From an uncultured Dehalococcoidia bacterium (GTDB lineage: Bacteria; Chloroflexota; Dehalococcoidia; SZUA-161), in the NCBI GenBank assembly GCA_964574685.1, contig CAZNOI010000005.1, positions 69,875 through 133,874 on the forward strand: a stretch of 64,000 nt of DNA, read 5' to 3'. Position numbers and translations under genes: made by a program. How positions within the stretch are numbered: the first letter of the stretch is position 1; each line of letters begins with the position of its first letter. The notes beneath the pieces were generated by a model. That model was not told where the DNA came from. It did no database searches and was given only the letters and a program-made list of their open reading frames with translations. Shown here one piece after another: positions 1 through 64,000 of the stretch.

Positions 1-1059
1 TAGCGTTCCACGGGGTATTCGTCCGACAGCCCCATCGCACCGTGGATCTGAATGGCCCTGGATGTCGTCCTGATAGCTGCTTCGGTAGCGTAGGCCTTGG
101 CCATTGAGGATTGCATGCGCGATTTCTGCTCCCTGTCCAGTAGGTCGAGGGCCCGATAGGAGAGGAGACGGCCGGCCTCCGTCTCGGTCACCATATCGAC
201 GAGCATCTTCTGGACAAGCTGGAAACTCCCTATCGGCTTGCCGAACTGCGTCCGTTCCTGCGCGTACTTGATGGAAGCGTCGATTGATGCCCGAGCTATG
301 CCGGTACACATCGCTCCCACCATTGCGCGGGACACATCGAAGAAGCGCATTGTCCTCTTGAACCCGGAGCCGGGGTCCAGGGCAGCCTCCGCCGGCACTG
401 GGCAGTCGTCGAAGGACAGCTCTGCTGTGGGAAAGGCCCGCAGGCCGAGCTTGTGCAACTCCCTGGCCGAGAAGGGGGACTTGTCCCTTTCTACCAGCAG
501 GAATGACATTCCCAGAGCCCCCAATTCCCTGTCGGTTGTGGCCAGGACGAAGGCCGCGTCGGCTATGCTGCCGTTGGAAATCCAGGTCTTGGTCCCGTTG
601 AGGATGAAGCCGTTGCCGTGGGGCCTGGCCAGTGTCTGGATTGCCGCGACGTCGGACCCCACATTGGGCTCCGTAATCGCGATGCAGCCTATGTAGTCGG
701 CAGAGGCGGCCCTGGGTAGCAGCCGCTCCTTCTGCTCCGGCGTGCCGGCCTCGGTCAGAAGCCACCAGAAACCGGCGGCTATGAAGAGTGTTCCTGTGAG
801 GCCTGCCCAGGCCCTTCCCAGCTCCTCCACCAGAATGCCGTTGGTCTTGCTATCGAGTCCGGAGCCTCCGTATTCCTCGGGCAGGAACCCCGTCAGGTAG
901 CCGAACGGCATGAGCTTCCGGATGAGCGCGACCGCGGTCTCCTTGTCCAGCGGCCCCTTCTTCTCCTGCTCGTCGACGAGCGGCACGATCTCCTTGTCCA
1001 GGAAGTTGCGGACATTTGACTTGAGCATCTGCTGCTCTTCTGTCAACTCGAAGTCCATG
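1..1059 (-). CDS. acyl-CoA dehydrogenase (partial; C-terminus runs off the left edge of the window)
   Basis: Start ATG at 1059..1057. The reverse-strand translation begins MDFELTEEQQMLKSNVRNFLDKEIVPL and continues to ...AIQIHGAMGLSDEYPVER at the window edge. That is the classic ACAD N-terminal helix and the C-terminal 'IQIHGG.G...EYPVER' signature. It is not in the ORF track because it is open-ended. Confidence 0.8.
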
Positions 1060-1094
1060 CTCCCTCCTGCTTGCTCAGAAACCGCTGAGCATCG

Positions 1095-2291
1095 CTACTG
1101 TCCCACGATGCAGATGCTGACTACGTTCAGCGGGGGAATGCCGCCCATGTTGTGTGTCAGGCCAAGCTTCGGGTCCTTGATCTGCCTCGGCCCCGCCTTG
1201 CCTTGAAGCTGCTTGTACATCTCGTACATCATCCTCAGTCCTGACGCCCCGATCGGGTGGCCGAAGCATTTCAGTCCACCGTCGGGCTGACACGGGATCT
1301 TGCCGTCGAGGTCGTAGAAGCCTGCCTCTATGTCGTCCTTGGCGCGTCCTCTGGGTGATATACCCAGGTCCTCATATATCGTGAGTTCGGTGATGGAGAA
1401 GCAGTCGTGCACCTCCATCATGCTCAGTTCTTCCCTCGGGTTCTTGATTCCCGCTTCACCGTAGGCGCGCTCGGCTGCCCTGACGGTGGACTCCACGTGA
1501 GCGAAGTCCCATTCGTTGCACATCATCTCCTCGCCTGAGCTTGCGGCGATCTGCAGGGACTTGACGTAGACCGGGTCAGGCCGGAACTTCGTCGCCAGCT
1601 CCGCACGGGTTACGATGGCAGCCGCCGCCCCGTCACTGACGCCGCAGCAATCGAAGAGCCCCAGCGGCCATGCCACTATCGGCGCATTGACGACCTCGTC
1701 GATTGTCACTTCCCGATGGAGATGGGCCTTCGGGTTCATCGCGCCATTGTGGTGGCTCTTGACGGTTATGTGTGCGAGTAGTCGCTTGCCGTCCTGAGGA
1801 CTGAGCCCGTACTGGGAGAAGTAGCGGGTTCCCATCATGGCGAACATACCGGGGGGCGTGTAGTTCGGGAAGGCGAACCTGAGGCCGGTGCCCACCTGCG
1901 TATCCGTCTGAGGAAGACCGCCGTATCCCGTATCCTTGAGCTTCTCCACCCCCAGAGCCAGGCAGATGTCGTATGCTCCCGACGCGACCGCGTAGCAAGC
2001 GCCTCTGAGAGCCTCCGAGCCGGTGGCGCAGAAGTTCTCGACGCGGGTTGCTGGGACGAACGGCAGCTTGAGCGTCACCGCCAGGGGTATGGCGGACTTG
2101 CCGATGGACACCTCCTCGTAGCAGGTGCCCGACCAGCAGGCGTCGATCTCCTTCTTCTCGATACCGGCGTCCTCCATGGCTTCGGCGTAGGCCTCGACCA
2201 TGAGCTTCTGGGCACTCATGTCCCAGCGCTCGCCGAACCTCGTACACCCCATTCCGATTATGGCTACTTTGTCCTTGATTCCCTCTGCCAT
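1095..2291 (-). CDS. thiolase, SCP-x / archaeal acetoacetyl-CoA thiolase type (propanoyl-CoA C-acyltransferase-like)
   Basis: 398 aa. It starts MAEGIKDKVAIIGMGCTRFGE with the active-site Cys in GMGCT. C-terminal motifs are CFGHPIGASGLRM and NMGG. This is the typical thiolase-II / SCP-x family. Confidence 0.85.
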   Translation of the reverse strand: MAEGIKDKVAIIGMGCTRFGERWDMSAQKLMVEAYAEAMEDAGIEKKEIDACWSGTCYEEVSIGKSAIPLAVTLKLPFVPATRVENFCATGSEALRGACYAVASGAYDICLALGVEKLKDTGYGGLPQTDTQVGTGLRFAFPNYTPPGMFAMMGTRYFSQYGLSPQDGKRLLAHITVKSHHNGAMNPKAHLHREVTIDEVVNAPIVAWPLGLFDCCGVSDGAAAAIVTRAELATKFRPDPVYVKSLQIAASSGEEMMCNEWDFAHVESTVRAAERAYGEAGIKNPREELSMMEVHDCFSITELTIYEDLGISPRGRAKDDIEAGFYDLDGKIPCQPDGGLKCFGHPIGASGLRMMYEMYKQLQGKAGPRQIKDPKLGLTHNMGGIPPLNVVSICIVGQ

Positions 2292-2303
2292 GTTTCCTCC
2301 AAG

Positions 2304-3761
2304 CTAGGCTGAGTCCTGGGCCCGCACGGGCGTCGCCTTCCAGAAGTAGGCGTGGATGCCCCGTTGCGCGTCGTGGTACTTGCGCCTGAAGCTCATCTCC
2401 ACAGGCATCCCGACCTCCAGGGATTCCAGCTCGCAGTCGGTTAGATCGAAGAGCCATCTGCCGCCGCCCTCGAAGTCGACTGTCCCGTAGATGGCCGGCG
2501 GGTTGGGGCTGAATGCGAGGACGTCTCCCGTGTAGGTGAACAGGTGTCCCGGCCTGTCGGAGAAGCGATAGTCCTCATAGCTGCCAATGGCGCCGCACTT
2601 CGGGTTAGCGCATATCTCCTGTGGAGGATACTGCGGGGTGCCGCACGTGCCGCATCTGGAGCCGACGAGTCCCATGATCCATCTCCGTTCTCGCCACAGG
2701 ATGGTCATCTGCGTCGGGGCTACCTCCTCACCGCGGCCGCCTGTATCAATACTCAGCACCTCCCGGAAGGTGCTGTACTTCTCATAGCTTCCGATGTCCT
2801 TCTTCGAGGCCAGATGGGCCTTCATGCCCCTTCGCCGTCGCCTCTTCTCTATCTCCGGCGTGACCTGCAGAAGAACGGCGTCGCTGCCGTTCCCGTGGCT
2901 TGCCACTATGATCCTGTCGCCCGGCTTGGCATCCTCGAGCGCCGCAACCAGCACCTGAAGGGGGTAGGCGGTGCCCGTGTGGCCTATTGTCGCGAACATG
3001 TGGTCCTGAATCTGGCCGGGTTCGAAGCCCAGCTTCTTGCCTATGTCGGCGTGGGCCCGGACATACTGACAGGGATAGGCGACCTTGGCTATGTCCTTCG
3101 GCTGAAGGTTGAGCTTGCTCATGAGGCCGGATATGGCCTCGGGAATGAACCGGCTGTAGCCCTCGTCCCTTATCCACCTGTCTTCCCAGTAGCGGTTGTA
3201 CGTGTCCGTATCGGAGCGCCAGGTGTCCACGAAGTCGTAAGAGACGGAGTAGGTGCCCTCGACGCTGGCAATCACGCTGTCGCGACCCATGAGCAAGGCG
3301 GCGGCCCCGTCCCCGAACATCTCTTCGTAATAGCCGCCCGGTTTCCCGAGCCGACAGTCGGCGGCGCAGACCACTATGCTCTCGGCGGTTCCCGAAGTCA
3401 CCGCATCGTAGGCCGAGATAAGGGCGCCGGTGCCCGCCTTCACCGACGTGGTGAAATCGCTCGTCCTTATGTTCGGAGGAAGGTCTAGCGCGGTGGCGAT
3501 CATGGTAGCGTTCTGCCGTTCTCTGTAGGGAGTGGTCGTGGTGGCGAAGAAGACACCGTCCACCTTCCCACGGTCTATGTCCCTGAGGCAGTCGGCCCCC
3601 GCCGCCGCCGCCATGGTGAGGCTGTCCTCATCGTAGTTGGCGACGCCCTTTTCCCCTGGAAGCAGCGAGGCCGGATTCAGCCACCCCAGCGCGGAGTAGA
3701 TGGTCATACGGTTGATGCGGTACAGTGGCACGTAGGCCCCGTACGAAGTGATTCCTACCAT
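2304..3761 (-). CDS. HMG-CoA synthase-like (archaeal type) fused to a C-terminal DUF35 OB-fold/zinc-ribbon domain
   Basis: 485 aa. The N-terminus MVGITSYGAYVPLYRI matches archaeal HMGCS and the FabH-like fold covers about 350 aa. The C-terminal 130 aa carry CGTCGTPQYPPQEICANPKCG (a rubredoxin-like zinc ribbon) plus an OB fold, which is DUF35. There is a 12-nt gap to the thiolase. Confidence 0.75.
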   Translation of the reverse strand: MVGITSYGAYVPLYRINRMTIYSALGWLNPASLLPGEKGVANYDEDSLTMAAAAGADCLRDIDRGKVDGVFFATTTTPYRERQNATMIATALDLPPNIRTSDFTTSVKAGTGALISAYDAVTSGTAESIVVCAADCRLGKPGGYYEEMFGDGAAALLMGRDSVIASVEGTYSVSYDFVDTWRSDTDTYNRYWEDRWIRDEGYSRFIPEAISGLMSKLNLQPKDIAKVAYPCQYVRAHADIGKKLGFEPGQIQDHMFATIGHTGTAYPLQVLVAALEDAKPGDRIIVASHGNGSDAVLLQVTPEIEKRRRRRGMKAHLASKKDIGSYEKYSTFREVLSIDTGGRGEEVAPTQMTILWRERRWIMGLVGSRCGTCGTPQYPPQEICANPKCGAIGSYEDYRFSDRPGHLFTYTGDVLAFSPNPPAIYGTVDFEGGGRWLFDLTDCELESLEVGMPVEMSFRRKYHDAQRGIHAYFWKATPVRAQDSA

Positions 3762-3824
3762 GTCGAACTCCTTCTGACAGGCAATGCGATGTAAGGCGGG
3801 CCTAGGCGGCCCGCCGCTGCCTGG

Positions 3825-5471
3825 TTAGTATCTCAGCGATGAACCGTACTTCTCCTTGAGAACGCGCTTGAGCACCTTGCCGGCTGCGTTCCGAGGAAGA
3901 GCTTCCATGAAGTCGACGGATCTGGGCTTCTTGTAGCTGCCCAGGTGCTTCTTGCAGTATTCAATGACCTCCTCGTCGGTCATTGTCTCGCCCGGCTTGC
4001 AGACAACACAGGCTTTCACCGCCTCGCCCCACTCCTCGTCGAACACGCCGATGACCGCGCATTCGAGCACCTTTGCGTTCTTGTACAGCGCCTCTTCGAT
4101 CTCCGCCGGGTAGATATTCTCTCCCCCGCTGATTATCATGTCCTTCTTGCGGTCGACGATGTAGATATAGCCTTCCTCGTCCTGGCGCACCATGTCCGTC
4201 GAGTGGAACCAGCCGCCCCGCATGGCCTCTGCGGTCGCCTCGGGTTCCTTGTAGTACTCCTTCATCACATTCGGACCACGGTAGACCGCCTCACCGACCT
4301 GCCCGAGCGGTACGTCTCGTCCGTCGTCATCCAATACACGGACCTCAATGAATGACAGCGGCTTCCCCACCGATGTCTCTCTGCCTTCGGCTTCGGAGTG
4401 CCGAAGCCCGCAGACCACGGGGCTCATCTCGGTTTGGCCGAAGACATCGAATATTCGCACGTTGGGGAAGTGCTTGACTATCTGCTGCCGGGTAGCCGTG
4501 GGGAGAATGGCCGCACCCGACACCCATACCTTGAGCGAGCTGGTGTCGTACTTGTCCAGATCGGGCAGTTGGAGGAGGAAGTTGGCCATTGCTGGTATCA
4601 GCAGGATCGCGCTAACCTCCTCGCGTTCGATGGTCTGCATGATATCGGTGGGGTCGAATACCTGAGGAGAGAGGATAACCGTAGCACCCGCGAAGAAAGC
4701 GAGCTGTGCGATCCCGAAGCCTGCGAGGTGGAATATCGGTGGCGGTACAAAGCACCTGTAGCTGGAGAGGTCTCCGATTCCCGGTTCCGACATCGCGAAC
4801 ATGCTCACGAGCATCCACATCGTGATCTCGTTCTTGTGGGTGAGCACAGCGCCTTTGGGTCGGCCGGTGGTCCCTGCGGTGTACATGATGAACAGCGGGT
4901 CGTCATCATCGACGAGTACGAGAGGTTCGTCATCCGGGTAACCGGCTATCCAGGTCTCGTAGTGCTTCATGCCTTCGATCGGCTCACCGGTGATCGATAT
5001 GTAATCCCGGACATTCACGAAGTCCTTGCGCATGGGTTCGACCATAGGTAGCAGGGGCTCGCCTACCACAAAGGCCTGCGCATCCGAATGGTTGACAATG
5101 TACACAAGCTCTTCGCCGTGCAGCCTGAAGTTCAGGGGAACAGTAACGCCGCCAATCTTGCCGAGGGCGAAGTATATCTCCAGGAACTCACTGCAGTTGA
5201 ATGACATGACAGCGACCTTGGAGCCTCTCTCGATGCCGAGGTCGAGGAAGGCCTGCGCCAGTTTGTTGACGCGGGAGTTGAATTCCCCGAAGGTCAGGCG
5301 CTGGTCACCGTATACCAGGGCTTCCTTGTCGGGGAACTTGCGAGCGTTGCGGGCGGCGACTTCGCCGAGAAGCAGCCTTCTGCCCAACTCGGACTCGATA
5401 GTATGCCTGTCGTCCATGAACCACCTCCCGGGGCGGCTGCTGGCTGAGAACGCGGGCGTCGCAGGATCCAA
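3825..5471 (-). CDS. AMP-dependent acyl-CoA synthetase/ligase
   Basis: 548 aa. AMP-binding motif YTAGTTGRPKGAVLTHKN. Overall a fatty-acid--CoA ligase architecture. Confidence 0.85.
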   Translation of the reverse strand: MDPATPAFSASSRPGRWFMDDRHTIESELGRRLLLGEVAARNARKFPDKEALVYGDQRLTFGEFNSRVNKLAQAFLDLGIERGSKVAVMSFNCSEFLEIYFALGKIGGVTVPLNFRLHGEELVYIVNHSDAQAFVVGEPLLPMVEPMRKDFVNVRDYISITGEPIEGMKHYETWIAGYPDDEPLVLVDDDDPLFIMYTAGTTGRPKGAVLTHKNEITMWMLVSMFAMSEPGIGDLSSYRCFVPPPIFHLAGFGIAQLAFFAGATVILSPQVFDPTDIMQTIEREEVSAILLIPAMANFLLQLPDLDKYDTSSLKVWVSGAAILPTATRQQIVKHFPNVRIFDVFGQTEMSPVVCGLRHSEAEGRETSVGKPLSFIEVRVLDDDGRDVPLGQVGEAVYRGPNVMKEYYKEPEATAEAMRGGWFHSTDMVRQDEEGYIYIVDRKKDMIISGGENIYPAEIEEALYKNAKVLECAVIGVFDEEWGEAVKACVVCKPGETMTDEEVIEYCKKHLGSYKKPRSVDFMEALPRNAAGKVLKRVLKEKYGSSLRY

Positions 5472-5656
5472 CTACTGATGTGCGGTCCGAATCTGTCGAC
5501 GAAGCCTCCGAGGTCTCGCGCCGCAGCGGGCGGGCTGTGGACAGGCGAGGCATACTCTGGCGGCCTTCCTCGGAGTGGCCTAATTTCTAGCACAGCGCGA
5601 GTTGGATGTCAAGGTAAGGAAGCAGCAGAAGACGCGATGAGTGCTTCGGTGAGAGA

Positions 5657-7906
5657 CTACCGGACGTCTCGGCTCAGTCTCTTCCTTGCAGCGAAGAGCA
5701 GGACCGCAAGTGGGGCCAGGCCCACGAAGGCAACCGCAGCCGATCCGAGAGGCATGCCGGCGCTCTCGGCGGTCTCACTCACGGCCACGGCGGGCAGGAG
5801 CGCGGCTCTGACTGCCGGTCTGAGTGATGGGTGTTCGTCGATGAAGTGCGCAACGGCGGGGGTCATGCTGTAGTACGTGGTGACGAAGGCGCGCCCGACC
5901 GGGTCGGCTGTCAGGCCGCGGTCGCGGTACAGGCGAAGGGCTTTGACGCTGTCGTCCAGATACGATCCGTAGGCGGATGAAGCTATGAAGCAACCGCCGC
6001 CGCCGCCACCCGATACGTAGGCCGTGGCTTCGTTCGAAGGCGGGGAGTACGTCTCCACCGGGCCAAACCCTTCATCAACATAGTTCCACGCCTTGACCCG
6101 GTAGGTGTATTCAGTGCCCACAACGATGGCGGTATCGTCGTAGCTGATGACATCGGTCCCCACGCGGCCAATCTCGTGGAAGTACCCGGCGCCCCTGTAC
6201 TTGCGTTCGATGGTGAAGCCAAGCTCGTTCTGCGAGTTGTCCACCCATGTCAGCCGTATCTGAGGTTGCGAGAGCCCCGTGGCATTCAGTCCGCTGGGTG
6301 CATCCGGCGGGCTGTCCGAGACCACAATGGCGATGGTTATGTTCGCGCCCTCGGACCAGTCTGAGAGCACGCTGGTATGGGTCGCGCACCTGGCCCTCGC
6401 TCGGACCATATACTCGCCGTCCAGGTTCCACGCATGTGAAGCGGTCCCCGTTGCGGACCAGCCCGAGTAGCTCCCGTCATCCCAATCGAGCTGATACTCG
6501 ACGGAATGCCCGAGGTTCGATTCGGCTCCACCGGTGGAGAAGCTCACCACCTCGCCTATGGAGGCTGTGTCCGGTCCTGTGGGGGCGTCCGGCGTACTGA
6601 CTGTCTCCGTCGGGAGGTCGCGTTCCGCGAAGCCTACGCGCTCCGGGTTGTTGTCCGGGTCATTGAGCATGTCCAGACCCTCCGGATCGGTCTGCGGGAC
6701 GCCGTCATCGATCATCGACTGCCTTATGAGGTAAACGTCATTCTCGTCGATTGTGCCGTCTCCCGTGAAGTCGCGAGTACCTGCCGAGGCTATGTAGAGC
6801 GCAGCAAGGCCCGACGCATGAGCCGACGCCATGCTGGTCCCGTACCTGGTGGAGTAGGTGCCGTTGCGGTCCGTTGAGTATATGCCGATGCCGGGCATCA
6901 TGAGGTCGATGGCCGCGCCGGGCGAAGTCACCGGGTTTCCTGCGACAACGCTGGTGCTGTAGTTGCTGAGCGAGGCGAACGAGTCATCAGGGCCGTGGCT
7001 GGTTGACCCGCCCAGCCCCCCCGGCTGCCCGTCGGAATCGGCCAGGGCGGAGATGGCGGCAACCTCGGGATAGGCGGCGGGCAAGAAATCGTCGCTGGTG
7101 CCGAACGTGCCGTCCGACCCGTATATGTTTGTGTAGTCGTTGCCGGCCGCGGCGAAGTAGACCACCCCGGCGGCAACGCTGTTCTGGAGCGCCTGGCGGA
7201 GCGCCGCGGACGTCCCCTGTCCCTGCAGGCTCATGTTGGCGACTTCTATCGTGTCTGCTCTTGCCGTGATCCAGTCGATCCCGGCTATGAGGTCCGACAC
7301 CATGCCGTCGCCGCTGGAGTCGAGCACGCGTACTGCCCAAAGCCGGGCGCCGGGCGCGACGCCGACGACGCCGATGTCGTTGTCGATAGCGCCTACTATG
7401 CCGGCGACGTGCGTGCCGTGACCGTGCTCGTCGTCGTACCGGTCGTCCTGAGAGCCGTTACTGTAGAAGCGTACGCCTCCAACCACGTTGAGGTCCATGT
7501 GGTCGACGTCAATCCCCGTGTCTACTACCGCGACATCGATGTCAACGCGCTCGTCGACGCCGTCGATGTCGGCGATGACATTCAATTCCGTGTCAATGCG
7601 ATCGATACCGGTGGGAAGGGTCTGGTCCGCGGCCTGCAGCTCGAAGTCCGGCTCGATGAGACGCACGCGCTTGTGGGCTCTGAGCAGTTCAAGGGTGTCC
7701 GGCGTCAACTCCGCCGAGAATCCGCGCACCGCGTGCTTGTAGACATGGGTGACGTCCTTGTTTAGCGCGTAGGCAAGGTCGCAGGCGGCGCGCAGCGAGT
7801 CGGGCTCGTTGTCCAGAATCACGATGTAGCGCTGGGCACCTGCAGGCGGCCCGGAGTCGTACTGTGCATAGGCCGACACAGCCAGGAGGAGTGTGGCCAC
7901 GAGCAC
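5657..7906 (-). CDS. secreted subtilisin-like serine protease (peptidase S8) with an FN3-like domain and a C-terminal Cys-motif/TM anchor module
   Basis: 749 aa. Signal peptide MLVATLLLAVSAYA. I9 propeptide. Catalytic D (DTGID), H (HGTHVAG) and S (GTSMASAHASG). An FN3-like segment (LTWVDNSQNELGFTIERK...YRVKAWN). The C-terminus is GGGGGGCFIASSAYGS...VAFVGLAPLAVLLFAARKRLSRDVR. Confidence 0.85.
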   Translation of the reverse strand: MLVATLLLAVSAYAQYDSGPPAGAQRYIVILDNEPDSLRAACDLAYALNKDVTHVYKHAVRGFSAELTPDTLELLRAHKRVRLIEPDFELQAADQTLPTGIDRIDTELNVIADIDGVDERVDIDVAVVDTGIDVDHMDLNVVGGVRFYSNGSQDDRYDDEHGHGTHVAGIVGAIDNDIGVVGVAPGARLWAVRVLDSSGDGMVSDLIAGIDWITARADTIEVANMSLQGQGTSAALRQALQNSVAAGVVYFAAAGNDYTNIYGSDGTFGTSDDFLPAAYPEVAAISALADSDGQPGGLGGSTSHGPDDSFASLSNYSTSVVAGNPVTSPGAAIDLMMPGIGIYSTDRNGTYSTRYGTSMASAHASGLAALYIASAGTRDFTGDGTIDENDVYLIRQSMIDDGVPQTDPEGLDMLNDPDNNPERVGFAERDLPTETVSTPDAPTGPDTASIGEVVSFSTGGAESNLGHSVEYQLDWDDGSYSGWSATGTASHAWNLDGEYMVRARARCATHTSVLSDWSEGANITIAIVVSDSPPDAPSGLNATGLSQPQIRLTWVDNSQNELGFTIERKYRGAGYFHEIGRVGTDVISYDDTAIVVGTEYTYRVKAWNYVDEGFGPVETYSPPSNEATAYVSGGGGGGCFIASSAYGSYLDDSVKALRLYRDRGLTADPVGRAFVTTYYSMTPAVAHFIDEHPSLRPAVRAALLPAVAVSETAESAGMPLGSAAVAFVGLAPLAVLLFAARKRLSRDVR

Positions 7907-8317
7907 CGCACACGCTGTCAGGGAGAGGGTCCTTGTAGTGATTACGACACCTCACCTGGGAGAAGTCACACGGAAGACAGGCGCAGTCCGGACGCGGTAC
8001 TGTGTGTCAGCATGGTAAGTAGCGAAGCCGTCACTGTCAAGGGAGAGCAGTTACTCAATCTTACCTCTTTTCGCGGCGGTAAGGCTGGCTGGAGTCTCGA
8101 CCTACCGTACTATTTTCCCATTCGCTTCGACCTGAAAGGGTCATGCTAGGCTGACGATGGTTATGGTACTGTTCCACTGGGTTAAGCTGGCTGCCGGGGT
8201 ACTATCGTCCCCGGCATGCGCCGGTTTGTCGGCACTACGGAAGGTGAGCAGCGTCGCGAGGCAGGACGCCCCGGACTCACCGGAAGGGCAGCCGTTCCGG
8301 CGGCCTAGGAATCGCAA

Positions 8318-11300
8318 ATGTCGCAGGATAGCTTCAGCGAAGCACTGTTGGAGGGCCGACAGCTTCTCAATGAGGAGAGGCATGAGGAGGCCCTCAATGC
8401 TTTCAACCGGGCCATCGAGGTCTACGCCGACAACCCCGGGAATGCCATTGCATGGCGGGGTAAAGGCGCGGCGCTCCTGCGTATGGACAGGTACGAGGAA
8501 GCTTTGGAGGCCCTTAATTGCGCCACAGCACTGAACTCCAAGGATGCCGCAGCCTGGCATGGGACCGCCGTAGCCCTGCAGCAATTGGACCGGCATGAGG
8601 AGGCGCTGGACGCGTTCGACAGGACTATCAGCCTCAATCCTTCCAACGCAGTGGCCTGGACAAGAAAGGGCTCGTCGTTGCTTGCGCTGGAGAGGCACGC
8701 CGATGCGCTGCAGGCAATCGACAAAGCCCTCAAGTCCGATCCGGATAACCCATCTGCGTGGCGAAGCAGGGCAACCGTGCTCTCCGAACTCAACAAGACA
8801 GAAGAGGCCCTGCGGGCCTTCGACCGGGCGATAGAGCTGGCAGCCGAGAGCGCCGCCTCCTGGCAGGGAAAGGGCGAGGTCCTTCTGCGCCAAGGCAGGT
8901 ACGACGAAGCCCTGGATCATATCGGAAAGGCGCTTGAACTCGATTCGCAGAGCGCCGAGTCATGGAAGAGTGGCAGTATCTGCCTGACTGCCCTCGGAAG
9001 GCTGGATGAGGCGCTAACGGCGGTTGACAAGGCGATCCATTTGAAGCCGGATGATGCCGGTATCTGGAGGCAGAAGGGCGCCGTACTGCTCGGCCTCAAT
9101 CGATACGCTGACGCGCTGACCGCCCTGGACAGGGCGCTGCAGGCCGACCGCCTGCTTGAGGGCGCATGGCGCATGAAGGGAGAGGCGCTCGTTGCGCTGG
9201 GGAGGTACAGTGAGTCGCTGCCAGTCCTGAGCCAGGCCGTGGACCTGGACGGCGAAGACTGGGAGGCGTGGCGCCTGATGGGGCACGCTCTCGCGGGACT
9301 CGGCAGCTACGAGCAGGGGCTCCAGGCCTATGAAAGGGCTATCGAGCTTTGTTCCAGCGATGCCGACGCGCGAGCGAGCAAGGGGTCCGTTTTGCTGCAT
9401 CTGGGGAGGCCCAAAGAGGCCCTCCAGGCGCTCAACAAGGCCCTGGACCTGCGTCAGGATGATGCTGCGGCATGGTGCGACAAGGGTGTTGCACTGTCCC
9501 AGGTGGGCCGGCACAAGGAGGCCCTGCAGGCGCTCGAGAAGGCCATTCAGCTCGAGCCGGATGAGGCATTCTGCTGGCACGCCAAAGGCATCGCTTGCAC
9601 GGCGCTCAACAAGCCGGTCGATGCTCTGGCTGCCTTCGACAAGTCTCTTGGGCTGGCGCCACGCGACCCGGATATCTGGAGCAACAAGGCCATGCTGCTG
9701 GCCCGCCTGGCTCGTCACGGTGAGGCCGTGGAGGCCTACGACGAATACATTGACCTGAAGCCGACCGACCCGGCCGGCTGGGCAGCCAAAGCTGAATGCC
9801 TGATCGCCCTGGAACGATATGAGGAAGCCTTGAGGGCGCTCGACCGCGCTCTGGACCTCGGTGAAGGCACATCGCCGTTATGGGCCGAGAAGGGCCGAGC
9901 CCTCATGGCGACCGGCGACGATTTGGGCGCAGCCGAGGCGTACGAGACAGCGGTCAGGATCGATCCGGGCAACGGCTCTGCCTGGTCCGAGCTCGGGCAG
10001 GCGCTTCTTCGTCTCGGCCGCTACGAAGAAGCCGCAACTGCGTTTGATAGAGCAACAGGTCTCGGGCACAGTGATGCGGCGACGTGGAGCGGCAGGGGTC
10101 GTGCTCTGGCGAACCTCGACAGATACTCAGAGGCCCTCGACAGCCTTGACAGGGCGGTCGATACGTATCCTGACGATGGCGGCGTCTGGTACGAGAAGAG
10201 CCTTGTGCTCATGCAGCTCAACAGGCGAAAGGATGCGTTGCACGCTCTTGACCGTGCGATCGAGCTTGGTCTCGAGTCGGCTGCGCCCTGGCGCGATAAG
10301 GGAGCGATCCTGTTGGAGATGGGCAGAGCGCAGGAGGCAGCCCGTGCGCTGGAGAGGGCAACCGAGCTTGATCCAGAGCACGCCGCCACCTGGGACAGGT
10401 TCGGTCACGCCCTGTACGAGATGGGAGACAACGAACGGGCGCTGGACGCCTTCGGCAGAGCGGCCGGCCTTAATCCGGGGGACCCCGAGACATGGCTCCA
10501 CATGGGACTCGCGCATTTCGCGACGGGCGGCCTGGAGGAGGCCCTCAAGGCCTTGGACCACGTTGCGGAACTGGATGATGAGAACACATCGGTGTGGAAG
10601 TGGAAGGGCCTCGCTCATCTCCAGGTTGGCAGGCCGGCGGAAGCGCTGGATGATCTCGAGAAGGCGGCTGAGCTGGATTCGGATGATACCGATATTTGGC
10701 TGGGGATCGGGGATGCCCTCGCCCGCCTGGGCAGGAACGAGGAAGCCCTCGAAGCCTTTGACAGGGTACTTGCGATAGACCCGGCCGAATCAGAGGCCAG
10801 GAGTCGCAAGGGATGTGTCCTGGTCGATATGGGCCGGTACGAACAGGCACTGAGCCTGCTTGGTGGGGATGCCGGTCTTGATGAGAGCAGTGCCCCGGTG
10901 ATGGAGTGCCGCGCGATTGCCCTGCACGAAATGGGCAACGCCGCCGAAGCCCTGACTGCGTTGGACGCCGCCCTGAGATTCGCAGCGGACAGCCCGTCTC
11001 TCTTGAGGCGCAAGGCCGAAGCCCTGCGTCAGCTTCACAGGCTTGATGAGGCACGTACGGTTTGCGACGAGGCCATTCGTCTCGACGATAATGATCCCGG
11101 CACCTGGTATTGCCTTGGGGCGATCCTTTCGGAGCAGGGGAGGAGCGAGGAAGCTGTCAAGGCCCTGGACAGAGCTGCCCAACTCGAACCGAACGCTACC
11201 GATACGTGGTCTTTGAAGGGGGCGGCTTTGCTCTCCCTGGGTCGCTGGCGCGAAGCCTTGCATGATCTCGAAGTGGCCGTACGCTTGAATCCTACCGATG

Positions 11301-13474
11301 CTCCATCCATGGTCGGCAAGGCTGCTGCGCTGTCGGAGCTTGGTAGAGCCGACGAGGCTCTCCAGGCGCTGGACGCGGCAATCCAGCTCGACCCGGGCTG
11401 TTTGTCAGCGTGGAGAGACAAGGGGTCAATCAAGCTCCGCATGGGGATGCATGAGAGCGCACTGGAGGCGTTCGGACGGGTGCTTCGCCTCGATGCCGGT
11501 GATTCTACCGCATGGTGTGGCAGAGGCACCGCCCTCACGGAGATGGGGCGCTATGAGGAGGCGTTGCAGGCGTTTGAAGAGGCAACCAGGCTGGAACCAG
11601 AAGACCCCGCAGTGTGGGCAAGCATGGGCTATGTCCTCCTTCGACTGGGACGGGCGGAGGGAGCGTTGCGGGCGCTGGAGAAAGCCGTCACGATGCGGTC
11701 CTCTGACCCTGCTACGCGAGTAAATATGGCCGCGGCATTTGGCAGTCTGGGCAGGCATCTGGAGGCAGCGAGGGCCCTTGATGCGGCCGCCGACCTCGAC
11801 GCTGCAGGGCTTGAGTGCGATCTCGGCAGGGCAGTTGCCTCTATGGCGCTGGGACGAATCGAGGATGCTCTGCGCGATTTCGAGAGGGTGATCAGCACTC
11901 AGCCGGAGAACGCGACAGCCTGGCAGGGGAAGGGATTGGCTACAACGATGCTCGGAAAGCACCAGCAGGCCGTCCAGGCTCTGGACAGGGCGATCGCACT
12001 GGAGCCGTCGAACGCAGACTCGCGACGCTGCCGCGGCATAGTACTGGGGATGCTGGGAAGACACCGACAGGCCCTGCAGGACCTGGACGAAGCGCTGCGA
12101 TTTGATGGAAGCGATGCCCGTGCATGGACCGCGAGGGGTGTGATCCTTCTGGAGGCAGGTCGTGGCGTGGAAGCCATGGACGCGTTCGAGAAGGCTGTCG
12201 AGTTGGAGCCGGACGACCCTGTGAACTGGCGCAATCTCGGCCACGGGCTTGCTCATCTGAGCAAGTGGCGGGAGTCGCTGCAGGCGTTTGACAGGGCGAC
12301 CACACTCGGCCCCGATGACCCGTCCGCCTGGAGCGGAAAGGCCTTCGTTCTGTTCTGCCTGGACCGGCCGGCGGAAGCCCTGCAGTCGTTCGACTCGGCG
12401 CTGTCCTTGAGGCCGAACAGCGCTGTTGCTCTCTATGGCAAGGGTGAGGCACTCCTCAAGCTGGGTGCGTGGGAGGAGTCCCTGGATTGCCTCGACAGGT
12501 CTCTGGAGATCAACGACCGAAGGCCGGCCGCTCACAGGGGCAAGGGCCTTTGCCACTTGAACCTCGGCCGGTACGAGCAAGCCCTGCTCGAGTTCGAGAA
12601 GGCTATCGAGTTGGACCCGGATGATGTATCCTCGCTGGAGGGTAAGGCTCAGGCGTGCTACCACTTGAGCCGCATCTGCGAGAGCGCCGAGAGGATGCTG
12701 GAGGATGCCTTCCGGAAGAGCGGCGGCCAGCACGCGCTGACCGGCAGGTTCGGAGTCCAGATGCTGCGGAGGAACACGGCACTGCCTGCAGGACGCGCGG
12801 GTTGCCTGGATTTCGTAATGGACGCAATCGGAAGGCAGCGGGCAACCCAGGACAGCCGCGGGACAGAAGCCGACGAGCCATACTACATCTCATTTGTCCG
12901 GGAAGGCGAGTCGGCGATCGACATGGCGCTGTCCCTTGAAGGCGCGAACGCCGCTCTCCTGAACAGCAAGGGGGCGATCCATCTGAGACTTGGCCGCCAC
13001 AAGGAGGCTGTCGCCCTCTTCGAAGAGGCCTTCCGCAGGCGGAATGAGCACAGATTCCTCTTTAACAAGGCTGTCGCGCTGGCTGGCAACGCGCTCTCGA
13101 TGAGAAAGGAGGCCGAGGAGGCCATTTCCCGCGCTATTGAGGCGGCACGCAGCACAGGCGGAGACACAGGAAGCCGTGGCGACTCGGTCTATGAGCGGTA
13201 CGAGGAAATCCTTCGAAGGGAATGGGCGCCTTCCGCTTCAGCCGGGTGCGAAGTCGAAAAGCTGGGTCCCCTCAGAGCCGCCCTGGCACTGGTGGCCGGA
13301 CGGCGCAGAGAACCGGAGACGCGGGATGTCAGCCCGGACCTGACAGCACTGGTGGAAATCAACCCACTGCTACTGGCACCTGAGTACGACATCGCGCTGC
13401 CGGTCGATGAGTTGAGGCCAATGCTTGACCCTCCCAGAGCCCCCTCCGTAGACAGCTACCCCGTCTGTAGGTAG
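8318..13474 (+). CDS. giant tetratricopeptide-repeat (TPR) protein
   Basis: 1718 aa. About 38 consecutive 34-residue TPR units follow the (W/A)xxxGxAL...Y.EAL.A.D.A..L.P pattern through about residue 1290. The C-terminal ~430 aa are not TPR. Confidence 0.85.
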   Translation: MSQDSFSEALLEGRQLLNEERHEEALNAFNRAIEVYADNPGNAIAWRGKGAALLRMDRYEEALEALNCATALNSKDAAAWHGTAVALQQLDRHEEALDAFDRTISLNPSNAVAWTRKGSSLLALERHADALQAIDKALKSDPDNPSAWRSRATVLSELNKTEEALRAFDRAIELAAESAASWQGKGEVLLRQGRYDEALDHIGKALELDSQSAESWKSGSICLTALGRLDEALTAVDKAIHLKPDDAGIWRQKGAVLLGLNRYADALTALDRALQADRLLEGAWRMKGEALVALGRYSESLPVLSQAVDLDGEDWEAWRLMGHALAGLGSYEQGLQAYERAIELCSSDADARASKGSVLLHLGRPKEALQALNKALDLRQDDAAAWCDKGVALSQVGRHKEALQALEKAIQLEPDEAFCWHAKGIACTALNKPVDALAAFDKSLGLAPRDPDIWSNKAMLLARLARHGEAVEAYDEYIDLKPTDPAGWAAKAECLIALERYEEALRALDRALDLGEGTSPLWAEKGRALMATGDDLGAAEAYETAVRIDPGNGSAWSELGQALLRLGRYEEAATAFDRATGLGHSDAATWSGRGRALANLDRYSEALDSLDRAVDTYPDDGGVWYEKSLVLMQLNRRKDALHALDRAIELGLESAAPWRDKGAILLEMGRAQEAARALERATELDPEHAATWDRFGHALYEMGDNERALDAFGRAAGLNPGDPETWLHMGLAHFATGGLEEALKALDHVAELDDENTSVWKWKGLAHLQVGRPAEALDDLEKAAELDSDDTDIWLGIGDALARLGRNEEALEAFDRVLAIDPAESEARSRKGCVLVDMGRYEQALSLLGGDAGLDESSAPVMECRAIALHEMGNAAEALTALDAALRFAADSPSLLRRKAEALRQLHRLDEARTVCDEAIRLDDNDPGTWYCLGAILSEQGRSEEAVKALDRAAQLEPNATDTWSLKGAALLSLGRWREALHDLEVAVRLNPTDAPSMVGKAAALSELGRADEALQALDAAIQLDPGCLSAWRDKGSIKLRMGMHESALEAFGRVLRLDAGDSTAWCGRGTALTEMGRYEEALQAFEEATRLEPEDPAVWASMGYVLLRLGRAEGALRALEKAVTMRSSDPATRVNMAAAFGSLGRHLEAARALDAAADLDAAGLECDLGRAVASMALGRIEDALRDFERVISTQPENATAWQGKGLATTMLGKHQQAVQALDRAIALEPSNADSRRCRGIVLGMLGRHRQALQDLDEALRFDGSDARAWTARGVILLEAGRGVEAMDAFEKAVELEPDDPVNWRNLGHGLAHLSKWRESLQAFDRATTLGPDDPSAWSGKAFVLFCLDRPAEALQSFDSALSLRPNSAVALYGKGEALLKLGAWEESLDCLDRSLEINDRRPAAHRGKGLCHLNLGRYEQALLEFEKAIELDPDDVSSLEGKAQACYHLSRICESAERMLEDAFRKSGGQHALTGRFGVQMLRRNTALPAGRAGCLDFVMDAIGRQRATQDSRGTEADEPYYISFVREGESAIDMALSLEGANAALLNSKGAIHLRLGRHKEAVALFEEAFRRRNEHRFLFNKAVALAGNALSMRKEAEEAISRAIEAARSTGGDTGSRGDSVYERYEEILRREWAPSASAGCEVEKLGPLRAALALVAGRRREPETRDVSPDLTALVEINPLLLAPEYDIALPVDELRPMLDPPRAPSVDSYPVCR
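8330..12190 (+). repeat. tandem 102-nt (34-codon) TPR coding repeats inside the TPR gene
   Basis: The periodic motif AL..LDRA(L/I)ELDP recurs every 34 aa in the translation. This is repetition at the protein level with degenerate DNA. Confidence 0.6.
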
Positions 13475-13493
13475 ACATAATGAAGAGGGCCTC

Positions 13494-13517
13494 CACGGAG
13501 GCCCTCTCTTGGTGCTC
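13494..13517. terminator. GC-rich hairpin between convergent genes (candidate bidirectional intrinsic terminator)
   Basis: AGAGGGCCTCC-ac-GGAGGCCCTCT is a perfect 11-bp inverted repeat, 20 nt after the TPR stop. It is followed by CTCTTGGTGCTCTTT. Confidence 0.5.
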
Positions 13518-13635
13518 TTTGAAACCCTCGCAGATGGTCTAATCAGCTCAACGGTGCCGACCGGTGCCGTCCATACTGCGCTTGCAGGGGTCCCGGTGCG
13601 GCATTGATGTCTCGATTGACTGTCCGCGGTTTCGA

Positions 13636-13941
13636 CTAGCCCTTGATGTTCAGGGTCTGGGTAATCGCCTGAATCAGTTCCTGCTTCTCCTTCTTCAGTT
13701 CGGAGATCAGCCTCTCGGCCTCGAAAGCCCTCTCCTTCCAGGAGTTCCTGTCCTGGACAAGGGCCTCGCACTGACTCAGGAGATACTGAACGTCCTCGGT
13801 GCCGTCAGAAGACTGGTCAACCTGGTACTCCGCCGTGGAGCTCTTGGACTTCTTGCCCGTGCTCTTCGTCTGGGTCTTCTCTACCGTCGTGTCCTGGTTC
13901 TCCATCATGCTCTTCCTCCAGTGGCCTGATTTCCGTTGCAT
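13636..13941 (-). CDS. small coiled-coil protein, paralog A (function unknown; ZapB-like architecture)
   Basis: 101 aa. A Ser/Thr/Gln-rich N-terminus is followed by the conserved C-terminus DVQYLLSQCEALVQDRNSWKERAFEAERLISELKKEKQELIQAI. The paralog differs from it mainly by synonymous changes in this frame, which indicates purifying selection. Confidence 0.6.
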   Translation of the reverse strand: MQRKSGHWRKSMMENQDTTVEKTQTKSTGKKSKSSTAEYQVDQSSDGTEDVQYLLSQCEALVQDRNSWKERAFEAERLISELKKEKQELIQAITQTLNIKG

Positions 13942-14056
13942 CTTAAAGGATTGTCAGTTCCGAGTATATCCCTCAAAAGTACCAAGCTGAGTCCCAAATA
14001 AGTCCCAATCATGAACGTGCGAATGGCTGTGTGTCCGCGCCCTCGGTGGAAGTGAG

Positions 14057-14082
14057 AAGCGCTGCTCAAGGAGGCAGCGCTT
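14057..14082. terminator. hairpin downstream of paralog B (candidate terminator)
   Basis: AAGCGCTGC-tcaaggag-GCAGCGCTT is a 9-bp perfect stem about 50 nt 3' of the paralog B stop on the minus strand. There is no clear U-tract. Confidence 0.3.
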
Positions 14083-14129
14083 GACTTCACGGCGGCAGTC
14101 TACACGGCAAGAGCCGTGCAGGTGCTTCC

Positions 14130-14408
14130 CTAGCTCCGATTAAGGGCGCCTGCGATTGCGCGGATGAGTTCCTGCTTTTCGCGCTTCAGATCGGATATGA
14201 TCCTCTCAGCCTCGAAGGAGCGCTCCTTCCACGAATCGCGGTCCTGGACCAGAGCTTCGCACTGACTCAGCAGGTAGCTGACATCGTCACTGGAATCCAT
14301 CGGCATCTCCGCCTGGTGCATCCGCGAGGCCGACTCCGATGACGAGTCAGTCTGCCTTCTCGTCTGGGGTGTCTCGTTTGTCATATCCATCTTCTCCATC
14401 ACGCTCAC
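14130..14408 (-). CDS. small coiled-coil protein, paralog B
   Basis: 92 aa. C-terminus DVSYLLSQCEALVQDRDSWKERSFEAERIISDLKREKQELIRAI. It has its own conserved upstream leader block. Confidence 0.6.
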   Translation of the reverse strand: MSVMEKMDMTNETPQTRRQTDSSSESASRMHQAEMPMDSSDDVSYLLSQCEALVQDRDSWKERSFEAERIISDLKREKQELIRAIAGALNRS

Positions 14409-14530
14409 CCTCCGTGCGGTACTACAATGCCATGCTAATGGATTGTGGTGGATAGCACCATCCCTCGAAAGTCCTGAAAGGGCGTCCCAATAAAGTCATA
14501 CGCTCGTTGGAGGGTCATGCTGGGCGTGGG

Positions 14531-15487
14531 CTATACGAGGTCTATTCGCATGAGGCCGTCGCGTGTCAGGGCCTTCTGGTAGAGCATCTTCGCCACAGCG
14601 ACGTCTTCGATAGCGAGGCCGGTCGAGTCGAATACGGTCACTGCATCCGGCCTGTCCCTCGGGGCCTTTCTGCCCGATACGATCTCTGAGAGAGTGGCGG
14701 CTATGCCATCACGTGAGAAAGCGCCGGCGCTTACCGGCACATTGATTTCGCCGCTGTGACAGGCCTGGGCCGCATCATCGACCACCACGCGGGACCGGCC
14801 GAGTATCTGCGGGTCAAGCTCCTGCTTCCCTCTCGCATCTGCACCTACAGCGTTGATGTGTGTACCCGGCTTGATCCAGCCGGCCATGACAATCGGTTGC
14901 CGAGATGGCGTGAGGGTGCAAAGGATATCAGAGTCGGCGGCCTCCTCCGGAGAGGCAGGCACGATTTCCAGGCCGAGACGCTCCCGTGCCAGCCCTTCAA
15001 CGGCCTCGGGGCACGCGTCGTGGACCTTGACCAGTTCCAGATCGAAGACCAGCCTGTGTGATTCGATGTGCATCCGGGCCTGGCATCCAGCGCCGACGAG
15101 ACCGAGCACCCGTGAGTCGCTCCGGGCCAGATACCGGGACGCGAGAGCAGAGGTAGCAGCCGTGCGGTAGGAGGTGATCTCGGTGGCGTCCATTACGGCC
15201 AGAGGATAACCGGTGGCCGGGTCGCTGTAGATGAGGACCCCCATTACGGTACGCAGTCCGCTCCTGTGATTCTTTGGGTGAACATTGACCCACTTGATGC
15301 CCGCCGCGCCGGGCACTGCCGCCGGCATCGCCCTGAAGTCTCCGTCTTCGAGGGTAATGTACGTCTTGGGCTGCATCTGGTTCTTGCCCTCGGCTTGGTC
15401 ACGAAAGGCCTGCTCGATGGCTGAGAGCGCATCGGACATCGAGAGAAGCTCAGAGACCTCTCTCCTGGTCAAGATGATAGTGCTCAT
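14531..15487 (-). CDS. ornithine cyclodeaminase / mu-crystallin family protein
   Basis: 318 aa. It starts MSTIILTRREVSELLSMSDALSAIEQAF and has a Rossmann motif GLVGAGCQARMH. These are typical of the OCD/AlaDH(archaeal)/ketimine reductase family. Confidence 0.8.
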   Translation of the reverse strand: MSTIILTRREVSELLSMSDALSAIEQAFRDQAEGKNQMQPKTYITLEDGDFRAMPAAVPGAAGIKWVNVHPKNHRSGLRTVMGVLIYSDPATGYPLAVMDATEITSYRTAATSALASRYLARSDSRVLGLVGAGCQARMHIESHRLVFDLELVKVHDACPEAVEGLARERLGLEIVPASPEEAADSDILCTLTPSRQPIVMAGWIKPGTHINAVGADARGKQELDPQILGRSRVVVDDAAQACHSGEINVPVSAGAFSRDGIAATLSEIVSGRKAPRDRPDAVTVFDSTGLAIEDVAVAKMLYQKALTRDGLMRIDLV

Positions 15488-15667
15488 ATCCTCGTCCGGT
15501 TTATGCCGCCTCTATCACGGTACCACGCGGCTCGGGCCGGCTACAATGACCTTTTACGGTGGTTGGCGGCAGTCAGATGGTACCGGAGGGGTCGCGCCCC
15601 GAGTGGCGGGACGGACGACTTCGTGACAGAGGATGGTCTTCTGGACAGTGTTGAGAAAGGGGGCGCC

Positions 15668-17515
15668 TCAGAGGTAGCCCAGGATCATGAGTTCGATGGT
15701 TGTCACGTCTCCCATGTTGACGGAGCCGTCCTGATTGGCGTCAGCTCCGCAGGTGATGTCCTGGAAACCGAGTATCATGAGCTCGACGCTGGTGACGTCC
15801 TGCATGTTGACGTTTCCATCGGCGTTCGCATCGCCGGGGGCCGTGGTCACGAAGACCATATCGTCGCCGTATGCAGTACCGTCCCCGGTTGCCGTGGCCC
15901 TGAAGTGATAAATCGTGCCCGGCTGGAGCCCGGTCAGTGAGCTGCAGAATGGTCCCGTCGAAGCCATGCACTCGGAGGCCGTCTCGTTGTTGTAGGTGTC
16001 CCCATGGCTGGTGAAGTAGTCATCGGTCGCCCACTCAAAGGCGACGTCCGTCGATGAGGCGGTACCCATGTCTCCAAGGTTGCCGTTGAGCATACAGCAG
16101 TCGCAGGCAATATCGGTTGCGGCGCTGGTATCGACGTCCGGAGGCACGAGCGGCATCCACGATACAGCGGCCGGCGCGTTCAGGAGACCCCACCCGAATT
16201 CGTTGTCCCTTCCCGCAGCGCCGAGGTCTGTCGCCGTTGACTCCAGGGCCTCTCGAATCATGTCAGGAGTCCAGGTGGGGTGTTCCGCCAGGATCAGCGC
16301 CGCCGCGCCCGCTACATGCGGCGAGGCCATCGATGTCCCCTGAACGAACCAGTACCCGAAGTCGGTAGGGTCCATCGTGGTGGGATTAAAGGTCTGCTGC
16401 AGGACACCATCCCCGTACCCGTCCCCGTTCTGATCGACGCTGACATTGCCGCCGGGGGCCACGATGTCTATGTACGACCCCGTATTCGAGTAGTAGGCCC
16501 GCGTCTGGTCGTACTGCGTAGCCCCGACAGCGATGCTGTAGACGTCATATGCCGCCGGGTACTGAGGAGCATTGCCCTCCTGGTACGCGTTACCTGCTGA
16601 GCATATGACCGTGACGCCGTTGTTGTACGCATAGGCCACCGCGTCCTCGAGTGTCTGGCTGGTACCGGGACCGCCGAGGCTCATGTTGATCACGTCCGCG
16701 CCGTTGTCGACCGCATAGTATATGCCGTCGGCCACCTGCTGGTCGGTCCCGCCGCTCGGCCCGAGCACCTTCACCGGCATGACAGTAACATTGAACGCTG
16801 TACCGGCAACGCCCGTGCCGTTGTTCGTCGTCTGGGCCACGGTACCGCACACGTGGGTGCCGTGGAACACATCATCATTGGGATGCGAGTCGCTGTTCAC
16901 GAAGTCATAGCCTGACGCGAAGCTGGTACCGGCAAGGTCAGGGGCCTGCAAATACGTCTCTCCGGGCGCCGGGCTGTAGTCCTCGTACGCTATGCCGGTG
17001 TCGAGGATCGCGACTACGACTGAGGGGTCGCCACCGTAGTCAGGGGAGGAGGCATCCATGTCCCAGGCGTCTTCCATGGCTATCTGGTCGAAATGCCATT
17101 GCAGCGGATACAGGGGATCGTCGGGACTCCAGAAGGCCTGACGAATGCGATTGGGCTCCGCGTACCGCACGATGGGCAACTCGGATAGCCTCTCGACCGT
17201 AGACTGAACGTCCACTGTGTCCGGGATGCTGAGCACCTCGAAAGCGGCGTGGGGGCTGACATAGGAGGTGTGCAGACTGAGCCTGTCCTTGGCTGATTCT
17301 ATAGCGGAGTCGACGACGCCGCGTTTGAATTTGACTATCAGTTGGCCCGGAACATAGCGCTCTGCAGGGGAGGAAGGCGAGTCGGCTACCCCAATCCTGA
17401 GGTCATCCGGGGCTTCGGCTTCGACCGGGGGCTGAGCGAGGGCTACGAACAGTGAGAGCGCGAGCAGCAGCGCTATCGCTGCAACTATCACGGGCCTCAG
17501 TTGTGCTGCTGACAT
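15668..17515 (-). CDS. secreted subtilisin-like protease (S8) with a C-terminal type-I dockerin
   Basis: 615 aa. Signal peptide MSAAQLRPVIVAAIALLLALSLFVALA. S8 motifs are HGTHVCGTV and GTSMASPHVAGAAALI. The last 59 aa carry two Ca-binding dockerin repeats, GDANADGNVNMQDVTSVELMILG and GADANQDGSVNMGDVTTIELMILG. Confidence 0.85.
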   Translation of the reverse strand: MSAAQLRPVIVAAIALLLALSLFVALAQPPVEAEAPDDLRIGVADSPSSPAERYVPGQLIVKFKRGVVDSAIESAKDRLSLHTSYVSPHAAFEVLSIPDTVDVQSTVERLSELPIVRYAEPNRIRQAFWSPDDPLYPLQWHFDQIAMEDAWDMDASSPDYGGDPSVVVAILDTGIAYEDYSPAPGETYLQAPDLAGTSFASGYDFVNSDSHPNDDVFHGTHVCGTVAQTTNNGTGVAGTAFNVTVMPVKVLGPSGGTDQQVADGIYYAVDNGADVINMSLGGPGTSQTLEDAVAYAYNNGVTVICSAGNAYQEGNAPQYPAAYDVYSIAVGATQYDQTRAYYSNTGSYIDIVAPGGNVSVDQNGDGYGDGVLQQTFNPTTMDPTDFGYWFVQGTSMASPHVAGAAALILAEHPTWTPDMIREALESTATDLGAAGRDNEFGWGLLNAPAAVSWMPLVPPDVDTSAATDIACDCCMLNGNLGDMGTASSTDVAFEWATDDYFTSHGDTYNNETASECMASTGPFCSSLTGLQPGTIYHFRATATGDGTAYGDDMVFVTTAPGDANADGNVNMQDVTSVELMILGFQDITCGADANQDGSVNMGDVTTIELMILGYL

Positions 17516-17649
17516 CCGGCTGCCTCCTGTCTATCCGGTTCCGGGCTCGTGGGCGGTGCAGGACTCGGTAGTCGCACGGCCAATGGTCGTCCGCGATTCT
17601 AGCAGGACGGCGCCAGGGTGTCAAAGCGTGTCGTTGGGTAGGCCTGGCG

Positions 17650-18480
17650 TTAGAACCGTCTTTCGGTGCCCTTGAAGAACACGCCGAGGTGTGCTCTCTC
17701 CAGGACCGGGTCTTCTGCCAGGCGGAGGGCCAGGGTTATATCTCTGGGATTGTGGACCCAGGGCTGCTCAGTCGACGAGTCCGGCAACGAAACAGGTTCT
17801 CCCTCGACCAGGTAGCTGGCGTTCTGCCTTATGGAATCGAGAAGCTCGGCGGTGTGGAACGTGGGACACGGCGTGAGAACGCTGATGAACGAGAAGCCTC
17901 TGTGGGAGATGGCCTCATTCAGCAGCCCTTCGAGGTGCGCTACATCTATCGAAAGCCCCTGGGCGATGAAGCTGGACTGGGTCGATGCGCTGTAGCTTAT
18001 CATATCCAGCATCGGGTCTACGGGCGGGTAGAAGTGCTCGTTGGGAAGAAGTTCCTTCTGTGTCTCGACATGTGGGGTCGTGGGACTCGTTTGGCCCTTC
18101 GTCATCGAGTACACGAAGTTGTTGACCATTACGCACGTGATATCCAGGTTCCGCCTGACCGCGTGCGGGAAATGGCCGGTGCCGATGCTGAAGAAGTCTC
18201 CGTCTCCGCCGATGACGACCACAGTCAGCTCAGGCCTTGCCAGCTTGGCCCCCTGCGCGACCACCACCGCGCGGCCGTGCAGAGTGTTGAATCCGTAGGT
18301 GTCTATGTAGGCGGGAATCCTCGATGAGCAACCGATGCCGGACACGATCAGTACCTTGTCCCTGGCAATGCCGAGACCCGGCAGCACCCGGCGTGTAAGC
18401 GCGTTGAGGAGGCCGAAGTTCCCGCAACCGGGGCACCAGATTGGTTTGACCTCAGTTCTGTATTCGTCTGTGCTTATCAT
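17650..18480 (-). CDS. 2-oxoacid:ferredoxin oxidoreductase, beta (TPP-binding) subunit
   Basis: 276 aa. The N-terminus PIWCPGCGNFG is the OFOR beta signature. It overlaps the alpha gene by 4 nt (ATGA). Confidence 0.85.
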   Translation of the reverse strand: MISTDEYRTEVKPIWCPGCGNFGLLNALTRRVLPGLGIARDKVLIVSGIGCSSRIPAYIDTYGFNTLHGRAVVVAQGAKLARPELTVVVIGGDGDFFSIGTGHFPHAVRRNLDITCVMVNNFVYSMTKGQTSPTTPHVETQKELLPNEHFYPPVDPMLDMISYSASTQSSFIAQGLSIDVAHLEGLLNEAISHRGFSFISVLTPCPTFHTAELLDSIRQNASYLVEGEPVSLPDSSTEQPWVHNPRDITLALRLAEDPVLERAHLGVFFKGTERRF

Positions 18481-20195
18481 CCCGCCAACTCCGATATGGG
18501 GTCGCTCAACTCCCGTATGCTGAAGGGTCGACCACCCACCCTGGCGAAGGACCGGGTGTCAGCAGGCAGGCCGATCTGGGAACGCAGCAGGTGGTAGTAT
18601 TGCCCCGTATGGTTCATCTCGATGATCAGTAGCTTCTCTGTCGACGCGACGAAGTCCCGGATTGCCTCGGGTATCGGATGGATGAGTTCCGGAACCGCGA
18701 TCCTGACCTCATCGAGCAGGTTGAGGCTTCGTGCCGTCTCCAGGACCACCTGCGCGCTGGAGCCCCACGTTAGAATGCCCTTCCGCGATTGCGAATTGCC
18801 CAGGACCGTCACGAGGGCCTTGTCTCGAACTAGAGAGGCCAGCTTGTCCCTCCTCTTGTCGTGCATGGTCTGGTTGGTCTGCAGATCGAAGGCCGGTCGA
18901 CCCCTCTCATCGTGCGACAGCCCGGATGTGCGGTACGCGAAACCCTCGTCTCCGGCGTCGGACATCGGCGAGATGCCGTCATCCGTCAGCTTGTATCTCC
19001 TGTAATCAGCAGCGTCATCGGGGTCGGGTTTCTTCCTGGTCCATATATCAGGTTCACTTTCAAGGAAATCTACTCCGGTGGCCACGAGGGTCTGCGCCAG
19101 CCACTGGTCCGAGAGCATGATCACCACAGTCTGATAGCGTTGCGCGATGTTGATGCTCGCTGCTGTGAGCCGATAACAGCCGTCGACATCATGGGGCGCG
19201 AGCACCACCCTCACGGAATCTCCGTGGCCGCCGTAGACCGCGTGATTGAGGTCCGACTGCTCGGTGCCGGACGGAATGCCGGTTGACGGGCCGCCGCGCT
19301 GGACATCTACAATGACCATCGGTGTCTCGGAGATGGTTGCCAGCCCCATCATCTCGGTCATCAGGTCCAGCCCCGGCCCGCTGGTGGCTGTGAAGGCCCT
19401 CGCTCCGGCCATCGAGGCGCCAATCGTCATTCCTGCGGCCGCTATTTCGTCCTCGGCCTGGACGAACACGCCTTCACCTTCCAGCAGGTCTCGGTATATC
19501 TCCTTCATGATCTCCGACGCCGGGGTGATCGGGTAGCCGAAAAATGCGTTGCCTCCGACTTTGACGGCCGCCTGTGCGACGGCAGCGTTGCCGTGCAGTA
19601 TCGGCCTGGGGCTTCGCTCGGCAGGCGGCGCCAGAGACAGGTCAGGCACGACAAACTGGGACAGGAGGTGCTCACCGGCTTCGATGGCCGGCAGGCTGTG
19701 CTTGAGCAGTACCAGCTCCTCGTCCTCGTCTATCGCCTTGCTGATTTCCTCGTCCGAGAGTCCCAGCAGCTTCACGAGGAACCCCAGAGCCACGAGGTTC
19801 TTGTCCCGAGTGGTCCCGGTGACACCCCGGCTGGCGTTCGTGAAGTCGACCCGAAGTGCATTACGAGGCAGCTCACCGGGCGGCTCCGACTGGCTGTCGT
19901 GGAGCACGAGGGTGTCGGGGCCAATCAACAGATCGTCCTTGACATCGACGTACGTCTCCCAGTTGAAGCAGACGAGGATGTCCACCCAGTCTCTGGGGAA
20001 CGCCGCGGACTCCGCATCGAGGCTCAGTTTCACCGCTGAGCCTCCACCACGTATCTGAGCCCCGTAGTAGCGGGGCATCTGGCCCGAGTAGCCCTGCAGC
20101 GCCGCCAGCTTCTGCAGGAAGCTGCCCATCACGACGACCCCATCGCCGCCGGCCCCGGATAACCCTATCGTGATATTCGTTCTCATAGTCGACAC
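18477..20195 (-). CDS. 2-oxoacid:ferredoxin oxidoreductase, fused gamma-alpha subunit
   Basis: 572 aa. The N-terminal gamma-like domain is ITIGLSGAGGDGVV. The alpha domain carries the GYPITPASEI motif. Confidence 0.85.
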   Translation of the reverse strand: MSTMRTNITIGLSGAGGDGVVVMGSFLQKLAALQGYSGQMPRYYGAQIRGGGSAVKLSLDAESAAFPRDWVDILVCFNWETYVDVKDDLLIGPDTLVLHDSQSEPPGELPRNALRVDFTNASRGVTGTTRDKNLVALGFLVKLLGLSDEEISKAIDEDEELVLLKHSLPAIEAGEHLLSQFVVPDLSLAPPAERSPRPILHGNAAVAQAAVKVGGNAFFGYPITPASEIMKEIYRDLLEGEGVFVQAEDEIAAAGMTIGASMAGARAFTATSGPGLDLMTEMMGLATISETPMVIVDVQRGGPSTGIPSGTEQSDLNHAVYGGHGDSVRVVLAPHDVDGCYRLTAASINIAQRYQTVVIMLSDQWLAQTLVATGVDFLESEPDIWTRKKPDPDDAADYRRYKLTDDGISPMSDAGDEGFAYRTSGLSHDERGRPAFDLQTNQTMHDKRRDKLASLVRDKALVTVLGNSQSRKGILTWGSSAQVVLETARSLNLLDEVRIAVPELIHPIPEAIRDFVASTEKLLIIEMNHTGQYYHLLRSQIGLPADTRSFARVGGRPFSIRELSDPISELAG

Positions 20196-22175
20196 TTACT
20201 GGTAAGCTGCGAGCTGTTTGGCCCAGTATACCTTGTCCTGGCTCTTCTGCAGGTTTTCCCTCGGGAAGTCTATGTTCTCCACGAAGTACTGATTGAAGTC
20301 CACGCGGGATGACAGCTCTATGTGCTCGATGAAGCCGGAGAGTTCGTTCGCGGTCCGCCAGTACTCCTTGGCCAGCAGCACCATGGACGCGCCCGTGCTT
20401 GCCGCGTTTCCGATCGAAGTTATGATCTCCGGATCGATCCCGCCGGGGATGAGACCGATGCGCACGGCGCTGTACGGGTTGACATAGTTGCCGAGAGCGC
20501 CCGCGAGGTACACGCGTCTTATGTCATGGGGTGTTATGCCCATTTCGTCAATCAGCGTCATGATTCCAGCGGCTATGGCGCCCTTCGCAAGCTGAAGCTC
20601 TCTGATATCCTTCTGCGTGAGTAACACGGGTCGCTGGTCGTAGGACTCATCGGGACTCGCGACCATGAAGTCATAGACCTGGTCATTGGGAATCAACCGT
20701 GGCTTGAGCCACGCGCCCTCCGTGCCTTCCGACGGGCGGAGGGTGCCTTCATAGTCGATCACGCCCAACTGCAGCAAGACCGCGATCATCTCGACAAGGC
20801 CGCTGCCGCATATTCCCTTCGGCCTGATGTTGCCGATGACGTGATAGAGCAGGGAGTTGTCCTCGAAGCTGACCGCCTCGATTGCACCGGCCCTGGCTAT
20901 CATACCGTGCGATATCCTTGCCCCCTCGAGAGCAGGCCCCGCAGCGGCCGAGCAGGTCATCAGTCTCCTTCGGTTGCCCAGGAAGACTTCTCCATTCGTG
21001 CCCAGGTCCAGCCCGAGTATGACTTCATCGTCCTGCTCCCAGACACCGGAGGCGAGTATCACACTTATCAGGTCTCCCCCTATGTAGCCGGCTTTCGTGG
21101 GCATCACGTACAGAAGACCTTCCGGATGGAGTTGCAGGTCGACGTCGGAGGCCTTCACGATCAGGCCGTCCGTAAGGACGGGCGAAAAGGGTGCCTCGGC
21201 GATGCCACTGGGGTCGAGACCCAGGAGAAGGTGCTGCATGGTCGTGTTGCCGGCGGCAACAGCTATGAAGATGTCGTCCGGCTTCAGTCCTGCGGCCCTG
21301 AGCAGGCGAGAGGTTATCTTGTTCAGGTCATTGGCAATCAGTCTGTGCATGGTGTCGAGGCCGTCTTCACGTTCCATAATGTACTGGAGGCGGCTGATCA
21401 AATTCGTGCCGTATTTGATCTGGCTGTTGAGGCCGGAGACCACGGCCTCCTCGCTTCCGTTGGAGAGATTGATGAGCTTGCCCACCACCGTGCTCGTGCC
21501 CAGGTCGAAGACGAGACCGTAGTAGCGGTCGACCTCTTCCCAGTTTTGCCAGTCCATCAGGAGGTCGCCGTGCAACACAGCGGCGCCACGGTACTGAGTC
21601 TGCCGAAGCTTCTCAGGCAGTGTGCGCAGGCTGTGGATCGAGGCCTTCAGGTCCCGATACTCGGGCACTAGGACGAGCTTGATCTTGTCGAGTTCCGATA
21701 TGCTCTCGTGTTGCAGGTAAGGCGGCAGCGTAATCAGTCTCTTCTGGACCAGTGGATCGGGATGCAGTATAGGCTGTACGCCGGTCTTGAGAATCTGGAA
21801 GTACTCTCCCTGGAAGCCGTTTTCGGCGGTGTTAATGACCAAATCCTTGTCAACCTTTGTCCGGCATGCCAGGCGGATTCCCCGCTCGAGTTCTTCGTCG
21901 TCGAGGAACTGCACTTCCTCTTCGGTCGGAGGACCTATCGAGGAAAGCACCTTTATCTTGCACTTGCCGCATTTGCCGATGCCTCCGCAGTCACCATTGA
22001 GGTCGACTTCGGTATCGTGGAGCGCTTCATAGACGGTCTCGCCCCTCCGCACCTTCAGCCAGAGGTCATCCGGCAGTACGTTCAGCCAGACATACTTCGT
22101 CCGCTGTTTGTCCGAGGCGGACGAAGCCACCGAGGGCTTTCTTCTGGCCAGCTTCTGGTTCTGCGCTCTTGTCAT
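20196..22175 (-). CDS. RACo-type reductive activator of corrinoid proteins ([2Fe-2S] ferredoxin fused to an ASKHA ATPase, DUF4445)
   Basis: 659 aa. The plant-type 2Fe-2S motif is CGGIGKCGKCKIKV...ACRT. A large ASKHA-like C-terminal domain follows. It sits immediately adjacent to the OFOR alpha gene. Confidence 0.8.
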   Translation of the reverse strand: MTRAQNQKLARRKPSVASSASDKQRTKYVWLNVLPDDLWLKVRRGETVYEALHDTEVDLNGDCGGIGKCGKCKIKVLSSIGPPTEEEVQFLDDEELERGIRLACRTKVDKDLVINTAENGFQGEYFQILKTGVQPILHPDPLVQKRLITLPPYLQHESISELDKIKLVLVPEYRDLKASIHSLRTLPEKLRQTQYRGAAVLHGDLLMDWQNWEEVDRYYGLVFDLGTSTVVGKLINLSNGSEEAVVSGLNSQIKYGTNLISRLQYIMEREDGLDTMHRLIANDLNKITSRLLRAAGLKPDDIFIAVAAGNTTMQHLLLGLDPSGIAEAPFSPVLTDGLIVKASDVDLQLHPEGLLYVMPTKAGYIGGDLISVILASGVWEQDDEVILGLDLGTNGEVFLGNRRRLMTCSAAAGPALEGARISHGMIARAGAIEAVSFEDNSLLYHVIGNIRPKGICGSGLVEMIAVLLQLGVIDYEGTLRPSEGTEGAWLKPRLIPNDQVYDFMVASPDESYDQRPVLLTQKDIRELQLAKGAIAAGIMTLIDEMGITPHDIRRVYLAGALGNYVNPYSAVRIGLIPGGIDPEIITSIGNAASTGASMVLLAKEYWRTANELSGFIEHIELSSRVDFNQYFVENIDFPRENLQKSQDKVYWAKQLAAYQ

Positions 22176-22786
22176 CTCTTGCCTATGAGTTCCATGAGTT
22201 CGGTTTCGAGGTGCGAGTAGTCGGCATCCCTGATCTCCAGGGAAAGGCCGAGGAAATCCGCCAGCCGTTGTGCCTGGGCCACGAGGTCGGGATCGTCGGG
22301 TTGCCTTACGTACAGAAGCTTCTGATAGTGCTCGAAGCAGTATTTGCGCATCTCCTCATCGTGCAGTTCCAGCGGCTTCGCGCAATACGACTCGAAATTG
22401 CGGATCAGGTCCTGTTCGAGGAAGTAGGTGCCCGCCGTCTCGTCAATCAGCTTCTTGAACTCGCCGCTGCCGAGGAGCATCTCGTAACAGTGAAACCCTG
22501 ATATTTTCTTCACGTCTTGCTTGTCGCAGAACTCCGAGATATCGGGAAAACACTCGCCGTAGAGGCAGACAACCCGTTCGCCGCGCTTCTTGGCAGCCGC
22601 GACTTCCTTGGACAGGAACCGCTTGAGCTTCAACGGTTTCACATGGAGGTTGGAGGGAAGATAGGTTGTGCGTAAGTTGGCCCGGGGGTTTCTGACCAGC
22701 AGGTAGTCCAGAGCGGGCCTGAATACAGAGCAGGCAATGATACGGGTGACCCGTTCCTGGTCGTTACCCCTTGTCCTGCTAGACAT
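22172..22786 (-). CDS. DUF1638 domain protein (commonly adjacent to MttB-family genes)
   Basis: 204 aa. It overlaps the RACo start by 4 nt. The Cys-containing segment is VVCLYGECFPDISEFCD. DUF1638 is a recalled family assignment, not a computed one. Confidence 0.6.
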   Translation of the reverse strand: MSSRTRGNDQERVTRIIACSVFRPALDYLLVRNPRANLRTTYLPSNLHVKPLKLKRFLSKEVAAAKKRGERVVCLYGECFPDISEFCDKQDVKKISGFHCYEMLLGSGEFKKLIDETAGTYFLEQDLIRNFESYCAKPLELHDEEMRKYCFEHYQKLLYVRQPDDPDLVAQAQRLADFLGLSLEIRDADYSHLETELMELIGKR

Positions 22787-24272
22787 TTCGTAGTCCCGGG
22801 AACGCCTGCTTGATTCTCCTGACGACTTCGGGGTCGATGCGCCCGTCTCTGCCGTCCAGCAGGGTCTGTTTTACGAACTGGTGAGCCCTGCTGAGCATGT
22901 CGGGCCGTCCTCTTTCCTCCCATACGTCGAAGTTGCACCGTACACTTAGTGAGGGGTAGAAGAATTCGTCGAACATGTGATCGATAGTGTGATCATGCGC
23001 CACGAAGTTGCCGCCCGGTCCCGCTTCCTCAATTACATCATACGCCAGGCTCTCCTCGTTGACCAGGATGCCCCGGAGTTCCCTCTTGACCATTCCAATC
23101 ATCTCATCGTCGATAACGAATTGCTCGTAGGATATGGAGTTGCCCGAATCCATAAGGCCGGCAGCCAGGTGAACGAGGTCAGCGCCGGCGGTCGCGACGG
23201 TCATGTTGGAGAACAGCTTCTCGAAACCTGCCTGTATGTCGGGACGCTTCGCCTCCGTCAGCCCGCCGGAAGCATAGATGGGCAGGTTGTAGAGCTTGGA
23301 GAGGCGAACGGCAGCGGCATTCATCATCGCCATCTCGACCGAGCCCATGGTGTACTCCATGGTTCTGAGGTCCATGGTCGCCGGGACAGCCCCGTAGAGC
23401 ACCTTCGCGCCGGGCGCTATGACCTGTGCTATCGCGACGCCGGCGAGGGCCTCGGCGTGCATTTGCGCGAGCGTTCCAGCGAGTGTTGCCGGCGCTGTCG
23501 CACCCGATATGGGGGCCGGAGCACAAGTAAGGGGTATGCCTCGATTGCCGAAGAAGTCGATAATCGCCAGGGCGTTGCCGTTCACGGTGAGCGGGCTGAC
23601 CACGTTGCTGATGATGGAAACAAAGGGCTTCTCGGCCAGTTCGTCCTCTCCACCCGCAACGATCTTGGCAATCTCCCAGACCAGACGGGCACCTTCGACG
23701 TCTTCACAGCCGCCCATTACATGCTTCGTGGTGTGCTGGAGCGCGCGGAAGAAGTCGTTGAGATGATAAGTGTCTACCTCCAGGTCGTGGGCCTGGCAGG
23801 CAATGATGTACATATCGAGGTTATCGAGATGGTCCACCAGTATGGCCGTGTTTGCAACATCCCTGAGCATCGTGCGCCGATATCCGCCTGTGCTCATGTC
23901 CAGGATGCGGAATACCCGGCCCCCGTTTGCGAAATGCACTATGCCTTCACCCAGGCGCACGTCATTCCTGCCGTCGCGGGAATGCAGGACGAACGTTGAG
24001 GGCGCACGGGACAGCATCTCATCCAGCCATTCCTGTGGGAAGCGGACCCTGTTGTTCGCCCGGTCCACGCGTGCGCCTGCGTCGGCAAGCCTGTCCACGT
24101 AGTGCTCGTCCGCAATCCTGACACCAACGTTCTGGAGAAGTCGGCGAGCCGTCTCGTCTATTCTCCGGAGGCCATCGGGCGCAAGAGGCTGATAGAGAGG
24201 GCAAGTGCCGTTCTCGTGCACTTCTCTAGCGGGCAGTGTCGAGGATTCCTTCAATTCCCTTGAGTACTTCAT
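22779..24272 (-). CDS. MttB-superfamily methyltransferase, non-pyrrolysine type (quaternary amine:corrinoid methyltransferase candidate), paralog 1
   Basis: 497 aa and uninterrupted, with no in-frame TAG. It matches the TIM-barrel MttB family (MtgB/MtcB/MtpB-like). Confidence 0.85.
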   Translation of the reverse strand: MKYSRELKESSTLPAREVHENGTCPLYQPLAPDGLRRIDETARRLLQNVGVRIADEHYVDRLADAGARVDRANNRVRFPQEWLDEMLSRAPSTFVLHSRDGRNDVRLGEGIVHFANGGRVFRILDMSTGGYRRTMLRDVANTAILVDHLDNLDMYIIACQAHDLEVDTYHLNDFFRALQHTTKHVMGGCEDVEGARLVWEIAKIVAGGEDELAEKPFVSIISNVVSPLTVNGNALAIIDFFGNRGIPLTCAPAPISGATAPATLAGTLAQMHAEALAGVAIAQVIAPGAKVLYGAVPATMDLRTMEYTMGSVEMAMMNAAAVRLSKLYNLPIYASGGLTEAKRPDIQAGFEKLFSNMTVATAGADLVHLAAGLMDSGNSISYEQFVIDDEMIGMVKRELRGILVNEESLAYDVIEEAGPGGNFVAHDHTIDHMFDEFFYPSLSVRCNFDVWEERGRPDMLSRAHQFVKQTLLDGRDGRIDPEVVRRIKQAFPGLRNV

Positions 24273-25677
24273 TTGACTTGGGTTCTACCTCGTGTTCCGC
24301 CAGGATCCTTCTGGCCTCGGCATTGCACCGCCTGTAGAGGTCCGGTGCGCCTGCCGCTTCCCAGGCATCGTGACGGGAGCGGTCTAGCAGAGTAGGGAGG
24401 AACTGCGCCTCCATGAAATGCTCGAATGTGTGGTCATCCATCAGGAAGATCGAGCCGGGTCCACCGCCTGACACCCTTCGAATGGCGTCGAGCGCCAGCG
24501 TGTCCTCAGTAACCGGGATTCCTCCCAGGAAGAAGCGGCTCATGGCCACGAGCTCGTTGTTCATGGTCACCATCTCCAGAGAGGAAGTGTTTCCGAACTC
24601 GAGATACCCGCCATCATGGACCAGATTGCAGCGGGACAGCATGGCCGTGATGATGGAGAACATGGCCTCGGCCCCGGCCTGCGCGTCCATGGTCTTGGAG
24701 TCGGTTGCACCGGCATATGCCCATACCGGGAGGCCGTACAGCTCGTCCCGCATGTCGGCCAGAGCCGACTGGGTCAGGCTCCATTCCGGGCACCCGTACG
24801 AGACTACAGTGGTCTTCATGTCGAGGACACTCACGTTCGGTCCGAACAGGAAGGGCGATCCCTTGCCGGCGAGTTGATGGAGGGTCAATCCCGCCAGGTT
24901 CTCGGCTATGCCGAGGGCCATCGCGCCGGCGAGGGTCACCGGCGCGCCTCCGCCGGCATTCGAGCCGGACGGCAGGCACATCGGTATGCCCTTCTCTGCG
25001 CAAAACAAGAGCCTCTCCATTACGTTCTGCGGGAAGCGGAGCGGGCTGATTGCCTCGGAGTAGTTGAGCAGAAAAGGCCTGTTCCTCAGTTCGTCTTCGC
25101 CGCCCGCGACGAGACTGGCTATCTGATGTATCTTGGCAAGGTCTCTGCCGCTGTCGGCAATGAAGACGAGCGGCTTGTTCGTGTTCTTGACCATCTCCGC
25201 GAATGCGTAGACGTAGATATCGTCTATAGGCGCGTCCTCGGGATTGCTCATAGACATGGCGAAGGAGATGTTGTCCAGGCCGTCGACCAGGCGGGCGAAG
25301 TTGGCCGTATCCTTTAGCAGCGTCCGGCGGCGCTTTCCGGTCTCCAGGTCGACTGTGAACGTTGTGTCGGAACCGGTGCCGTAGTAGGGCTTGCCATCGA
25401 CCAGCGACATGGCCTTGTTGCCCGTCTGGTCGTGGAGGCCGATCTCCCTGGGTGCCGAGCCAAGGGCCTGCTCTGCCATATAGGCCGGAAGTCGGACCCA
25501 GTCGCCATTGTAGACTCTGCCTCCGGCGCCCGAAAGCATCTCGAGACCTCGCGGATGCTCCATCTTGATCCCGGTCTTCTCCAGTATCTCGAGTGCCGCA
25601 GTATGGATCGCCAGCGCCTGCTCCCGGCTCAGCACCTTGAGCCTGGGTATGAAGGTAGGTATCTCTATTGGCTTCAA
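24226..25677 (-). CDS. MttB-superfamily methyltransferase, non-pyrrolysine type, paralog 2
   Basis: 483 aa. The N-terminus MKPIEIPTFIPRLKVLSREQALAIHTAALEILEKTGIKM is canonical for MttB. It overlaps paralog 1 by 47 nt. Confidence 0.85.
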   Translation of the reverse strand: MKPIEIPTFIPRLKVLSREQALAIHTAALEILEKTGIKMEHPRGLEMLSGAGGRVYNGDWVRLPAYMAEQALGSAPREIGLHDQTGNKAMSLVDGKPYYGTGSDTTFTVDLETGKRRRTLLKDTANFARLVDGLDNISFAMSMSNPEDAPIDDIYVYAFAEMVKNTNKPLVFIADSGRDLAKIHQIASLVAGGEDELRNRPFLLNYSEAISPLRFPQNVMERLLFCAEKGIPMCLPSGSNAGGGAPVTLAGAMALGIAENLAGLTLHQLAGKGSPFLFGPNVSVLDMKTTVVSYGCPEWSLTQSALADMRDELYGLPVWAYAGATDSKTMDAQAGAEAMFSIITAMLSRCNLVHDGGYLEFGNTSSLEMVTMNNELVAMSRFFLGGIPVTEDTLALDAIRRVSGGGPGSIFLMDDHTFEHFMEAQFLPTLLDRSRHDAWEAAGAPDLYRRCNAEARRILAEHEVEPKSNEVLKGIEGILDTAR

Positions 25678-25705
25678 TGTTCACCCCTTTCCATGGGGCA
25701 CCGAA

Positions 25706-26344
25706 TCACGATACGCCCAACAGCTCTTTCGCTTTGGCTACGGCTCCACCAGCGTCCGAAGCATATGCGTCAGCCTTTATCTGGCGCGCATAGTCATCGG
25801 TGACAGGCGCTCCGCCAATCATCACCTTCACCTTGCTTCTGACGCCCGCGTCGGTCAGGGCCTGTAACGTCTCGGGCATCGCCGGCATGGTTGTTGACAG
25901 GAGAGCGGACATTGCTACAATGTGTGGCTCGATCTCCTGCACCTTCTGCGCGAACTTCTCCGGCGGGACGTCGACGCCCAGGTCGGTAATCGTGAAACCC
26001 GCACCCTCCAGCATCATTGAGACAAGGTTCTTGCCGATGTCGTGCAGGTCGCCCTTGACAGTGCCTATGAGCACCTTGCCCTTGGTGGTGATTCCTCTTT
26101 CCTTGAACAACGGCTCCATGAGCCTCATGCATTCCTGCATTGTCTTGGCGGAACGAAGCATCTGGGGTACGAATATCACCCCCTTCGAGAACCTCTCGCC
26201 CACTTCATCCATAGCTGCGATGAGGCTGGTGTCTATTATCTCCTGTATCGGCGTTCCGTCATCGAGCGCCTTCTGGGTCTCTGCAACAGCGGTCTTGCTG
26301 TCGCCTTTGATCACTGATTCGGTAAGTGTCGCAAGATTGGCCAT
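25706..26344 (-). CDS. corrinoid (cobalamin-binding) protein of a methyltransferase system (MtbC/MttC/MtgC-like)
   Basis: 212 aa. The B12-binding DxHxxG motif is GDLHDIGKN. There is a helical cap domain and a Rossmann B12 domain. Confidence 0.85.
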   Translation of the reverse strand: MANLATLTESVIKGDSKTAVAETQKALDDGTPIQEIIDTSLIAAMDEVGERFSKGVIFVPQMLRSAKTMQECMRLMEPLFKERGITTKGKVLIGTVKGDLHDIGKNLVSMMLEGAGFTITDLGVDVPPEKFAQKVQEIEPHIVAMSALLSTTMPAMPETLQALTDAGVRSKVKVMIGGAPVTDDYARQIKADAYASDAGGAVAKAKELLGVS

Positions 26345-26413
26345 TTCGGACTCCTTCTCTCTTTCCGCGACGTCGAGCTGCTCCGGGTTGGCTCAAGACG
26401 CCCCGGATGCATT

Positions 26414-27211
26414 CTAACCTGACAGTCTGCCCTCCTGGTATGCATCAATGTAGTTTTCACAGAAGTCATCTCTGCCCAGGAGCATATCGATGGACAGCAT
26501 GGTTGACATGAGTTGTCTGTCGTTCGGGTCCAGGATCGCGGCCGATAGACCGTGGCACATCGCCAGGGCAAGGAAGTTGCGATTGACAAGGCGCCTCTCG
26601 GGCAGGCCGAAGGAGATGTTGGAGAGGCCGCAGATGGTATTGACTCCGGGGAAATCATCCATGATCTTCCTTATCGCCCCGAGCACGGCTGCCCCCATGT
26701 TCGTGTCCACCGAGACGGGTTGGACCAGCGGGTCGACGAATATCCTCTCGATGGGGACACCCGCGCCGGTCAGTCGGCTTATGAGTTCCGTTCCCACGGT
26801 CACGCGGTCCTCGACAGTGGTGGGCATCGATGTCTCAGCCATACAGAGCGCCACAACATGGCAAGGTTGCGACGTTACGACAGGAAAGAGAGCCTCGAAC
26901 CGGTCGCGCTCCAGAGATATAGAGTTGATCATTGGGGTGCCCTTGTGCAGTTTCATGGCCTCCGCTATCGCCGCTGGGTTCGGGCTGTCGAGGCAGAGAG
27001 GCAAGTCGATCTCCTTCTGGACAGTCTCGACGAGCCAGCACAGCTTCGCTGTCTCCTGATCGAGGAATGTACCGGCGTTGACGTCTACGAAGTCGGCGCC
27101 CGCTTCGGCCTGCTCGCGGGCCACCTTCACGATGAAGCCTGCGTCCGCCTTGGTTGCAGCCTCGTGGATGCTCTTCCGGCTGGTGTTGATCTTCTCGCCT
27201 ACTACGATCAT
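26414..27211 (-). CDS. methylcorrinoid:tetrahydrofolate methyltransferase (pterin-binding domain; MtrH/AcsE/MtgA-like)
   Basis: 265 aa. It starts MIVVGEKINTS and continues FVDVNAG...CLDSPNP...INSISLE. This is the pterin-binding DHPS-like TIM barrel. Confidence 0.8.
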   Translation of the reverse strand: MIVVGEKINTSRKSIHEAATKADAGFIVKVAREQAEAGADFVDVNAGTFLDQETAKLCWLVETVQKEIDLPLCLDSPNPAAIAEAMKLHKGTPMINSISLERDRFEALFPVVTSQPCHVVALCMAETSMPTTVEDRVTVGTELISRLTGAGVPIERIFVDPLVQPVSVDTNMGAAVLGAIRKIMDDFPGVNTICGLSNISFGLPERRLVNRNFLALAMCHGLSAAILDPNDRQLMSTMLSIDMLLGRDDFCENYIDAYQEGRLSG

Positions 27212-27428
27212 TCTCAGAGCCTCTCCAATGTATCCTCACCAATTATGTCGAGGCCAATAGTAGAGCACTACCTGTACTCCGTCAATGCCTTTTGCTGCAA
27301 AGTATGCTTTACCGCGACTTACCTAACAACCCCGCGTATGTACTACGTTTTGCTGGTACTTTCATCCCAGCGGATCGCCGGTGTCGTAGCTGAGTACCCC
27401 AAGCTGTGCCGTGTCAGTCCATAGCTGC

Positions 27429-27434
27429 TATAAT
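27429..27434 (+). promoter_or_regulatory. TATAAT -10-like hexamer in an AT-rich divergent intergenic region upstream of hypF
   Basis: GCTGCTATAATGG lies 55 nt upstream of the hypF ATG. The region is locally AT-rich. No convincing -35 was found. Confidence 0.25.
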
Positions 27435-27488
27435 GGAAAGGTGGAATGCTGACAGCCTGACTGCTGCCCGAACTGCAGAGGGGTACCG

Positions 27489-29825
27489 ATGACTGAGGGG
27501 ATTGATGCGGGACGCGGTCGCGTCTCAAGAGCGGTAGCCGAGGCCGGCGACGGCCTGCTGCGAGTAAGTGTGCGCGGCGTCGTTCAGGGGGTCGGCTTCA
27601 GGCCGTTCGTCTACCAGTTGGCCGGTGAGCACGGCCTCCGGGGATGGGTGTGCAACACCTCGGGTGACGTCAAGATCGAGGCGGAAGGAGCCCGGGAATC
27701 GCTGCAGCGCTTCCTTGAGGAGCTGACCAACAGGGCGCCGCCGATGGCACGGATAGAGGACGTTGCCTTCACCTGGGACTCGCCCTCGGGCTACACGTCA
27801 TTCGAGATTCGACAGAGTGTGGCCGAATCAGAGAAATACCAGCTCGTATCGCCGGATATCGCCACCTGTGATCAATGTCTGGCAGAGGTCCTGTCCCCGC
27901 AGGACAGGCGCTATCGCTATCCCTTCACTAACTGCACGAACTGCGGCCCTCGCTTCACGATAATCGAGGATATTCCCTACGACCGCCCCAAGACGACGAT
28001 GCGCGTCTTTACCATGTGTCCCGAGTGCCAACGTGAATACGAGGACCCGATGGACCGGCGCTTCCACGCTCAGCCGAACGCTTGTCCCGTGTGCGGACCG
28101 GAACTGAGCCTGCTTGACCCCGCAGGCCGACCGCTTCCCTGCGACGATACGCTGGCTGAGGCGGCGCGACTGCTGAGGAACGGCAACGTGCTGGCTGTCA
28201 AGGGGCTGGGAGGCTTCCTTCTGGCCTGCGACGCGACCAGCGAGACCGCAGTCCACACACTGAGAGAGCGCAAGAGGAGACCGCACAAACCCTTCGCCGT
28301 GATGCTGGCAGACCTGGACGAGGTCAGGCATCATTGCGAAGTATCTGAGCAGGAGGAAGAGCTTCTTCGTTCTCCGGCGAGTCCCATTGTCCTCCTCAGA
28401 TGGAGACATGGCTCGAACATCGCGAAGAGGGTAGCGCCCGGACTGGACTACATGGGAGTGATGATTCCGTACACGCCCATGCACCACCTGCTTCTTCGAG
28501 AGGCGCATTTGCCCCTGGTAATGACCAGCGGCAATCTGAGCGAGGAGCCTATAGCGAAGGATAACGACGAGGCGCTTGTCCGGCTTGGTGGAATCGCCGA
28601 CTGCTTCCTGGTGCACAATCGTGGCATTCACTCACGATATGACGACAGCGTCGCGCTGGTGGAGTTCGGGAAGGCGAGGGTGATTAGGCGGGCGCGAGGC
28701 TATGCTCCGTACCCGATCCATCTCCCTTTCTCGCTGAGACAAGTGCTCGCCTGCGGGCCTGAACTCAAGAACACTTTCTGTCTGATCAGAGACAATCATG
28801 CTTTCGTGAGCCAGCATATCGGGGACATGGAGAACCTCGAAACCATGAACCACTTCGAGAGCACGATTGAACTGTACAGGCAACTGTTCAGGATCGATCC
28901 CGAGATCGTGGCGTACGACATGCACCCCGAGTACCTGTCCACCAAGTATGCGCTGTCGCTGGCAGAAACAAGGAAGGACCTGGAGTTCGTGGCCGTCCAG
29001 CATCATCATGCCCACATCGTGAGCTGCATGGTGGAAAACGAGGTAAAGGAACCGGTAATCGGCGTTTCGTTCGACGGCACGGGTTACGGCACCGATGGCT
29101 GCATCTGGGGCGGCGAGTTCATGGTCGCCGATTTGAATGGTTTCCAGCGGCTGGGCCATTTCGAGTATGTACCCATGCCCGGAGGCGCGGTCTCGATCCA
29201 CCGCCCGTACCGCATGGCGGCAAGCTATGTGCTCACGTTGCTTGGGGGAGAGGCGTTGACCGCCGAGCTTCCGGCGTGCGCGGAAATGCAGGAGGGGGAA
29301 CTCGACATAATCCGCAGACAGCTTGCCAGCGGCATCAACTCACCCCTGACATCCAGCGCGGGCAGGCTATTTGACGCCGTGTCGGCGCTGATAGGTGTTC
29401 GCGGCGTGGCCGGCTACGATGCCCAGGCTGCCATTGAACTGGAGATGGTAGCGGCGGATGGGCAGTGGCCCTGCTACGACTACGTACTGGATGAACAGGA
29501 CGGCGTCTCGATCATGAGGCTGAGTGCTCTGTTCGCCGGGGTGCTCGGTGACCTTCGCGGCGGCGTGCCCCCGTCGGGGATATCGGCGAAGTTCCATGAG
29601 ACGATGGCGAGACTGATAGCGGACGTCTGCGACGGGATCAAGGCGAAGACAGGGATCTCCCGCGTGGCACTTAGCGGCGGTGTGTTCCAGAATCGGCTCT
29701 TGCTCAGGCTGGCAGTGTCTTCTCTGCAGAGCGCCGGTTTCGATGTCATAACGCATGAGAGAGTACCGACCAACGACGGCGGAGTTTCCCTGGGGCAGGC
29801 TGTTATCGCCGGCGTCGCTGGATGA
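27489..29825 (+). CDS. hypF: carbamoyltransferase HypF ([NiFe]-hydrogenase maturation)
   Basis: 778 aa. It has an acylphosphatase domain, two CxxC zinc fingers (NCTNCGPRF...CPECQREY), a YrdC domain and a Kae1-like domain. Confidence 0.9.
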   Translation: MTEGIDAGRGRVSRAVAEAGDGLLRVSVRGVVQGVGFRPFVYQLAGEHGLRGWVCNTSGDVKIEAEGARESLQRFLEELTNRAPPMARIEDVAFTWDSPSGYTSFEIRQSVAESEKYQLVSPDIATCDQCLAEVLSPQDRRYRYPFTNCTNCGPRFTIIEDIPYDRPKTTMRVFTMCPECQREYEDPMDRRFHAQPNACPVCGPELSLLDPAGRPLPCDDTLAEAARLLRNGNVLAVKGLGGFLLACDATSETAVHTLRERKRRPHKPFAVMLADLDEVRHHCEVSEQEEELLRSPASPIVLLRWRHGSNIAKRVAPGLDYMGVMIPYTPMHHLLLREAHLPLVMTSGNLSEEPIAKDNDEALVRLGGIADCFLVHNRGIHSRYDDSVALVEFGKARVIRRARGYAPYPIHLPFSLRQVLACGPELKNTFCLIRDNHAFVSQHIGDMENLETMNHFESTIELYRQLFRIDPEIVAYDMHPEYLSTKYALSLAETRKDLEFVAVQHHHAHIVSCMVENEVKEPVIGVSFDGTGYGTDGCIWGGEFMVADLNGFQRLGHFEYVPMPGGAVSIHRPYRMAASYVLTLLGGEALTAELPACAEMQEGELDIIRRQLASGINSPLTSSAGRLFDAVSALIGVRGVAGYDAQAAIELEMVAADGQWPCYDYVLDEQDGVSIMRLSALFAGVLGDLRGGVPPSGISAKFHETMARLIADVCDGIKAKTGISRVALSGGVFQNRLLLRLAVSSLQSAGFDVITHERVPTNDGGVSLGQAVIAGVAG

Positions 29826-29842
29826 ATTGAGGAGACTGAAGG

Positions 29843-30067
29843 ATGTGTCTGGCAATACCCGCACTTGTGAAATCGATAGAAGGCATGGAGGCGGACGTTG
29901 AGATTGGAGGAGTGAGCCGCAGGGCCAGTGTCATGCTCACGCCGGAAGTGAAGGTCGGCGACTACGTCCTGCTACATACCGGGTATGCCATAAGCGTGAT
30001 AGACGAAGAAGAGGCCCGGGAAACCCTCGACCTGCTATCGGAGATGGTGGAGGCCGCGGAAGACTGA
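29843..30067 (+). CDS. hypC: hydrogenase assembly chaperone HypC/HupF
   Basis: 74 aa. N-terminal MCLAIP signature. Confidence 0.85.
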   Translation: MCLAIPALVKSIEGMEADVEIGGVSRRASVMLTPEVKVGDYVLLHTGYAISVIDEEEARETLDLLSEMVEAAED

Positions 30068-30100
30068 TACGGCGCTGGAAGCCGGGCCCTCTATGCATTC

Positions 30101-31195
30101 ATGAAGTTCATCGACGAGTACCGCGACCCCGAACTGGCCAGGAAGCTGGTCGAGCGTATCCGCGAGAAGTCTACCAGGCCTGCACGGCTGATGGAGTTCT
30201 GCGGCGGGCACACGGTCGCCATCGCGAGGCACGGGATTCGCCAGCTCCTGCCTCCCACGGTCGAGATGCTTTCCGGCCCGGGCTGTCCCGTGTGCGTGAC
30301 TGCCAACGCTGACCTGGACAAGGCAATTGCGCTTGCTGGCGCGCCCGATTTGATACTGACGACATTCGGGGACATGATTAAGGTCCCGGCGAGCCGAAGC
30401 AGCCTGCAGCAGGCGAAGGCGGAAGGCGCAGATGTCAGGATTGTCTATTCGACTCAGGATGCCCTAGAGATCGCCGCGGCGAACCCTTCGAAGTCAGTTG
30501 TATTCATCGGGATCGGCTTTGAGACCACAGCCCCGACAGTGGCCGCTTCTGTGGTCCAGGCCGAGCAGAGACGATTGACGAACTACTATGTTCTGTCCCA
30601 GCACAAGATCTGCCCTCCCATAATCAAGGCTGTGCTCGACTCGGGAGAGGTGAAGCTGGACGGCATAGTATGCCCGGGTCACGTGAGTGCGATTATCGGG
30701 TCGGTGCCTTACGAGTTCATTCCCAGGGATTACGGAATAGGCTGCGTGGTGTCCGGGTTCGAACCCCTTGACATCCTGCAATGTGTTGAGATGCTGGTCG
30801 ACCAGGTGGAGTCGGGACAGCCCATAGTAGAAATCGCGTACCAGCGTGGTGTCAGGGAGACAGGCAACAGCACCGCACTGGAGCTACTGTATCGCGTGTT
30901 CGAGCTGTGCGAAGGGAACTGGAGGGGGGTCGGGACGGTGCCCGGCAGCGGGCTGAAGCTGCGACCCGAATACGAAAGCTTTGACGCGGAGAGGGCTTTT
31001 GACATCTCGCCGGGCGAGCCCGTGGAGCCGCAGGGATGCATTTGCGGCGATATCCTTCGAGGTGTAAGCACACCTCTGGAGTGCAGTCTCTTCAGGAGCG
31101 TATGCAACCCCGAGCATCCCGTGGGCCCTTGTATGGTGTCATCCGAGGGTAGCTGCGCTGCGTACTACCGGTACGAGGACGGCTATGGAAGATAG
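30101..31195 (+). CDS. hypD: hydrogenase maturation factor HypD
   Basis: 364 aa. Motifs CGGHT, GPGCPVC and the C-terminal CxxC cluster. Confidence 0.9.
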   Translation: MKFIDEYRDPELARKLVERIREKSTRPARLMEFCGGHTVAIARHGIRQLLPPTVEMLSGPGCPVCVTANADLDKAIALAGAPDLILTTFGDMIKVPASRSSLQQAKAEGADVRIVYSTQDALEIAAANPSKSVVFIGIGFETTAPTVAASVVQAEQRRLTNYYVLSQHKICPPIIKAVLDSGEVKLDGIVCPGHVSAIIGSVPYEFIPRDYGIGCVVSGFEPLDILQCVEMLVDQVESGQPIVEIAYQRGVRETGNSTALELLYRVFELCEGNWRGVGTVPGSGLKLRPEYESFDAERAFDISPGEPVEPQGCICGDILRGVSTPLECSLFRSVCNPEHPVGPCMVSSEGSCAAYYRYEDGYGR

Positions 31196-32189
31196 GGTGC
31201 TGCTTGCGCACGGCAGCGGCGGCAAGCTGAGCCATGATCTCATCTCTGACAACCTTCTCCCGGCTTTCGGCAATGTCTACCTGGACAAGCTCGACGATTC
31301 AGCGGTGTTCGATCTCAGCGGACGCCTAGCAATGACCACCGACAGCTACGTCGTGAACCCGATCTTCTTCCCCGGAGGCGACATCGGGAGGCTGGCGGTC
31401 TGTGGGACTGTCAACGACCTGGCGATGTGCGGCGCAGCACCGAAGTACCTCAGCATATCGCTGATCATCGAGGAAGGCCTGCGCATGGCCGACCTGCGCC
31501 TGGTGGTGGAATCCATCCGCGATGCGGCGAGCGAGGCAGGAGTCATGATCGTTACCGGCGACACCAAGGTGGTCGACAACGGCAGCGCCGACATGCTGTT
31601 CATTAACAGCACCGGGGTAGGGGTTGTGCCGGATGGTCTCAGTATCTCCGGTTCGAGCGCCAAGCCGGGAGATGCGGTCATTCTCAGCGGCCCCATCGGC
31701 GATCACGGAATAGCGGTCATGAGCAAGAGAGAGGGCCTGGAATTCGGCACGCCGGTTGAGAGCGACTGTGCGCCCCTCAACGGGCTCGTGGCCGACATGC
31801 TGTCGACCGGGGCCGAGATCCATTGCATGCGTGACCCCACCAGGGGCGGTCTCGCGAGCACACTCAATGAGTTCGCCGGCAGCTCCGGCGTAGGCATACG
31901 CATTGAAGAGACGGCGATACCTGTGCGAGAGGCAGTGCGCGGCGCCTGCGAGCTGCTGGGCTTTGACCCGCTCTATGTCGCCAACGAAGGGAAGCTCGTC
32001 GCGGTGGTTGCACCAGAGTCTTCGAGCAAGCTGGTCGACATAATGCGCTGGCACAAGTACGGGACCGACGCCGCCGTCATCGGAGAGGTGGTATCGGACC
32101 ACCCCGGCCGTGTTGTAATGAAGACGGCGATGGGAGCTTTGCGCATTGTGGACATGCTGGTGGGGGAGCAGCTTCCCAGAATCTGCTGA
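31185..32189 (+). CDS. hypE: hydrogenase maturation factor HypE
   Basis: 334 aa. PurM-like fold. It overlaps hypD by 11 nt. Confidence 0.9.
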   Translation: MEDRVLLAHGSGGKLSHDLISDNLLPAFGNVYLDKLDDSAVFDLSGRLAMTTDSYVVNPIFFPGGDIGRLAVCGTVNDLAMCGAAPKYLSISLIIEEGLRMADLRLVVESIRDAASEAGVMIVTGDTKVVDNGSADMLFINSTGVGVVPDGLSISGSSAKPGDAVILSGPIGDHGIAVMSKREGLEFGTPVESDCAPLNGLVADMLSTGAEIHCMRDPTRGGLASTLNEFAGSSGVGIRIEETAIPVREAVRGACELLGFDPLYVANEGKLVAVVAPESSSKLVDIMRWHKYGTDAAVIGEVVSDHPGRVVMKTAMGALRIVDMLVGEQLPRIC

Positions 32190-32217
32190 TACGCGGCCCT
32201 CTGCGTCTGAAGGTGTA

Positions 32218-32475
32218 GTGAGCGGACTCGGGCAGTCAACCGGAGAGAGCCGTGCCTACTGTGCCAGGCACCGTCGCTACTATCTGGCGGCTTCAAGTTG
32301 CGAGCTGTGCACGTATGAGGAGAGGGTGAAGACAAGGGGCGAGACTGTACTGTCCAGGCTTCTCCAGTGCCCGGCGTGCGATCAGATGTCGCTCCTGTGG
32401 TATCCGTGCCGCAACATGTGCGAATGCCTCAACCTGGAGTGCAAGCTCCAGCTTGCGGACGAGAAGGACTACTAG
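32218..32475 (+). CDS. small Cys-rich zinc-ribbon protein (85 aa; hypothetical)
   Basis: GTG start at 32218, right after the hypE stop. Translation VSGLGQSTGESRAYCARHRRYYLAASSCELCTYEERVKTRGETVLSRLLQCPACDQMS...CRNMCECLNLECK. It has paired CxxC motifs 19 aa apart plus 4 further Cys. The track ORF 32146..32475 is the same frame with an earlier start inside hypE. Confidence 0.4.
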   Translation: MSGLGQSTGESRAYCARHRRYYLAASSCELCTYEERVKTRGETVLSRLLQCPACDQMSLLWYPCRNMCECLNLECKLQLADEKDY

Positions 32476-32484
32476 TCGGCTGCC

Positions 32485-32829
32485 CTAGTCCTCCAGTTCA
32501 AGACTCTCCAGGTAGACCTCCTCACCGGAGAAGAGCTCCACGTTCGTGCTGCCGCAATTGGGGCACTGCGAATGCTCTGCGTCCGCCGGGAACACCTGGG
32601 CGCAATCCCCGCACCTGTAGACGTCCGAGAAGACATCAATCTCGATTGTGGCACCCTCGGCGATAGTGTCTTTGGCCGAGGCCTGGATGCAGGTAGTCAT
32701 CGCTTCCGGCGTGATATGCGTCTTGCCGCCGAGCCTCACCTTGATCAGGCTGATTCGCTTGGCTTTGTGCTTTTCGGCTTCCTGCAAAGCGTGTTTCACC
32801 ACGCCGTCCGCTATGTGGAATTCGTGCAT
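32485..32829 (-). CDS. hypA: hydrogenase nickel-incorporation protein HypA
   Basis: Start chosen at the internal Met (MHEFHIADGVV...), which matches the HypA N-terminus MHE(L/F)S. The C-terminal zinc site is CGDC...CPNCGS. Confidence 0.8.
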   Translation of the reverse strand: MHEFHIADGVVKHALQEAEKHKAKRISLIKVRLGGKTHITPEAMTTCIQASAKDTIAEGATIEIDVFSDVYRCGDCAQVFPADAEHSQCPNCGSTNVELFSGEEVYLESLELED

Positions 32830-33287
32830 GAGTTCCTCCGTAGCCTTTCCATAATCATGTTCACGCAGATGGGTACAGCCTCCCGGACCTCGGGTGTGCA
32901 TTCTTCACCGAACGTGCCCGCATCCTCAATGGCGATACCGAAGATGACCATCTCGCGGGGGAGGTCCATCTCAAGCCTGCGGCCGAGGTCGAGCGCCGTT
33001 GCGAAGTTGACGTCGTGAACCGAAGATAGGTGCCTGGCCTCGTCGAAGGCCTCGGGTGAGAGTTGAAGCACCTCCCCCGGTCGGTAGCCTGCCATCTCTA
33101 CTGCGTCGACTATGAACGCTCTGTCATAGCCAGAGAGTATGTCCAGCAGCCTGAGACCAGCGAGACTGGTCTCTTCCACAGTGACGTCGCTGTTGTCGAT
33201 TCTGGACTTCAGTTCGGACGCCACCAGCAGTCCCACGCTGTCATCGCTTAGTATGGGATTACCCAGCCCCAGTATAAGTGTTCTCAA
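32811..33287 (-). CDS. hydrogenase maturation endopeptidase (HycI/HyaD/HoxM family)
   Basis: 158 aa. It starts MRTLILGLGNPILSDDSVG and has a conserved Asp/His metal site. It overlaps hypA. Confidence 0.8.
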   Translation of the reverse strand: MRTLILGLGNPILSDDSVGLLVASELKSRIDNSDVTVEETSLAGLRLLDILSGYDRAFIVDAVEMAGYRPGEVLQLSPEAFDEARHLSSVHDVNFATALDLGRRLEMDLPREMVIFGIAIEDAGTFGEECTPEVREAVPICVNMIMERLRRNSCTNST

Positions 33288-33398
33288 CAGACCACTCTCG
33301 CCGTCGATTATACCTGAGGGATACCCCCCGGAACAACGCGTTAATCCGATGCTGGTTTCGAGGCGTACCCCCCGACTGAGCCAGTTATGATTGCTGCG

Positions 33399-33427
33399 CT
33401 GGACATACCGTTATGGAAAACGTATAA
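33399..33427 (+). promoter_or_regulatory. sigma70-like promoter candidate (TGGACA-N17-TATAAT) for the hydrogenase operon
   Basis: TGGACA at 33399..33404, a 17-nt spacer, then TATAAT at 33422..33427. It sits in the 390-nt divergent intergenic region and implies a roughly 240-nt leader before 33678. Confidence 0.35.
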
Positions 33428-33677
33428 TCTCAGGAGGGAGCGGCAATTCCGCGCAAGGCGTGCTTCGCAATGCCACCGGGCGGCTCAACCACAGGAGTTC
33501 AATGGGGACGGGGACCCCTGGCAGACAGCAGGACAGGCGCTTCCGTTCAGGTCAGCCTCGACCGATATCCGTTCCTATCCCAATCCAGTTTCGCCCGGAA
33601 CCCGGTTGGGCGGGCTACCTGACAGTATCCCCATTCCGGGCTACCATCCGAAGTAACTAGCGACAGGAGGCCTCAGT

Positions 33678-35465
33678 ATGTGGAAGACAGACAGCACGGG
33701 AAAGGGGCGTGCGGAAGACGCGGTGATGCAGTTCCTTCCGCCATGCCAGATTCGATGTCCCATCAACGAGGATATCCAGCGTACCAACGTGCTCATATCT
33801 CTCCTGCCAGAAGACCCGAACCAGGCCAAAGAAGGTATCATCCAGATAGGTGACTACCTCTACGACAAGAACCCTTTCTTCACGGTCTGCGGCTACATCT
33901 GCGGCCTCTGTGAGAACGACTGCAACTACCGGACGAGGGGCGGCTCTATCAAGAGGCGCCTGCTCAAGCGCTTCCTCTCGGATACCTATACGCCGTATCT
34001 ATCTCAGAAGAAGCCGCTCGAAGTGAAGAAGGACAAGGACAAGGTGGCGGTCATCGGCGGCGGGCCCGGCGGCCTTATGTGCGCATATGAACTGAGCAAG
34101 AGGGGCTACAGGGTAACACTCTTTGACGACGCCGACAAGCTCGGGGGCGCCGTGAGGTACATTCCCGAGTACCGCCTTCCCGAAGAGGTTATGGACGCGG
34201 TAGTTGACAACCTGGTCCGGATAGCTGGCATAGAAGTCAAGCTGAAGACCAAGGTCGGCGAGGGCGGAGTCACGCTTCAGAAGCTGCGGGATGAAGGCTA
34301 CAAGGCGTTCTTCATTGCCACCGGAACTCCCTACCCTCGGCCACTGACCTTCGAAGGCGCCAAGGTCGAGGGCCAGGAGCAGGAGGGCGTCATGTACGGC
34401 CTCAAGCTCCTCTGGGATGCCAACAGGGGAGAAGTGCCGTCCGACCGCTTCAAGGGTAAGGATGTTATCGTAGTCGGTGGCGGCAACGTGGCCTTCGACG
34501 TCGCTCGGACCGCCAGGCGGCTTGGCGGCGACGTCACGCTGGTGGCTCTGGAGGTGCTGGACAAGGCATCGAAGGATGCGATCCCGGCGGATGTCGAGGA
34601 GATCGAAGGAGCGCGCGAAGAGGGAATACGAATCATCCCGTCGCGCGGAGTGCGAGGAATAGCGAAGTCGGACGGCAAGCTGAAGCTCGATTGCCCGCTC
34701 TGTGTCAGCGTGTTCGACGAGAAGGGATTCAATCCACAGTTCGAGTGTGCGGACTGCATTCCGCTGGAGGCCGACAACGTTCTGATTACCATTGGCCAGA
34801 TGGGGGACCGAGCGTTCCTTCAGAACGAGGGCCTCTTCAACGAAGCGGGCAGACTGCAGGTCGATCCGGTCGATCTGCGGGGGCGGGTTCCCGATGTGTT
34901 CATAGGCGGCGATGTGCGGCGAATCGGTTTCCTCGCTGACGCCATGCAGGAGGGCGTTGAGGCGGCTGAGTCCATCGATCGCTATCTGAGCGGGGTTGAC
35001 CTGAAACGGGACAGGGTACGCGAGTACAGCCCGTACGATGCGCCTTACCGCAGCAGGTATGAGGAAGAGCCGAAGCACAAGTGGATGCCCGCTGACAGCC
35101 GGATGAACTTCAATATGTTCGAGCAGGGATTCACCCTGCCGGAGGCGATCGAGGAGGCGAGGAGGTGCATTACCTGCGGGCCGTGCGTGTCCTGCAAAGC
35201 ATGCGTCTCAGTCGGCATCCAGGACGAGCTGACCCCGGCGCAGGTGGATGAGGACCTGTGTTGCGGCTGCAAGATGTGCTTTTATGCCTGCAACTACGAT
35301 GCCGCGGGACTCAAGGAGGTCGACGGCAGGCTCGTCTCCTACACGGACGAGCTGAAGTGCAAGTCGTGCGGCATGTGTGTGGCGGCCTGTCCGTCGGGTG
35401 CGAGGTCGCTCTCCGGTGACAGGACACCCGCCCGAATCCAGGAGGTCTACAGTGCTCTCCGGTAG
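33678..35465 (+). CDS. GltD/NfnB/SudA-like FAD- and NAD(P)H-binding oxidoreductase with a C-terminal 2x[4Fe-4S] ferredoxin domain (hydrogenase-associated)
   Basis: 595 aa. The N-terminal Cys cluster is CQIRCPINEDI...CGYICGLCENDCNY (the GltD-type helical ferredoxin). FAD motif VAVIGGGPGGLMCAYEL. NAD(P) motif VIVVGGGNVAFDVART. C-terminal cluster motifs are CITCGPCVSCKAC and CKSCGMCVAACP. Confidence 0.75.
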   Translation: MWKTDSTGKGRAEDAVMQFLPPCQIRCPINEDIQRTNVLISLLPEDPNQAKEGIIQIGDYLYDKNPFFTVCGYICGLCENDCNYRTRGGSIKRRLLKRFLSDTYTPYLSQKKPLEVKKDKDKVAVIGGGPGGLMCAYELSKRGYRVTLFDDADKLGGAVRYIPEYRLPEEVMDAVVDNLVRIAGIEVKLKTKVGEGGVTLQKLRDEGYKAFFIATGTPYPRPLTFEGAKVEGQEQEGVMYGLKLLWDANRGEVPSDRFKGKDVIVVGGGNVAFDVARTARRLGGDVTLVALEVLDKASKDAIPADVEEIEGAREEGIRIIPSRGVRGIAKSDGKLKLDCPLCVSVFDEKGFNPQFECADCIPLEADNVLITIGQMGDRAFLQNEGLFNEAGRLQVDPVDLRGRVPDVFIGGDVRRIGFLADAMQEGVEAAESIDRYLSGVDLKRDRVREYSPYDAPYRSRYEEEPKHKWMPADSRMNFNMFEQGFTLPEAIEEARRCITCGPCVSCKACVSVGIQDELTPAQVDEDLCCGCKMCFYACNYDAAGLKEVDGRLVSYTDELKCKSCGMCVAACPSGARSLSGDRTPARIQEVYSALR

Positions 35466-35499
35466 GCTGGGGAAGCTACTCTCTAGGAGGTCGACGAAA

Positions 35500-35916
35500 A
35501 TGTCCGATGGCGAACCGAAAGTCGTTTGTTTCTCCTGCAATTTCAGTTGGGGCTACCTGGCCGACAGAGATGCCCTTGCGTCGCAGGTCAAGAACTGGGT
35601 CCCGGTCGTGTGCACAGGCAAGATCGATATTACGCACATACTTGATGCCTTTCGGGCGGGCGCCGACGGGGTGCTGATCCTTGGGTGCCCCGAAGGTGAC
35701 TGCCACTTCCAGGACGGCAACATCGAGTGCAAGAAGAGGGTCTTCCTGCTAGGGAAGCTGCTGGAGGACTACGGGATCGAGAAGGACAGGCTTCGGATCG
35801 AGCTTGCAAGCGACCCCGATGGCAGCAAGCTCCCGCAGATGGTCAAGCAGATGAGCGAGAGCATTGCCCGGCTGGGCCCCGTCAAGAAAGTCGAGGCGCC
35901 AAGCAAGGTGGCATAG
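35500..35916 (+). CDS. mvhD: MvhD-like hydrogenase delta subunit ([2Fe-2S])
   Basis: Start at the internal ATG 35500, preceded by AGGAGG. Translation MSDGEPKVVCFSCNFSWGY...VVCTGKIDITHILDAFRAGADGVLILGCPEGDCHFQDG is the MvhD signature. Confidence 0.8.
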   Translation: MSDGEPKVVCFSCNFSWGYLADRDALASQVKNWVPVVCTGKIDITHILDAFRAGADGVLILGCPEGDCHFQDGNIECKKRVFLLGKLLEDYGIEKDRLRIELASDPDGSKLPQMVKQMSESIARLGPVKKVEAPSKVA

Positions 35917-35959
35917 ACGCCTGCAGGGAGAATCGACTGAATGGAGAGAGGAGTTCATT

Positions 35960-36925
35960 ATGGCTGACAAACCGAAGGTTGCGATTTGCTGGCTCGGGTC
36001 CTGCGGTGGCTGCGATGAAGCAGTGGTCGACATAAACGAAGCGGTCCTCACTGTGGCCGATGCCACGGATATCATTCTGTGGCCGGTGGCGCTGGACTAC
36101 AAGTACCACCACATAGAGGCCATGCAGGACGGTGAGATCACACTGAGTATCATCAATGGTCATATCAGGAACTCGGAGCAGGAAGAGGTGGCTAGGCTGC
36201 TCAGGAAGAAGTCCAAGCTCGTCCTGGCGTTCGGCGCATGTGCCTGCTTCGGAGGCACGCCGGGCATGGCCAACTTCAGAACCAAGGACGACATTTTCAA
36301 CTGGGTGTACCGGGATGCGCCCACGGTGGTCAACCCGAATGACAACAGGCCGCAGCCGAAGTCTACTGTCAACGGCAAGGAGCTAACCCTGCCTGAGTTC
36401 TACGAGCAGGTCTACGCTCTGAACCAGAGCATCGACGTGGACTACTATCTCCCCGGTTGTCCGCCTCCTCCGGACCTGATTGTAAACGCGGTGATGGCGG
36501 TGCTCGAGGGACGCCTCCCCGAAAAGGGCTCGACGCTGGCGCCGGCCCGGGCGCTTTGTGATACCTGCCCGCGCAACAAGACCAAGCCGGACAAGATATC
36601 GGTCAAGGAGTTCAAGCGGATACACGAGGTGGAGGCCGACCCCGATACATGCTTCCTGGCTCAGGGTATCGTGTGCCTGGGACCGGCTATTCGCTCCGGT
36701 TGCGGCGAGGCTTGCATGAATATCAACATCCCGTGCAGAGGCTGCTTCGGCCCTGTCGAGGGAGTGGGCGACGCTGGAGCCAGGCTGCTGTGCTCGCTGG
36801 CGTCGATTGTCGAGGCGGAGAGCGACAGTGAGCTGGAACAGGTGATGAGCACACTGGCCGATCCGGCCGGATACGCATACAGGTTCTCGGCGCCGATCTC
36901 GACACTGGTCAAGAAGCGGGTCTAG
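35960..36925 (+). CDS. mvhG: [NiFe]-hydrogenase small subunit (MvhG-like)
   Basis: Start at the internal ATG 35960. MADKPKVAICWLGSCGGCDEAVVD is the proximal-cluster motif. The C-terminus has additional Cys clusters. Confidence 0.85.
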   Translation: MADKPKVAICWLGSCGGCDEAVVDINEAVLTVADATDIILWPVALDYKYHHIEAMQDGEITLSIINGHIRNSEQEEVARLLRKKSKLVLAFGACACFGGTPGMANFRTKDDIFNWVYRDAPTVVNPNDNRPQPKSTVNGKELTLPEFYEQVYALNQSIDVDYYLPGCPPPPDLIVNAVMAVLEGRLPEKGSTLAPARALCDTCPRNKTKPDKISVKEFKRIHEVEADPDTCFLAQGIVCLGPAIRSGCGEACMNINIPCRGCFGPVEGVGDAGARLLCSLASIVEAESDSELEQVMSTLADPAGYAYRFSAPISTLVKKRV

Positions 36926-36945
36926 GAAGTCAAGGAGGAGCGACA

Positions 36946-38409
36946 ATGGGCAAGAGAATCACCATCAATCCGATAACGAGGCTCGAGGGCCACGGCAAGA
37001 TCGAGGTCTTTCTCGACGACACCGGCAACGTGGAGGATGCGTACTGGCAGGTCGTCGAGCTGAGGGGTTTTGAGAGGTTCTGCGTCGGCAGACCGGCGGA
37101 GGAAATGCCACGGATAACGCCGAACATATGCGGTGTCTGTCCGACGCCGCATAACATGGCGTCGACCAAGGCGCTTGATGACCTCTACAGCGTCGAGCCG
37201 ACACCCGCGGCGAAGCTGGTGCGCAAGCTCCACTACGATGCCTTCTACATCGAGGACCACTACATCCACTTCTTCTTCCTCTCGGCTCCTGACTTCGTTT
37301 TGGGCCCGGACGCCGACCCTGCCGAGCGAAACATCCTCGGCGTCATCGGAAAGGTAGGGCTGGATATCGGCAAGAAGGTAATCGATATCCGGAAGAGGAA
37401 CAGGGACGTCATCAAGCTGATCGGGAGCAAGCCCCCGCATCCCGAAGGTGGTCTTCCCGGCGGCGTCCCGAGGGGCGTCACCGAGGAAGAGCGGAAATGG
37501 ATCAAGCAACTGGCCGATGACAACGTCGAGTTCGCCCAGTTCGCCCTCAAGCTGTTCAAGGACACCGTCGTTGCGAACAAGCAGTACCTCGACCTCGTAC
37601 TCAGCGATGCCTACAACCTCAAGACCTACTACATGGGGCTGGTCGACGACAGCAAGAAGTGGGCGATCTACGAGGGCAAGATCAGGGTCATCGATCCCCA
37701 GGGCAAGGAGTATGCCCTCTTCGACCCGCGCGAATACACCGACTACATCGGCGAGTGGGTCGAGCCCTGGACCTACATCCGGCTGACCCATCTCAGGAAG
37801 CTTGGCTGGCAGGGGCTGGTCGAGGGCGACGGCACGTCGATATACCGCGTGGCGCCACTAGCCAGGCTGAACGTCTGTGAGTCAATGCCCACGCCGCTGG
37901 CCCAGAAGGCGCATGACGAGATGTACGAGGCGCTGGGCGGGAAGCCCGCGCACAATACCCTCGCCTTCCACTGGGCGAGGCTGATAGAGTGTCTGGCCTG
38001 CGCGGAGGAGATGCAGCAGATAGCGGCTGACCCCATGCTGACGAGCAAGGACATCCGCAACATGGATTTGAAGCTGAAGAACGTCGGCATCGGATGTGTG
38101 GAAGCGGCTAGGGGCACGCTGATACACCACTACGAGACCGATGACAGGGGCCTCATCACAAAGGCTAACCTGATCGTCGCCACCCAGCATAATGCGGCGC
38201 CCATCTGCATGTCGGTGAAGAAGGCTGCGATGGGGTTCGTCAAGGGCCCCGAGGTCAAGGAAGGCCTCCTCAACATGGTGGAGATGGCTTTCCGGGCCTA
38301 TGACCCGTGTCTCGCCTGCGCGACGCACTCCCTGCCCGGCAAGATGCCCCTTGAGATCAATATCAGGGACAAGAGCGGGCAGGTCATAACGAGCGTCGAG
38401 CGACACTAG
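36946..38409 (+). CDS. mvhA: [NiFe]-hydrogenase large subunit (MvhA-like, group 3)
   Basis: 487 aa. N-terminal RLEGHG...NICGVCPTPH. C-terminal DPCLACATH, followed by a cleavable extension. Confidence 0.9.
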   Translation: MGKRITINPITRLEGHGKIEVFLDDTGNVEDAYWQVVELRGFERFCVGRPAEEMPRITPNICGVCPTPHNMASTKALDDLYSVEPTPAAKLVRKLHYDAFYIEDHYIHFFFLSAPDFVLGPDADPAERNILGVIGKVGLDIGKKVIDIRKRNRDVIKLIGSKPPHPEGGLPGGVPRGVTEEERKWIKQLADDNVEFAQFALKLFKDTVVANKQYLDLVLSDAYNLKTYYMGLVDDSKKWAIYEGKIRVIDPQGKEYALFDPREYTDYIGEWVEPWTYIRLTHLRKLGWQGLVEGDGTSIYRVAPLARLNVCESMPTPLAQKAHDEMYEALGGKPAHNTLAFHWARLIECLACAEEMQQIAADPMLTSKDIRNMDLKLKNVGIGCVEAARGTLIHHYETDDRGLITKANLIVATQHNAAPICMSVKKAAMGFVKGPEVKEGLLNMVEMAFRAYDPCLACATHSLPGKMPLEINIRDKSGQVITSVERH

Positions 38410-38433
38410 GGCCTGTTCGATAGCGGACAAGAG

Positions 38434-38457
38434 AAGGCGGGCCGAGAGGCCCGCCTT
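38434..38457. terminator. perfect GC hairpin between convergent mvhA and the PP2C gene (bidirectional terminator candidate)
   Basis: AAGGCGGGCC-gaga-GGCCCGCCTT is a 10-bp stem, 25 nt after the mvhA stop. Confidence 0.55.
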
Positions 38458-38481
38458 TGCATTCCTGGACGTAGCGGCTTC

Positions 38482-39237
38482 CTAGCCCGACTGCACCCGC
38501 CTCGCCAGTATGACCGTGATGTTGTCGGGCCCGCCCTTTTCGTTAGCCATATCGACCAGCTTCGAGCACGCTGATTCCAGACTCTCAGCGCCGACTACCG
38601 CCTCGAAGATCTCGCTGTCTCTGAGGGCGTCGGTCAGCCCGTCGGAGCATAGAAGCAGCGTGTTCTCCCCGATGTCGACATCGTAGATGTCGGCTGAGAC
38701 CGATTCCTCCAGCCCCAGCGTGCGAGTCACGATGTTCTTCTGTGGATGGTCGAACGCCTGCTCTGTGGTTATGGCGCCACTGTCCACATACTCCTGCACC
38801 AGGGAGTGGTCACGGGTCAACTGAGTGATGTCCCTGCCGATCAGATACGCTCTGCTGTCGCCAACGTTGGCGACAAGGGCATCCCTGCCGTCGCACAGCA
38901 GGGCTGCCACGAGCGTACTGCCCATGCCGAAGTAAGAAGGGTTCTCACTTGAGAGAAGTAGTATCTCCCTGTTGGCCCTGCACGTCGCGTCTGTGAGTAC
39001 CTGACGCTCTCGCTTCGACGTGATGTTCGCTTTGACGTATTGCTCGAGTTCGGTAGTGGCGAGCCTGCTGGCAACCTCACCGGCCGCGTGACCACCCAGC
39101 CCGTCGGCCACCGCCAGCAACTCGCACCCTTTGACCGTCGTCACAAGCAGGCTGTCCTCGTTGCGGGACCTCATCCTGCCAACGTCGGTGCGCGAGCATA
39201 TCTCGAAAGCCATCCCGGAAGCGCCTCGCTGCGTCAC
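38482..39237 (-). CDS. PP2C-family Ser/Thr protein phosphatase
   Basis: 251 aa. Motifs RTDVGRMRSRNEDS and LLAVADGLGGHAAGEVAS, with the C-terminal Asp metal ligands. The true start may be the internal MAFEI. Confidence 0.8.
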   Translation of the reverse strand: MTQRGASGMAFEICSRTDVGRMRSRNEDSLLVTTVKGCELLAVADGLGGHAAGEVASRLATTELEQYVKANITSKRERQVLTDATCRANREILLLSSENPSYFGMGSTLVAALLCDGRDALVANVGDSRAYLIGRDITQLTRDHSLVQEYVDSGAITTEQAFDHPQKNIVTRTLGLEESVSADIYDVDIGENTLLLCSDGLTDALRDSEIFEAVVGAESLESACSKLVDMANEKGGPDNITVILARRVQSG

Positions 39238-39317
39238 AAATCTGCAGTCACTGGAGTGGTGTTGACCGGCCAGGCGGAGCTGTGCGAGACCGGAACCGTG
39301 GAGAGCGAGTCAGCATA

Positions 39318-40148
39318 TCACCCACGTTGACTGAGCAGGCTGTTCATGGCGGTGACGAGTTTCTCGCTGTCCTCCTGGCTTATCATCAGGTTGCTCTCCA
39401 ATCGTTGCACGCTCTCCCTCAGGTCCGGTGCATTGGCCAGGAACTGCTCTATGCGCTCGTTCTGCGTTCTGGCCTGTGCATCGAGGTCGGAGAGGTCGAT
39501 GTCGAGTTCGAATCTGCTGTTCAGGAACTCCAGGGCCTTCTTCCAGGCGCTCGGGTCCTCACTGCCCACCATGTAGAAAGGTACCGGCACCCAGAGCCCC
39601 GCTGCGGCCAGGCCGCGCGCCTTGGCCAGCCAGAGCAGGAATGAGTTGAGGGTGGGCCTCTGGCCGTCCGGCGTCTCGTAGTCGATATCCCGTGTGATGC
39701 CGTATTGCTCCAGCATCTCCTTGGCCTCGTCGGAAGCCGCTACAGCGAGAAGCTGCCTGGGTGTGGTGTGCGCGGTCATGGAGACCATGCCGCCCATCGT
39801 ATAGAGCTCCCGGGCGCGAAATTGCCCCGTTAACGCGTCGAGGACTGCGTTCAGGAACTCGTACCAGTTGGAGGCGGGGGCGTCGCTCGTGAAGACCACC
39901 ACTCCCATGTCCGCCGCATAGTAGAACTTGCTTTCGGGGAACTCGGCCACGTCGTCTTCAACGCTGACGCCGCCCAGAGGAAAGAAATCGACCAGCTCGA
40001 TCTCGCCGGCCTCCCTGGCGTCGAGCTTGCCGATAAGCTGGTCGGCGATGCGGCGGCCCATCTTACCGGCGTCGTCAGCCCAGCATGCCACCGCGCATCG
40101 CGCCCCCCCGGGCGCTTCACCTTTCATACGAAGATGCCCGGTGTTCAT
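39318..40148 (-). CDS. PAC2-family protein (proteasome-assembly-chaperone-2-like, PbaA/PbaB-like), paralog 1
   Basis: 276 aa. A paralog of the next gene. It has a glycine-rich N-terminal region and the FP...FYYAA block. The start is uncertain. Confidence 0.55.
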   Translation of the reverse strand: MNTGHLRMKGEAPGGARCAVACWADDAGKMGRRIADQLIGKLDAREAGEIELVDFFPLGGVSVEDDVAEFPESKFYYAADMGVVVFTSDAPASNWYEFLNAVLDALTGQFRARELYTMGGMVSMTAHTTPRQLLAVAASDEAKEMLEQYGITRDIDYETPDGQRPTLNSFLLWLAKARGLAAAGLWVPVPFYMVGSEDPSAWKKALEFLNSRFELDIDLSDLDAQARTQNERIEQFLANAPDLRESVQRLESNLMISQEDSEKLVTAMNSLLSQRG

Positions 40149-40151
40149 CGA

Positions 40152-41069
40152 CTAGTCTTCCCTGTCCTCTCTCCTGAACATCTTGTCGATATCGTCCATG
40201 ATCCGCTTCTTGTCTTCCTCGGTAATCGGCCCCGGCTCGGGAGTCTCAGCCTCGCGGAGCTTCTCGATCTGCTCCTTTATCTGGTCCGGGAACACGTTGT
40301 ACAGCTTCTCGATCTCCATCTCGCTGGCCTCGACGATAGTCGATATGCCGGACATGTCAATGTCCAGCGACAGTATCCGGGACAGCGCCTCGACGACCGA
40401 TCTGGACGCCTTGGGGTATGGGAAAGGCAGGCCCTGCAGGTATATCGGTATCTCGCCCATAAGGCATACGGCATCCATGGATCGCTTCCTTGCCACGCCG
40501 AGGAGGAGGCCGTTAAGTCCGGTGATGCTTCCCTGACCGTCCCTGCCTTCGATATCGGACATGAGGATGGTGTTCTCCCAAGCCTTCACCTCCTCCACCA
40601 GCGATTCGCTGTTCGGCACGGCCCATATCTTGGGCGTCGCCGTGTGATGGATGGCGGCTACCGCCGCTCCGGAGGTGTAAATCCTGCGGCATCCGAAGCG
40701 TTCGGCCACATCCAGCACCAGATTGGCCATTATGTACGCCTTCTCCCCGGCGGCATAGTGCCTGCCGCCGGCGCTGGGCTGCTCCTCGCCCAGGAACATA
40801 ATCAGGTCCCTGTTGTTGAGCTTCTTGTAGTAGAACCTGCTGGAAGGGAAGTCGAGGTGATCGAGCACGCCCTGCCTGATGTAGACCTTGCTGGGATAGA
40901 AGAAGCCCTTTGGATCGATCTCGCCCAGCTCCTCGGCGTCGAGGGCCGACCTGAGCGTGTCGACCGCGATAGTGCCGATGCTGCCTATGCCGGGCCAACT
41001 CGCGATGAGCACCGGCTCCCGGAGTTCCGGCGATGCGTACAGCGTTACCCCTGTCAGTTCTTCCTGCAT
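40152..41069 (-). CDS. PAC2-family protein, paralog 2
   Basis: 305 aa. VLIASWPGIGSIGTIAVDTL...FFYPSKVY...SSRFYY matches the archaeal PbaB-type N-terminus L.G.PGIG.VG. It ends in an acidic tail. Confidence 0.65.
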   Translation of the reverse strand: MQEELTGVTLYASPELREPVLIASWPGIGSIGTIAVDTLRSALDAEELGEIDPKGFFYPSKVYIRQGVLDHLDFPSSRFYYKKLNNRDLIMFLGEEQPSAGGRHYAAGEKAYIMANLVLDVAERFGCRRIYTSGAAVAAIHHTATPKIWAVPNSESLVEEVKAWENTILMSDIEGRDGQGSITGLNGLLLGVARKRSMDAVCLMGEIPIYLQGLPFPYPKASRSVVEALSRILSLDIDMSGISTIVEASEMEIEKLYNVFPDQIKEQIEKLREAETPEPGPITEEDKKRIMDDIDKMFRREDRED

Positions 41070-41128
41070 AAGCGAGACTCTTCCGGTGGGGGATATGCCG
41101 GAGATCGCCTATATTCTAAGCGCATGGG

Positions 41129-41151
41129 GTAGCGGATGTCTAATCCGCTAC
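41129..41151. terminator. hairpin 3' of the response-regulator gene
   Basis: GTAGCGGAT-gtcta-ATCCGCTAC is a 9-bp perfect stem, 40 nt downstream of the RR stop in the minus sense. Confidence 0.35.
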
Positions 41152-41191
41152 GAGTGTGGCGACGGAGACATACAGCCTAATCCGGCAGGTT

Positions 41192-41890
41192 CTAAGGTAG
41201 CTCCTTGAACCGGTATCCCAGACCACGTTCGCTGAGGATGTACTCGGGGTTCCTGGGGTCCTTCTCGATCTTCTGCCTCAGGTAGGTGACGTACAGTCGC
41301 ACGTAGTGGTCCTCGTCCCTGTACTCGGGCCCCCACACCTTGGATAGCAGGGTACCGTGCGTGAGCAGCTTCCCGGCGTTGGACACAAGATGCTTCAGCA
41401 GCCTGTACTCGGTCGGCCTCAGCTTGAACTCCCGGCCTCCGGCCATCACTTTGCGCTGCTCGAAGTCAATGTGCAGGTAGTCATCGACGTCGATAACCGA
41501 CCGCTCCGCCGGCACCGACACTCTTGCCCGCCTAAGCACGGCCTTGATTCTGGAGACCAGCTCCCTCGGGCTGAACGGCTTGGTCAGGTAGTCGTCGGCG
41601 CCGAGGTCAAGTCCCTTGACGCGGTCCTCCTCCTCGCTCTTCACGCTAAGGAAGATGACCGGCACCGGCGATGACTGACGTATCTTCTCCAGCGTCTCGT
41701 AGCCGTCCATTTCGGGCATCATGATGTCCAGCACGACCAAGTCGGGTGATTCCTTCACCACGGTCTCCACCGCTTCCTGCCCGCTCGAAGCTTCGAGGAC
41801 GCGGAAGCCCTCCAGCTCCAGATTCATGGCGATGAAGCGCACCATTCTCGGCTCGTCATCGACCACCAGTACTGTTGTGTCGGGAGCCAT
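41192..41890 (-). CDS. OmpR/PhoB-family response regulator
   Basis: 232 aa. Receiver domain (VLVVDDEP...D at LVVLDIMMP) plus a winged-helix domain. Confidence 0.85.
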   Translation of the reverse strand: MAPDTTVLVVDDEPRMVRFIAMNLELEGFRVLEASSGQEAVETVVKESPDLVVLDIMMPEMDGYETLEKIRQSSPVPVIFLSVKSEEEDRVKGLDLGADDYLTKPFSPRELVSRIKAVLRRARVSVPAERSVIDVDDYLHIDFEQRKVMAGGREFKLRPTEYRLLKHLVSNAGKLLTHGTLLSKVWGPEYRDEDHYVRLYVTYLRQKIEKDPRNPEYILSERGLGYRFKELP

Positions 41891-41898
41891 TTCTCCGC

Positions 41899-43539
41899 CT
41901 ATTCCTCTGTCTCTTCGTCGGCTGCAGGCTTCCCGATCGGCAGCGTGAAGGTGAACTGGGAGCCCTTGCCCAGCTCGCTCTCAACCCAGATATCGCCGCC
42001 GTGGGCCTCGATAATGTACTTGCATATGAACAGCCCCAGCCCGATTCCCCTGACAGCCTGGACGGTGTCGCTGTCCACGCGATGGAACCGCTCGAATATG
42101 CTGTCGAGTTCCCTCCTTGGTATCCCGATGCCGGTGTCCGCTACGCCTACGGCGACGGCGCCGTCCCGCGGTGCAGCGATCACGGTTATGACGCCTCCAT
42201 CCGGCGAGTACTTGACGGCGTTGTCGATGAGATTCCCCAGCACCTCCTCCATGAGGTCGGCATCCGCGTTGACGACGGGCGTGTTCCTCTCCACCTGTAC
42301 TGCCAGTTCGTGGCGGTCGCTCAAGCCCTGGAACCGCCGTGCCACCTTGTTCAGCAGGCTCCTGACGTTCAGCGGCTCCCTGTTCGGCGACAGAGTACCG
42401 GACTCGATTCGTGAAGCGAGCAGGAGCCTCTTGACGATCCTGCTTAGCCGGTCGCACTCGTCCTCTATGACCTGCAGGCCCTGCCGCATGGTGGCCTCGT
42501 CCCACTTCCCGTCGCTCCTGGACAGGGTGCTGGTGTAGCCCTTCATGATCGAGATGGGCGTTTGAAGCTGATGACCGAGCATTGACAGGAAGGTGGACCT
42601 CAGGTTCTCGACCTCGCGCTGCCTCGTGATATCGCGGACGTTCACCACCGCGTTGAGAGGCCGTCCGTCAGGGGCCCGCATGATGGAGTAGACCATCTCA
42701 ACATCCACCTGCTGGCCGTCCTTCGTTGCGATAGTGCCCTGAAGATGGACTGTCGGCTGAGGCCTGGCGGGTATCACGCGCATCGGGCAACGCTCGCCGC
42801 ACACCTCGTTCCCGCTCCAATCCCGGAAGTCGAGCACCCTTGAGCAGACTCTGCCTGTCACCTCTTCCCTGGAGTAGCCGGCGAGCTGCTCCATAGCGGA
42901 GTTGAAGCCCGTGATCCGCCGTTCCGAGTCGATGGCCATAATGCCGTCGGCGCTGCCCTCCAGTATGGATTCCAGCCTCTCCTTCTCGGCGGTCATTATG
43001 CCGGCAAGGCGTGCGTTGTGGACCGCTATGGCGGCCTGCTCGGCGAAGACATTCAGAATGGTCTGGTCACCCCTTGCGAAATCGCCGGCGTGAGGAGGGC
43101 GAAGGATGCAGATCAGCCCGACGGAGGTGCTGCCTACGCGGAGGGGGACGGCAATGATGGCATCCTGCGTATCTCCGGACTCCGAGGTCGGCAGAGGTGC
43201 CCCGGCTTGGAGACGGGACAGCGAGTCAAAGCTCTCGCTGCTGGCCGCGAGGTCGGGAATGGCCTCCTGCAGCAGGGGCCTGATGCGTTCCAGGGATTCC
43301 TCGCTGAGGTCGTAAGTCGCAGTTATCTCGAAGCTGCGCTTCAGGTTCTCCCAGGTCGCGACTATACCTGTGGTACCGCTTGTCGCACGTGCCGCGTTCC
43401 TCAGTATGAGGTCCAGGGCTACGCGCAGGTCGTAGCGCTCGAAGGATGGCTCGCCTTTACTCAACTCGCTTCGCTGGCTCCGTGTCGTCGAACCGATTTC
43501 TAATGCAATTCTAGCATTTCTCAAGTGTTCTTCTAACAC
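41899..43539 (-). CDS. sensor histidine kinase (GAF + PAS + HisKA + HATPase_c)
   Basis: H-box [16 protein letters not shown]1 and G2 boxes (DNAVKYS, GIGLGL). The 5' end is uncertain. The track start is a GTG inside an AT-rich stretch only 57 nt from groES. Confidence 0.8.
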
Positions 43540-43596
43540 AAGGTTGCGTACATTTCAATCTGGGATAGTTGCCCGAAGAAACTCAGGAGGAGCCAG

Positions 43597-43902
43597 ATGG
43601 CAAAGGCCAAAGCCGCCGTGAAGCTGCAACCGCTCGGTGACCGGATAGTGGTCCGGGCCATCGAGAAGGAGGAGGTCACCAAGGGGGGCATAGTGCTGCC
43701 GGATACGGCCAAGGAGAAGCCGCAGGAGGGCGAGGTGCTGGCCGTGGGGCCGGGCAAGCTCACCGACGAGGGGAAGAGGCTCGAGATGGAAGTCAAGGTG
43801 GGCGATAAGGTCATATATGCGAAGTACGCCGGTACAGAAGTCAAGATCGATGATGAGGAGTATCTGATTCTGAGAGAGAGCGACATCCTGGCCAAGAGCT
43901 AG
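43597..43902 (+). CDS. groES: co-chaperonin GroES
   Basis: 101 aa. [10 protein letters not shown]...[23 protein letters not shown]. Confidence 0.95.
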
Positions 43903-43927
43903 GCTCAGATATCAGTACAGGAGGTAA

Positions 43928-45553
<1,626 letters not shown>

Positions 45554-45562
45554 GGGGCAAAG

Positions 45563-45742
45563 GTGGACCGCAAGCGCTGCCCCAGGTGCGGGGGAAGGGT
45601 TCTGTTGAACAGGGACTACCACGGATGGTATGAGGAGTGTCTCCAGTGTGGTCACATGCACGACCTGAAGGTGCTGGCAAGACCTCGGCATAGTGCCGTA
45701 GAGAGGAAGAGAGAAGTCCGTAGCGCCGGCATCGGGAGCTAG
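45563..45742 (+). CDS. small zinc-ribbon protein (59 aa; below the track's length cutoff)
   Basis: GTG start 9 nt after the groEL stop, preceded by AGGGGG. Translation VDRKRCPRCGGRVLLNRDYHGWYEECLQCGHMHDLKVLARPRH... carries two CxxC pairs. Confidence 0.4.
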   Translation: MDRKRCPRCGGRVLLNRDYHGWYEECLQCGHMHDLKVLARPRHSAVERKREVRSAGIGS

Positions 45743-45772
45743 GCTCTCAAAAACCGTGACAGGAGGTGCGAG

Positions 45773-46240
45773 ATGACAATGATGCGCTGGGAACCGTTCA
45801 GGGACATGATGAGCCTCAGGAACGCGATGGACAGGCTGTTTGACGAGAGCTACGTGAGGCCTGCAAGGGTCTGGGGCGAGGAGGGAGCCGCGCCGCTGCC
45901 TCTCGATGTCTACCAGACGGACGGAGAGATAGTGGTGAAGGCAACCGTTCCGGGAGTCAAGCCAGACGAGGTGGATATCACGATTACCGGTGATACCCTG
46001 ACCATCAAGGGAGAGCACAAGGAAGAGCAGGAAGTGAAGGAAGAGAACTACATCCGCAAGGAGCGGCGCTACGGGACCTTTGCGCGGAGCATGATCATAC
46101 CCGTCTCCGTGCAGAGCGACAAGGCCGAAGCCGCCTTCGAGAACGGCGTCCTGACCCTCACGCTGCCGAAGGCCGAGGAGATCAAGCCCAAGCAGATAAA
46201 GGTCCAGCCCAAGGCTCAAATCGAAGGCCAGAAGAAGTGA
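45773..46240 (+). CDS. Hsp20/alpha-crystallin small heat-shock protein
   Basis: 155 aa. Alpha-crystallin domain (DVYQTDGEIVVKATVPGVKPDEVDITI...GVLTLTLPK). Confidence 0.9.
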   Translation: MTMMRWEPFRDMMSLRNAMDRLFDESYVRPARVWGEEGAAPLPLDVYQTDGEIVVKATVPGVKPDEVDITITGDTLTIKGEHKEEQEVKEENYIRKERRYGTFARSMIIPVSVQSDKAEAAFENGVLTLTLPKAEEIKPKQIKVQPKAQIEGQKK

Positions 46241-46258
46241 GCACGTAGAGGTCTGCAC

Positions 46259-46312
46259 GGCGGTCGGGGGCGACGATGAGGGGGGAGGCATGTGGGTCGC
46301 CCGCCGACCGCC
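46259..46312. terminator. long imperfect GC hairpin downstream of hsp20
   Basis: GGCGGTCGGGGGCGAC, about 20 nt of loop, then GTCGCCCGCCGACCGCC. This is a 15-16-bp stem. Confidence 0.4.
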
Positions 46313-46560
46313 CGCCAGCTCTTTGGGGCGGGGCTTCGGATCGAGATGCTGCGGGATGACAATGGAGGGACAGGGGAAGAGGAGATGCGTTCCGGGACCA
46401 CAGGACGACCGGTGGGAAGGGTGCACAAGCTGTCGTATGTGCTTCCCTCAGGTCGTCTGCTAAAGGTCCACCTGGGAGAGGACGACGGGATCAGATGCAT
46501 GTCCGCGTTGTGTCACCTGGGGCTCGATCTCTACGCTGCCGGAGCGGAAGACAGGAGTGA

Positions 46561-46842
46561 GTGATGCCGCTGTATGATTATGAGTGTGTGAAGTGTGGCC
46601 ATGGGTTCGAGCTGCGAAAGAGCTTCGATGAGAGCCCGGAGGCCGCCTGTCCCAGATGCGAGGGTGAGACCAGGCGCCTCTTCTCGCCGGTGCCCATAGT
46701 CTTCAAGGGCTCGGGCTTCTATGTAACTGACTCGCGACGCAATGGGAATGGCAAGGGCCGGGGCGAGAGCATCCCCGGGGAGGACTCGGGCACGCAGAAG
46801 GAGACGTCCTCGGCTTCGGAGAAGGAGTCCACGGCGGCCTGA
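46561..46842 (+). CDS. FmdB-family zinc-ribbon protein
   Basis: 93 aa. MPLYDYECVKCGHGFE...CPRCEG is the FmdB/TIGR02605 type, with a Gly/Ser-rich tail. Confidence 0.75.
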   Translation: MMPLYDYECVKCGHGFELRKSFDESPEAACPRCEGETRRLFSPVPIVFKGSGFYVTDSRRNGNGKGRGESIPGEDSGTQKETSSASEKESTAA

Positions 46843-46973
46843 GCCGCTAAGTGAGAGGCACCCATGATGCCCGGCAGGCGGGCCCTAACAGCCTGCAAAC
46901 GATGGAAGGGGCAGGTTGAACTGCCCCTCTTGCTGTCCGGCGGTCGAGCCCCTTAGACTAGTCAGGAACGGAG

Positions 46974-48077
46974 ATGGCGAAGAGAGATTACTACGAGGTC
47001 CTCCAGGTCGAGCGGAGCGTTGATGCTGCCGCAATCAAGCGTGCTTACCGCAACCTCGCGATGCAGTACCATCCGGACCGCAATCCGGATGACGCTGAGG
47101 CTGCTGAGAAGATGAAGGAGGTCAACGAGGCCTACGCTGTGCTTAGCGACCCGAAGAAGCGGAGGCTCTACGACACGTACGGACATGCCGGACTGGAGGG
47201 GTTATCTCAGGAGGACATCTTTGGGGGTGTGGATTTCGCCGGCATCTTTCGCGAGTTCGGCCTTGGGGACATCTTCGGGTTCGGTAGCGGAGGTGGCGGC
47301 ATATTCGACGGCCTCTTCGGGCGACGCGGTGGCGCGAGACGCGGTCCCACGAAGGGGGCTGATCTCAGGTATAACCTGTCGCTGACGCTGGAGGAGGCGG
47401 CCTCCGGCGTCGAGAGGACCATCGAACTGCCCAGAGCGGCGGCCTGTCTGGCCTGCGGCGGCAAGGGTGCAACGGCGGATAACCTTGAGACCTGCGCGAC
47501 GTGCGGCGGGTCCGGACAGATCGTCAGGGAGCAGCGCTCGGGCAACACGGTGATGCGCCAGATTACCGTATGCGGCGACTGCCGGGGCAGGGGTCAGACA
47601 GTCAAGGAGCCCTGTCCCGAATGCGAGGGCGAGGGATACGTCGAGCACGTCGAGGAGATGAAGGTCACGGTCCCGCCCGGTGCCGATACCGGGTTCCATG
47701 TGAGGATCGAGGGCGCGGGTGAGAAGCAGGGAGACCTTCCCGGCGATCTCTACGTGGTGGTGAATGTGGAGAGGCACCCCGTCTTCGAGAGGCACGGCGA
47801 CGACCTGTACCTGCAGCACGATATCGAGTTAACCACGGCGGCGCTCGGCGGTGAGATCGAGGTGCCCGGCCTCGACGGCGGCCTGACGCTGGAGATACCG
47901 GAGGGCACCCAGACGGGGAGCGTGTTAAGGATCGCGGAGGAGGGAATGCCGCGTCTCAACGGCTACGGCAGGGGCGACGAGTACGTCGTGGTCAGGGTGA
48001 CCACGCCTACGAACCTCAACCGCAAGGAGAAGCAGCTACTCAAGGAGTTCGAGAAGCTGCGCCGCAAGGAGCCGTAG
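46974..48077 (+). CDS. dnaJ: molecular chaperone DnaJ
   Basis: 367 aa. J-domain with HPD. G/F-rich region. Four CxxCxGxG repeats. Confidence 0.9.
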
Positions 48078-48527
48078 GGCGGCCGGGGAGCACGGGGGCA
48101 TCCGCTCCCGCGTCGCTGCAGCCGGCAGGGTGCATGGATCGCAGCGGGATGCACCACGGCCCAAGCGGGGCAGTCAGCCTCGAATGATTGACGTTGGGGT
48201 AGGGCACATGTAGGGGCGCATGGCACTGCCGCGTTCGGCTTCATATCGAAACGCAAGGATACCCTGTGCTAACATGTCTCAGCGCGCCGTCGGACAACGG
48301 GACTGTGGTCAAGCTCACCCGCAAGTATCAGGAGGAAGATCTCCCTAGGGCTGGGCCAGACAGTGAGAAGCAAGGAGGAGATCCTGAGTTGGTGAGCGCC
48401 AAAGACGAGTGCGACCGTGAAAGCGGCATTTCTGTATTGTGTGACTGCACGGCTGATAGGTACTATGTCCTGCTCTCCCTAGAACCTGACTGGAGAGACA
48501 GGCTCACTCCTTGGTAGGGAGGAGTCC

Positions 48528-51242
48528 GTGACAGACGGCAGAGAGTGGTACCAGCTATCGATACACGACGTCTTCGAGACACTGCAGACAGGGGGGGCAG
48601 GTCTCTCAACGGCCCACGCCAAGGCTCGGCTGAGTGATTACGGGTACAACGAACTGGAGGTGCGCAAGCGAGGGCCGATTATCCGCTTCTTGTCGCAGTT
48701 CAACAACGGCCTGCTCTACGTGCTCATGGCTGCCGCTGTTCTTACCGCAGTGTTGGGCCATTTCATCGATATGTACGTGATCATCGGTGTAGTGCTCGCC
48801 ACGGTGATAATAGGCTTCATACAGGAGGGCAAGGCCGAGGCATCGCTGGAAGCGCTCAAGGGGATGCTGGTGCCCGAGTGCATAGCGATGAGGGATGGCG
48901 AAAAGCAGACTGTACCCACACGCGAGTTGGTGCCCGGTGACGTCGTGGTGTTGGAAGCGGGAGACAGGGTCCCAGCAGACCTGCGGTTGTTCTCGATAAG
49001 GCAGCTTTCGATCGACGAGGCGACGCTCACAGGCGAATCCAAACCTGTTGCGAAGGTAACCGAACCCTTGGACAGGCCCAATCTAACGCCCGGAGAGCAG
49101 CGGTGCATGGCATTCAGCGGAACCTTTGTTGCCAGAGGCCGTGCTGAGGGCGTGGTCGTGGAGACAGGGGCTCGGACTGAGATGGGAAGAATCGCGGGGA
49201 TGATGACTGAGACCAGGAGAGTTGTTCCCCCAATTGTCAAGAAGATTAGCCAGTTCACCAAGTTCATCATAATCGCGTGCGTTGGCTTTGGGTTCATAAC
49301 GCTGGGTATCGGCGTGGGCCTCGGCTACGACGTGGGATACATGCTGCTCGCCACGGCGGGAGTGATCGTTGCCCTAATCCCAGAGGGGCTGCCGGCGGCT
49401 ATCATAACCGCATTCGCCGTCGGAAGCATGGCTATGGCGCGCAGGAACGCGCTCATCCGGAGACTCCCTGCGGCGGAGACACTCGGAGCGACAACTGTCA
49501 TATGCTCCGATAAGACCGGCACTCTCACCAGGAACGAGATGACCGTGGTGAAAGTATACGCGGGAGGGCGCCTCTATGGAGTCACCGGGGTCGGCTACGA
49601 GCCGACCGGGGATTTCTTCCATGATGACGAGCTGCATAGTCCTGCGGAAGATGAGACCTTGATGAGGACACTTATGGCGGGTTTCCTGTGCAACAACTCC
49701 GAACTGGTCAAAGGAGAGAAAGGCTATGGTATGAAGGGGGACCCCACTGAGGGTGCGCTGATAGTCTCTGCCGCGAAGGCGGGGATCAAGACCGAGGTGC
49801 CTAGACTGGATGAAATACCCTTCGAATCCGAGAACCAGTACATGGCCACACTCCACAGATGTGAGGACAGGAACATTATCTACGTCAAGGGCTCGCCCGA
49901 GCGCGTGCTGAGCATGTGCTCCACCCAGCTCGGTGGTACGGACCCGATGCCGCTGGACCCTGAAGCCATCATGAACTACGTCCATGCGATGGCCGCCGAC
50001 GCACTTCGTGTCCTGGCGATGGCGTACAAAGACGTGCCCGTCAGTACGGTGTCTCTTGACCCTGCGGACATGGAGGGGCTGACGCTTCTGGGTATACAGG
50101 GCATGATCGACCCGCCAAGACAAGAGTCAATCGATGCAATCAGGAAAGCCAAGAAGGCGGGCATCAGGCCCATCATGATAACCGGTGACCACGCTGCCAC
50201 GGCACGAGCCGTAGCGAGGCAACTCGGTATTGGCGACGGCAGTAATGAGGTCCTTACTGGTGAGCAACTGTCAGCCATGAGCGACGATGGACTATACGAG
50301 GCGTTGGAGCGCGTGTCGGTCTATGCCCGGACAGCCCCGGAGCACAAGTACAGGATCACGCATCAATTACAGCGGCGAGGACACATCGTCGCGATGACCG
50401 GAGACGGCGTCAACGACGCACCTGCTTTGAAGGCGGCGGACATAGGGGTGGCCATGGGCATAACGGGCACTGAGGTGAGCAAGGAAGCGGCGGACATGGT
50501 GCTTACGGACGACAATTTCGCTTCGATCGTGGCGGCCGTCGAGGAGGGGAGACACGTCTTCAATAACATCTGGAAGGTCATTCTGTACCTGCTTCCCACG
50601 AACGGCGGCCAGGGCCTGGTAGTTGTGGCCGCGATTCTACTTTCACCGTTCATACATGTCTTCGCTGAACGGCTACCTATGGAGCCGGTGCAGATTCTCT
50701 GGGTGAATCTCGTAGTCGCCATAGGCTTCGGGATCCCGCTCATATGGGAACCGAAAGAAGAGGGGCTTCTCGATAGGCCGCCGCGCAGTCCCGATGAGAA
50801 GCTGCATAATGCCCTGTTCATCCGCCGAGTGGGCCTCGTCTCCTTAATCTCGGCAGCGGGTGCTGCCGGCATGTTCCTGATCTATGTGGAAAGAATGGGC
50901 GACACCGACCTGCTATTGTCACAGGCACAAACGGTAGCCTTCACTACCCTGATCTTCGTCCAACTCTTCTACCTCTTCACAGCGCGTGCGATCTTCAAGT
51001 CGGCCTTCACGTTTAGCCCGTTCGGGAACAGACTGCTGCTCGTTGGTGCAGGCGCGACGGTGGGCCTGCAGCTTCTGATAGTCTACTCCGAGTCCTTGTT
51101 TGGCGTGAGTCCACTGAGAACCGTGCCCTTCCCTGCTTTCTGGTGGGGCCCGATTGTGGGGGTCAGTTTCCTCGGGTTTCTGGCTGTCGAGCTTGAGAAG
51201 CTCGTAGAGAGGCGCACGGGCAAGGACAAGTTCGGAGAGTAG
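48528..51242 (+). CDS. cation-transporting P-type ATPase (P2-type, Ca2+/Mg2+-like)
   Basis: 904 aa with a GTG start. Motifs DKTGTLT and TGDGVNDAPALK, with 10 TM helices. Confidence 0.9.
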   Translation: MTDGREWYQLSIHDVFETLQTGGAGLSTAHAKARLSDYGYNELEVRKRGPIIRFLSQFNNGLLYVLMAAAVLTAVLGHFIDMYVIIGVVLATVIIGFIQEGKAEASLEALKGMLVPECIAMRDGEKQTVPTRELVPGDVVVLEAGDRVPADLRLFSIRQLSIDEATLTGESKPVAKVTEPLDRPNLTPGEQRCMAFSGTFVARGRAEGVVVETGARTEMGRIAGMMTETRRVVPPIVKKISQFTKFIIIACVGFGFITLGIGVGLGYDVGYMLLATAGVIVALIPEGLPAAIITAFAVGSMAMARRNALIRRLPAAETLGATTVICSDKTGTLTRNEMTVVKVYAGGRLYGVTGVGYEPTGDFFHDDELHSPAEDETLMRTLMAGFLCNNSELVKGEKGYGMKGDPTEGALIVSAAKAGIKTEVPRLDEIPFESENQYMATLHRCEDRNIIYVKGSPERVLSMCSTQLGGTDPMPLDPEAIMNYVHAMAADALRVLAMAYKDVPVSTVSLDPADMEGLTLLGIQGMIDPPRQESIDAIRKAKKAGIRPIMITGDHAATARAVARQLGIGDGSNEVLTGEQLSAMSDDGLYEALERVSVYARTAPEHKYRITHQLQRRGHIVAMTGDGVNDAPALKAADIGVAMGITGTEVSKEAADMVLTDDNFASIVAAVEEGRHVFNNIWKVILYLLPTNGGQGLVVVAAILLSPFIHVFAERLPMEPVQILWVNLVVAIGFGIPLIWEPKEEGLLDRPPRSPDEKLHNALFIRRVGLVSLISAAGAAGMFLIYVERMGDTDLLLSQAQTVAFTTLIFVQLFYLFTARAIFKSAFTFSPFGNRLLLVGAGATVGLQLLIVYSESLFGVSPLRTVPFPAFWWGPIVGVSFLGFLAVELEKLVERRTGKDKFGE

Positions 51243-51801
51243 TCCATCCAGAAAGTGATAGCGGCATCGGACTGCCTTTTTCTCACGTCAGGCGGATCCA
51301 ATCGCACTCATCTTGTGACTGCCAAAGGCTCTCTCATACATGTTCATAGTGTGGTGGCTACCCCCGATCCCCCTGGAAGACTCCGGTAGATATGATATCC
51401 CAGGAATCGGGCAACGGTCTCCTCATCGGCAACACTTCCTATTGGGCGCAACACGTTGCCTATCGCCGGGGCACGCGACTGCACCATGGGCATTGGCTCC
51501 TTTCTGGGTTCTTCGCCTTTCTGAAGGGATCCGAACCCTCTCGCGTATCCCTGACGCTAGTCCGTAGGGTGCATGCAATGAAGGAAATGCACCAGCACCC
51601 AACGCCTGACGGCAGGCAGCCGCGAATGACTGAGGTTCGTATAAGGGACTGTAGGGGTTCATAGCCATGCGCCCTTACTCCCATTGACTACCCCACCGCC
51701 GCTCGCGCCTCCCTCCGAAATGCACCACCAGCGGCTCAGAACGGCTCGGAAGGGGCGCGAAGCGGGTGTGTCGCAGAGCCTGGCGTTCTGGTCGGCTCTG
51801 G

Positions 51802-52977
51802 CTAGTCTCGCGGAAGCCCGAGGCCTCTGGTGGCGATAATGGCCCTCTGGATCTCCGACGTACCTCCGGCGATCTTGTAATGCGGGGACTCCTGGTACAT
51901 GTGCGCGAACCAGCCGTGGACCTTGGCGTACTTCGAGTCGGACTCGAGCTCGCCGTAGGGTCCCAGAACCTGGATGCCTGTGTGGGCCAGGTCGTAGACT
52001 ACCTCGGTGCTGATCAGCTTGCCCATGGCGATCTCCTTGAGGGCGAACATCTTGAGCTCCTGCATCCAGGCAACCCGCCGCGACAGCACGCCCGTCACGG
52101 CGAACCTCATCTCGATCTCGGCCAGCTTTCGTCGCACGCCGGGGTCTTCGGAGAGGGGCTTCCCGCAAAGCTCCGTAGACTTGACGTACTCGATCAGTTC
52201 CTCCAGGGGGCGATGGAAACCGCTGATCGTGAAGGCTCTCTCGAACAGCAGCGCTGCTCCTATAATGTAGAAGCCCTGGTTCAGGTCGCCGACCAGGTTC
52301 TCCTTAGGGACTCTAACGTCGTCATAGAAGACCTCGTTCGAATGGTAGCCCGCCATGTCGCGTATGGGGCGTACGGTAATGCCGGGGGTATTCTTCAGGT
52401 CCACTATGAGCAGCGATATTCCCTTGTGTTTCTTAGGATTATCGGGATCTGTCCTTACCGCCAGCCATCCATAGTCCGCGAAATCGGCCTTGGTACTGAA
52501 CATCTTCTGTCCGTTGACGAGATAGTGGTCGCCCTTGTCCTCCGCCCGCAGGCTGATGGAAGCAAGGTCCGACCCGGCTCCAGGCTCCGTGTAGCCCATG
52601 GAGAACTCGACCTGGCCGCTCGATATCAGAGGCAGATACTTGCGCCTTTGCTCCTCGTTTCCATAAGCCAGTAGCGTGGGCCCGACTACCATGGCCCCGA
52701 TCACCGCGAAGGGGGCTGGTGCGAAGGCGTACGCGAGCTCCTCCTGGATAACGTAGTTGGTCAGGGCTGAGGCCTCCATGCCGCCCCACTCCTCGGGCCA
52801 GGTCGGGCACAGCCAACGCCGCTCGCCTAGCTTGCGCAACAGCCGCCACGTTGCGGCGCTGTACGGCTGGTCGAACATGAAGTCCGTGCGGCACTCTTCG
52901 TCGACTTCTTCACGCAGGAAAGCGCGAATCTCCTGCCGCAGCCGCTCCTGTTCGGGGGTGAAATGGAAATCCAACAT
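51802..52977 (-). CDS. acyl-CoA dehydrogenase (BbsG/CaiA-like position in the cluster)
   Basis: 391 aa. Four-domain ACAD with the C-terminal block IAGGTSEIQRAII. Confidence 0.85.
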   Translation of the reverse strand: MLDFHFTPEQERLRQEIRAFLREEVDEECRTDFMFDQPYSAATWRLLRKLGERRWLCPTWPEEWGGMEASALTNYVIQEELAYAFAPAPFAVIGAMVVGPTLLAYGNEEQRRKYLPLISSGQVEFSMGYTEPGAGSDLASISLRAEDKGDHYLVNGQKMFSTKADFADYGWLAVRTDPDNPKKHKGISLLIVDLKNTPGITVRPIRDMAGYHSNEVFYDDVRVPKENLVGDLNQGFYIIGAALLFERAFTISGFHRPLEELIEYVKSTELCGKPLSEDPGVRRKLAEIEMRFAVTGVLSRRVAWMQELKMFALKEIAMGKLISTEVVYDLAHTGIQVLGPYGELESDSKYAKVHGWFAHMYQESPHYKIAGGTSEIQRAIIATRGLGLPRD

Positions 52978-53029
52978 GCCTCCTTTGGCAGCAGTCTTGT
53001 CTGATTGGGTACGAACCGCGCCTGCCTGG

Positions 53030-54307
53030 CTAGGCCAGCACTCCCTCGCTCTTGAGGCTGTCTATCTGGTCTTGCGGCATGCCCAGCAGCTTGCCGTAGA
53101 CATAGTCGTTGTCCTGGCCGATCCTGGGCATGGGTTCGAAGCGACAGGGGGTCTCCGAGAAATGGATGGGCTCGGTGATACACATCACAGGCTTGCCCTC
53201 GGGCCACTCCGACCCGGACTTGCCGAACTCCGGCACGATGTACCGTGTCTCCTTGTAGTAGCCTCGGCGGTTCAGGTGCTCGCTCTGTGACAGGTCCTGC
53301 CCCTGCGCGACAATGCCGGCTGGTACCCCTACCGCCTGCATCATCTCCATGACTTCGACCGCATCCTGATCAGCAGTCCACTCGGTCACCAGCCGATCGA
53401 GTTCGACTACGTTGTCGAGCCTATCTGCGAGAGTAACGAACCGGGGCTCCGCTGTCCAGGCGGGATTGCCGATGACCTTGCGGAAGGACTGCCACTCCTC
53501 TTCCGTGAACACCGCGATAAGACACCATCTATCGTAGCCTCTGCAGGGGTACGCGCCATGAGGCGCGGCATAAGGGTCCCTGTTCTCCATTCGGGCGGGC
53601 AGGACGCCGTTGGCCTGGTAGTCAAGCAGTGCGGGGCCCGCTGTGACCACGCCGGTGTCGTTCAGTGAGCACTCGATGAGCGTGCCCTTGCCGGTTCTGC
53701 GGCGCCTGTCGAGGGCGGCAACGACGCTCAACGCGCTGAACATGGCCGCGTGGAGGTCGGAGTAGGGCGGATCGGTGGAAGCCGGCGCCTCCGTCGAACC
53801 CGTCATCAGCGAAACGCCGGAGCTGTACTGCGTGAGCATACCGTAGGCCTTGTATGAGCTGTACGGCCCGCTCGCCCCAAAAGCGTTCTGCCAGAGCATA
53901 ATGATGTTGTCTTTCACCTCACGAAGACGATCGTAGCCGAGGCCCCAGCGCTCAAGGGTCGGCATGGTGAAGTTGGTGGCGAAGATGTCGCTGATACCGA
54001 TCAACTCTCTCATGATCTCCTGAGCTTTGGGCTCGCGCACATTCAAACTCGCGCTCCGCTTGTTCACCAGGCGGTTGCGTATGATCAGGCCCGAGCCCCA
54101 CGGGGGAGGAAGCCAACCCTCGTCGATCGCGGTATCGCTCTGCACAGTGATGACTTCTGCGCCGAGCGAGGCAAGCACCCTGGTGGTGGTCGGGACGGCT
54201 GCATAGAAGGCGAGTTCGATGACCCGCAGCCCCTCGAATATGCTCCCTTTGCCTCCCGCCTGCGTAGTATCTCCAACGATACTCATGTGTCCCTCGCTAC
54301 ACAACAC
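53030..54307 (-). CDS. family III CoA-transferase (CaiB/BaiF/BbsE-F family), subunit 2
   Basis: 425 aa. N-terminus LRVIELAFYAAVPTTTRVLASLGAEVITVQ. Confidence 0.8.
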   Translation of the reverse strand: MLCSEGHMSIVGDTTQAGGKGSIFEGLRVIELAFYAAVPTTTRVLASLGAEVITVQSDTAIDEGWLPPPWGSGLIIRNRLVNKRSASLNVREPKAQEIMRELIGISDIFATNFTMPTLERWGLGYDRLREVKDNIIMLWQNAFGASGPYSSYKAYGMLTQYSSGVSLMTGSTEAPASTDPPYSDLHAAMFSALSVVAALDRRRRTGKGTLIECSLNDTGVVTAGPALLDYQANGVLPARMENRDPYAAPHGAYPCRGYDRWCLIAVFTEEEWQSFRKVIGNPAWTAEPRFVTLADRLDNVVELDRLVTEWTADQDAVEVMEMMQAVGVPAGIVAQGQDLSQSEHLNRRGYYKETRYIVPEFGKSGSEWPEGKPVMCITEPIHFSETPCRFEPMPRIGQDNDYVYGKLLGMPQDQIDSLKSEGVLA

Positions 54308-55532
54308 CAGCGGCTTTCAACGCTATCAGTTGGTTCGTGGCGTAGCCCAACTCGCCGCAGTATACCCGCTCATTGTCCTGGCCCAGGAGGGGTGCGGCCT
54401 TGCGCGGCGGTGGGATGTCGTCGCAGTAAACTCCGTCTCGCGGATACTTCATCGGACCCACCACCGGATGATCGAGCTCCACCCAGAAGCCACGGCTGGC
54501 CAGTTGCTTGTCGTCTATGAGGTCGGCTACGCTGTTCACCGGCAGCACGGGAATCCCGCGTCTCTGGCCCTCCAGGAAGATCTCCTGGGCAGTGAAGTTG
54601 CCGGTGAAGTCCAGAAACCTCGCCTCCAGCTCGTCCATGTAGTCGTAACGCGCCAGAACGCCTCCCTTGTACTTGTCATCGAGGATCTCCTCGTCTCCTG
54701 TCACCTCATACATCCATTGGGCCAGCGCATCCCATTCCTTGGCTCGTACGACGTACATGCCGATCCAGCCGTCCTTGCATGAGTAGAGACCGCCTGGGAA
54801 GTTATACCTGCTCGTCGGCCCCTGCCTGATGATGTTCTCGCCGATCATGGCCCAGCCGGCCTCCTGCGTCGCCTCAGAGCAGTAGACGTTGAGGGTCTCC
54901 TGCATGGACACATCGATGTACTGGCCGCGTCCGGTCACAGCGTCGCGATAATACAGTGCCGCCACGGTCGCCACCGCTGCGTACTGTGATGGGGCGAAGT
55001 GCGACTGCTCGTCCCCAAACCGCAAGGGCAGGCCGTAGGGATCTCCCGTCACCTGCATGAAACCGCTCATCCCCATGACTATGAGGTCGGAGGACTTGTA
55101 GTCTCTTAGAGGGCCCGTCTGCCCGAACGGCGTGATGGAGGTCATTACGAGCTTGGGGTTAAGTTCTCTCAGCGCGGGGTAGTCAAGCCCGATGGCGGAG
55201 AGATGACGGACCGGGAAGGTCTCGATCACTGCGTCGGCTGTAGACGCCAGTCTCTTGAAGATGGCCCGGCCGTCGGGGTGTTCCAGGTCGAGCGTAACGG
55301 AGCCCTTGCTCGTGTTGTAGTAGAGGAAGTACAGGCTCTTCTCGGGGTGGGCGTCGTTCTGGAAGAACGGTGGACGAGACCTCGACTTGTCTCCACCAGG
55401 GGGTTCGACCTTGAGGACGTCCGCGCCGAGGTCGGCGAGCAGCTTGCCGCAGTAGACGCCCTTCTCGTCGGCCAGGTCCAGAACCCTGTAAGGTGGCAGG
55501 AACCCAGCCTCGCCATGTGGTGCCTTCGGCAT
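54297..55532 (-). CDS. family III CoA-transferase, subunit 1
   Basis: 411 aa. YRVLDLADEKGVYCGKLLADLGADVLKVEPPGG. It overlaps the next transferase by 11 nt. Confidence 0.85.
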   Translation of the reverse strand: MPKAPHGEAGFLPPYRVLDLADEKGVYCGKLLADLGADVLKVEPPGGDKSRSRPPFFQNDAHPEKSLYFLYYNTSKGSVTLDLEHPDGRAIFKRLASTADAVIETFPVRHLSAIGLDYPALRELNPKLVMTSITPFGQTGPLRDYKSSDLIVMGMSGFMQVTGDPYGLPLRFGDEQSHFAPSQYAAVATVAALYYRDAVTGRGQYIDVSMQETLNVYCSEATQEAGWAMIGENIIRQGPTSRYNFPGGLYSCKDGWIGMYVVRAKEWDALAQWMYEVTGDEEILDDKYKGGVLARYDYMDELEARFLDFTGNFTAQEIFLEGQRRGIPVLPVNSVADLIDDKQLASRGFWVELDHPVVGPMKYPRDGVYCDDIPPPRKAAPLLGQDNERVYCGELGYATNQLIALKAAGVV

Positions 55533-55562
55533 CCTGTGTGTACCTGTATCCCGACCCCTGGG

Positions 55563-58019
55563 CTATCGCTTCGAGAGCTTGTGTCTTGTCCTGGATATGA
55601 TCTGGTTCTGGACTTCCTCGTGCATATCGACGAAATAGGCGCTGAAGCCTGCAACTCTCACTATCAGGTCCTGATGATGAGCCGGGCGCTTCTGCGCGTC
55701 CCTCAGAACCTCATTGTCTATCACGTTGAACTGGATGTGGTGTATGCCAAGATCGACGAACGTCCTGAGATAGGCAACGAAGCGTGACCGGTTGTCTCCC
55801 TCCAGGAACTCAGGTGCAATCCTCTGATTGAACAGGTGGTTGAATGTGAGCATGGGGTCTATCTTGGCCACGGACCTCAGGACTGCGGTCGGCCCGTTCT
55901 TGTCGGTGCCGATCTCCGGCGATACGGTGCCGTCGTTGAACGTCTCGCGGTCCTTCCTGCCGTCAGGTGTGGCCCCTGTGAGGCCGGCGAAGTGGAAGTA
56001 GCTGGCCGATCCGCTGCCATCGCAGGTGACGTTATGGCCGTATATGGTCTTGAAATCCTGCATTGTCTGAGCGGTCCTGATGTGGACATCACGTGCGAAC
56101 AGATCAACGTCGTCATCGTCATTGCCGAACCTTGGTGCATCGAGGAACATCTGACGTAGCTGCTCGTGACCCTCCCAGTTGTCCTTCAGGGCCCGGAGGA
56201 GCTCGTCCATGGTCACGGTCTTTTCGTCGAATATGAGCTTCTTCATCGCAAAGAGGGCGTTGACCACCGTCGTGTGACCGACGGGCTGGATGTTGGTCTT
56301 GTGCCAGTAGTGGAGGTCTCTGACGTCGGCCGCGTGCTCGATGCACCCGTCGAGGAGGGCGGAGTTGAATGGTTGGGGCAACCACTGCTCCTCAATAGCA
56401 TCCGTCAGGTTCGCAAAGATGACAATCTTCTCAGTGAAGAACCTGAGTTGCTCCAGGTATGCCTGGATAACATCCTCAATCGATGTGAACGCAAGCGGGT
56501 CCGGGGTCCTGACGCCGGTCTGTTTGCCACTGAAGAACTTGTCATCAACTCCCCGGGTAAGCGCCAGCTCCAGGCATTTCAGCACCACAAACCCTATTCC
56601 GGCGATGGCACGGTGTCCCATAGGTTTGCCCACCACCGTATGCCTCATGCAGTCCTCGACGGCCCAATTCCTCGCGTCCTCAACCGAGAAACCCTTGCTC
56701 ATGAGGTACGGGACCATGAACTCGTCGTTGAAGATGCCGTAGTGCCCTGCGTCCTCCCTCAGGATGTCCGTAAGGCGATAGAGAAACTCGTCCGGGGTGT
56801 TGCGATGCAGTCTGACCACCATCATGGGCTCAACCAGCTTGAGCGACTTGACGCTCTCCATGATGATGGAAGACAATTCGTTGCTCGCGTCCCGCCCCAG
56901 GCTGTCCTGGCCTCCGATCGTCACGTAGCGCGGTGTGGTGTGGCCGCCGCTCGCCATGATGGGGGCGTTGAAGTCAGTAAGCTCGGTGATCTTGAGCCAG
57001 ATGTGCTCGATCAGGTCCTGCGCTTCCTCAGGTGTGATCCGACCCTCTTCCTTGTCCTTCCTGTAGGCGGGGTACCAGATGTAGTCGACCCTGTCGCCGA
57101 TGCCAACGGTTTGTATGTCAATGACCCGCACCAGGAGCATCACGAGGAACCAGGCCTGCAGCGTTTCGCGGAATGTCCGAGGCGGATTCGCTGGCGCCCA
57201 GTCGCAGGCTTGGGCAATCTCCTCCAGGTCGGCTCGTCTCTTGGGGTCACTCTCGTCGGCAGCCATGGCCCTGGCCAGTGCGGCGTACCTTCTCGCCCAC
57301 CTGATGACCGCTTCTACACTGATGATAGCGGCCTCCAGGAATGCCTTCTTCTTCAAGAACTCGGTCGGGTTGTCGCGGATGTATTCCCTGTCGGAAGTGA
57401 TCTCGCGCAGCTTCGCGCGAGTCTCATCAAGTATGCCGTTCAACCCCACCTTGAACATCTTCTCGTAGTTCGGCATCTGCCCGGAGTGGGCCCCGTGTAC
57501 CCATACGAAGACCCCGTGATTCATGAAGGACCAGTACGGTTTGTCCTCCTCGGCGAGGTGGAAACGCTCTGCGCCGTGTATGGACTTGTTCATCCAGTAC
57601 CGGTTGATCTCGTGCATCTCCTCCCGCTCTTCGTCGCTCAGCATATTCTTGTACCCCGCCTCGATGGCCTTGTCCACCCAGCGGCAGTAGAGCTCGGGGT
57701 AGCTGATCGTGTGATCGGGAGTCCTTGCCGTGTTGCCCACAAATCGGTCGTGCTCGGTGATGTAGATCGTCATGTTGTCTAGGTAGTTGGCCATAGCCCT
57801 GGCCCTCTTGATAACCATCGGCTCGCCGTCGTTCTCTATGTAGGCCTGGGTCACGTAGCGGGCTCGCTCGATGTCCAGCTTCAACGTATGTCGAATATGG
57901 CTCTTCTTGCCGAGCTTCTCCTCTTCGTCAACCCGGTAGTCACGCTGGCCCATCATCGTCCTGTATCGGAACTCGTCCGCCAGCATCTGTGTTCTCGTCT
58001 TCCTCGCTTCGACTACCAT
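55563..58019 (-). CDS. glycyl radical enzyme (PFL2/glycerol-dehydratase-like class) with a non-canonical Cys loop
   Basis: 818 aa. Gly-radical motif RVAGFSAYFVDMHEEVQNQIISRT (Gly at about 788). GRE N-terminal helices. The central Cys is at about 457 in NWAVEDCMRH. There is no Glu at C+2 and no CC. Confidence 0.9.
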   Translation of the reverse strand: MVVEARKTRTQMLADEFRYRTMMGQRDYRVDEEEKLGKKSHIRHTLKLDIERARYVTQAYIENDGEPMVIKRARAMANYLDNMTIYITEHDRFVGNTARTPDHTISYPELYCRWVDKAIEAGYKNMLSDEEREEMHEINRYWMNKSIHGAERFHLAEEDKPYWSFMNHGVFVWVHGAHSGQMPNYEKMFKVGLNGILDETRAKLREITSDREYIRDNPTEFLKKKAFLEAAIISVEAVIRWARRYAALARAMAADESDPKRRADLEEIAQACDWAPANPPRTFRETLQAWFLVMLLVRVIDIQTVGIGDRVDYIWYPAYRKDKEEGRITPEEAQDLIEHIWLKITELTDFNAPIMASGGHTTPRYVTIGGQDSLGRDASNELSSIIMESVKSLKLVEPMMVVRLHRNTPDEFLYRLTDILREDAGHYGIFNDEFMVPYLMSKGFSVEDARNWAVEDCMRHTVVGKPMGHRAIAGIGFVVLKCLELALTRGVDDKFFSGKQTGVRTPDPLAFTSIEDVIQAYLEQLRFFTEKIVIFANLTDAIEEQWLPQPFNSALLDGCIEHAADVRDLHYWHKTNIQPVGHTTVVNALFAMKKLIFDEKTVTMDELLRALKDNWEGHEQLRQMFLDAPRFGNDDDDVDLFARDVHIRTAQTMQDFKTIYGHNVTCDGSGSASYFHFAGLTGATPDGRKDRETFNDGTVSPEIGTDKNGPTAVLRSVAKIDPMLTFNHLFNQRIAPEFLEGDNRSRFVAYLRTFVDLGIHHIQFNVIDNEVLRDAQKRPAHHQDLIVRVAGFSAYFVDMHEEVQNQIISRTRHKLSKR

Positions 58020-58345
58020 CTTTCTACCTCCCGCGATGCCTGGAAAACATCAAGCCTTCGATTCTTCGCTTGCTTTCTCTTCTCCAGGATGAGACGAGGC
58101 ATTCGCTCATACCCAAGGCCACCAACTGACACCATTCTAGTGTTCAATTCCGCATGGGGCAAATGTCTGCGGCAATGCCTGATTGGGAGTGGAAACAAGC
58201 TGCGACCTGGGTGTGTACTCACATTTGGCCATGATTCCAAAGTCGCCAGAACCCTACGCGTTCCTGTGGCCGGTCTACTTGGCCAGGCCCCGGGTGGACG
58301 CGGCACGGGCCGGTCAATATGGTAGTCGCTCACCGGTAGTTGGAA

Positions 58346-58990
58346 CTAGACTGGTGCAACGGGCTCCGGGGGCTGGATGGCCTCAGGAGTGCTCGTATTC
58401 TCCCGGTGATGATCATAGCTCGGAACAGACAGGGAAGTGTCGTGCGCCGGGATTGGAAGCAGCCTCCGAAGCAGTCGGCCGACCCTCCGGAAAGCCGAGC
58501 GCAGGGCGCTGCGGGGACTCCAACTGCCGTCCACCCAGCCTCTCTTCAGCGTGTTGGACGCAGCCATAGCGGCGAAGTTGATGGCCTTCTGAGGCCCGAA
58601 CCAGCTCGCCAGGTTGATGGCCAGTAGAGGCTCCATTCCCGCCGGGCCGATGAGGGCACCCTGGGTCAGTGCGAGCGCTGCAACCGTACCGACGTTTGGA
58701 AGCTGCTCGACCAGTTGCAGTCTCATCACGTCCAGGGACATGTGGCGGCCCGACCTCCGATAGTCTTTCCTGAAGACAAACCAGTAGCCGGCCACCCACA
58801 GCGAGACATAGCCGACGAAGCTCCCTGCCATGCTCGCGGGGACGATAACGGTAGCTCCCATGTCATCGGTTGCGTAGGCTATTAGAGACCGACCCGCGAA
58901 CGCGCCGAATCCGGCGACGATCTGGACAATTGCCAGCCTGCCGCTGAAGTACTGTCTGACCCTGGCCTTCAACCGCGATATTACCTTCAT
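58346..58990 (-). CDS. hypothetical membrane protein
   Basis: 214 aa with several hydrophobic helices. It lies between the Cys-motif paralogs and the GRE on the same strand. Confidence 0.4.
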   Translation of the reverse strand: MKVISRLKARVRQYFSGRLAIVQIVAGFGAFAGRSLIAYATDDMGATVIVPASMAGSFVGYVSLWVAGYWFVFRKDYRRSGRHMSLDVMRLQLVEQLPNVGTVAALALTQGALIGPAGMEPLLAINLASWFGPQKAINFAAMAASNTLKRGWVDGSWSPRSALRSAFRRVGRLLRRLLPIPAHDTSLSVPSYDHHRENTSTPEAIQPPEPVAPV

Positions 58991-59096
58991 CGCACCACTA
59001 CCTCTATTGTAGCACGGTGCGCCTACGTCACCGGATACAACTCCACTTCCACCGCCTGAACTCGCGGCTGTGCACCTTTTCTCCCGTGGTGAGTGC

Positions 59097-59597
59097 TCAG
59101 GTTGTTATGGCGGGGGGCCTGAGGTGGACCAGCCTGCGACAGGTCTTCGAGCCGGTCGTCAGGGGGCTGTCAAGCAGCTCTATCTGGACCGGGTGCTTGA
59201 CCACTGCCTCGAACATCACCTTGTTGAAGTAGTTGCCGCAGATGCACCAGTCCGGGTTCGGCTCGAGGTGGTTGAGGGCAATCATTGGACACATGCACTC
59301 GCCCTCCACTTCTGGGAAGAAGTCGTAGTGAATGACGTCGCCCTTGCGCTCCAGCTTCCTGGCGCCGGGAAAGGCGTTCATGAGGTCTGTCATGAAGGTG
59401 TCCAGGTCCACGTCGGTGTTCAGGTTCCCGTAGGGCAGGAACAGCGAGTTGCACATCCTGCCTGTGCACTCGACGCACAGCTCCCTCATCGCAGGGTCGA
59501 AGTCCTCCTGGAATACCCGTTTGAGCACCTCGCTCTTCAGCAACCCGACGAAGAACTCCCGCTGCGCGATTTCCTCCTCGGTCAGCTCTTGCGGCAT
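59097..59597 (-). CDS. Cys-motif protein, paralog 1 (uncharacterised family)
   Basis: 166 aa. Motifs shared with the next two genes are GD.(I/V)H, C.CP.I, C.C..N and (C)CR..VHL. Confidence 0.55.
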   Translation of the reverse strand: MPQELTEEEIAQREFFVGLLKSEVLKRVFQEDFDPAMRELCVECTGRMCNSLFLPYGNLNTDVDLDTFMTDLMNAFPGARKLERKGDVIHYDFFPEVEGECMCPMIALNHLEPNPDWCICGNYFNKVMFEAVVKHPVQIELLDSPLTTGSKTCRRLVHLRPPAITT

Positions 59598-59679
59598 TGT
59601 GACCTCCCGTTGCGACCGCAGGCGCTTCTCGTCACCCGCGGTCTTGTCAGGACCTGCCTATTCCTCAGATGGCTGGTCC

Positions 59680-60210
59680 TTACTTCTTGTCCTGCGGCGT
59701 GATGAACTCCGCGTCCTTGAGGTACATGACGTAGCGGCAACAGGGAGCACCCGTTGTCAGCGCGCTGTCTGTGAGCTCGGTCTTGGCAACCGGCATGCCA
59801 ATCGTCTCCAGGTACTGCGCGGCCATGTTCGCTCCGCAGGAGCACAGCTCGGGAAAGGGTTCCATTATGCCCATCTTGATGACTGGGCACTCGCATATGG
59901 GATTACCCTCCTCGTCTGTACTGCAGTGGTACCAGCTGTGCACGACGTCGCCCACCCTCTGTATGGTCCTGGGCCCCAGCGGGGGTTCGAGTTCACTAAG
60001 GTGCTTCACCAGCTCGTCGTACGTCATCTCGGGCCGTATCCCGAGCGCCCATACTGCAAGCGGTGCGCAGGCCTTGGCCATACGCATCATGACGAAGTCC
60101 CTGTGCTCGGGTGGCAGCTCTCTGGCGGCTTGAAGAACGGCGGCCAGCATGCGGGGTACCCAGGTAGTGTAAATCAGTCCCTTGATCTCCTCCGACCACT
60201 CGTGTGGCAT
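59680..60210 (-). CDS. Cys-motif protein, paralog 2
   Basis: 176 aa. PICECPVIKMG...CSCGANMAAQYLE...CCRYVMYLK. Confidence 0.55.
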   Translation of the reverse strand: MPHEWSEEIKGLIYTTWVPRMLAAVLQAARELPPEHRDFVMMRMAKACAPLAVWALGIRPEMTYDELVKHLSELEPPLGPRTIQRVGDVVHSWYHCSTDEEGNPICECPVIKMGIMEPFPELCSCGANMAAQYLETIGMPVAKTELTDSALTTGAPCCRYVMYLKDAEFITPQDKK

Positions 60211-60240
60211 GGCTTGTCCCTCCTTAGTCGGGCTGCTGTC

Positions 60241-60816
60241 CTATCTCTCGTGCTTGACAGAGGTGAACGGGGACGGCTTGAGGTGCACCAGGAACCGGCA
60301 TTTCTCCTCGCCGTTCACCATGGGGCTGCCCAGCGTCTCGACGGTCTCCACTTCCCTGCCCGTGTATTCCTCGATGTAGCTGGCCACGCTGTTGGCCGAA
60401 CAGGCGCAGACCTCGCCTCTGGGCTCAATCCACCCGAACATGATGAGCGGGCACTGGCATATGGGCCGGCCCTTCTCGTCCTTCGGGGGAACGTATGTCC
60501 AGTGAACGATGTCGCCTATCTGGGTAACCTCCCTGGGCCCGAACGGAGGCGCCAGCTCCGCCATATGCTTCTTGTAGGCCTCCCACTCCATGCCCGGCTC
60601 ACAGCCCAGCACGAGCTTGGCCTGGTCACTGCAGGCCTTCGACATCATCATCAGGATGCGGTCCCGGTGCTGGGGCGGCAGTTCGCTTATCCCCTGGTAG
60701 GCTGCATCCATGATCTTGTAGAGCCAGCCATGGAGCAGGTCCTTGATATCGGGGCTATGCTCAAGGTATGCGGTGTCGATAGAGTCCTTCACTTCCGCTG
60801 GTAGTTCGTCCGGCAT
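60241..60816 (-). CDS. Cys-motif protein, paralog 3
   Basis: 191 aa. PICQCPLIMFG...CACSANSVASYIE...CRFLVHLK. Confidence 0.55.
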   Translation of the reverse strand: MPDELPAEVKDSIDTAYLEHSPDIKDLLHGWLYKIMDAAYQGISELPPQHRDRILMMMSKACSDQAKLVLGCEPGMEWEAYKKHMAELAPPFGPREVTQIGDIVHWTYVPPKDEKGRPICQCPLIMFGWIEPRGEVCACSANSVASYIEEYTGREVETVETLGSPMVNGEEKCRFLVHLKPSPFTSVKHER

Positions 60817-60858
60817 TTGTGTCTCCTTTCCGTGATTGACAACGCTGCTACGGGCGGC

Positions 60859-61602
60859 CTATTCCTTGCCCCACTCCACTTCGGGCATGGCCACGGTCCT
60901 GACCTCCTCGGTCTTCGACTCCTCCAGGAACAGGGTCCGGAGCGGAGAGTAGGGGACCAGCCCGTAGAGGAACCTGTAGATGACCTTTGGACGCCACTTC
61001 GCTGCCTCGATCTCCCAGCTCTTGTAGTCGGGGTCTTTCAGCGCGTTCTCGCGTATGGTCACCCAGTCACTGTGGATGTTGCCCGCTGTCCAGATGTTTA
61101 TCACTTCGCCACTGCCTGCGAGGCCGGCCACGGACTTGTAGCAGCCCACGAGCTTCATTCCCCAGTTCCCGGCCATCGGCGCCAGCTTGCTGCCCACGGC
61201 GTGTATGTACTCGTCCTCCTTGCCGGGGGGCGTCTTCGCCAGGGTGTGCAGGTAGATGGTGGCCCTGTATGAGCTGTCGCTCTTGATGTCCGCCAGAGCG
61301 GGCGAGAAGGGGGCCGGCTCCAGCACCTTGCCCGTCCAGTCGCTCACGTAGTCCGGAGCCTCGCGCGACCACACTCTGGCAAGATGGTGGTTGTCCCAGT
61401 AGTCCTGGACCCGGTCGAATGTAGACCAGTCGTCGGTCTCCCACAGGGCCAGGTTCTCGTTGTAGTGTATGCCCACCATGAACATGCCGGTGAGCCTCAG
61501 GCTGTGCTCCTCAGCCTCGGGCAGGTAGTCGGTCTGGAGCACCTTCCAGTATTCCTCCTGGAAACGGGAGACTATCGTTATGCTCTCGTACAGATACAGC
61601 AT
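60859..61602 (-). CDS. NIPSNAP-family protein (two dimeric alpha/beta-barrel halves), paralog 1
   Basis: Start at the internal Met (MLYLYESITIVSRFQEEY). The second half carries KLVGCYKSVAGLAGSGEVINIW. Confidence 0.6.
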   Translation of the reverse strand: MLYLYESITIVSRFQEEYWKVLQTDYLPEAEEHSLRLTGMFMVGIHYNENLALWETDDWSTFDRVQDYWDNHHLARVWSREAPDYVSDWTGKVLEPAPFSPALADIKSDSSYRATIYLHTLAKTPPGKEDEYIHAVGSKLAPMAGNWGMKLVGCYKSVAGLAGSGEVINIWTAGNIHSDWVTIRENALKDPDYKSWEIEAAKWRPKVIYRFLYGLVPYSPLRTLFLEESKTEEVRTVAMPEVEWGKE

Positions 61603-61633
61603 TCTGCTTCCTCCATTCGGCGCCGGTGAACGG

Positions 61634-62308
61634 CTAGTGGAGTACCGAGTAGGGGGCCGGCAGCAGGAACTTGTAGTTCCACTCGCTGCACAGGCCGGCA
61701 AGTCCCTGAACGGTTGATCTCAGCTTCGAGTCCTTCTTCTGCTCCTCCCGGACCCGGCCGAAGTGCGTCCAGTCCTTCAGCGACCAGATGCTGATGATCT
61801 CGCCAGACTCACCGCACGCGCCGAACCAGCGGTAGCAGCCCGCCAGCTTTGAGCCCGTCTGGTCCATGGCAGGCATGAGGCCGTTCTCCATGAGGGCCAG
61901 GAACTCGTCCGTCTTGCCGGGATGGACGCTGAAGGCCCAGCGGCAGTAAAGGCTGTTGCCGGTGAAGTCGCCCTTGTCCTTGCGGGCCTTTATGTCGGCG
62001 GCGGTCGGCGCGAACGGCAGCCCTTCGATCAGGCTGTCGAACCACTCGTCACGGTACCGGAATGCGACGCGGTGCCAGGACAGTCCGTCGCGCTCGTGGA
62101 TGACGTAGTTGGAGAGGCCTTCGAGCGAAGCGACACCTTCCGGCAACTCGGAAAGGAAGAAGGTCTCTCGGTGCCTGAAGGCGACCCGGAAGACGCCGAG
62201 GACGGTCATGTGCCTGTTCAATCCGGGGATAAGGTCGGTCTCCATAACCCTGACGTATTCGTCAATCACGCCGGTGAAGGGATAGGTTGTCTCGTGCAGG
62301 TAGAGCAT
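61634..62308 (-). CDS. NIPSNAP-family protein, paralog 2
   Basis: 224 aa. MLYLHETTYPFTGVIDEY...KLAGCYRWFGACGESGEIISIW. Confidence 0.6.
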   Translation of the reverse strand: MLYLHETTYPFTGVIDEYVRVMETDLIPGLNRHMTVLGVFRVAFRHRETFFLSELPEGVASLEGLSNYVIHERDGLSWHRVAFRYRDEWFDSLIEGLPFAPTAADIKARKDKGDFTGNSLYCRWAFSVHPGKTDEFLALMENGLMPAMDQTGSKLAGCYRWFGACGESGEIISIWSLKDWTHFGRVREEQKKDSKLRSTVQGLAGLCSEWNYKFLLPAPYSVLH

Positions 62309-62636
62309 GGAGGATGTCTCCTTTCTGGAGTCTCGCCCTTCAATGTGGATAGCAGGTCAGGGAACCAAAGGGTGAGCAGGGTCGGTCTCTTGAGGGGCGG
62401 CTTCTGTTCGATCCGGGCGGTCACAGCCTGCCGCACACACCTCACCCTCCGCACGGGCAGAGTCTGGAGGAAATCGGTGCGTCGTCTCGTCGCTGTTGGG
62501 TGAGGAAGATTGTGGATGAATGATTTCGGTTTGTCAAGCCCGCGTTCGCAGTTCGTCCAAGGGTTGCCATTGGGCGTTGGGTGGTACCGCGGGCGGACAG
62601 GCGGGTAGCCTGGGAGCGCTGCAGAGTAGAAAAGGT

Positions 62637-63878
62637 CTACCGCGCTAAGAACGCGTTTTCGGGCCGGAATCCATCAAACAGGTCAGCCAGCAGTCCTCGG
62701 TAAGCCGTCCTGTAGCATGACCACAAGTCCTCGAAAGGGTTCACAACAACCGCAATGACATTCGCGTAATGCGGGGTGTTCATTCGGCTCTCGATAGCTT
62801 CGGTGGCTGTATGCAGCTTGGCCCTGTTGAGCAGTAGAATACCCGGGCACGCGTCGGGCAGTTGGCGTCTTGCCTCTCTTAGGCTCTTTGCGAGAGTTGA
62901 CCTCTGTCGCCTTGACAAGTCTGCTGAACTGACGACTATCTCACCACCGAACGCACCGCTTTCAGGATCAAACAGCCCGCGTGCCCTGGTGCCGACGGTC
63001 ATGCGTCCGACCTTGGTCGACTTCATGGGGAAGTAGTCTGGCTTGTTCTGAGGGACGATGACGTACTCAATGTTGTTGCCTACTTGTTGGACAGGAGTTT
63101 CGCGGATGCCTTCAGCTTCGTCACTAAGCTTGCTCACAAGTGTCGCGAGGTGATCCAAGTCTGATTGAGACGGAACTGTCTTGAAGTTGATCTCCAAGCG
63201 AAGGCCTGCGCTATGCAAGAGTTCCAGAAGGTCATCAGGGAGTTTGGATTGCACATCCTTGACCTGCTCCGAGAAGTGGAGTGAACCTCTGTCTTGGCCG
63301 GTTCTTGACTGTTTGCATTCGCAAAAGAGTTCGATATCATCTTTCATAAGCCGAAAGTCCGGGTTCTTCACTCCTGTTCGCGCGTCAACCTCGGGCTCGT
63401 ACTCGAATGAGAACCCGTTTTCGGAGAAGCGCGACAAGCACTCAAGTTCGAAGAGCGTATCATGGAACTGCCTCATATTGGTCAGCTTGGTTTCCACTTT
63501 CTTCATGAATGCCTGATTGTGACTGTGGTTACGCAGGAACCTCATCGCAGGCAGTATCTGGTCAAGGAAGTTGTAGTGTTGGGCGTGCTTGGGGTGCAAG
63601 TACATGAGCGTTGAGCCCCATTGGATAGTGAAGGCTGAGTCGGGGAAGAACCTCCTGCTGAACGCAATCAGCTCGCTTAGGTCATCCTGATCTGCGAAGG
63701 GCAGAAACCGACCCGATCCCTCCAATTCCTGCACGAATGTTGCTGCGTCGCTCCGAAGGAGAAGATTAAGGTTACGCGAAAAGGCGAACATGAGCTTGAT
63801 GCTGCTATTGTAGGCATTGTTGGGGACACTCGCAATCTTCTGCAATCTGACTTGGAGTAGCGGTAGTACGGCGGCCAA
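62637..63878 (-). CDS. hypothetical protein with a PD-(D/E)xK-like motif, in a lower-GC segment
   Basis: 413 aa. NPDFRLMKDDIELFCECK fits the PD-x13-ExK nuclease core. The local GC is visibly lower than the rest of the window. Confidence 0.45.
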   Translation of the reverse strand: MAAVLPLLQVRLQKIASVPNNAYNSSIKLMFAFSRNLNLLLRSDAATFVQELEGSGRFLPFADQDDLSELIAFSRRFFPDSAFTIQWGSTLMYLHPKHAQHYNFLDQILPAMRFLRNHSHNQAFMKKVETKLTNMRQFHDTLFELECLSRFSENGFSFEYEPEVDARTGVKNPDFRLMKDDIELFCECKQSRTGQDRGSLHFSEQVKDVQSKLPDDLLELLHSAGLRLEINFKTVPSQSDLDHLATLVSKLSDEAEGIRETPVQQVGNNIEYVIVPQNKPDYFPMKSTKVGRMTVGTRARGLFDPESGAFGGEIVVSSADLSRRQRSTLAKSLREARRQLPDACPGILLLNRAKLHTATEAIESRMNTPHYANVIAVVVNPFEDLWSCYRTAYRGLLADLFDGFRPENAFLAR

Positions 63879-63952
63879 TCCTGGCTCTCTTGTTTGACAG
63901 GGCCGTGGCTCACATATAGACTTGCGTTCACAAACCTGACCGGAGGCCCAAC

Positions 63953-64000
63953 ATGGAGGAATTGCAGGACTACAGCGGACCCTACAAGCCCGACCTGAAG
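63953..64000 (+). CDS. 5' end of an unknown ORF (truncated at the window edge)
   Basis: ATG at 63953 gives MEELQDYSGPYKPDLK and runs off the end. Too short to classify. Confidence 0.15.
   Translation, partial: MEELQDYSGPYKPDLK

Follow-up and report, generated by a model that had tools for sequence, protein, structure and literature searches.

Eight open reading frames (ORFs), all on the minus strand, fill positions 17650-27211 of the window, which is the whole 64,000-nt stretch of DNA analyzed here from an uncultured Dehalococcoidia bacterium, and the cluster was confirmed to be real. The eight genes are given below in gene order, followed by two promoter-like sites and a possible accessory gene.

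26414..27211, minus strand: methyl-THF:corrinoid methyltransferase (MT-II, MtxA/AcsE-like); Pfam Pterin_bind, 86 bits, and NCBIfam NF005719
25706..26344, minus strand: corrinoid (B12-binding) protein; B12-binding_2 and B12-binding domains
24226..25677, minus strand: MttB-family methyltransferase 1 (MttB1); PF06253 (MTTB), 274.8 bits
22779..24272, minus strand: MttB-family methyltransferase 2 (MttB2); PF06253 (MTTB), 375 bits
22172..22786, minus strand: DUF1638 protein; PF07796, 100 bits
20196..22175, minus strand: RACo-type ATP-dependent reductive activase; Fer2, RACo_linker, Raco_middle and RACo_C_ter domains
18477..20186, minus strand: 2-oxoacid:ferredoxin oxidoreductase (OFOR) large subunit, a gamma-alpha fusion; POR (gamma) then POR_N (alpha)
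17650..18480, minus strand: OFOR beta subunit, with TPP and one [4Fe-4S] cluster; TPP_enzyme_C
27257..27285, minus strand: promoter-like site TTGACG-17-TACTAT, 9/12 consensus positions (identified by consensus match, not by transcript mapping)
17596..17624, minus strand: near-consensus promoter-like site TTGACA-17-TAGAAT, 11/12 positions plus extended TG
14531..15487, minus strand: OCD/mu-crystallin family protein, archaeal alanine dehydrogenase-like (OCD/AlaDH-like); PF02423

The junctions in gene order are +69, +28 (or +70 with a later start), -47, -8, -4, +9 (or 0), and -4 nt, the last of these being an overlap of the OFOR beta start with the large-subunit gene. With no junction outside the range of -47 to +69 nt, the ORF map bears out the claim of an earlier note on this DNA that the genes form one tightly packed minus-strand unit, and the eight are probably cotranscribed. 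One promoter-like site sits in the 277-nt region common to the operon and the divergent hypF gene, while the other, located between the OFOR beta gene and a subtilase gene, likely marks the 3’ limit of the unit. The MttB1 N-terminus agrees with 482-aa orthologs and thus TTG at 25677 is probably its start. Judged by sequence comparison, the arrangement exceeds chance, because independent contigs with differing flanks show the eight genes in the same order. The DUF1638 gene had been counted but left unnamed in the earlier note.

By family membership, from which the individual methyl-transfer steps are assigned, the cluster is a predicted corrinoid-dependent methyl-transfer system. Its MT-II belongs to the Pterin_bind family and scores 329.7 bits against the methyl-THF:corrinoid methyltransferase model NF005719 (cutoff 259). 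The corrinoid protein combines a cap with a Rossmann domain and carries the His-on motif DxHxxG as D99-L-H-D-I-G104, but falls under the cutoffs of all MtgC/MtbC-type models (170-209 bits) and under that of TIGR02370 (189 bits versus 215). Both MttB1 and MttB2 match PF06253 over their full length (cutoff 25 bits), which places them in the MttB superfamily, and the gene content agrees with the earlier claim that the two MttBs have a corrinoid protein and a methyl-THF methyltransferase in common. Both are also uninterrupted and non-pyrrolysine, as had been claimed: they cover the Pyl-MttB model TIGR02369 over its entire length with no in-frame amber, and have Ala (MttB1) or Leu (MttB2) at the pyrrolysine column. 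Thus, although Pyl-MttB (Methanosarcina, PDB 7XCL) is of the same fold family, trimethylamine (TMA) methyltransferase MttB sensu stricto was rejected as an identity for either protein, given these residues and TIGR02369 scores of 371 (MttB1) and 413 bits (MttB2) against a cutoff of 525. The two had been described as paralogs, which does not hold in the sense of recent duplicates. With only 31.6% mutual identity, they instead constitute ancient subfamilies. MttB1 orthologs are 72-87% identical and MttB2 orthologs 58-78% identical.

The best solved match of both MttBs is MtgB (2QNE/9YCE, 215-262 bits), to which they are only ~32% identical. The earlier note had set clustering with a characterized enzyme as a refuting outcome; each lies about equally far (30-33% identity) from MtgB and from Pyl-MttB, the two enzymes compared. 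The substrate-binding tetrad of MtgB consists of Y97, R312, H348, and F356, with R312 serving as the carboxylate (acidic group)-binding Arg that is conserved also in MtcB, MtpB, MthB, and MtyB (PMC13080624). In alignments of ~20 orthologs of each protein, Y97, R312, and F356 are replaced by S, W, and G in MttB1 and by G, Y, and G in MttB2, while a His lies within one residue of the H348 column in both, where the alignment is ambiguous. At the R312 column, Trp is invariant among MttB1 orthologs, whereas MttB2 orthologs mostly have Tyr, with Arg only in loci L015 and L016 and Phe in L014. The Gly, Tyr, and Gly of MttB2 are the same residues that Pyl-MttB has at these three columns. Since three of the four tetrad positions are clearly replaced in both proteins, neither could be identified as the glycine betaine methyltransferase MtgB. 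The other betaine-type enzymes (MtcB, MtpB, MtyB, MthB) were likewise rejected, as the equivalent of R312 is missing in MttB1 and in most MttB2, judged by the residue column. Consequently, the previously proposed betaine substrates (glycine betaine, proline betaine, carnitine) were not borne out, and by these columns neither MttB1 nor MttB2 is a TMA or betaine methyltransferase of the known kinds. 

The MtgBCA system of Desulfitobacterium hafniense and the Eubacterium limosum MtpB/MtcB/MtyB/MthB systems likewise comprise a non-Pyl MttB-superfamily MT-I, a corrinoid protein, a Pterin_bind MT-II, and a RamA/RACo-type activase. They differ from the present operon, which invariably pairs two MttBs of deep divergence, itself encodes DUF1638 and RACo, and in some lineages carries an appended OFOR. 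The marine Alphaproteobacteria Ruegeria and Phaeobacter have the same module set as MtgBCD plus RamA and DUF1638, including the MttB-family enzyme, the corrinoid protein, and the pterin-binding methyltransferase; however, these organisms are aerobes, their genes are often dispersed, the system also serves as a methionine synthase, and an OFOR is not reported.

Residues 35-641 of the activase align with C. hydrogenoformans RACo (3ZYY) as a full-length match of 314.5 bits, and its N-terminal [2Fe-2S] ferredoxin domain with Cys63/69/72/104, followed by linker, middle, and C-terminal ASKHA ATPase domains, conforms to the RACo/O-demethylase-AE architecture. Activases of the methanogen RamA type have a C-terminal 2x[4Fe-4S] rather than an N-terminal [2Fe-2S]. 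A methanogen-type RamA (TIGR04270) was rejected, since the protein's 142 bits fall short of the cutoff of 500 and its domain is Fer2, not Fer4. RACo is predicted to reduce its partner corrinoid protein from Co(II) to Co(I) in an ATP-dependent manner. For activases of this kind, no physiological donor more specific than “ferredoxin or flavodoxin” is named (PMC6739815). The Cys-rich DUF1638 protein, for which no solved fold relative was found, has six Cys invariant across 43 orthologs and is fused to RACo in L086. DUF1638 has also been linked genetically and by proteomics to a RamA-like activase (PMC5764234, PMC12478193). It thus probably works together with RACo in reactivating the corrinoid, and the fusion strengthens the case for DUF1638 as a true part of the corrinoid repair machinery.

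The OFOR had been described as an alpha/gamma fusion plus beta. The fusion and the separate beta subunit are both present, but the domain order is gamma-alpha. The enzyme is of the two-subunit type, having in addition to the fusion and the adjoining beta gene a YPITP motif at residue 218 of the large subunit and, in beta, a GDG...NN TPP motif at residue 92 together with Cys16/19/51/205 for a single [4Fe-4S]. A Pfam domain search detected no Fer4 or delta ferredoxin domain in either subunit. The large subunit only just passed TIGR03710 (484.9 bits versus 482.75), while beta did not reach TIGR02177 (236 bits versus 261.9), and the subtype models were all well under cutoff (2-oxoglutarate synthase alpha, 226.6 versus 579; PorA, 56 versus 550; IOR, 47 versus 651). 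The best solved matches are the large subunit (6N2N_A, 315 bits) and beta subunit (6N2N_B, 194 bits) of Magnetococcus marinus OGOR (6N2N/6N2O), which has the same gamma-alpha large subunit and single-cluster beta. However, that enzyme belongs to the reverse TCA cycle, whereas the OFOR here misses all 2-oxoglutarate equivalog cutoffs.

The first six genes form a core that is conserved in >25 Dehalococcoidia/Chloroflexota loci and in Desulfobacterales. An OFOR lies directly behind RACo in at least six lineages (loci L001, L002, L005, L006/L044, L007, L017, L050, L052, L062, and L082), with differing flanking genes. In three of these the stop and start codons overlap, by 4 nt (L006/L044), 11 nt (L050), and 7 nt (L052), these being the cases with only one possible start codon; the corresponding spacer in the window is 9 nt. 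Proteins of the linked block are 57-79% identical across loci, and the adjacency is kept after both a convergent (L046) and a divergent (L051) rearrangement. L087 instead has a non-orthologous three-subunit alpha/beta/gamma OFOR, divergent and 473 nt from MtxA. An OFOR behind RACo is described nowhere in the literature that our search found on such systems, in agreement with the earlier view that this arrangement is unusual. Its integral role in the system, on the other hand, did not hold up: in samples anchored on RACo or MttB1, and thus taken without bias toward OFOR, 17 of 22 orthologous operons (~77%) have no adjoining OFOR and only ~23% do. The OFOR pair is therefore accessory and dispensable. 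In L084, a DmsA-type reductase occupies the same slot behind RACo.

Linked OFORs never fall inside a 100%-bootstrap clade that adjoins an aminotransferase gene, and their own monophyly has bootstrap <25%. In the sister clade, the OFOR is preceded by a class IV aminotransferase gene, and close relatives adjoin aminotransferase or CoA-transferase genes. Near the cluster in the window, the OCD/AlaDH-like protein scores 371 bits against TIGR02371 (cutoff 409), and orthologs with 54-69% identity to it are found again next to the OFOR or the operon in L006, L044, L047, L048, L083, and L023. The gene is located two genes after OFOR beta in the window, L006, and L044; directly after OFOR beta, without RACo, in L047/L048; and upstream of an operon without OFOR in L083 and L023. 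Behind the OFOR of L005, L017, and L062 lies an amino-acid racemase gene, and a proline-racemase-family gene adjoins the three-subunit OFOR of L087.

These data suggest a scheme in which MttB1 and MttB2 would both use methylated substrate(s) to methylate a common corrinoid protein in its Co(I) state, after which the Pterin_bind enzyme would move the methyl group to tetrahydrofolate. Should the cofactor lapse into the inactive Co(II) state, RACo, probably assisted by DUF1638, would spend ATP to reduce it again with a single low-potential electron. The two-subunit OFOR appended behind RACo in this lineage may oxidize a 2-oxoacid, possibly pyruvate from the nearby alanine dehydrogenase-like enzyme, and its electrons would reach the [2Fe-2S] domain of RACo directly or via a soluble ferredoxin, so that the operon would carry its own reductant supply. 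The model for this putative electron flow via an Fe-S carrier is KorAB of Thauera aromatica, which we take to be the same two-subunit type of OFOR. Encoded in the benzoyl-CoA reductase cluster and strain-variable in its presence, KorAB reduces ferredoxin for that ATP-dependent enzyme (PMC9973337). Here too the OFOR is encoded within the pathway cluster, a likeness of gene context, but the recipient would be RACo with its own [2Fe-2S] domain and there is no separate ferredoxin gene.

We tentatively favor such a supply of electrons from OFOR to RACo, while placing its probability somewhat short of even. The KorAB precedent argues for it, as do an OFOR without a ferredoxin domain behind an activase that has a four-Cys [2Fe-2S] domain, a linkage that survives changing flanks and rearrangements with overlapping stop and start codons, the non-orthologous OFOR of L087, and the position of linked OFORs outside the aminotransferase-adjoining clade. 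The ~77% of operons without OFOR argue against it. In addition, reactivation needs electrons just occasionally, which makes a dedicated OFOR look oversized, and the 3’ end of an operon is the easiest site to append genes, as with the DmsA-type reductase of L084. The aminotransferase and CoA-transferase neighbors of close OFOR relatives also weigh against it, and the AlaDH-like gene beside an OFOR without RACo, or beside the operon without OFOR, fits catabolism better. Catabolism of the demethylated product, which the earlier note had proposed alongside a supply of reductant to RACo and which the sequence data likewise leave viable, is the main rival: the MttBs would demethylate an N-methylated amino or imino acid, an OCD/AlaDH-like enzyme, racemase, or aminotransferase would yield the 2-oxoacid, and the OFOR would oxidize it to acyl-CoA for ATP gain, with reduced ferredoxin at RACo a by-product. 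The recurrence of the OCD/AlaDH-like gene in several arrangements, the racemases, and the aminotransferase context of the sister clade all fit, and a pair of methyltransferases could take off two methyl groups one after the other. To our knowledge, however, characterized MttB-family enzymes take just one methyl, from a quaternary amine, and complete anaerobic demethylation to a primary amine is without precedent. The activities listed for the family are single-step (PMC13080624), both MttBs are without the carboxylate-binding Arg of the amino-acid betaine enzymes, and most orthologous operons have neither OFOR nor a dehydrogenase nearby. We therefore consider this route rather unlikely.

A specific link may also be absent, with a general-purpose OFOR placed beside the operon by chance and inherited within one group of related genomes. 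The many operons without OFOR, OFORs of the same family in other genomic contexts, and the low bootstrap for monophyly are consistent with this, and in CP070667.1 a single breakpoint inside RACo suffices to explain the OFOR staying with the RACo 3’ part. It is nevertheless distinctly improbable, given the persistence of so diverged a block while its flanks change, the overlapping codons, the adjacency in three different orientations, and the independent placement of a non-orthologous OFOR beside the same operon. Least probable is a reversed OFOR acting as a 2-oxoacid synthase (e.g., pyruvate synthase), either to assimilate C2 from methyl-THF or to dispose of reductant from methyl oxidation. 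The closest solved homolog, 6N2N, is a CO2-fixing reverse-TCA OGOR, FolD and Fhs adjoin the operon in L014 and link it to C1-THF metabolism, and a NiFe hydrogenase with hyp maturation genes lies beside the operon in the window. Yet neither CODH/ACS nor other C1-THF genes were found within the 64,000-nt window, the sequence carries no sign of enzyme direction, and the alanine dehydrogenase-like neighbor points to oxidation, making this reading highly doubtful.

The OFOR behind RACo may provide the first clue from genomes as to how the B12 repair step is powered, and its recurrence there offers a concrete candidate, open to testing, for the physiological reductant of ATP-dependent corrinoid activases, which has long gone unspecified. 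A fuller version of the electron-supply reading, which we consider fairly unlikely as a whole, has the OFOR reducing the RACo [2Fe-2S] directly, DUF1638 as a third component of the chain, and the paired MttB1/MttB2 as two new subfamilies for non-carboxylated methyl donors. Direct transfer, if true, would define for the first time the physiological origin of the electrons used by a RACo-type corrinoid activase. One possible donor is TMA demethylated without pyrrolysine, as hinted by the TMAO/DMSO-type reductases that some relatives have next to the operon. Dehalococcoidia rank among the most abundant bacteria of anoxic sediments, and the operon is extremely common in their metagenomes. The placement of both MttBs outside the known TMA and betaine kinds thus points to an unrecognized sink for methylated compounds in sediments. 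MttB1 alone is matched by 2,206 proteins at E ≤ 1e-30, the best 120 of which are 75-87% identical, and the public annotation of its relatives is everywhere only “trimethylamine methyltransferase family protein”.

The eight-gene minus-strand cluster that the earlier note had placed at 17650-27211 was confirmed as eight consecutive ORFs, with families assigned by Pfam and NCBIfam:

26414-27211, minus strand: gene 1, MtxA, pterin-binding methyl-THF:corrinoid methyltransferase (MT-II; NF005719, 329.7 bits, cutoff 259)
25706-26344, minus strand: gene 2, B12-binding corrinoid protein, DxHxxG motif present
24226-25677, minus strand: gene 3, MttB1, MTTB family (Pfam/NCBIfam)
22779-24272, minus strand: gene 4, MttB2, MTTB family (Pfam/NCBIfam)
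22172-22786, minus strand: gene 5, DUF1638 protein (Pfam/NCBIfam), left unnamed in the earlier note
20196-22175, minus strand: gene 6, RACo-type activase with Fer2, linker, middle and ASKHA domains, matched full-length with the RACo structure 3ZYY
18477-20186, minus strand: gene 7, large subunit of a 2-oxoacid:ferredoxin oxidoreductase (OFOR), gamma domain before alpha (TIGR03710, 484.9 bits vs 482.75)
17650-18480, minus strand: gene 8, OFOR beta subunit (Pfam/NCBIfam)

Intergenic distances within the unit range from -47 to +69 nt, and OFOR starts just 9 nt after the RACo stop codon. A promoter-like site was found upstream of MtxA, and no terminator-like site or Rfam element interrupts the eight genes. 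Likewise, no intrinsic terminator was found 3' of OFOR beta or between RACo and OFOR, and no Rfam family, including the cobalamin riboswitch, was detected in 15000-30000 at E <= 1. OFOR beta, the last gene, is separated by a near-consensus promoter-like site from the S8 subtilase gene directly 3' of it (15668-17515, minus strand), which thereby has such a site of its own; this subtilase combines a fervidolysin-like prodomain with a C-terminal dockerin, and a second S8 subtilase is encoded at 5657-7906 (minus strand). Identical proteins are present on metagenome contigs (Logan SRR7048218 and one NCBI contig), and the closest relatives carry the labels Dehalococcoidia or Chloroflexota.

We scanned species-representative genomes with RACo and then mapped all eight proteins on the returned loci by tblastn. 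The core order of MtxA, corrinoid protein, MttB1, MttB2, DUF1638 and RACo was found in ~20 Dehalococcoidia/Chloroflexota MAGs, and the same core was found in seven more contexts anchored on MttB1 orthologs. The MttB1-MttB2-DUF1638 segment was also present in two Desulfobacterales loci (L026 and L018; handles of this kind denote comparison loci from contigs or genomes of relatives). L026 also includes MtxA and the corrinoid protein and ends before RACo, while L018 includes RACo, with neither MtxA nor the corrinoid protein detected upstream. MttB1 orthologs are 72-87% identical, MttB2 orthologs 58-78%, and the two always occur as a pair. At E <= 1e-30, MttB1 has 2,206 matches among database proteins, and the 120 best-listed of these are 75-87% identical to it and generically annotated throughout. 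No substrate-indicating transporter gene was found near the operon in any locus. By its predicted gene content, the core belongs to a known class, in which an MttB-superfamily protein, a corrinoid protein and an MT-II are served by RACo/DUF1638 reactivation. Three features appear to be new: two undescribed MttB subfamilies that always occur together and have a predicted active site that is neither of the betaine nor of the pyrrolysine (Pyl) kind, the recurrent attachment of an OFOR to the operon in two OFOR architectures, and a DUF1638-RACo fusion; none of the three turned up in the literature searched. Three loci also have a second, more distant methyltransferase cluster, convergent to the first and a few kb past RACo or OFOR (L052:11442-17700; L008:11736-15499; L082:11493-17707). 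The products of this second cluster are MttB-like proteins (30-37% identical), a corrinoid protein and a Pterin_bind protein, and asparagine-synthase-like genes precede it.

The earlier note had assigned both MttB homologs to the non-pyrrolysine branch, and this assignment holds, as both ORFs are uninterrupted and the Pyl column of the Pyl-MttB structure 7XCL is occupied by Ala in MttB1 and by Leu, Val or Ile in MttB2. Its accompanying proposal of betaine-type demethylation was not borne out. The substrate tetrad of the glycine betaine methyltransferase MtgB rests on mutagenesis and on a structure with bound ligand (PMC13080624), and the aligned columns, orthologs included, revealed that it is not retained in either protein. 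The Y97 column is Ser in MttB1 and Gly in MttB2; the R312 column is an invariant Trp in MttB1 and mostly Tyr in MttB2, with Arg in two orthologs and Phe in one; the F356 column is Gly in both, with Ala in a few MttB2 orthologs; and the His of the H348 column is kept in both, shifted by one. Pyl-MttB shares three of the four tetrad columns with MttB2 (Gly, Tyr, Gly). Since MttB1 and MttB2 are as distant from each other as from MtgB and Pyl-MttB (30-33% identity for every pair), they would constitute separate deep subfamilies, and neither is predicted to be a TMA or betaine enzyme of a known kind. It should be noted that the MttB1 ortholog of L005 is split by an in-frame TAG (L005:4615-4617) at what is otherwise a conserved Trp codon (TGG to TAG). 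We considered this codon as a Pyl site and rejected it, as it falls at residue 285 and the Pyl column at 311; the TAG probably reflects a nonsense mutation or sequencing error.

The DUF1638 gene is directly ahead of RACo in all of the loci compared, and in L086 the two are fused in frame into a single 752-aa protein (L086:13199-15457), in which DUF1638 is joined to the RACo N-terminus and followed by Fer2, linker, middle and C-terminal domains, with a DUF362 protein encoded next. As Rosetta-stone evidence, this fusion argues that DUF1638 and RACo work together. In Phaeobacter, transposon fitness data indicate that a split methionine synthase needs a DUF1638 protein and a RamA-like activase, which co-occur across the Alphaproteobacteria (PMC5764234), and in Ruegeria both are induced by N-osmolytes (PMC12478193). 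The six Cys of DUF1638 (C19, C74, C79, C87, C100 and C135) are invariant in 43 orthologs, and the protein may bind a metal or Fe-S cluster; its AF2 model (pLDDT 88.6) had no convincing fold relative in the PDB. A C-terminal extension of ~150 residues is found on the RACo orthologs of L005, L007, L009, L011, L012, L017, L018, L050, L062, L083, L084 and L088, and is called as a CBS domain in all four with recorded Pfam annotation (L005, L083, L084, L088). The RACo of the window is without this extension, which might couple reactivation to energy charge.

An OFOR pair is directly 3' of RACo in the window (L001) as well as in L002, L005, L006/L044, L007, L017, L050, L052, L062 and L082, and the flanking genes outside of the block vary among these loci. 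In loci that allow just one start codon, the start of OFOR and the stop of RACo overlap, by 4 nt (L006/L044), 11 nt (L050) or 7 nt (L052). In other arrangements, the OFOR pair is convergent with RACo, tail to tail (L046), or divergent from MtxA (L051). The OFOR of L087, divergent and 473 nt from MtxA, is a different one whose alpha, beta and gamma subunits are separate; its alpha subunit passes NF006412 (539 bits vs 411) and is just 33-37% identical to the alpha part of the window protein. Among samples not chosen via OFOR, an OFOR follows RACo in only 5 of 22 orthologous operons, and the others are followed by unrelated genes. A neighbour-joining tree of OFORs (200 bootstraps) placed all operon-linked OFORs outside of one 100%-supported clade, whose members are preceded by GATase, class IV aminotransferase and AP_endonuc_2 genes; branching among the linked OFORs was without resolution. 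In the RACo tree, OFOR-linked operons mostly cluster together, the exceptions being L008, which has no OFOR and is nested in the linked group, and L002, which is outside of it. Searches of short OFOR contigs (L045, L047, L048, L065 and others) with C-terminal and CBS-tail queries found no RACo remnants upstream. Overall, the linkage appears to be under selection, yet accessory and not obligatory, and it is unlikely that the OFOR has no specific functional link to the operon. In the complete genome CP070667.1 (L081 and L082), the operon is broken within RACo. A 184-aa Fer2-only protein remains behind DUF1638 with the methyltransferase genes (L081:13527-14077), the 512-aa ATPase part is ~1 Mb away and followed by OFOR (L082:6357-7896), and the halves overlap across RACo residues 131-178. 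We had viewed this split as evidence that OFOR tracks RACo and dropped the argument, because a single breakpoint suffices to explain it; the genome shows only that OFOR need not be co-transcribed with the methyltransferase genes.

RACo-type activases depend on a low-potential donor, named only generically as ferredoxin or flavodoxin (PMC6739815). The OFOR has the expected motifs (YPITP, GDG...NN for TPP, and the four Cys of a single [4Fe-4S] cluster), and RACo a four-Cys [2Fe-2S] motif. As the OFOR is of a type with no ferredoxin domain of its own and RACo has one, we tentatively favour the possibility that the OFOR supplies reductant to RACo. There is precedent for such a role in the KorAB of Thauera aromatica, which is encoded in the benzoyl-CoA cluster and regenerates ferredoxin for the ATP-dependent benzoyl-CoA reductase; related strains carry KorAB or an alternative (PMC9973337), a pattern that would explain the patchy OFOR distribution here.

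It is somewhat doubtful that the OFOR instead oxidises a product-derived 2-oxoacid, a catabolic role to which several neighbours point. An OCD/mu-crystallin gene (14531-15487, minus strand; best match archaeal alanine dehydrogenase, TIGR02371, 371 bits vs cutoff 409) recurs beside the OFOR or operon in at least four other lineages and in several arrangements: in the window clade it comes two genes after OFOR; in L047/L048, which have no RACo remnant upstream, it follows OFOR beta immediately; and in L083 and L023, both without OFOR, it is upstream of the operon. Nearby genes for amino-acid racemases, and one of the proline-racemase family, are likewise recurrent, and an aminotransferase gene accompanies the sister OFOR clade. 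The catabolic and reductant-supply roles are compatible, since oxidation of an amino-acid-derived 2-oxoacid would itself yield reduced ferredoxin. An anabolic or redox-balancing role seems quite improbable.

A DmsA/YnfE-family molybdopterin reductase without a Tat leader adjoins the methyltransferase operon in two lineages. In L084, a DmsA/YnfE-type S/N-oxide reductase is directly 3' of RACo (L084:15488-19760) and DmsB, its partner, occurs as a fusion with a GltD-like NAD(P)H flavoprotein, while in L005, L017 and L062 a DmsAB pair is 2-3 kb beyond OFOR (L005:14458-17213 and equivalents). The L084 molybdoenzyme was considered as a formate dehydrogenase in "analogous displacement" of OFOR; this was rejected, as the enzyme is of the DmsA type and therefore lends no support to reductant supply. 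These neighbours might point to TMAO or DMSO as the substrate, or to an electron sink, and at most hint at non-carboxylated donors such as TMA from TMAO.

Elsewhere in the window, hypF, hypD and hypE are divergent from the operon and followed by a Pyr_redox_2/Fer4 protein and NiFe hydrogenase small and large subunits (27489-38409, plus strand), with a HycI-type maturation protease amid this region (32811-33287, minus strand); synteny of the hyp genes extends only to L006/L044, the closest relatives. An 818-aa glycyl-radical enzyme (PFL-like plus Gly_radical) is encoded next to two CoA-transferases of family III and an acyl-CoA dehydrogenase (51802-58019, minus strand), a layout resembling an X-succinate synthase/Bbs set. 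The window also encodes a 1,718-aa protein consisting almost entirely of TPR repeats (8318-13474, plus strand) and two neighbouring PAC2-family (proteasome assembly chaperone-like) proteins (39318-41069, minus strand).

What the first reader, a model, noticed from the sequence alone, without database searches (positions are those of the whole stretch)
33678..38409. Mvh-type [NiFe] hydrogenase whose partner is a GltD/NfnB-like NAD(P)H flavoprotein rather than HdrA
mvhD-mvhG-mvhA are clear: the MvhD signature, the small-subunit CxxC N-terminus, and the large subunit with RICGVCP..H and DPCLACATH plus a C-terminal extension. The first gene of the operon is not a heterodisulfide reductase HdrA. 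It has the GltD/SudA/NfnB architecture: an N-terminal helical ferredoxin Cys cluster, FAD and NAD(P)H Rossmann motifs, and an added C-terminal 2x[4Fe-4S] ferredoxin. No hdrB/hdrC are in the window. This predicts a soluble hydrogenase that couples H2 directly to NAD(P)H, and possibly to ferredoxin (bifurcating), via MvhD. It fits none of the standard 3b, 3c or 3d layouts.
Basis: partly seen in the sequence, partly recalled or inferred. Interest (0 to 1): 0.55.

Follow-up and report, generated by a model that had tools for sequence, protein, structure and literature searches.

The report
Mvh-type hydrogenase with NAD(P)H flavoprotein partner
This is a real, widely conserved four-gene operon for a soluble nickel-iron hydrogenase in which the usual heterodisulfide-reductase partner is replaced by a glutamate-synthase-small-subunit-like flavoprotein. 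It most likely links hydrogen directly to NADH, so many "group 3c" hydrogenases in bacterial genomes may be misread as Hdr-linked.

Summary
Window 33678-38409 encodes a 595-aa GltD/NfnB-type FAD/Fe-S flavoprotein, then MvhD, MvhG and MvhA, next to hypFCDE, hypA and a maturation protease. No HdrA core, HdrB or HdrC is in the window.

The module is a conserved family. All 76 complete genome loci encoding an orthologue (57-87% identity) keep the same gene order. They come from Dehalococcoidia, Syntrophorhabdus aromaticivorans UI, Syntrophales, Desulfobacterales, Acidobacteriota and Bipolaricaulota. Relatives of about 725 aa fuse flavoprotein and MvhD into one protein followed by mvhG-mvhA. One contig carries this operon beside a canonical hdrCBA-mvhDGA operon.

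The flavoprotein is closest to the non-bifurcating GltD-like modules of NfnA (NfnABC) and StnC. It shares their split Fe-S domain and their Lys in place of the NfnB Glu. Its C-terminal 2x[4Fe-4S] domain resembles the C-terminal ferredoxin domain of HdrA, a region that helps bind VhuD. The NADPH-type Tyr-Arg-Arg motif is replaced by Ala/Cys-Leu-Glu, which predicts NADH.

Best model: a linear, non-bifurcating H2:NAD+ oxidoreductase built on a 3c-type hydrogenase. Bifurcation is not excluded. I found no paper describing it. I rate it a new variant of a known kind.

The parts
33400..33428 (+). sigma-70-like promoter candidate (TGGACA-17-TATAAT) about 250 nt upstream of the flavoprotein ATG; AGGAGG ribosome-binding site at 33665-33670
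   Evidence: Consensus scan: 11 of 12 positions match, but 3 sites were found against 1.7 expected, so this is weak evidence. The leader has no Rfam match and folds no better than shuffles.
33678..35465 (+). 595-aa FAD/Fe-S flavoprotein of GltD/NfnB/StnC type. Residues 21-104: Fe-S domain (Cys23, 27, 71, 75, 78, 82, Lys97). Residues 122-160: FAD Rossmann fold (GGGPGG). Residues 262-300: NAD(P)H Rossmann fold (GGGNVA ... VALE292). Residues 476-509: relocated first part of the Fer4_20 domain (Cys497, 500, 503, 506, 509). Residues 521-579: 2x[4Fe-4S] ferredoxin domain (Cys528/531/534/538 and Cys561/564/567/571).
35500..35916 (+). MvhD/VhuD-type [2Fe-2S] adaptor subunit, 138 aa; Cys aligned with archaeal MvhD Cys are retained
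   Evidence: Pfam FlpD 3e-31. Full-length match to MvhD of 5odc, E 1.6e-25. Start taken from the public gene call.
35960..36925 (+). MvhG-type [NiFe]-hydrogenase small subunit, 321 aa, long form
   Evidence: NCBIfam VhuG 204 bits. Aligns over residues 6-314 with MvhG of 5odc, E 1.7e-63. The short HydS and HoxY small subunits match only the first ~190 residues.
36946..38409 (+). MvhA-type [NiFe]-hydrogenase large subunit, 487 aa. L1 motif NICGVCPTPH, L2 motif DPCLACATH, then a 26-residue extension expected to be removed by the maturation protease.
32811..33287 (-). hydrogenase maturation endopeptidase (HycI/HybD family), divergently transcribed
   Evidence: Pfam HycI 6e-14; TIGR00072 106 bits
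32485..32829 (-). hypA nickel metallochaperone
   Evidence: Pfam HypA 4e-27; gene call in L001
27489..32189 (+). hypF (27489-29825), hypC (29843-30067), hypD (30101-31195) and hypE (31185-32189) maturation genes
   Evidence: Pfam families recorded for the identical public contig L001; ORF translations

Best explanation
The four genes encode one soluble complex. It combines an Mvh-type [NiFe] hydrogenase (MvhA large subunit, three-cluster MvhG small subunit), the [2Fe-2S] adaptor MvhD, and a GltD/StnC-type flavoprotein that takes the place of HdrABC.

Proposed electron path: NiFe site, then three [4Fe-4S] clusters of MvhG, then the [2Fe-2S] cluster of MvhD, then the two [4Fe-4S] clusters of the flavoprotein's C-terminal ferredoxin domain (the proposed MvhD docking site). 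Electrons then pass through the distal and proximal [4Fe-4S] clusters of the split GltD-type Fe-S domain to FAD. FAD exchanges a hydride with a pyridine nucleotide, predicted to be NAD+/NADH. The enzyme would be a reversible, non-bifurcating H2:NAD+ oxidoreductase. In function it is an analogue of the Hox (group 3d) enzymes, built from different parts.

Shown here: the domain identities, conservation of the operon, the flavoprotein-MvhD fusions, and the absence of Hdr.

Inferred: the order of the clusters, the docking site, the NADH preference, the lack of bifurcation and the physiological direction. The likely physiology is NADH re-oxidation to H2 at low H2 pressure in fermentative or syntrophic anaerobes, or H2-driven NADH supply.
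For: - Domains and families.
- In 80 genome loci encoding an orthologue (57-87% identity), the flavoprotein is always followed by mvhD-mvhG-mvhA. That is 76 of 76 loci not cut by a contig end, across at least four phyla and with unrelated flanks.
- Natural fusions of GltD-like + ferredoxin domain + MvhD in one ~725-aa protein are followed directly by mvhG-mvhA-hycI in three independent contexts.
- Residues 514-579 match the C-terminal ferredoxin domain of HdrA (9sfi_A 570-635, E 6e-16; 42% identity to a bacterial HdrA). The N- and C-terminal regions of HdrA, together with a VhuD helix, mediate binding of the hydrogenase (PMC13518236).
- Best solved relatives are NfnA of NfnABC and StnC. The StnC alignment spans residues 20-572. 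In StnC this module is a non-bifurcating NADPH entry point wired linearly through Fe-S clusters (PMC10482914).
- Lys97 (RRLLKRF in 80 of 84 sequences, the other 4 not matching the search pattern) aligns with StnC Lys170, the ligand of the proximal cluster. NfnB has Glu there.
- The position of the Arg-Arg pair that follows the GxGxxA motif in NADPH-using NfnB, StnC and NfnA is Ala/Cys-Leu-Glu in every orthologue. Glu292 lies 20 residues after the motif. Tyr-Arg-Arg variants exist in sister hydrogenase operons.
- No HdrB/C or NuoE/F genes are in the window.
Against: - There is no biochemical evidence for any member.
- The AlphaFold model is poor for residues 447-583 (pLDDT about 30). The contact between the ferredoxin domain, the GltD Fe-S domain and MvhD is therefore untested.
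- Four further invariant Cys (71, 503, 506, 509) are unassigned. They could form an extra cluster or a branch point.
- NADH preference rests on one sequence rule. A conserved Lys296 and a Lys/Arg at 299 could still bind a 2'-phosphate.
- HdrBC or ferredoxin partners encoded elsewhere in this genome cannot be excluded.
- NfnB, a close relative by fold, is a bifurcating flavoprotein.
Confidence: 0.6

Rival explanations
1. The complex is a flavin-based electron-bifurcating or confurcating hydrogenase. The NfnB-like FAD splits or merges electrons between two Fe-S branches. One branch is the GltD-type clusters leading to an external ferredoxin. The other is the C-terminal ferredoxin domain and MvhD leading to the hydrogenase. 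The reaction would couple H2, ferredoxin and NAD(P)H, for example H2 + reduced ferredoxin giving NAD(P)H at very low H2.
For: - The fold and sequence are also close to the bifurcating NfnB/NfnI large subunit.
- Two separate sets of Fe-S clusters plus four unassigned invariant Cys flank the flavin domains.
- MvhD-containing systems are typically bifurcating (PMC5861303).
- The hosts live near thermodynamic limits (taxa).
Against: - Lys97 matches the non-bifurcating StnC and NfnA(Bfu) type, not the Glu of NfnB.
- There is no NfnA-like second flavoprotein. A single FAD that must pass a hydride to NAD+ cannot also serve as the one-electron branch point in the way Nfn or Hdr flavins do (inference from the mechanisms reviewed in PMC9304861).
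- No ferredoxin gene is conserved in the neighbourhood.
- With NADH as donor, producing both H2 and reduced ferredoxin would be endergonic (my estimate).
Confidence: 0.17
2. The flavoprotein-Mvh unit is only the electron-input arm of a larger system. Its real acceptor is encoded elsewhere: HdrBC-like, DsrC, or another disulfide or sulfur compound, as for SudA-type sulfide dehydrogenase activity. NAD(P)H would be a side reaction or absent.
For: - MvhD is best known as an adaptor to Hdr-type modules.
- GltD-like domains occur fused into HdrA (HdrL, type III HdrA) next to mvhD or mvhADG (PMC2702500; PMC12054007; P0128).
- The rest of this genome cannot be inspected.
Against: - No Hdr-like or other redox gene co-occurs in 80 loci apart from lineage-specific neighbours.
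- One contig has a complete hdrCBA-mvhDGA operon beside a separate flavoprotein-mvhGA operon. This implies two distinct enzymes, not shared parts.
- Both Rossmann motifs are invariant.
Confidence: 0.12
3. The enzyme works as in the main model but is NADPH-specific, serving as an H2-driven NADPH generator for biosynthesis, like group 3b enzymes.
For: - The GGGNVA motif is of the GxGxxA type often linked to NADP (PMC12054007).
- All solved relatives use NADPH.
- Lys296 and Lys/Arg299 are conserved near the site.
Against: - The Arg-Arg pair is replaced by Leu-Glu in all orthologues.
- True Tyr-Arg-Arg versions exist in sister operons (P0123, L085). The difference therefore looks like a specificity switch.
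Confidence: 0.1

Closest known systems
MvhADG-HdrABC / VhuADG-HdrABC of methanogens (group 3c [NiFe] hydrogenase)
   Same: - Large subunit: 40-43% identity to archaeal MvhA/VhuA. It falls in the sister clade to them with 85% bootstrap support.
- Small subunit: long three-cluster form, aligned over its full length.
- MvhD: aligned Cys retained.
- The flavoprotein carries a homologue of the HdrA C-terminal ferredoxin domain.

   Different: - No HdrA flavin core, HdrB or HdrC.
- The flavoprotein is GltD/NfnB-type with a pyridine-nucleotide site.
- The predicted acceptor is NAD+, not heterodisulfide plus ferredoxin.
- In this clade the L1 Arg is replaced by Asn.

GltD-like modules of StnC (StnABC, 8oh5) and NfnA (NfnABC, 9n5u/9bov), Bfu-type transhydrogenases
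   Same: - Best sequence and fold matches.
- Same split Fer4_20 domain, with the EAxRCxxC piece placed after the flavin domains.
- Same Lys at the position that ligates the proximal cluster.
- In those enzymes the module is a non-bifurcating nucleotide entry point on a linear Fe-S wire.

   Different: - Those modules are fused to NuoG/FdhF-like domains and feed a HydBC-type bifurcating core.
- They use NADPH (Tyr-Arg-Arg).
- Here the module is free-standing, ends in an HdrA-like ferredoxin domain, pairs with MvhD and a hydrogenase, and has Leu-Glu.
NfnB / NfnI-L (NfnAB transhydrogenase), GltD, dihydropyrimidine dehydrogenase
   Same: - Fe-S domain plus FAD and NAD(P)H Rossmann domains.
- DPD also combines the module with a C-terminal 2x[4Fe-4S] domain (my knowledge of the DPD structure).
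   Different: - No NfnA partner.
- Lys instead of the Glu (NfnB) or Gln (DPD) cluster ligand.
- No Arg-Arg pair.
- Two N-terminal Cys are relocated.
HoxEFUYH NAD-reducing soluble hydrogenase (group 3d); NiFe-HydABCSL (7t2r)
   Same: - Predicted overall reaction, H2 with NAD+, for Hox.
- HydL is the top-scoring solved large subunit (392 bits, 42% identity) and shares the C-terminal extension.

   Different: - Those enzymes use NuoE/F/G-type FMN diaphorase modules and short one-cluster small subunits.
- None of these is present here.
- HydL and HoxH fall outside the Mvh clade in the tree.
HdrL of Desulfobacterium autotrophicum; type III HdrA (GltD/NfnB domain inserted in HdrA) next to mvhD or mvhADG
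   Same: A GltD-like nucleotide module is associated with MvhD and, in Bathyarchaeota, with MvhADG. NADH coupling has been proposed for it (PMC2702500; PMC12054007; PMC9012536).
   Different: Those proteins keep the complete HdrA bifurcating core and usually HdrBC. The protein here has no HdrA flavin domain at all.

Membership tests
Group 3c (Mvh/Vhu-type) [NiFe] hydrogenase | Large subunit with N- and C-terminal CxxC nickel-binding motifs, most closely related to MvhA/VhuA | tested here: met
   NICGVC...H and DPCLACATH are present. NCBIfam VhuA is the best family at 409 bits, below the equivalog cutoff of 800. The subunit is sister to archaeal Mvh/Vhu with 85% bootstrap, and HydL and HoxH fall outside. 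This is an NJ tree with few references, and no HydDB classification was possible.
Group 3c (Mvh/Vhu-type) [NiFe] hydrogenase | Long MvhG small subunit with three [4Fe-4S] clusters | tested here: met
   Residues 6-314 align with MvhG of 5odc (E 1.7e-63). The 3d and HydS small subunits cover only ~190 residues.
Group 3c (Mvh/Vhu-type) [NiFe] hydrogenase | MvhD [2Fe-2S] subunit | tested here: met
   FlpD 3e-31. Full-length match to MvhD chains; Cys13, 38, 63 and 68 align with Cys of archaeal MvhD.
Group 3c (Mvh/Vhu-type) [NiFe] hydrogenase | Genetic or physical link to heterodisulfide reductase HdrABC | tested here: not met
   No HdrB, HdrC or HdrA core is in the window or in the flanks of 80 orthologous loci. 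The rest of the genome was not available.
HdrA | Thioredoxin-reductase-like FAD domain with inserted ferredoxin domain and N-terminal Cys domain | tested here: not met
   HdrA chains and models match only residues ~497-592, the C-terminal ferredoxin domain. No HdrA appears among the 50 listed fold matches.
GltD / NfnB / DPD-type flavoprotein module | Fer4_20 Fe-S domain followed by FAD and NAD(P)H Rossmann domains | tested here: met
   Pfam Fer4_20 and Pyr_redox_2. Fold search top hits are NfnA, StnC, NfnI-L, DPD and GltD. The Fe-S domain is split: profile positions 30-108 at residues 21-104, and positions 3-36 at residues 476-509.
Bifurcating NfnB (NfnAB) | Glu ligand on the proximal cluster, an NfnA partner with [2Fe-2S] and a second FAD, and NADPH specificity (Arg-Arg) | tested here: not met
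   Lys97 replaces Glu, and Leu-Glu replaces Arg-Arg. No conserved gene cluster other than the protease, a two-component system and a NuoE/F/Fdh-like cluster recurs in the flanks of 80 loci. NfnA itself was not searched for.
Group 3d (Hox) and Bfu-type NiFe-HydABCSL hydrogenases | NuoE/NuoF-type FMN diaphorase subunits and a short small subunit | tested here: not met
   tblastn with NuoE and NuoF finds nothing in the window except a ferredoxin-motif match. The small subunit is the long Mvh type.
Group 3b (sulfhydrogenase, NADP-coupled) | HydB/HydG (AsrA/AsrB-like) partner subunits; 3b-type alpha and delta subunits | tested here: not met
   Sulfhydrogenase alpha and delta models score 93-134 and 53-68 bits, against cutoffs of 460-880. 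PDB sulfhydrogenase chains score 83 bits against 377-393 for Mvh and HydL. The partner is not AsrA/B-like.

The most novel reading that the evidence does not exclude
The complex is a previously unrecognised type of flavin-based electron-confurcating or bifurcating hydrogenase. A single NfnB-like FAD sits between two Fe-S branches: the GltD-type clusters leading to ferredoxin, and the HdrA-like ferredoxin domain plus MvhD leading to the NiFe site. It would couple H2, ferredoxin and NAD(P)H without Hdr, Nfn-S or Bfu components. That would make it a fifth architecture for bifurcation, widespread in Dehalococcoidia and syntrophic Desulfobacterota.
Probability: 0.15. Interest if true: 0.85.

Novelty: new variant of a known kind. 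Interest (0 to 1): 0.6.

Why it matters
Group 3c hydrogenases found in bacterial genomes and metagenomes are routinely annotated as Hdr-linked and bifurcating. This family shows that a large share of them has no Hdr partner and probably exchanges electrons directly with NADH. The two genome-collection peptide patterns alone matched at least 156 relatives (tblastn-confirmed stretches in a one-genome-per-species collection), and the protein database holds thousands of metagenomic clusters.

That changes how H2 metabolism is modelled for Dehalococcoidia, Syntrophorhabdus, Syntrophales and other sediment and digester anaerobes. An NADH-linked, non-bifurcating NiFe hydrogenase could only evolve H2 at very low H2 pressure, which is the syntrophic regime (my inference).

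It also extends the picture of modular evolution in two ways. MvhD would act as a general adaptor, and the HdrA-like ferredoxin domain as a portable docking element. One cultured organism (S. aromaticivorans UI) carries the operon, so the prediction can be tested directly.

Tried and rejected
- **HdrA identity of the first gene:** rejected.
- **Groups 3b and 3d and Bfu-type HydABCSL:** rejected on partner subunits and small-subunit architecture.
- **Link to the Vhu hydrogenase of Dehalococcoides mccartyi:** not resolved.
  - A protein search with a Dehalococcoidaceae orthologue returned no named D. mccartyi hit among the best 120.
  - Locus-tag searches found nothing.
  - Proteome supplements list only VhuG (cbdbA596) and VhuA (cbdbA597).
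- **Literature:** ten full-text searches and fifteen papers gave no description of a GltD-like-MvhDGA hydrogenase.
  - The nearest items are HdrL, type III HdrA and StnC.
  - Nobu et al. 2015 (S. aromaticivorans genome) and Pereira et al. 2011 are not in the library, so prior mention there cannot be excluded.
- **AlphaFold model of the flavoprotein:** mean pLDDT 62.6, and the C-terminal third is unusable. It served only for a fold search. No coordinates are available, so inter-cluster distances could not be measured.
- **Riboswitch or structured leader upstream of the operon:** none found.
- **Biopython bootstrap run:** timed out and was replaced by a faster script.

Full report
**What is there**

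Window 33678-38409 holds four co-directional genes with short gaps:
- a 595-aa flavoprotein (33678-35465)
- MvhD (35500-35916)
- MvhG (35960-36925)
- MvhA (36946-38409)

Immediately upstream and divergent are a maturation protease and hypA. Further upstream are hypF, hypC, hypD and hypE. The ORFs have coding-type third-position GC and strong family matches.

MvhD starts at 35500. The large-subunit motif is PRITPN-ICGVC-PTPH, with Asn rather than Arg before ICG. The organism is probably a member of the Dehalococcoidia, because the nearest genome loci (87% and 79% identity) are Dehalococcoidia MAGs.

**The hydrogenase part is Mvh-type**

- MvhA scores best against HydL of the Acetomicrobium NiFe-HydABCSL enzyme (392 bits) and against MvhA/VhuA of methanogens (375-377 bits). 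HoxH scores 326 bits. F420-reducing hydrogenase and sulfhydrogenase large subunits score about 113 and 83 bits.
- In a bootstrapped NJ tree, the bacterial sequences are sister to archaeal Mvh/Vhu with 85% support. HydL and HoxH fall outside.
- MvhG aligns over its whole length with the three-cluster MvhG. The short HydS and HoxY subunits match only the N-terminal part.
- MvhD aligns end to end with archaeal MvhD and retains the aligned Cys.

**The first gene is not HdrA**

- Pfam, NCBIfam, PDB sequence search and Foldseek all place residues ~20-440 in the GltD/NfnB/DPD family.
- The best solved relatives are NfnA of the Thermococcus NfnABC complex, the P. furiosus NfnI large subunit, and StnC. 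The StnC alignment runs from residue 20 to 572.
- HdrA matches only the C-terminal 2x[4Fe-4S] domain: 9sfi_A residues 570-635 at E 6e-16, and 42% identity to a bacterial HdrA C-terminus.
- No HdrB, HdrC, NuoE or NuoF is in the window.

**Anatomy of the flavoprotein**

- The Fer4_20 Fe-S domain is split. Profile positions 30-108 lie at residues 21-104. Positions 3-36, the EAxRCxxC piece that normally opens the domain, lie at residues 476-509. The StnC alignment places StnC's own EAxRCxxC-like piece after its flavin domains too, opposite residues 471-510.
- By alignment with NfnB, StnC and DPD, I propose these ligands as an inference:
  - proximal cluster: Cys27, Cys75, Cys78 and Lys97
  - distal cluster: Cys23, Cys82, Cys497 and Cys500
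- Lys97 sits in RRLLKRF, found in 80 of 84 sequences with the other 4 not matching the search pattern. It aligns with StnC Lys170. That residue ligates the proximal cluster in an enzyme whose GltD module was shown not to bifurcate. NfnB has Glu at this position.
- Cys71, 503, 506 and 509 are also invariant and unassigned.
- Residues 528-571 form a canonical 2x[4Fe-4S] ferredoxin motif.

**Nucleotide specificity**

The second Rossmann fold (GGGNVA) is invariant. The Tyr-Arg-Arg that follows strand beta-2 in the NADPH-using relatives is Ala/Cys-Leu-Glu in every orthologue. Glu292 lies 20 residues after the motif, the classic position of the acidic residue in NAD-specific folds.

Among the 150 best 50%-identity representatives, 81 have the acidic type and 36 the Arg-Arg type. 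Arg-Arg versions occur in sister hydrogenase operons (P0123, L085). I read this as a specificity switch and predict NADH. This is an inference from sequence only.

**Conservation and complex formation**

- A scan of one genome per species found 156 relatives. The 80 best (57-87% identity) come from Dehalococcoidia, Syntrophorhabdus aromaticivorans UI and other Syntrophorhabdales, Syntrophales, Desulfobacterales, Acidobacteriota and Bipolaricaulota.
- In all 76 loci not cut by a contig end, the flavoprotein is followed by mvhD, mvhG and mvhA.
- The flanks differ between lineages. The only recurrent neighbours are the protease (23 loci), a histidine kinase with a response regulator (27-28 loci), and a divergent NuoE/NuoF/Fdh-like cluster (15-20 loci). 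No Hdr genes recur.
- More distant relatives of about 700-740 aa fuse the GltD-like module, the ferredoxin domain and MvhD into one polypeptide. In three independent contexts these fusions are followed by mvhG-mvhA-hycI. This is Rosetta-stone evidence that flavoprotein and MvhD work together, with the ferredoxin domain next to MvhD.
- Contig L089 carries this operon back to back with a canonical hdrC-hdrB-hdrA-mvhD-mvhG-mvhA operon, so the two are separate enzymes.
- The large subunits fall into two well-supported bacterial clades.
  - Clade I has Asn in the L1 motif. It contains the window and most flavoprotein-linked enzymes.
  - Clade II has Arg in L1. It contains the Hdr-linked copy of L089 and also the flavoprotein-linked enzymes of S. 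aromaticivorans and L087.
  - Partners have therefore been exchanged between hydrogenase lineages.

**Mechanism**

The most economical model is a linear chain. It runs from the NiFe site through the three MvhG clusters, the MvhD [2Fe-2S] cluster, the two ferredoxin-domain clusters, the distal and proximal GltD-type clusters, and FAD, to NAD+. It would be reversible.

Support comes from three points:
- the StnC precedent
- the Lys97 signature
- the homology of the C-terminal domain to a region of HdrA that, with the HdrA N-terminus and a VhuD helix, binds the hydrogenase arm

The chain order and docking site are inferred. The structure model was too poor in residues 447-583 to test them.

Bifurcation is the main rival. 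The fold is NfnB-like and there are two cluster sets plus spare Cys. Against it, there is no second flavin subunit, no conserved ferredoxin gene and no NfnB-type Glu. By my estimate the thermodynamics with NADH would only allow the confurcating direction.

**Comparison with what is known**

By its alpha, gamma and delta subunits the enzyme qualifies as 3c-like. It fails the defining Hdr association. Its partner is unlike those of groups 3b and 3d or HydABCSL.

The nearest described ideas are:
- HdrL and type III HdrA, which are GltD/NfnB domains inserted into a full HdrA, sometimes beside mvhADG
- the GltD modules of StnC and NfnA

A Chloroflexi-wide hydrogenase survey mentions 3c with Hdr/Etf and a partner-less '3e', but not this layout. 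I found no paper describing it.

**Verdict**

This is a new variant of a known kind. It is widespread and uncharacterised, and it is testable in a cultured organism. Interest 0.6.

Noticed in passing
window 37060-37110 (MvhA residues ~40-56); MvhA genes of loci L005-L084: The canonical Arg of the L1 motif (R-x-C-G-x-C) is Asn (PRITPN-ICGVC-PTPHN) in the window and in all clade-I large subunits. The Syntrophorhabdus-type clade II keeps Arg (DITPR-ICGVC-PEAHH). The consequence for catalysis is unknown.
   Followed up: partly
P0121 (724 aa), P0360 (824 aa); loci such as L003 14975-16788: Some relatives of the flavoprotein carry a C-terminal response-regulator receiver domain. In 27-28 of 80 loci a histidine kinase and a response regulator lie just downstream of mvhA. 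This hints at dedicated redox or H2 regulation. The window itself has a kinase and regulator pair at 41192-43539 on the other strand.
   Followed up: no
locus L089 16-6432 (-) and 7001-12220 (+): One metagenomic contig holds a canonical hdrC-hdrB-hdrA-mvhD-mvhG-mvhA operon and, divergently, the fused flavoprotein-MvhD-mvhG-mvhA-hycI operon. The two large subunits fall in different clades.
   Followed up: partly
window 17650-27211: Directly upstream of hypF lies a corrinoid methyltransferase system: two MttB-family methyltransferases, a B12-binding protein, a RACo-type reductive activase, DUF1638 and a pterin-binding protein. Beyond these is a 2-oxoacid:ferredoxin oxidoreductase. This suggests methylated-amine demethylation to tetrahydrofolate as a source of reducing equivalents.
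   Followed up: partly
window 55563-58019 (-) and 53030-55532 (-): A glycyl-radical enzyme (PFL-like plus Gly_radical domains). The two adjacent ORFs of about 420 aa were not examined.
   Followed up: no
window 32146-32475 (+): A Cys-rich 109-aa ORF lies between hypE and hypA. It is also called as a gene in the identical public contigs and has no Pfam match. No hypB was seen in this cluster.
   Followed up: no
window 33429-33677: A leader of about 250 nt separates a near-consensus promoter-like site from the operon start. It has no Rfam match and its fold is no more stable than shuffled sequence.
   Followed up: yes
loci L003 1-2686 (-), L031, L034 and about 15-20 other Dehalococcoidia loci: A divergently oriented NuoE-like / NuoF-like / molybdopterin (Fdh- or HydA-like) cluster, resembling Bfu-type enzymes, often sits upstream of the hydrogenase operon in relatives. 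It is absent from this window.
   Followed up: no
window 39318-41069 (-): Two adjacent PAC2-family (proteasome-assembly-chaperone-like) genes and a PP2C phosphatase gene lie just downstream of mvhA.
   Followed up: no

Follow-up and report, generated by a model that had tools for sequence, protein, structure and literature searches.

The operon and its surroundings

In the window, by which we mean the whole 64-kb stretch of DNA analyzed here, from a probable Dehalococcoidia genome, four minus-strand genes running from 58019 to 51802 are predicted to form one operon encoding a glycyl radical enzyme (GRE), a two-subunit family-III CoA-transferase, and an acyl-CoA dehydrogenase (ACAD). All four ORFs lie at the coordinates given in the preliminary description of this DNA, which had called them co-directional and tightly spaced, as they are, with gaps of 30 nt between the GRE and CoA-transferase genes and 52 nt between the CoA-transferase and ACAD genes (Table 1). 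The 11-nt overlap that it gave for the two transferase genes is an artefact of taking the longest ORF for the B-type subunit (GTG start at 54307; 53030–54307, CoA_transf_3 275 bits). The likely start is instead ATG 54286, which leaves a 10-nt spacer; we prefer it because GAGGGA stands ahead of it, the 425-aa product is absent from the protein collection, and the homologues are 412 aa long with gaps of 12–18 nt. A strong terminator between the GRE gene and the downstream genes, which the same description had named as evidence against its reading, was looked for and none was found: no terminator-like site in the scan divides the four genes, its single match (54325–54308), where the two transferase genes meet, has a weak stem of 5 bp, and the total number of such sites is no higher than in shuffles. 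The total count of promoter-like sites is likewise not above shuffle expectation. Beyond the ACAD gene lies a convergent gene for a P-type ATPase, with its end at 51242.

The pair of NIPSNAP-domain genes may be associated with the operon, being 41–44% identical to a pair in L004/5/6 (related loci are given by L numbers) that adjoins the related GRE locus L004/5. A linked radical-SAM activase, proposed earlier as a check, is not encoded within the 64-kb window; one is seen at L007, a rearranged version of the operon.

Table 1. Positions of the operon genes, GRE motifs, and neighboring features in the window
Feature	Position	Strand	Description
Glycyl radical enzyme (GRE)	55563..58019	-	818 aa, operon gene 1; Pfam PFL-like and Gly_radical
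Cys loop E455-D-C457-M-R459-H460	56640..56657	-	Thiyl-radical cysteine; Arg where eliminases/isomerases carry catalytic Glu
Arg470 (Cys+13)	56610..56612	-	Nearly invariant in GRE family; candidate carboxylate-binding residue
Glycyl radical motif R-V-A-G791-F-S	55641..55658	-	Includes Gly791
Family-III CoA-transferase, A-type (catalytic) subunit	54297..55532	-	411 aa; CoA_transf_3 283 bits; Asp149 conserved
Family-III CoA-transferase, B-type subunit	53030..54286	-	418 aa from ATG 54286; Gly at catalytic-Asp position
ACAD	51802..52977	-	391 aa, last operon gene; Pfam N, M, and C domains
Promoter-like site TTGCCC-17-TAGAAT	58134..58162	-	In 326-nt gap upstream of GRE; consensus match only
Two NIPSNAP-domain genes	60859-61701 and 61634-62308 (60859..62308)	-	Pfam

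The glycyl radical enzyme and its relatives

The first gene encodes an intact, full-length GRE, and its original recognition as such is upheld by the Pfam domains (PFL-like, 516 bits; Gly_radical, 91 bits), by its motifs, and by an AlphaFold2 model (pLDDT 90.9, pTM 0.92). TM-scores of this model to solved PFL2-class GREs are 0.85–0.89, and the fold search does not tell X-succinate synthases (XSS) from eliminases as the closer match. The Phe of the glycyl radical motif had been singled out as unusual, which it is not; Phe, Tyr, and Leu all occur there in the family, and true XSS likewise carry RV(A/S)GFS.

The Cys loop is non-canonical as first described, with a single cysteine and both the CC and CXE motifs missing. 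HMMER alignments place Cys457 on the cysteine of the G-C-(V/I/T)-E loop of glycerol dehydratase, HypD, IseG, HplG, and a propanediol dehydratase, with Asp in place of the preceding Gly and Arg459 in place of the Glu; CXE is kept in all eliminases and isomerases (2026 review). The best match for the loop segment is the arylacetate decarboxylase 7e7l, which is also without the Glu (loop G-C-V-L-H). Farther along, Arg470 aligns with glycerol dehydratase His446, beside Asp447, and lies at most two residues from the Cys+15 Arg of XSS, a correspondence that is ambiguous by those two residues. Benzylsuccinate synthase binds fumarate through an Arg at about this position. The BSS papers number the XSS Arg as Arg508.

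The claim that this GRE falls outside the characterised subfamilies holds. Every curated cut-off among the NCBIfam equivalogs is missed by a wide margin, as is that of the PFL2 subfamily model TIGR01774 (522 versus 678). The highest raw scores are to the glycerol dehydratase, IseG, and HpsG models, with the decarboxylase models lower (IAD 367 bits, HPAD 305 bits), and all solved GREs are 28–31% identical to it with about equal scores. More than 100 metagenomic homologues, mainly from Dehalococcoidia, other Chloroflexota, and Desulfobacterota, share a C-M-R-(W/H) loop (mostly C-M-R-W), and together they form an uncharacterised and unstudied GRE lineage.

Among the sequences sampled, this lineage is the nearest relative of the fumarate-adding, hydrocarbon-activating enzymes. 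In our neighbor-joining trees, built with neither Ass/Mas-type XSS nor named decarboxylase sequences, bootstrap values are 93–97% for the family core, 99% for a wider 51-sequence clade, and 99% for that clade together with 14 XSS sequences. Full-length alignments put the family and XSS on one side of a split (96–99%) and the eliminases on the other; the split persists when the trimming or the distance model is changed and when the Cys-loop region is left out, and is present in each half of the protein (80% and 99%). Pairwise identity to XSS, which are 54–90% identical among those sampled, is nonetheless 33%, no higher than to eliminases.

Compared with XSS (BssA/TutD, NmsA, HbsA, IbsA, LssA, MasD/AssA), our enzyme has the same GRE fold, one lone Cys with Met after it, no Glu at Cys+2, an Arg 13–15 residues past the Cys, and the well-supported split. 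It differs in its loop, E-D-C-M-R-H as against V-L-C-M-S-P-G, and in its pocket, which is much more polar: XSS pocket residues N389, D390, L391, W613, N615, and Q707 are not conserved, and smaller, polar residues replace them. XSS also have beta/gamma small subunits, required in BSS and MASS (2026 review), whereas no BssB/BssC-like ORF is present nearby, as had been noted at the outset. The PFL2-class eliminases and isomerases (glycerol and propanediol dehydratases, HypD, CutC, IseG/IslA, HpsG, HplG, YbiW/PflD) resemble the GRE in overall fold and length (TM-score 0.85–0.88), but they have the CXE Glu and pre-Cys Gly that it lacks, fall on the opposite side of the split, and occur in other gene contexts.

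Single-Cys GREs from uncultured lineages have been discussed before. PMC8163825 and PMC6258724 propose fumarate addition, on sequence alone, for divergent “Ass/Bss-like” or “PflD-like” GREs in metagenomes of Asgard archaea, Chloroflexi, and Atribacteria; a term search of parts of these papers turned up neither the C-M-R-(W/H) family nor its CoA-transferase linkage. Asgard sequences L015, L017, and L032 fall in the sister clade of our family. The candidates of the two papers were compared with A. fulgidus PflD, which scores 337 bits against our GRE, no closer than other GREs.

The CoA-transferase pair, the dehydrogenase, and conserved gene order

Each transferase subunit finds its best solved match in the corresponding chain of benzylsuccinate CoA-transferase, BbsEF: the A-type in 9fn0_A (199 bits versus 154 for the next, 36% identity) and the B-type in 9fn0_B (193 versus 122 bits, 34% identity). 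As in BbsEF and other heteromeric succinyl-CoA-dependent family-III transferases, two paralogous subunits are encoded, A then B, with the catalytic Asp149 only in the A-type and Gly at that position in the B-type, as in 9fn0_B; all GRE-linked pairs keep this dichotomy, and so does a genuine XSS locus. The BbsE/BbsF-like character proposed earlier thus stands for subunit pairing, but at 34–36% identity, as compared to 62–69% for the pair of the real XSS locus, the proteins constitute a sub-family of their own, whose acid substrate is presumably a different one. In the NCBIfam comparison, the A-type scores best with succinate-glutarate CoA-transferase, then succinyl-CoA:mesaconate, and the B-type with formyl-CoA transferase, with succinate-glutarate second.

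For the ACAD, the nearest matches are PimC-large and ChsE4-type, all below cut-offs, and among NCBIfam models pimeloyl- and glutaryl-CoA dehydrogenases; L004/5, L007, and L008 each have an orthologue of 77–78% identity at the corresponding place. The suggested BssA–BbsEF–BbsG logic is reproduced in the order of GRE, transferase pair, and ACAD, but the ACAD is not BbsG-like, with 22% identity to the ACAD of the genuine XSS locus.

The check for conserved synteny came out positive. Within the EDCMRH sub-clade, five independent loci (the window, L008, L004/5, L171/172, and L173) have the order GRE–CoA-transferase A–CoA-transferase B(–ACAD), which recurs at 49–50% GRE identity in L011 and L090. 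Family or sister-clade GREs at 41–51% identity adjoin other acyl-CoA genes in L003, L010, L021, and L089, the last with a CoA ligase instead of a transferase. The “hard-wired” linkage first described therefore applies to the EDCMRH sub-clade, with deeper recurrences, but is not universal in the family: many C-M-R-W members have no nearby CoA-transferase, and no CoA genes are near the GREs of L001, L088, and L092–L095. L005 and L090, both syntenic loci, have an MFS transporter nearby, which points to a soluble substrate and, in distinction to XSS, to an acid and not a hydrocarbon.

Proposed pathway and alternatives

The GRE family, the transferase match, and the synteny support the original idea of an undescribed GRE-initiated pathway with a CoA-ester product. 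Our preferred reading, to which we give a probability of about one half, is an operon for anaerobic catabolism of an acidic compound, most likely by radical addition to fumarate or a similar dicarboxylate, then CoA transfer and dehydrogenation. An activase encoded elsewhere would activate the GRE, with Gly791 storing the radical and Cys457 abstracting a hydrogen atom. Arg459 and Arg470 would flank the thiyl site and hold an anionic, probably dicarboxylic, ligand; the reaction is possibly addition to fumarate. In what we regard as the most likely chemistry, a small or polar C–H substrate and fumarate, or a similar unsaturated dicarboxylate, would be joined by a C–C bond to give a substituted succinate. 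The A-type (Asp149)/B-type (Gly) heteromer would transfer CoA from succinyl-CoA to this product, and the ACAD would introduce an alpha,beta double bond ahead of beta-oxidation-type steps encoded elsewhere. This scheme assumes that the CoA-transferase follows the GRE in the reaction sequence.

A less probable reading keeps this operon logic but has the GRE decarboxylate a di- or tricarboxylic acid, rearrange its carbon skeleton, or cleave a C–C bond, with no fumarate addition. The polar pocket lacking XSS residues would suit such chemistry, and two active-site arginines suit any carboxylate ligand; PFL, for example, binds pyruvate with an Arg shortly past its Cys loop. The Glu-less loop of 7e7l is a further parallel, and Amidohydrolase_2, methylmalonyl-CoA-mutase-type, and PrpD-type genes adjoin some family GREs. 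Yet the decarboxylase models score below those of eliminases, the family clusters with XSS in the tree, and BbsEF-type transferases have so far been typical of substituted succinates and comparable bulky dicarboxylates. We also know of no GRE decarboxylase whose product is CoA-activated rather than released as an end product.

A reversed order, in which the CoA-transferase and ACAD come first and produce or recycle an unsaturated acid that the GRE then consumes, is improbable. Gene order is uninformative on reaction order, and toluene catabolism by the bbs pathway recycles succinate and fumarate around the same enzymes, but no GRE pathway is known to run this way; release of the acid would call for one more step, by a thioesterase or transferase, and the CoA ligase replacing the transferase in L089 better fits activation of a free-acid product.

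A 1,2-eliminase or isomerase role for the GRE, despite its unusual loop and with neighbors unrelated in function, is in our view very unlikely. The enzyme's top raw scores do go to such enzymes (glycerol dehydratase, IseG, HpsG), all far below cut-offs, but Arg replaces the CXE Glu throughout the family, synteny with CoA genes is kept to ∼50% GRE identity, and aldehyde dehydrogenase and microcompartment genes were not found among the annotated neighbors.

Least likely of all is the quaternary-amine route of the carnitine/gamma-butyrobetaine type (CaiB/CaiA, Bbu) that the preliminary description had raised, which has in its favor only that cai/bbu pathways also use family-III CoA-transferases and ACADs and that MttB genes are indeed on the contig (22779–25677), but these sit in their own corrinoid methyltransferase cluster ∼26 kb from the operon, behind unrelated hydrogenase, chaperone, and signalling genes and missing from the syntenic loci, while the matches to CaiB (73–99 bits, cut-off 413) and CaiA (82, cut-off 540) are much weaker than the BbsEF-/dicarboxylate-type matches and CutC, the only characterised C–N-cleaving GRE eliminase, retains the CXE that our GRE lacks.

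Organization of the operon

The four close-set, co-directional ORFs lie on the minus strand exactly where the preliminary description placed them, and encode a glycyl radical enzyme (GRE), two family-III CoA-transferases (the A-type CoAT1 and the B-type CoAT2) and an acyl-CoA dehydrogenase (ACAD). The gaps are 30 nt between the GRE and CoAT1 genes and 52 nt between the CoAT2 and ACAD genes. The 11-nt overlap of CoAT1 with CoAT2 that had been described is an artefact of taking the longest ORF, since a CoAT2 start candidate at ATG 54286 has a ribosome-binding site (GAGGGA), CoAT2 homologues are 412 aa long with gaps of 12–18 nt to the preceding gene, and the 425-aa product of the longest ORF is absent from the protein collection. 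Our scan returned no convincing terminator separating the GRE, CoAT and ACAD genes, and a promoter-like site in the 326-nt gap 5' of the GRE gene; because both scan counts are at the level of shuffled sequence, they carry little weight. The unit ends against a convergent P-type ATPase gene, and Rfam finds no RNA elements at 51–63 kb of the window. The GRE, the BbsEF-type transferase pair and the ACAD form one tight, conserved gene block. A CxxxCxxC scan and Pfam on the called genes detected no radical-SAM activase within the 64-kb window; since the window is less than half of the 134.8-kb contig and an activase gene adjoins the GRE gene in two family members (loci L007 and L003), we regard this as a gap, not a contradiction.

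Features of the window discussed in the text, in order of position
Feature	Position	Strand	Details
ACAD, thiolase, HMG-CoA-synthase-like/DUF35 fusion, acyl-CoA ligase	3-5471	-	ACAD cut by window edge
1718-aa protein	8318-13474	+	almost entirely TPR repeats
Corrinoid methyltransferase cluster	20196-27211	-	complete-looking; two MttB-family genes, B12-binding protein
NiFe-hydrogenase maturation and structural genes	27489-38409		HypF, HypD, HypE-like, HycI-type protease
ACAD	51802-52977	-	all three ACAD domains
CoAT2, family-III CoA-transferase	53030-54307	-	longest ORF; 275 bits
CoAT1, family-III CoA-transferase	54297-55532	-	411 aa; 283 bits
GRE	55563-58019	-	818 aa; Pfam PFL-like 516 bits, glycine-radical 91 bits
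Glycyl radical motif R-V-A-G-F-S of GRE	55641-55658	-	residues 788-793
Cys loop E-D-C-M-R-H of GRE	56640-56657	-	
Hydrophobic membrane-like protein	58346-58990	-	214 aa; no Pfam match; directly upstream of GRE operon
Three tandem paralogous Cys-rich proteins	59097-60816	-	166, 176, 191 aa; 26-40% identical
NIPSNAP-domain gene pair	60859-62308	-	29% identical to each other; near GRE operon

The glycyl radical enzyme and its family

That the 818-aa protein is a full GRE is borne out by its Pfam domains, its RVAGFS motif, the alignment of Cys457 and a structure model with TM-scores of 0.85–0.89 to solved GREs. HMMER places Cys457 on the G-C-(V/I/T)-E cysteine of five solved enzymes (HplG, glycerol dehydratase, HypD, propanediol dehydratase and IseG), and in those alignments Asp456 stands for the usual Gly and Arg459 for the Glu. 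As the preliminary description had noticed, the loop has neither a CC nor the eliminase/isomerase CXE motif. Its one Cys stands in C-M-R, where Arg takes the place of the Glu. The CXE motif is kept by eliminases and isomerases, and two cysteines occur only in PFL and TdcE (June 2026 review, PMC13450708). The Phe in RVAGFS, which had been called unusual, is common both in the GRE family and in genuine X-succinate synthases (XSS), the fumarate-adding GREs. The AlphaFold2 model, built from a 64-sequence alignment and of high confidence (pLDDT 90.9, pTM 0.92), matches all PFL2-class structures in a fold search at 28–31% identity within the same TM range, so that the search does not discriminate among them; sequence scores to solved structures (glycerol dehydratase 442 bits, TutD 376, MasD 353) are likewise about equal across PFL2-class enzymes.

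The protein belongs to no characterised GRE subfamily, in agreement with the earlier expectation, and misses every curated NCBIfam cut-off: it scores 525 against 1000 for HpsG, 522 against 678 for the PFL2 subfamily TIGR01774, 480 against 1100 for HypD, 426 against 1050 for CutC, 426 against 1000 for HpfG, 382 against 1109 for the PflD-type, 367 against 1100 for IAD and 305 against 1150 for the HPAD large subunit. A 1,2-eliminase or isomerase reading is disfavoured by the Arg at the CXE Glu throughout the core family and by these sub-cut-off scores. Among the arylacetate decarboxylases, the IAD and HPAD cut-offs are missed, and 7e7l (AAD) gives 368 bits, no better than other GREs. A pyruvate/2-ketobutyrate formate-lyase does not fit the single loop Cys or the 88 bits against a cut-off of 994 for the PFL model TIGR01255.

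A search of 5.8 billion proteins recovered more than 100 homologous clusters, down to 44% identity and almost all metagenomic; the few named homologues come from Dehalococcoidia, other Chloroflexota and Deltaproteobacteria. A Dehalococcoidia origin for the window is indicated by close relatives that carry names, protein P0056 and locus L008. The loop is E-G-C-M-R-W in most homologues, E-D-C-M-R-H in the nearest ones, at 79% identity and above, and E-A-C-(A/T)-(S/V/I)-(Y/H) in one nested sub-clade, while Arg470 (Cys+13) is nearly invariant. We found no description of this C-M-R-(W/H) family in the literature searched; the June 2026 review catalogues the characterised GRE classes and notes that whole clades are still unannotated (PMC13450708). 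In the family and its sister clade, GRE genes are frequently arranged as two to four paralogues in tandem whose Cys loops differ (L004/L005 7509-12457, with EDCMRH beside EDCLRH; L088 7534-17445; L012 1560-12346), which suggests substrate diversification. Three homologues at 59–61% identity (P0046, P0047 and P0049) have Ser in place of the thiyl-radical Cys, in E-D-S-L-R-x, and a Gly motif R-(I/T)-A-G-S-S, and may be inactive or work differently. Two distant homologues, in a Bathyarchaeia MAG (L038 4969-7305) and a Desulfobacteraceae MAG (L049 116-2512), carry Thr instead of the radical glycine, in R-V-A-T-Y-(T/S), and resemble the aminoacyl radical enzymes of the 2026 review (PMC13450708).

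We built neighbour-joining trees, the only tree method used, from 34 family proteins, 14 XSS and 82 GREs of species-representative genomes, the last with Cys loops akin to the glycerol/propanediol dehydratase, HypD, IslA and PflD/YbiW loops or, in some, of unknown type; the sample is without Ass/Mas-type XSS and named decarboxylases. Bootstrap values are 93–97% for the C-M-R-(W/H) core (32 sequences) and 99% for a wider 51-sequence clade, which also takes in enzymes with G-C-V-Y-(L/I)-(D/E) and N-N-C-M-V-P loops, Asgard archaeal ones among them. Support for the XSS clade is 100%, and the GRE of the window lies outside it. The 51-sequence clade joined with the XSS has 99%; the family and the XSS fall on one side of a split with 96–99% bootstrap, and this split is robust to stricter trimming, to two other distance measures and to deletion of residues 420–500, and is recovered from each half of the protein separately (80% and 99%). 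The phylogeny check proposed in the preliminary description yields a distinct lineage on the XSS side of the split and outside the XSS clade; within this sample, no other clade stands closer to the hydrocarbon-activating XSS than that of the GRE.

The GRE is nonetheless not itself an XSS, as judged by tree position, pocket residues and the absence of small subunits. For the loop comparison, XSS sequences came from the supplement of a paper on limonene (PMC12583861) and from the clean XSS gene of the genuine XSS locus L073; benzylsuccinate synthase (BSS) is not among the PDB matches of a short Cys-loop query. The XSS loop is V-L-C-M-S-P-G, as compared to E-D-C-M-R-H in the GRE, with C-M alone in common, and raw identity of the GRE to XSS is 33%, no higher than to eliminases. 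Arg508 of BSS is described in BSS structural papers as a direct fumarate binder. It is the XSS Arg at Cys+15, in a polar network with fumarate at the binding site (PMC12583861). Arg470 of the GRE falls on the Cys+15 Arg in tblastn and two residues off it in MAFFT; aligned to glycerol dehydratase, it stands at His446, beside Asp447, and by spacing it corresponds to CutC Thr502, a position mutated in solved structures. Arg470 may line the pocket. The XSS pocket residues N389, D390, L391, W613, N615 and Q707 (BSS numbering) are replaced by T, T, P, N, Q and S in the GRE, whose pocket is more polar than that of XSS. XSS have HiPIP-like beta and gamma small subunits encoded beside the alpha subunit. 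In BSS and MASS, the beta and gamma subunits are needed for solubility and turnover (2026 review, PMC13450708); the lack of BssB/BssC-like subunits reported earlier holds, with no conserved small Cys-rich ORF beside the GRE gene in the window or in the related loci L005 and L008.

Partner enzymes and conservation of gene order

CoAT1 best matches chain A of the benzylsuccinate CoA-transferase BbsEF structure 9fn0 (199 bits against 154 for the next match and 120 for chain B; 36% identity), and CoAT2 best matches chain B (193 bits against 122 for the next; 34% identity), with chain A unlisted (E > 1e-10). In residue-level alignments, the catalytic Asp is present in 9fn0 chain A and in CoAT1 (Asp149), and Gly stands there in chain B and CoAT2; the same Asp/Gly split occurs in every GRE-linked CoAT pair recovered and in the XSS locus L073. 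The chain-specific matches and the split together indicate a BbsEF-type architecture. The BbsEF-like pair of the preliminary description thus stands as to two paralogous subunits with matching features, but not as to orthologue-level identity: the transferases of L073 are 62% and 69% identical to BbsEF, as compared to 34–36% for the window pair, which presumably represents a distant sub-family with another acid as substrate. The best curated models are succinate-glutarate (192 bits) and then succinyl-CoA:mesaconate CoA-transferase for the A-type protein, and formyl-CoA transferase (156 bits) and then succinate-glutarate for the B-type. The nearest matches of the ACAD, to the PimC large subunit and ChsE4-type enzymes, all stay under the cut-offs, and its identity to the ACAD in the XSS locus is just 22%.

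Five independent loci of the EDCMRH sub-clade share a gene order in which the GRE is followed by the A-type CoAT, the B-type CoAT and, usually, an ACAD, namely the window, L008 (a Dehalococcoidia MAG; 81% GRE identity), L171/172, L173 and L004/5, the last with two tandem GRE genes first and an MFS transporter gene after. Locus L007 (83%) has a B-type CoAT, an amidohydrolase, an orthologous ACAD, the GRE, an activase and a second ACAD. Neighbours are mixed among the deeper loci, which sample the GRE family and its sister clade. An A- and B-type CoAT pair lies 3' of the GRE gene in L011 (50% GRE identity) and in L090 (49%), the latter with ACAD and MFS transporter genes nearby; L089 (51%) has amidohydrolase, methylmalonyl-CoA-mutase-type, OYE-type, SDR, acyl-CoA ligase, enoyl-CoA hydratase and ACAD genes; L010 (49%) and L021 (41%) have ACAD pairs, and L003 (51%) has an enoyl-CoA hydratase and its activase. 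Such acyl-CoA neighbours are missing from L001 (72%) and L092–L095 (52–69%), and L088 (55%) has four tandem GREs without CoA genes. A metagenome scan added few close family loci, mostly without CoA-transferases. From these mixed neighbours we conclude that the acyl-CoA link, earlier called hard-wired, is fixed in the GRE's own sub-clade and recurrent deeper, but does not extend to the whole family.

Possible chemistry, significance and neighbouring genes

The GRE is an uncharacterised sub-family in a conserved operon, and the central interpretation of the preliminary description stands, with corrections to the overlap, the Phe and the MttB genes. Two family-conserved arginines lie on the Cys loop and just after it. 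The substrate, or one of two substrates, would be an anion, probably a dicarboxylate; the product would be a carboxylic acid given CoA from succinyl-CoA, and the resulting CoA ester would then be dehydrogenated. We give this general succession, of GRE chemistry and then a CoA ester, roughly even odds or better. Within it, addition to fumarate is held most likely, at a probability of about one in three, because of the phylogenetic position, the C-M loop shared with XSS and the candidate counterpart of the XSS Arg, and the BbsEF-type follow-up. The main rival is some other radical reaction on a polycarboxylic acid. A quaternary-amine route of the CaiB/CaiA kind is disfavoured: MttB genes are indeed in the window, but in a separate corrinoid methyltransferase cluster unlinked to the GRE operon, with hydrogenase, chaperone and signalling genes in between, and the CaiB model gives 73 and 99 bits against 413 and the CaiA model 82 against 540. 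A bolder extension of fumarate addition, that the C-M-R-(W/H) GREs are a new functional class of single-subunit hydroalkylases that would link a polar C-H substrate, soluble in water, with fumarate or some other unsaturated dicarboxylate bound by two arginines of the active site, we consider rather unlikely.

GREs perform some of the hardest anaerobic reactions, and the present clade has many members and a broad distribution among uncultured Dehalococcoidia, other Chloroflexota and Desulfobacterota. Its conserved tie to a benzylsuccinate-type CoAT permits a concrete and testable product prediction, a dicarboxylic acid that takes CoA from succinyl-CoA. The operon opens a well-defined path for experiments towards what may be a new reaction. 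With the substrate identified, anaerobic carbon cycling would gain a class of reaction or of substrate, and a hydroalkylase easier to handle for C-C bond-forming biocatalysis could result; XSS biocatalysis is currently held back by subunit and activation problems (2026 review, PMC13450708). Were the hydroalkylase class true, abundant organic matter other than hydrocarbons would have a hitherto unknown anaerobic route in sediments rich in Dehalococcoidia, and there would be a fumarate-adding biocatalyst without iron-sulfur small subunits.

Several neighbouring genes deserve mention. The three Cys-rich proteins, encoded 1–3 kb upstream of the GRE gene, have the common motif C-x-C-P ... C-x-C ... 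C-R, and one of them alone has a weak, sub-threshold match to DUF6144. As accessory subunits, they and the 214-aa membrane-like protein are rejected, being absent from all other loci compared. A NIPSNAP pair, 41–44% identical to that of the window, also lies beside the GRE locus L004/L005 (GCA_021787935.1). The thiolase and DUF35 genes (1095-3761), the latter with a zinc-ribbon/OB domain as its DUF35 part, were considered as BbsAB and rejected, the archaeal thiolase/HMGCS/DUF35 complex (6esq) scoring 206 bits against 155 for benzoylsuccinyl-CoA thiolase. The corrinoid cluster also includes a pterin-binding methyltransferase, a RACo-type reductive activator and a DUF1638 gene, and the NiFe-hydrogenase set small and large subunits and an NAD(P)-linked FeS flavoprotein. 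Like the window with its TPR protein, locus L090 has a large TPR-repeat gene near the GRE gene, 782 aa up to the end of the locus.
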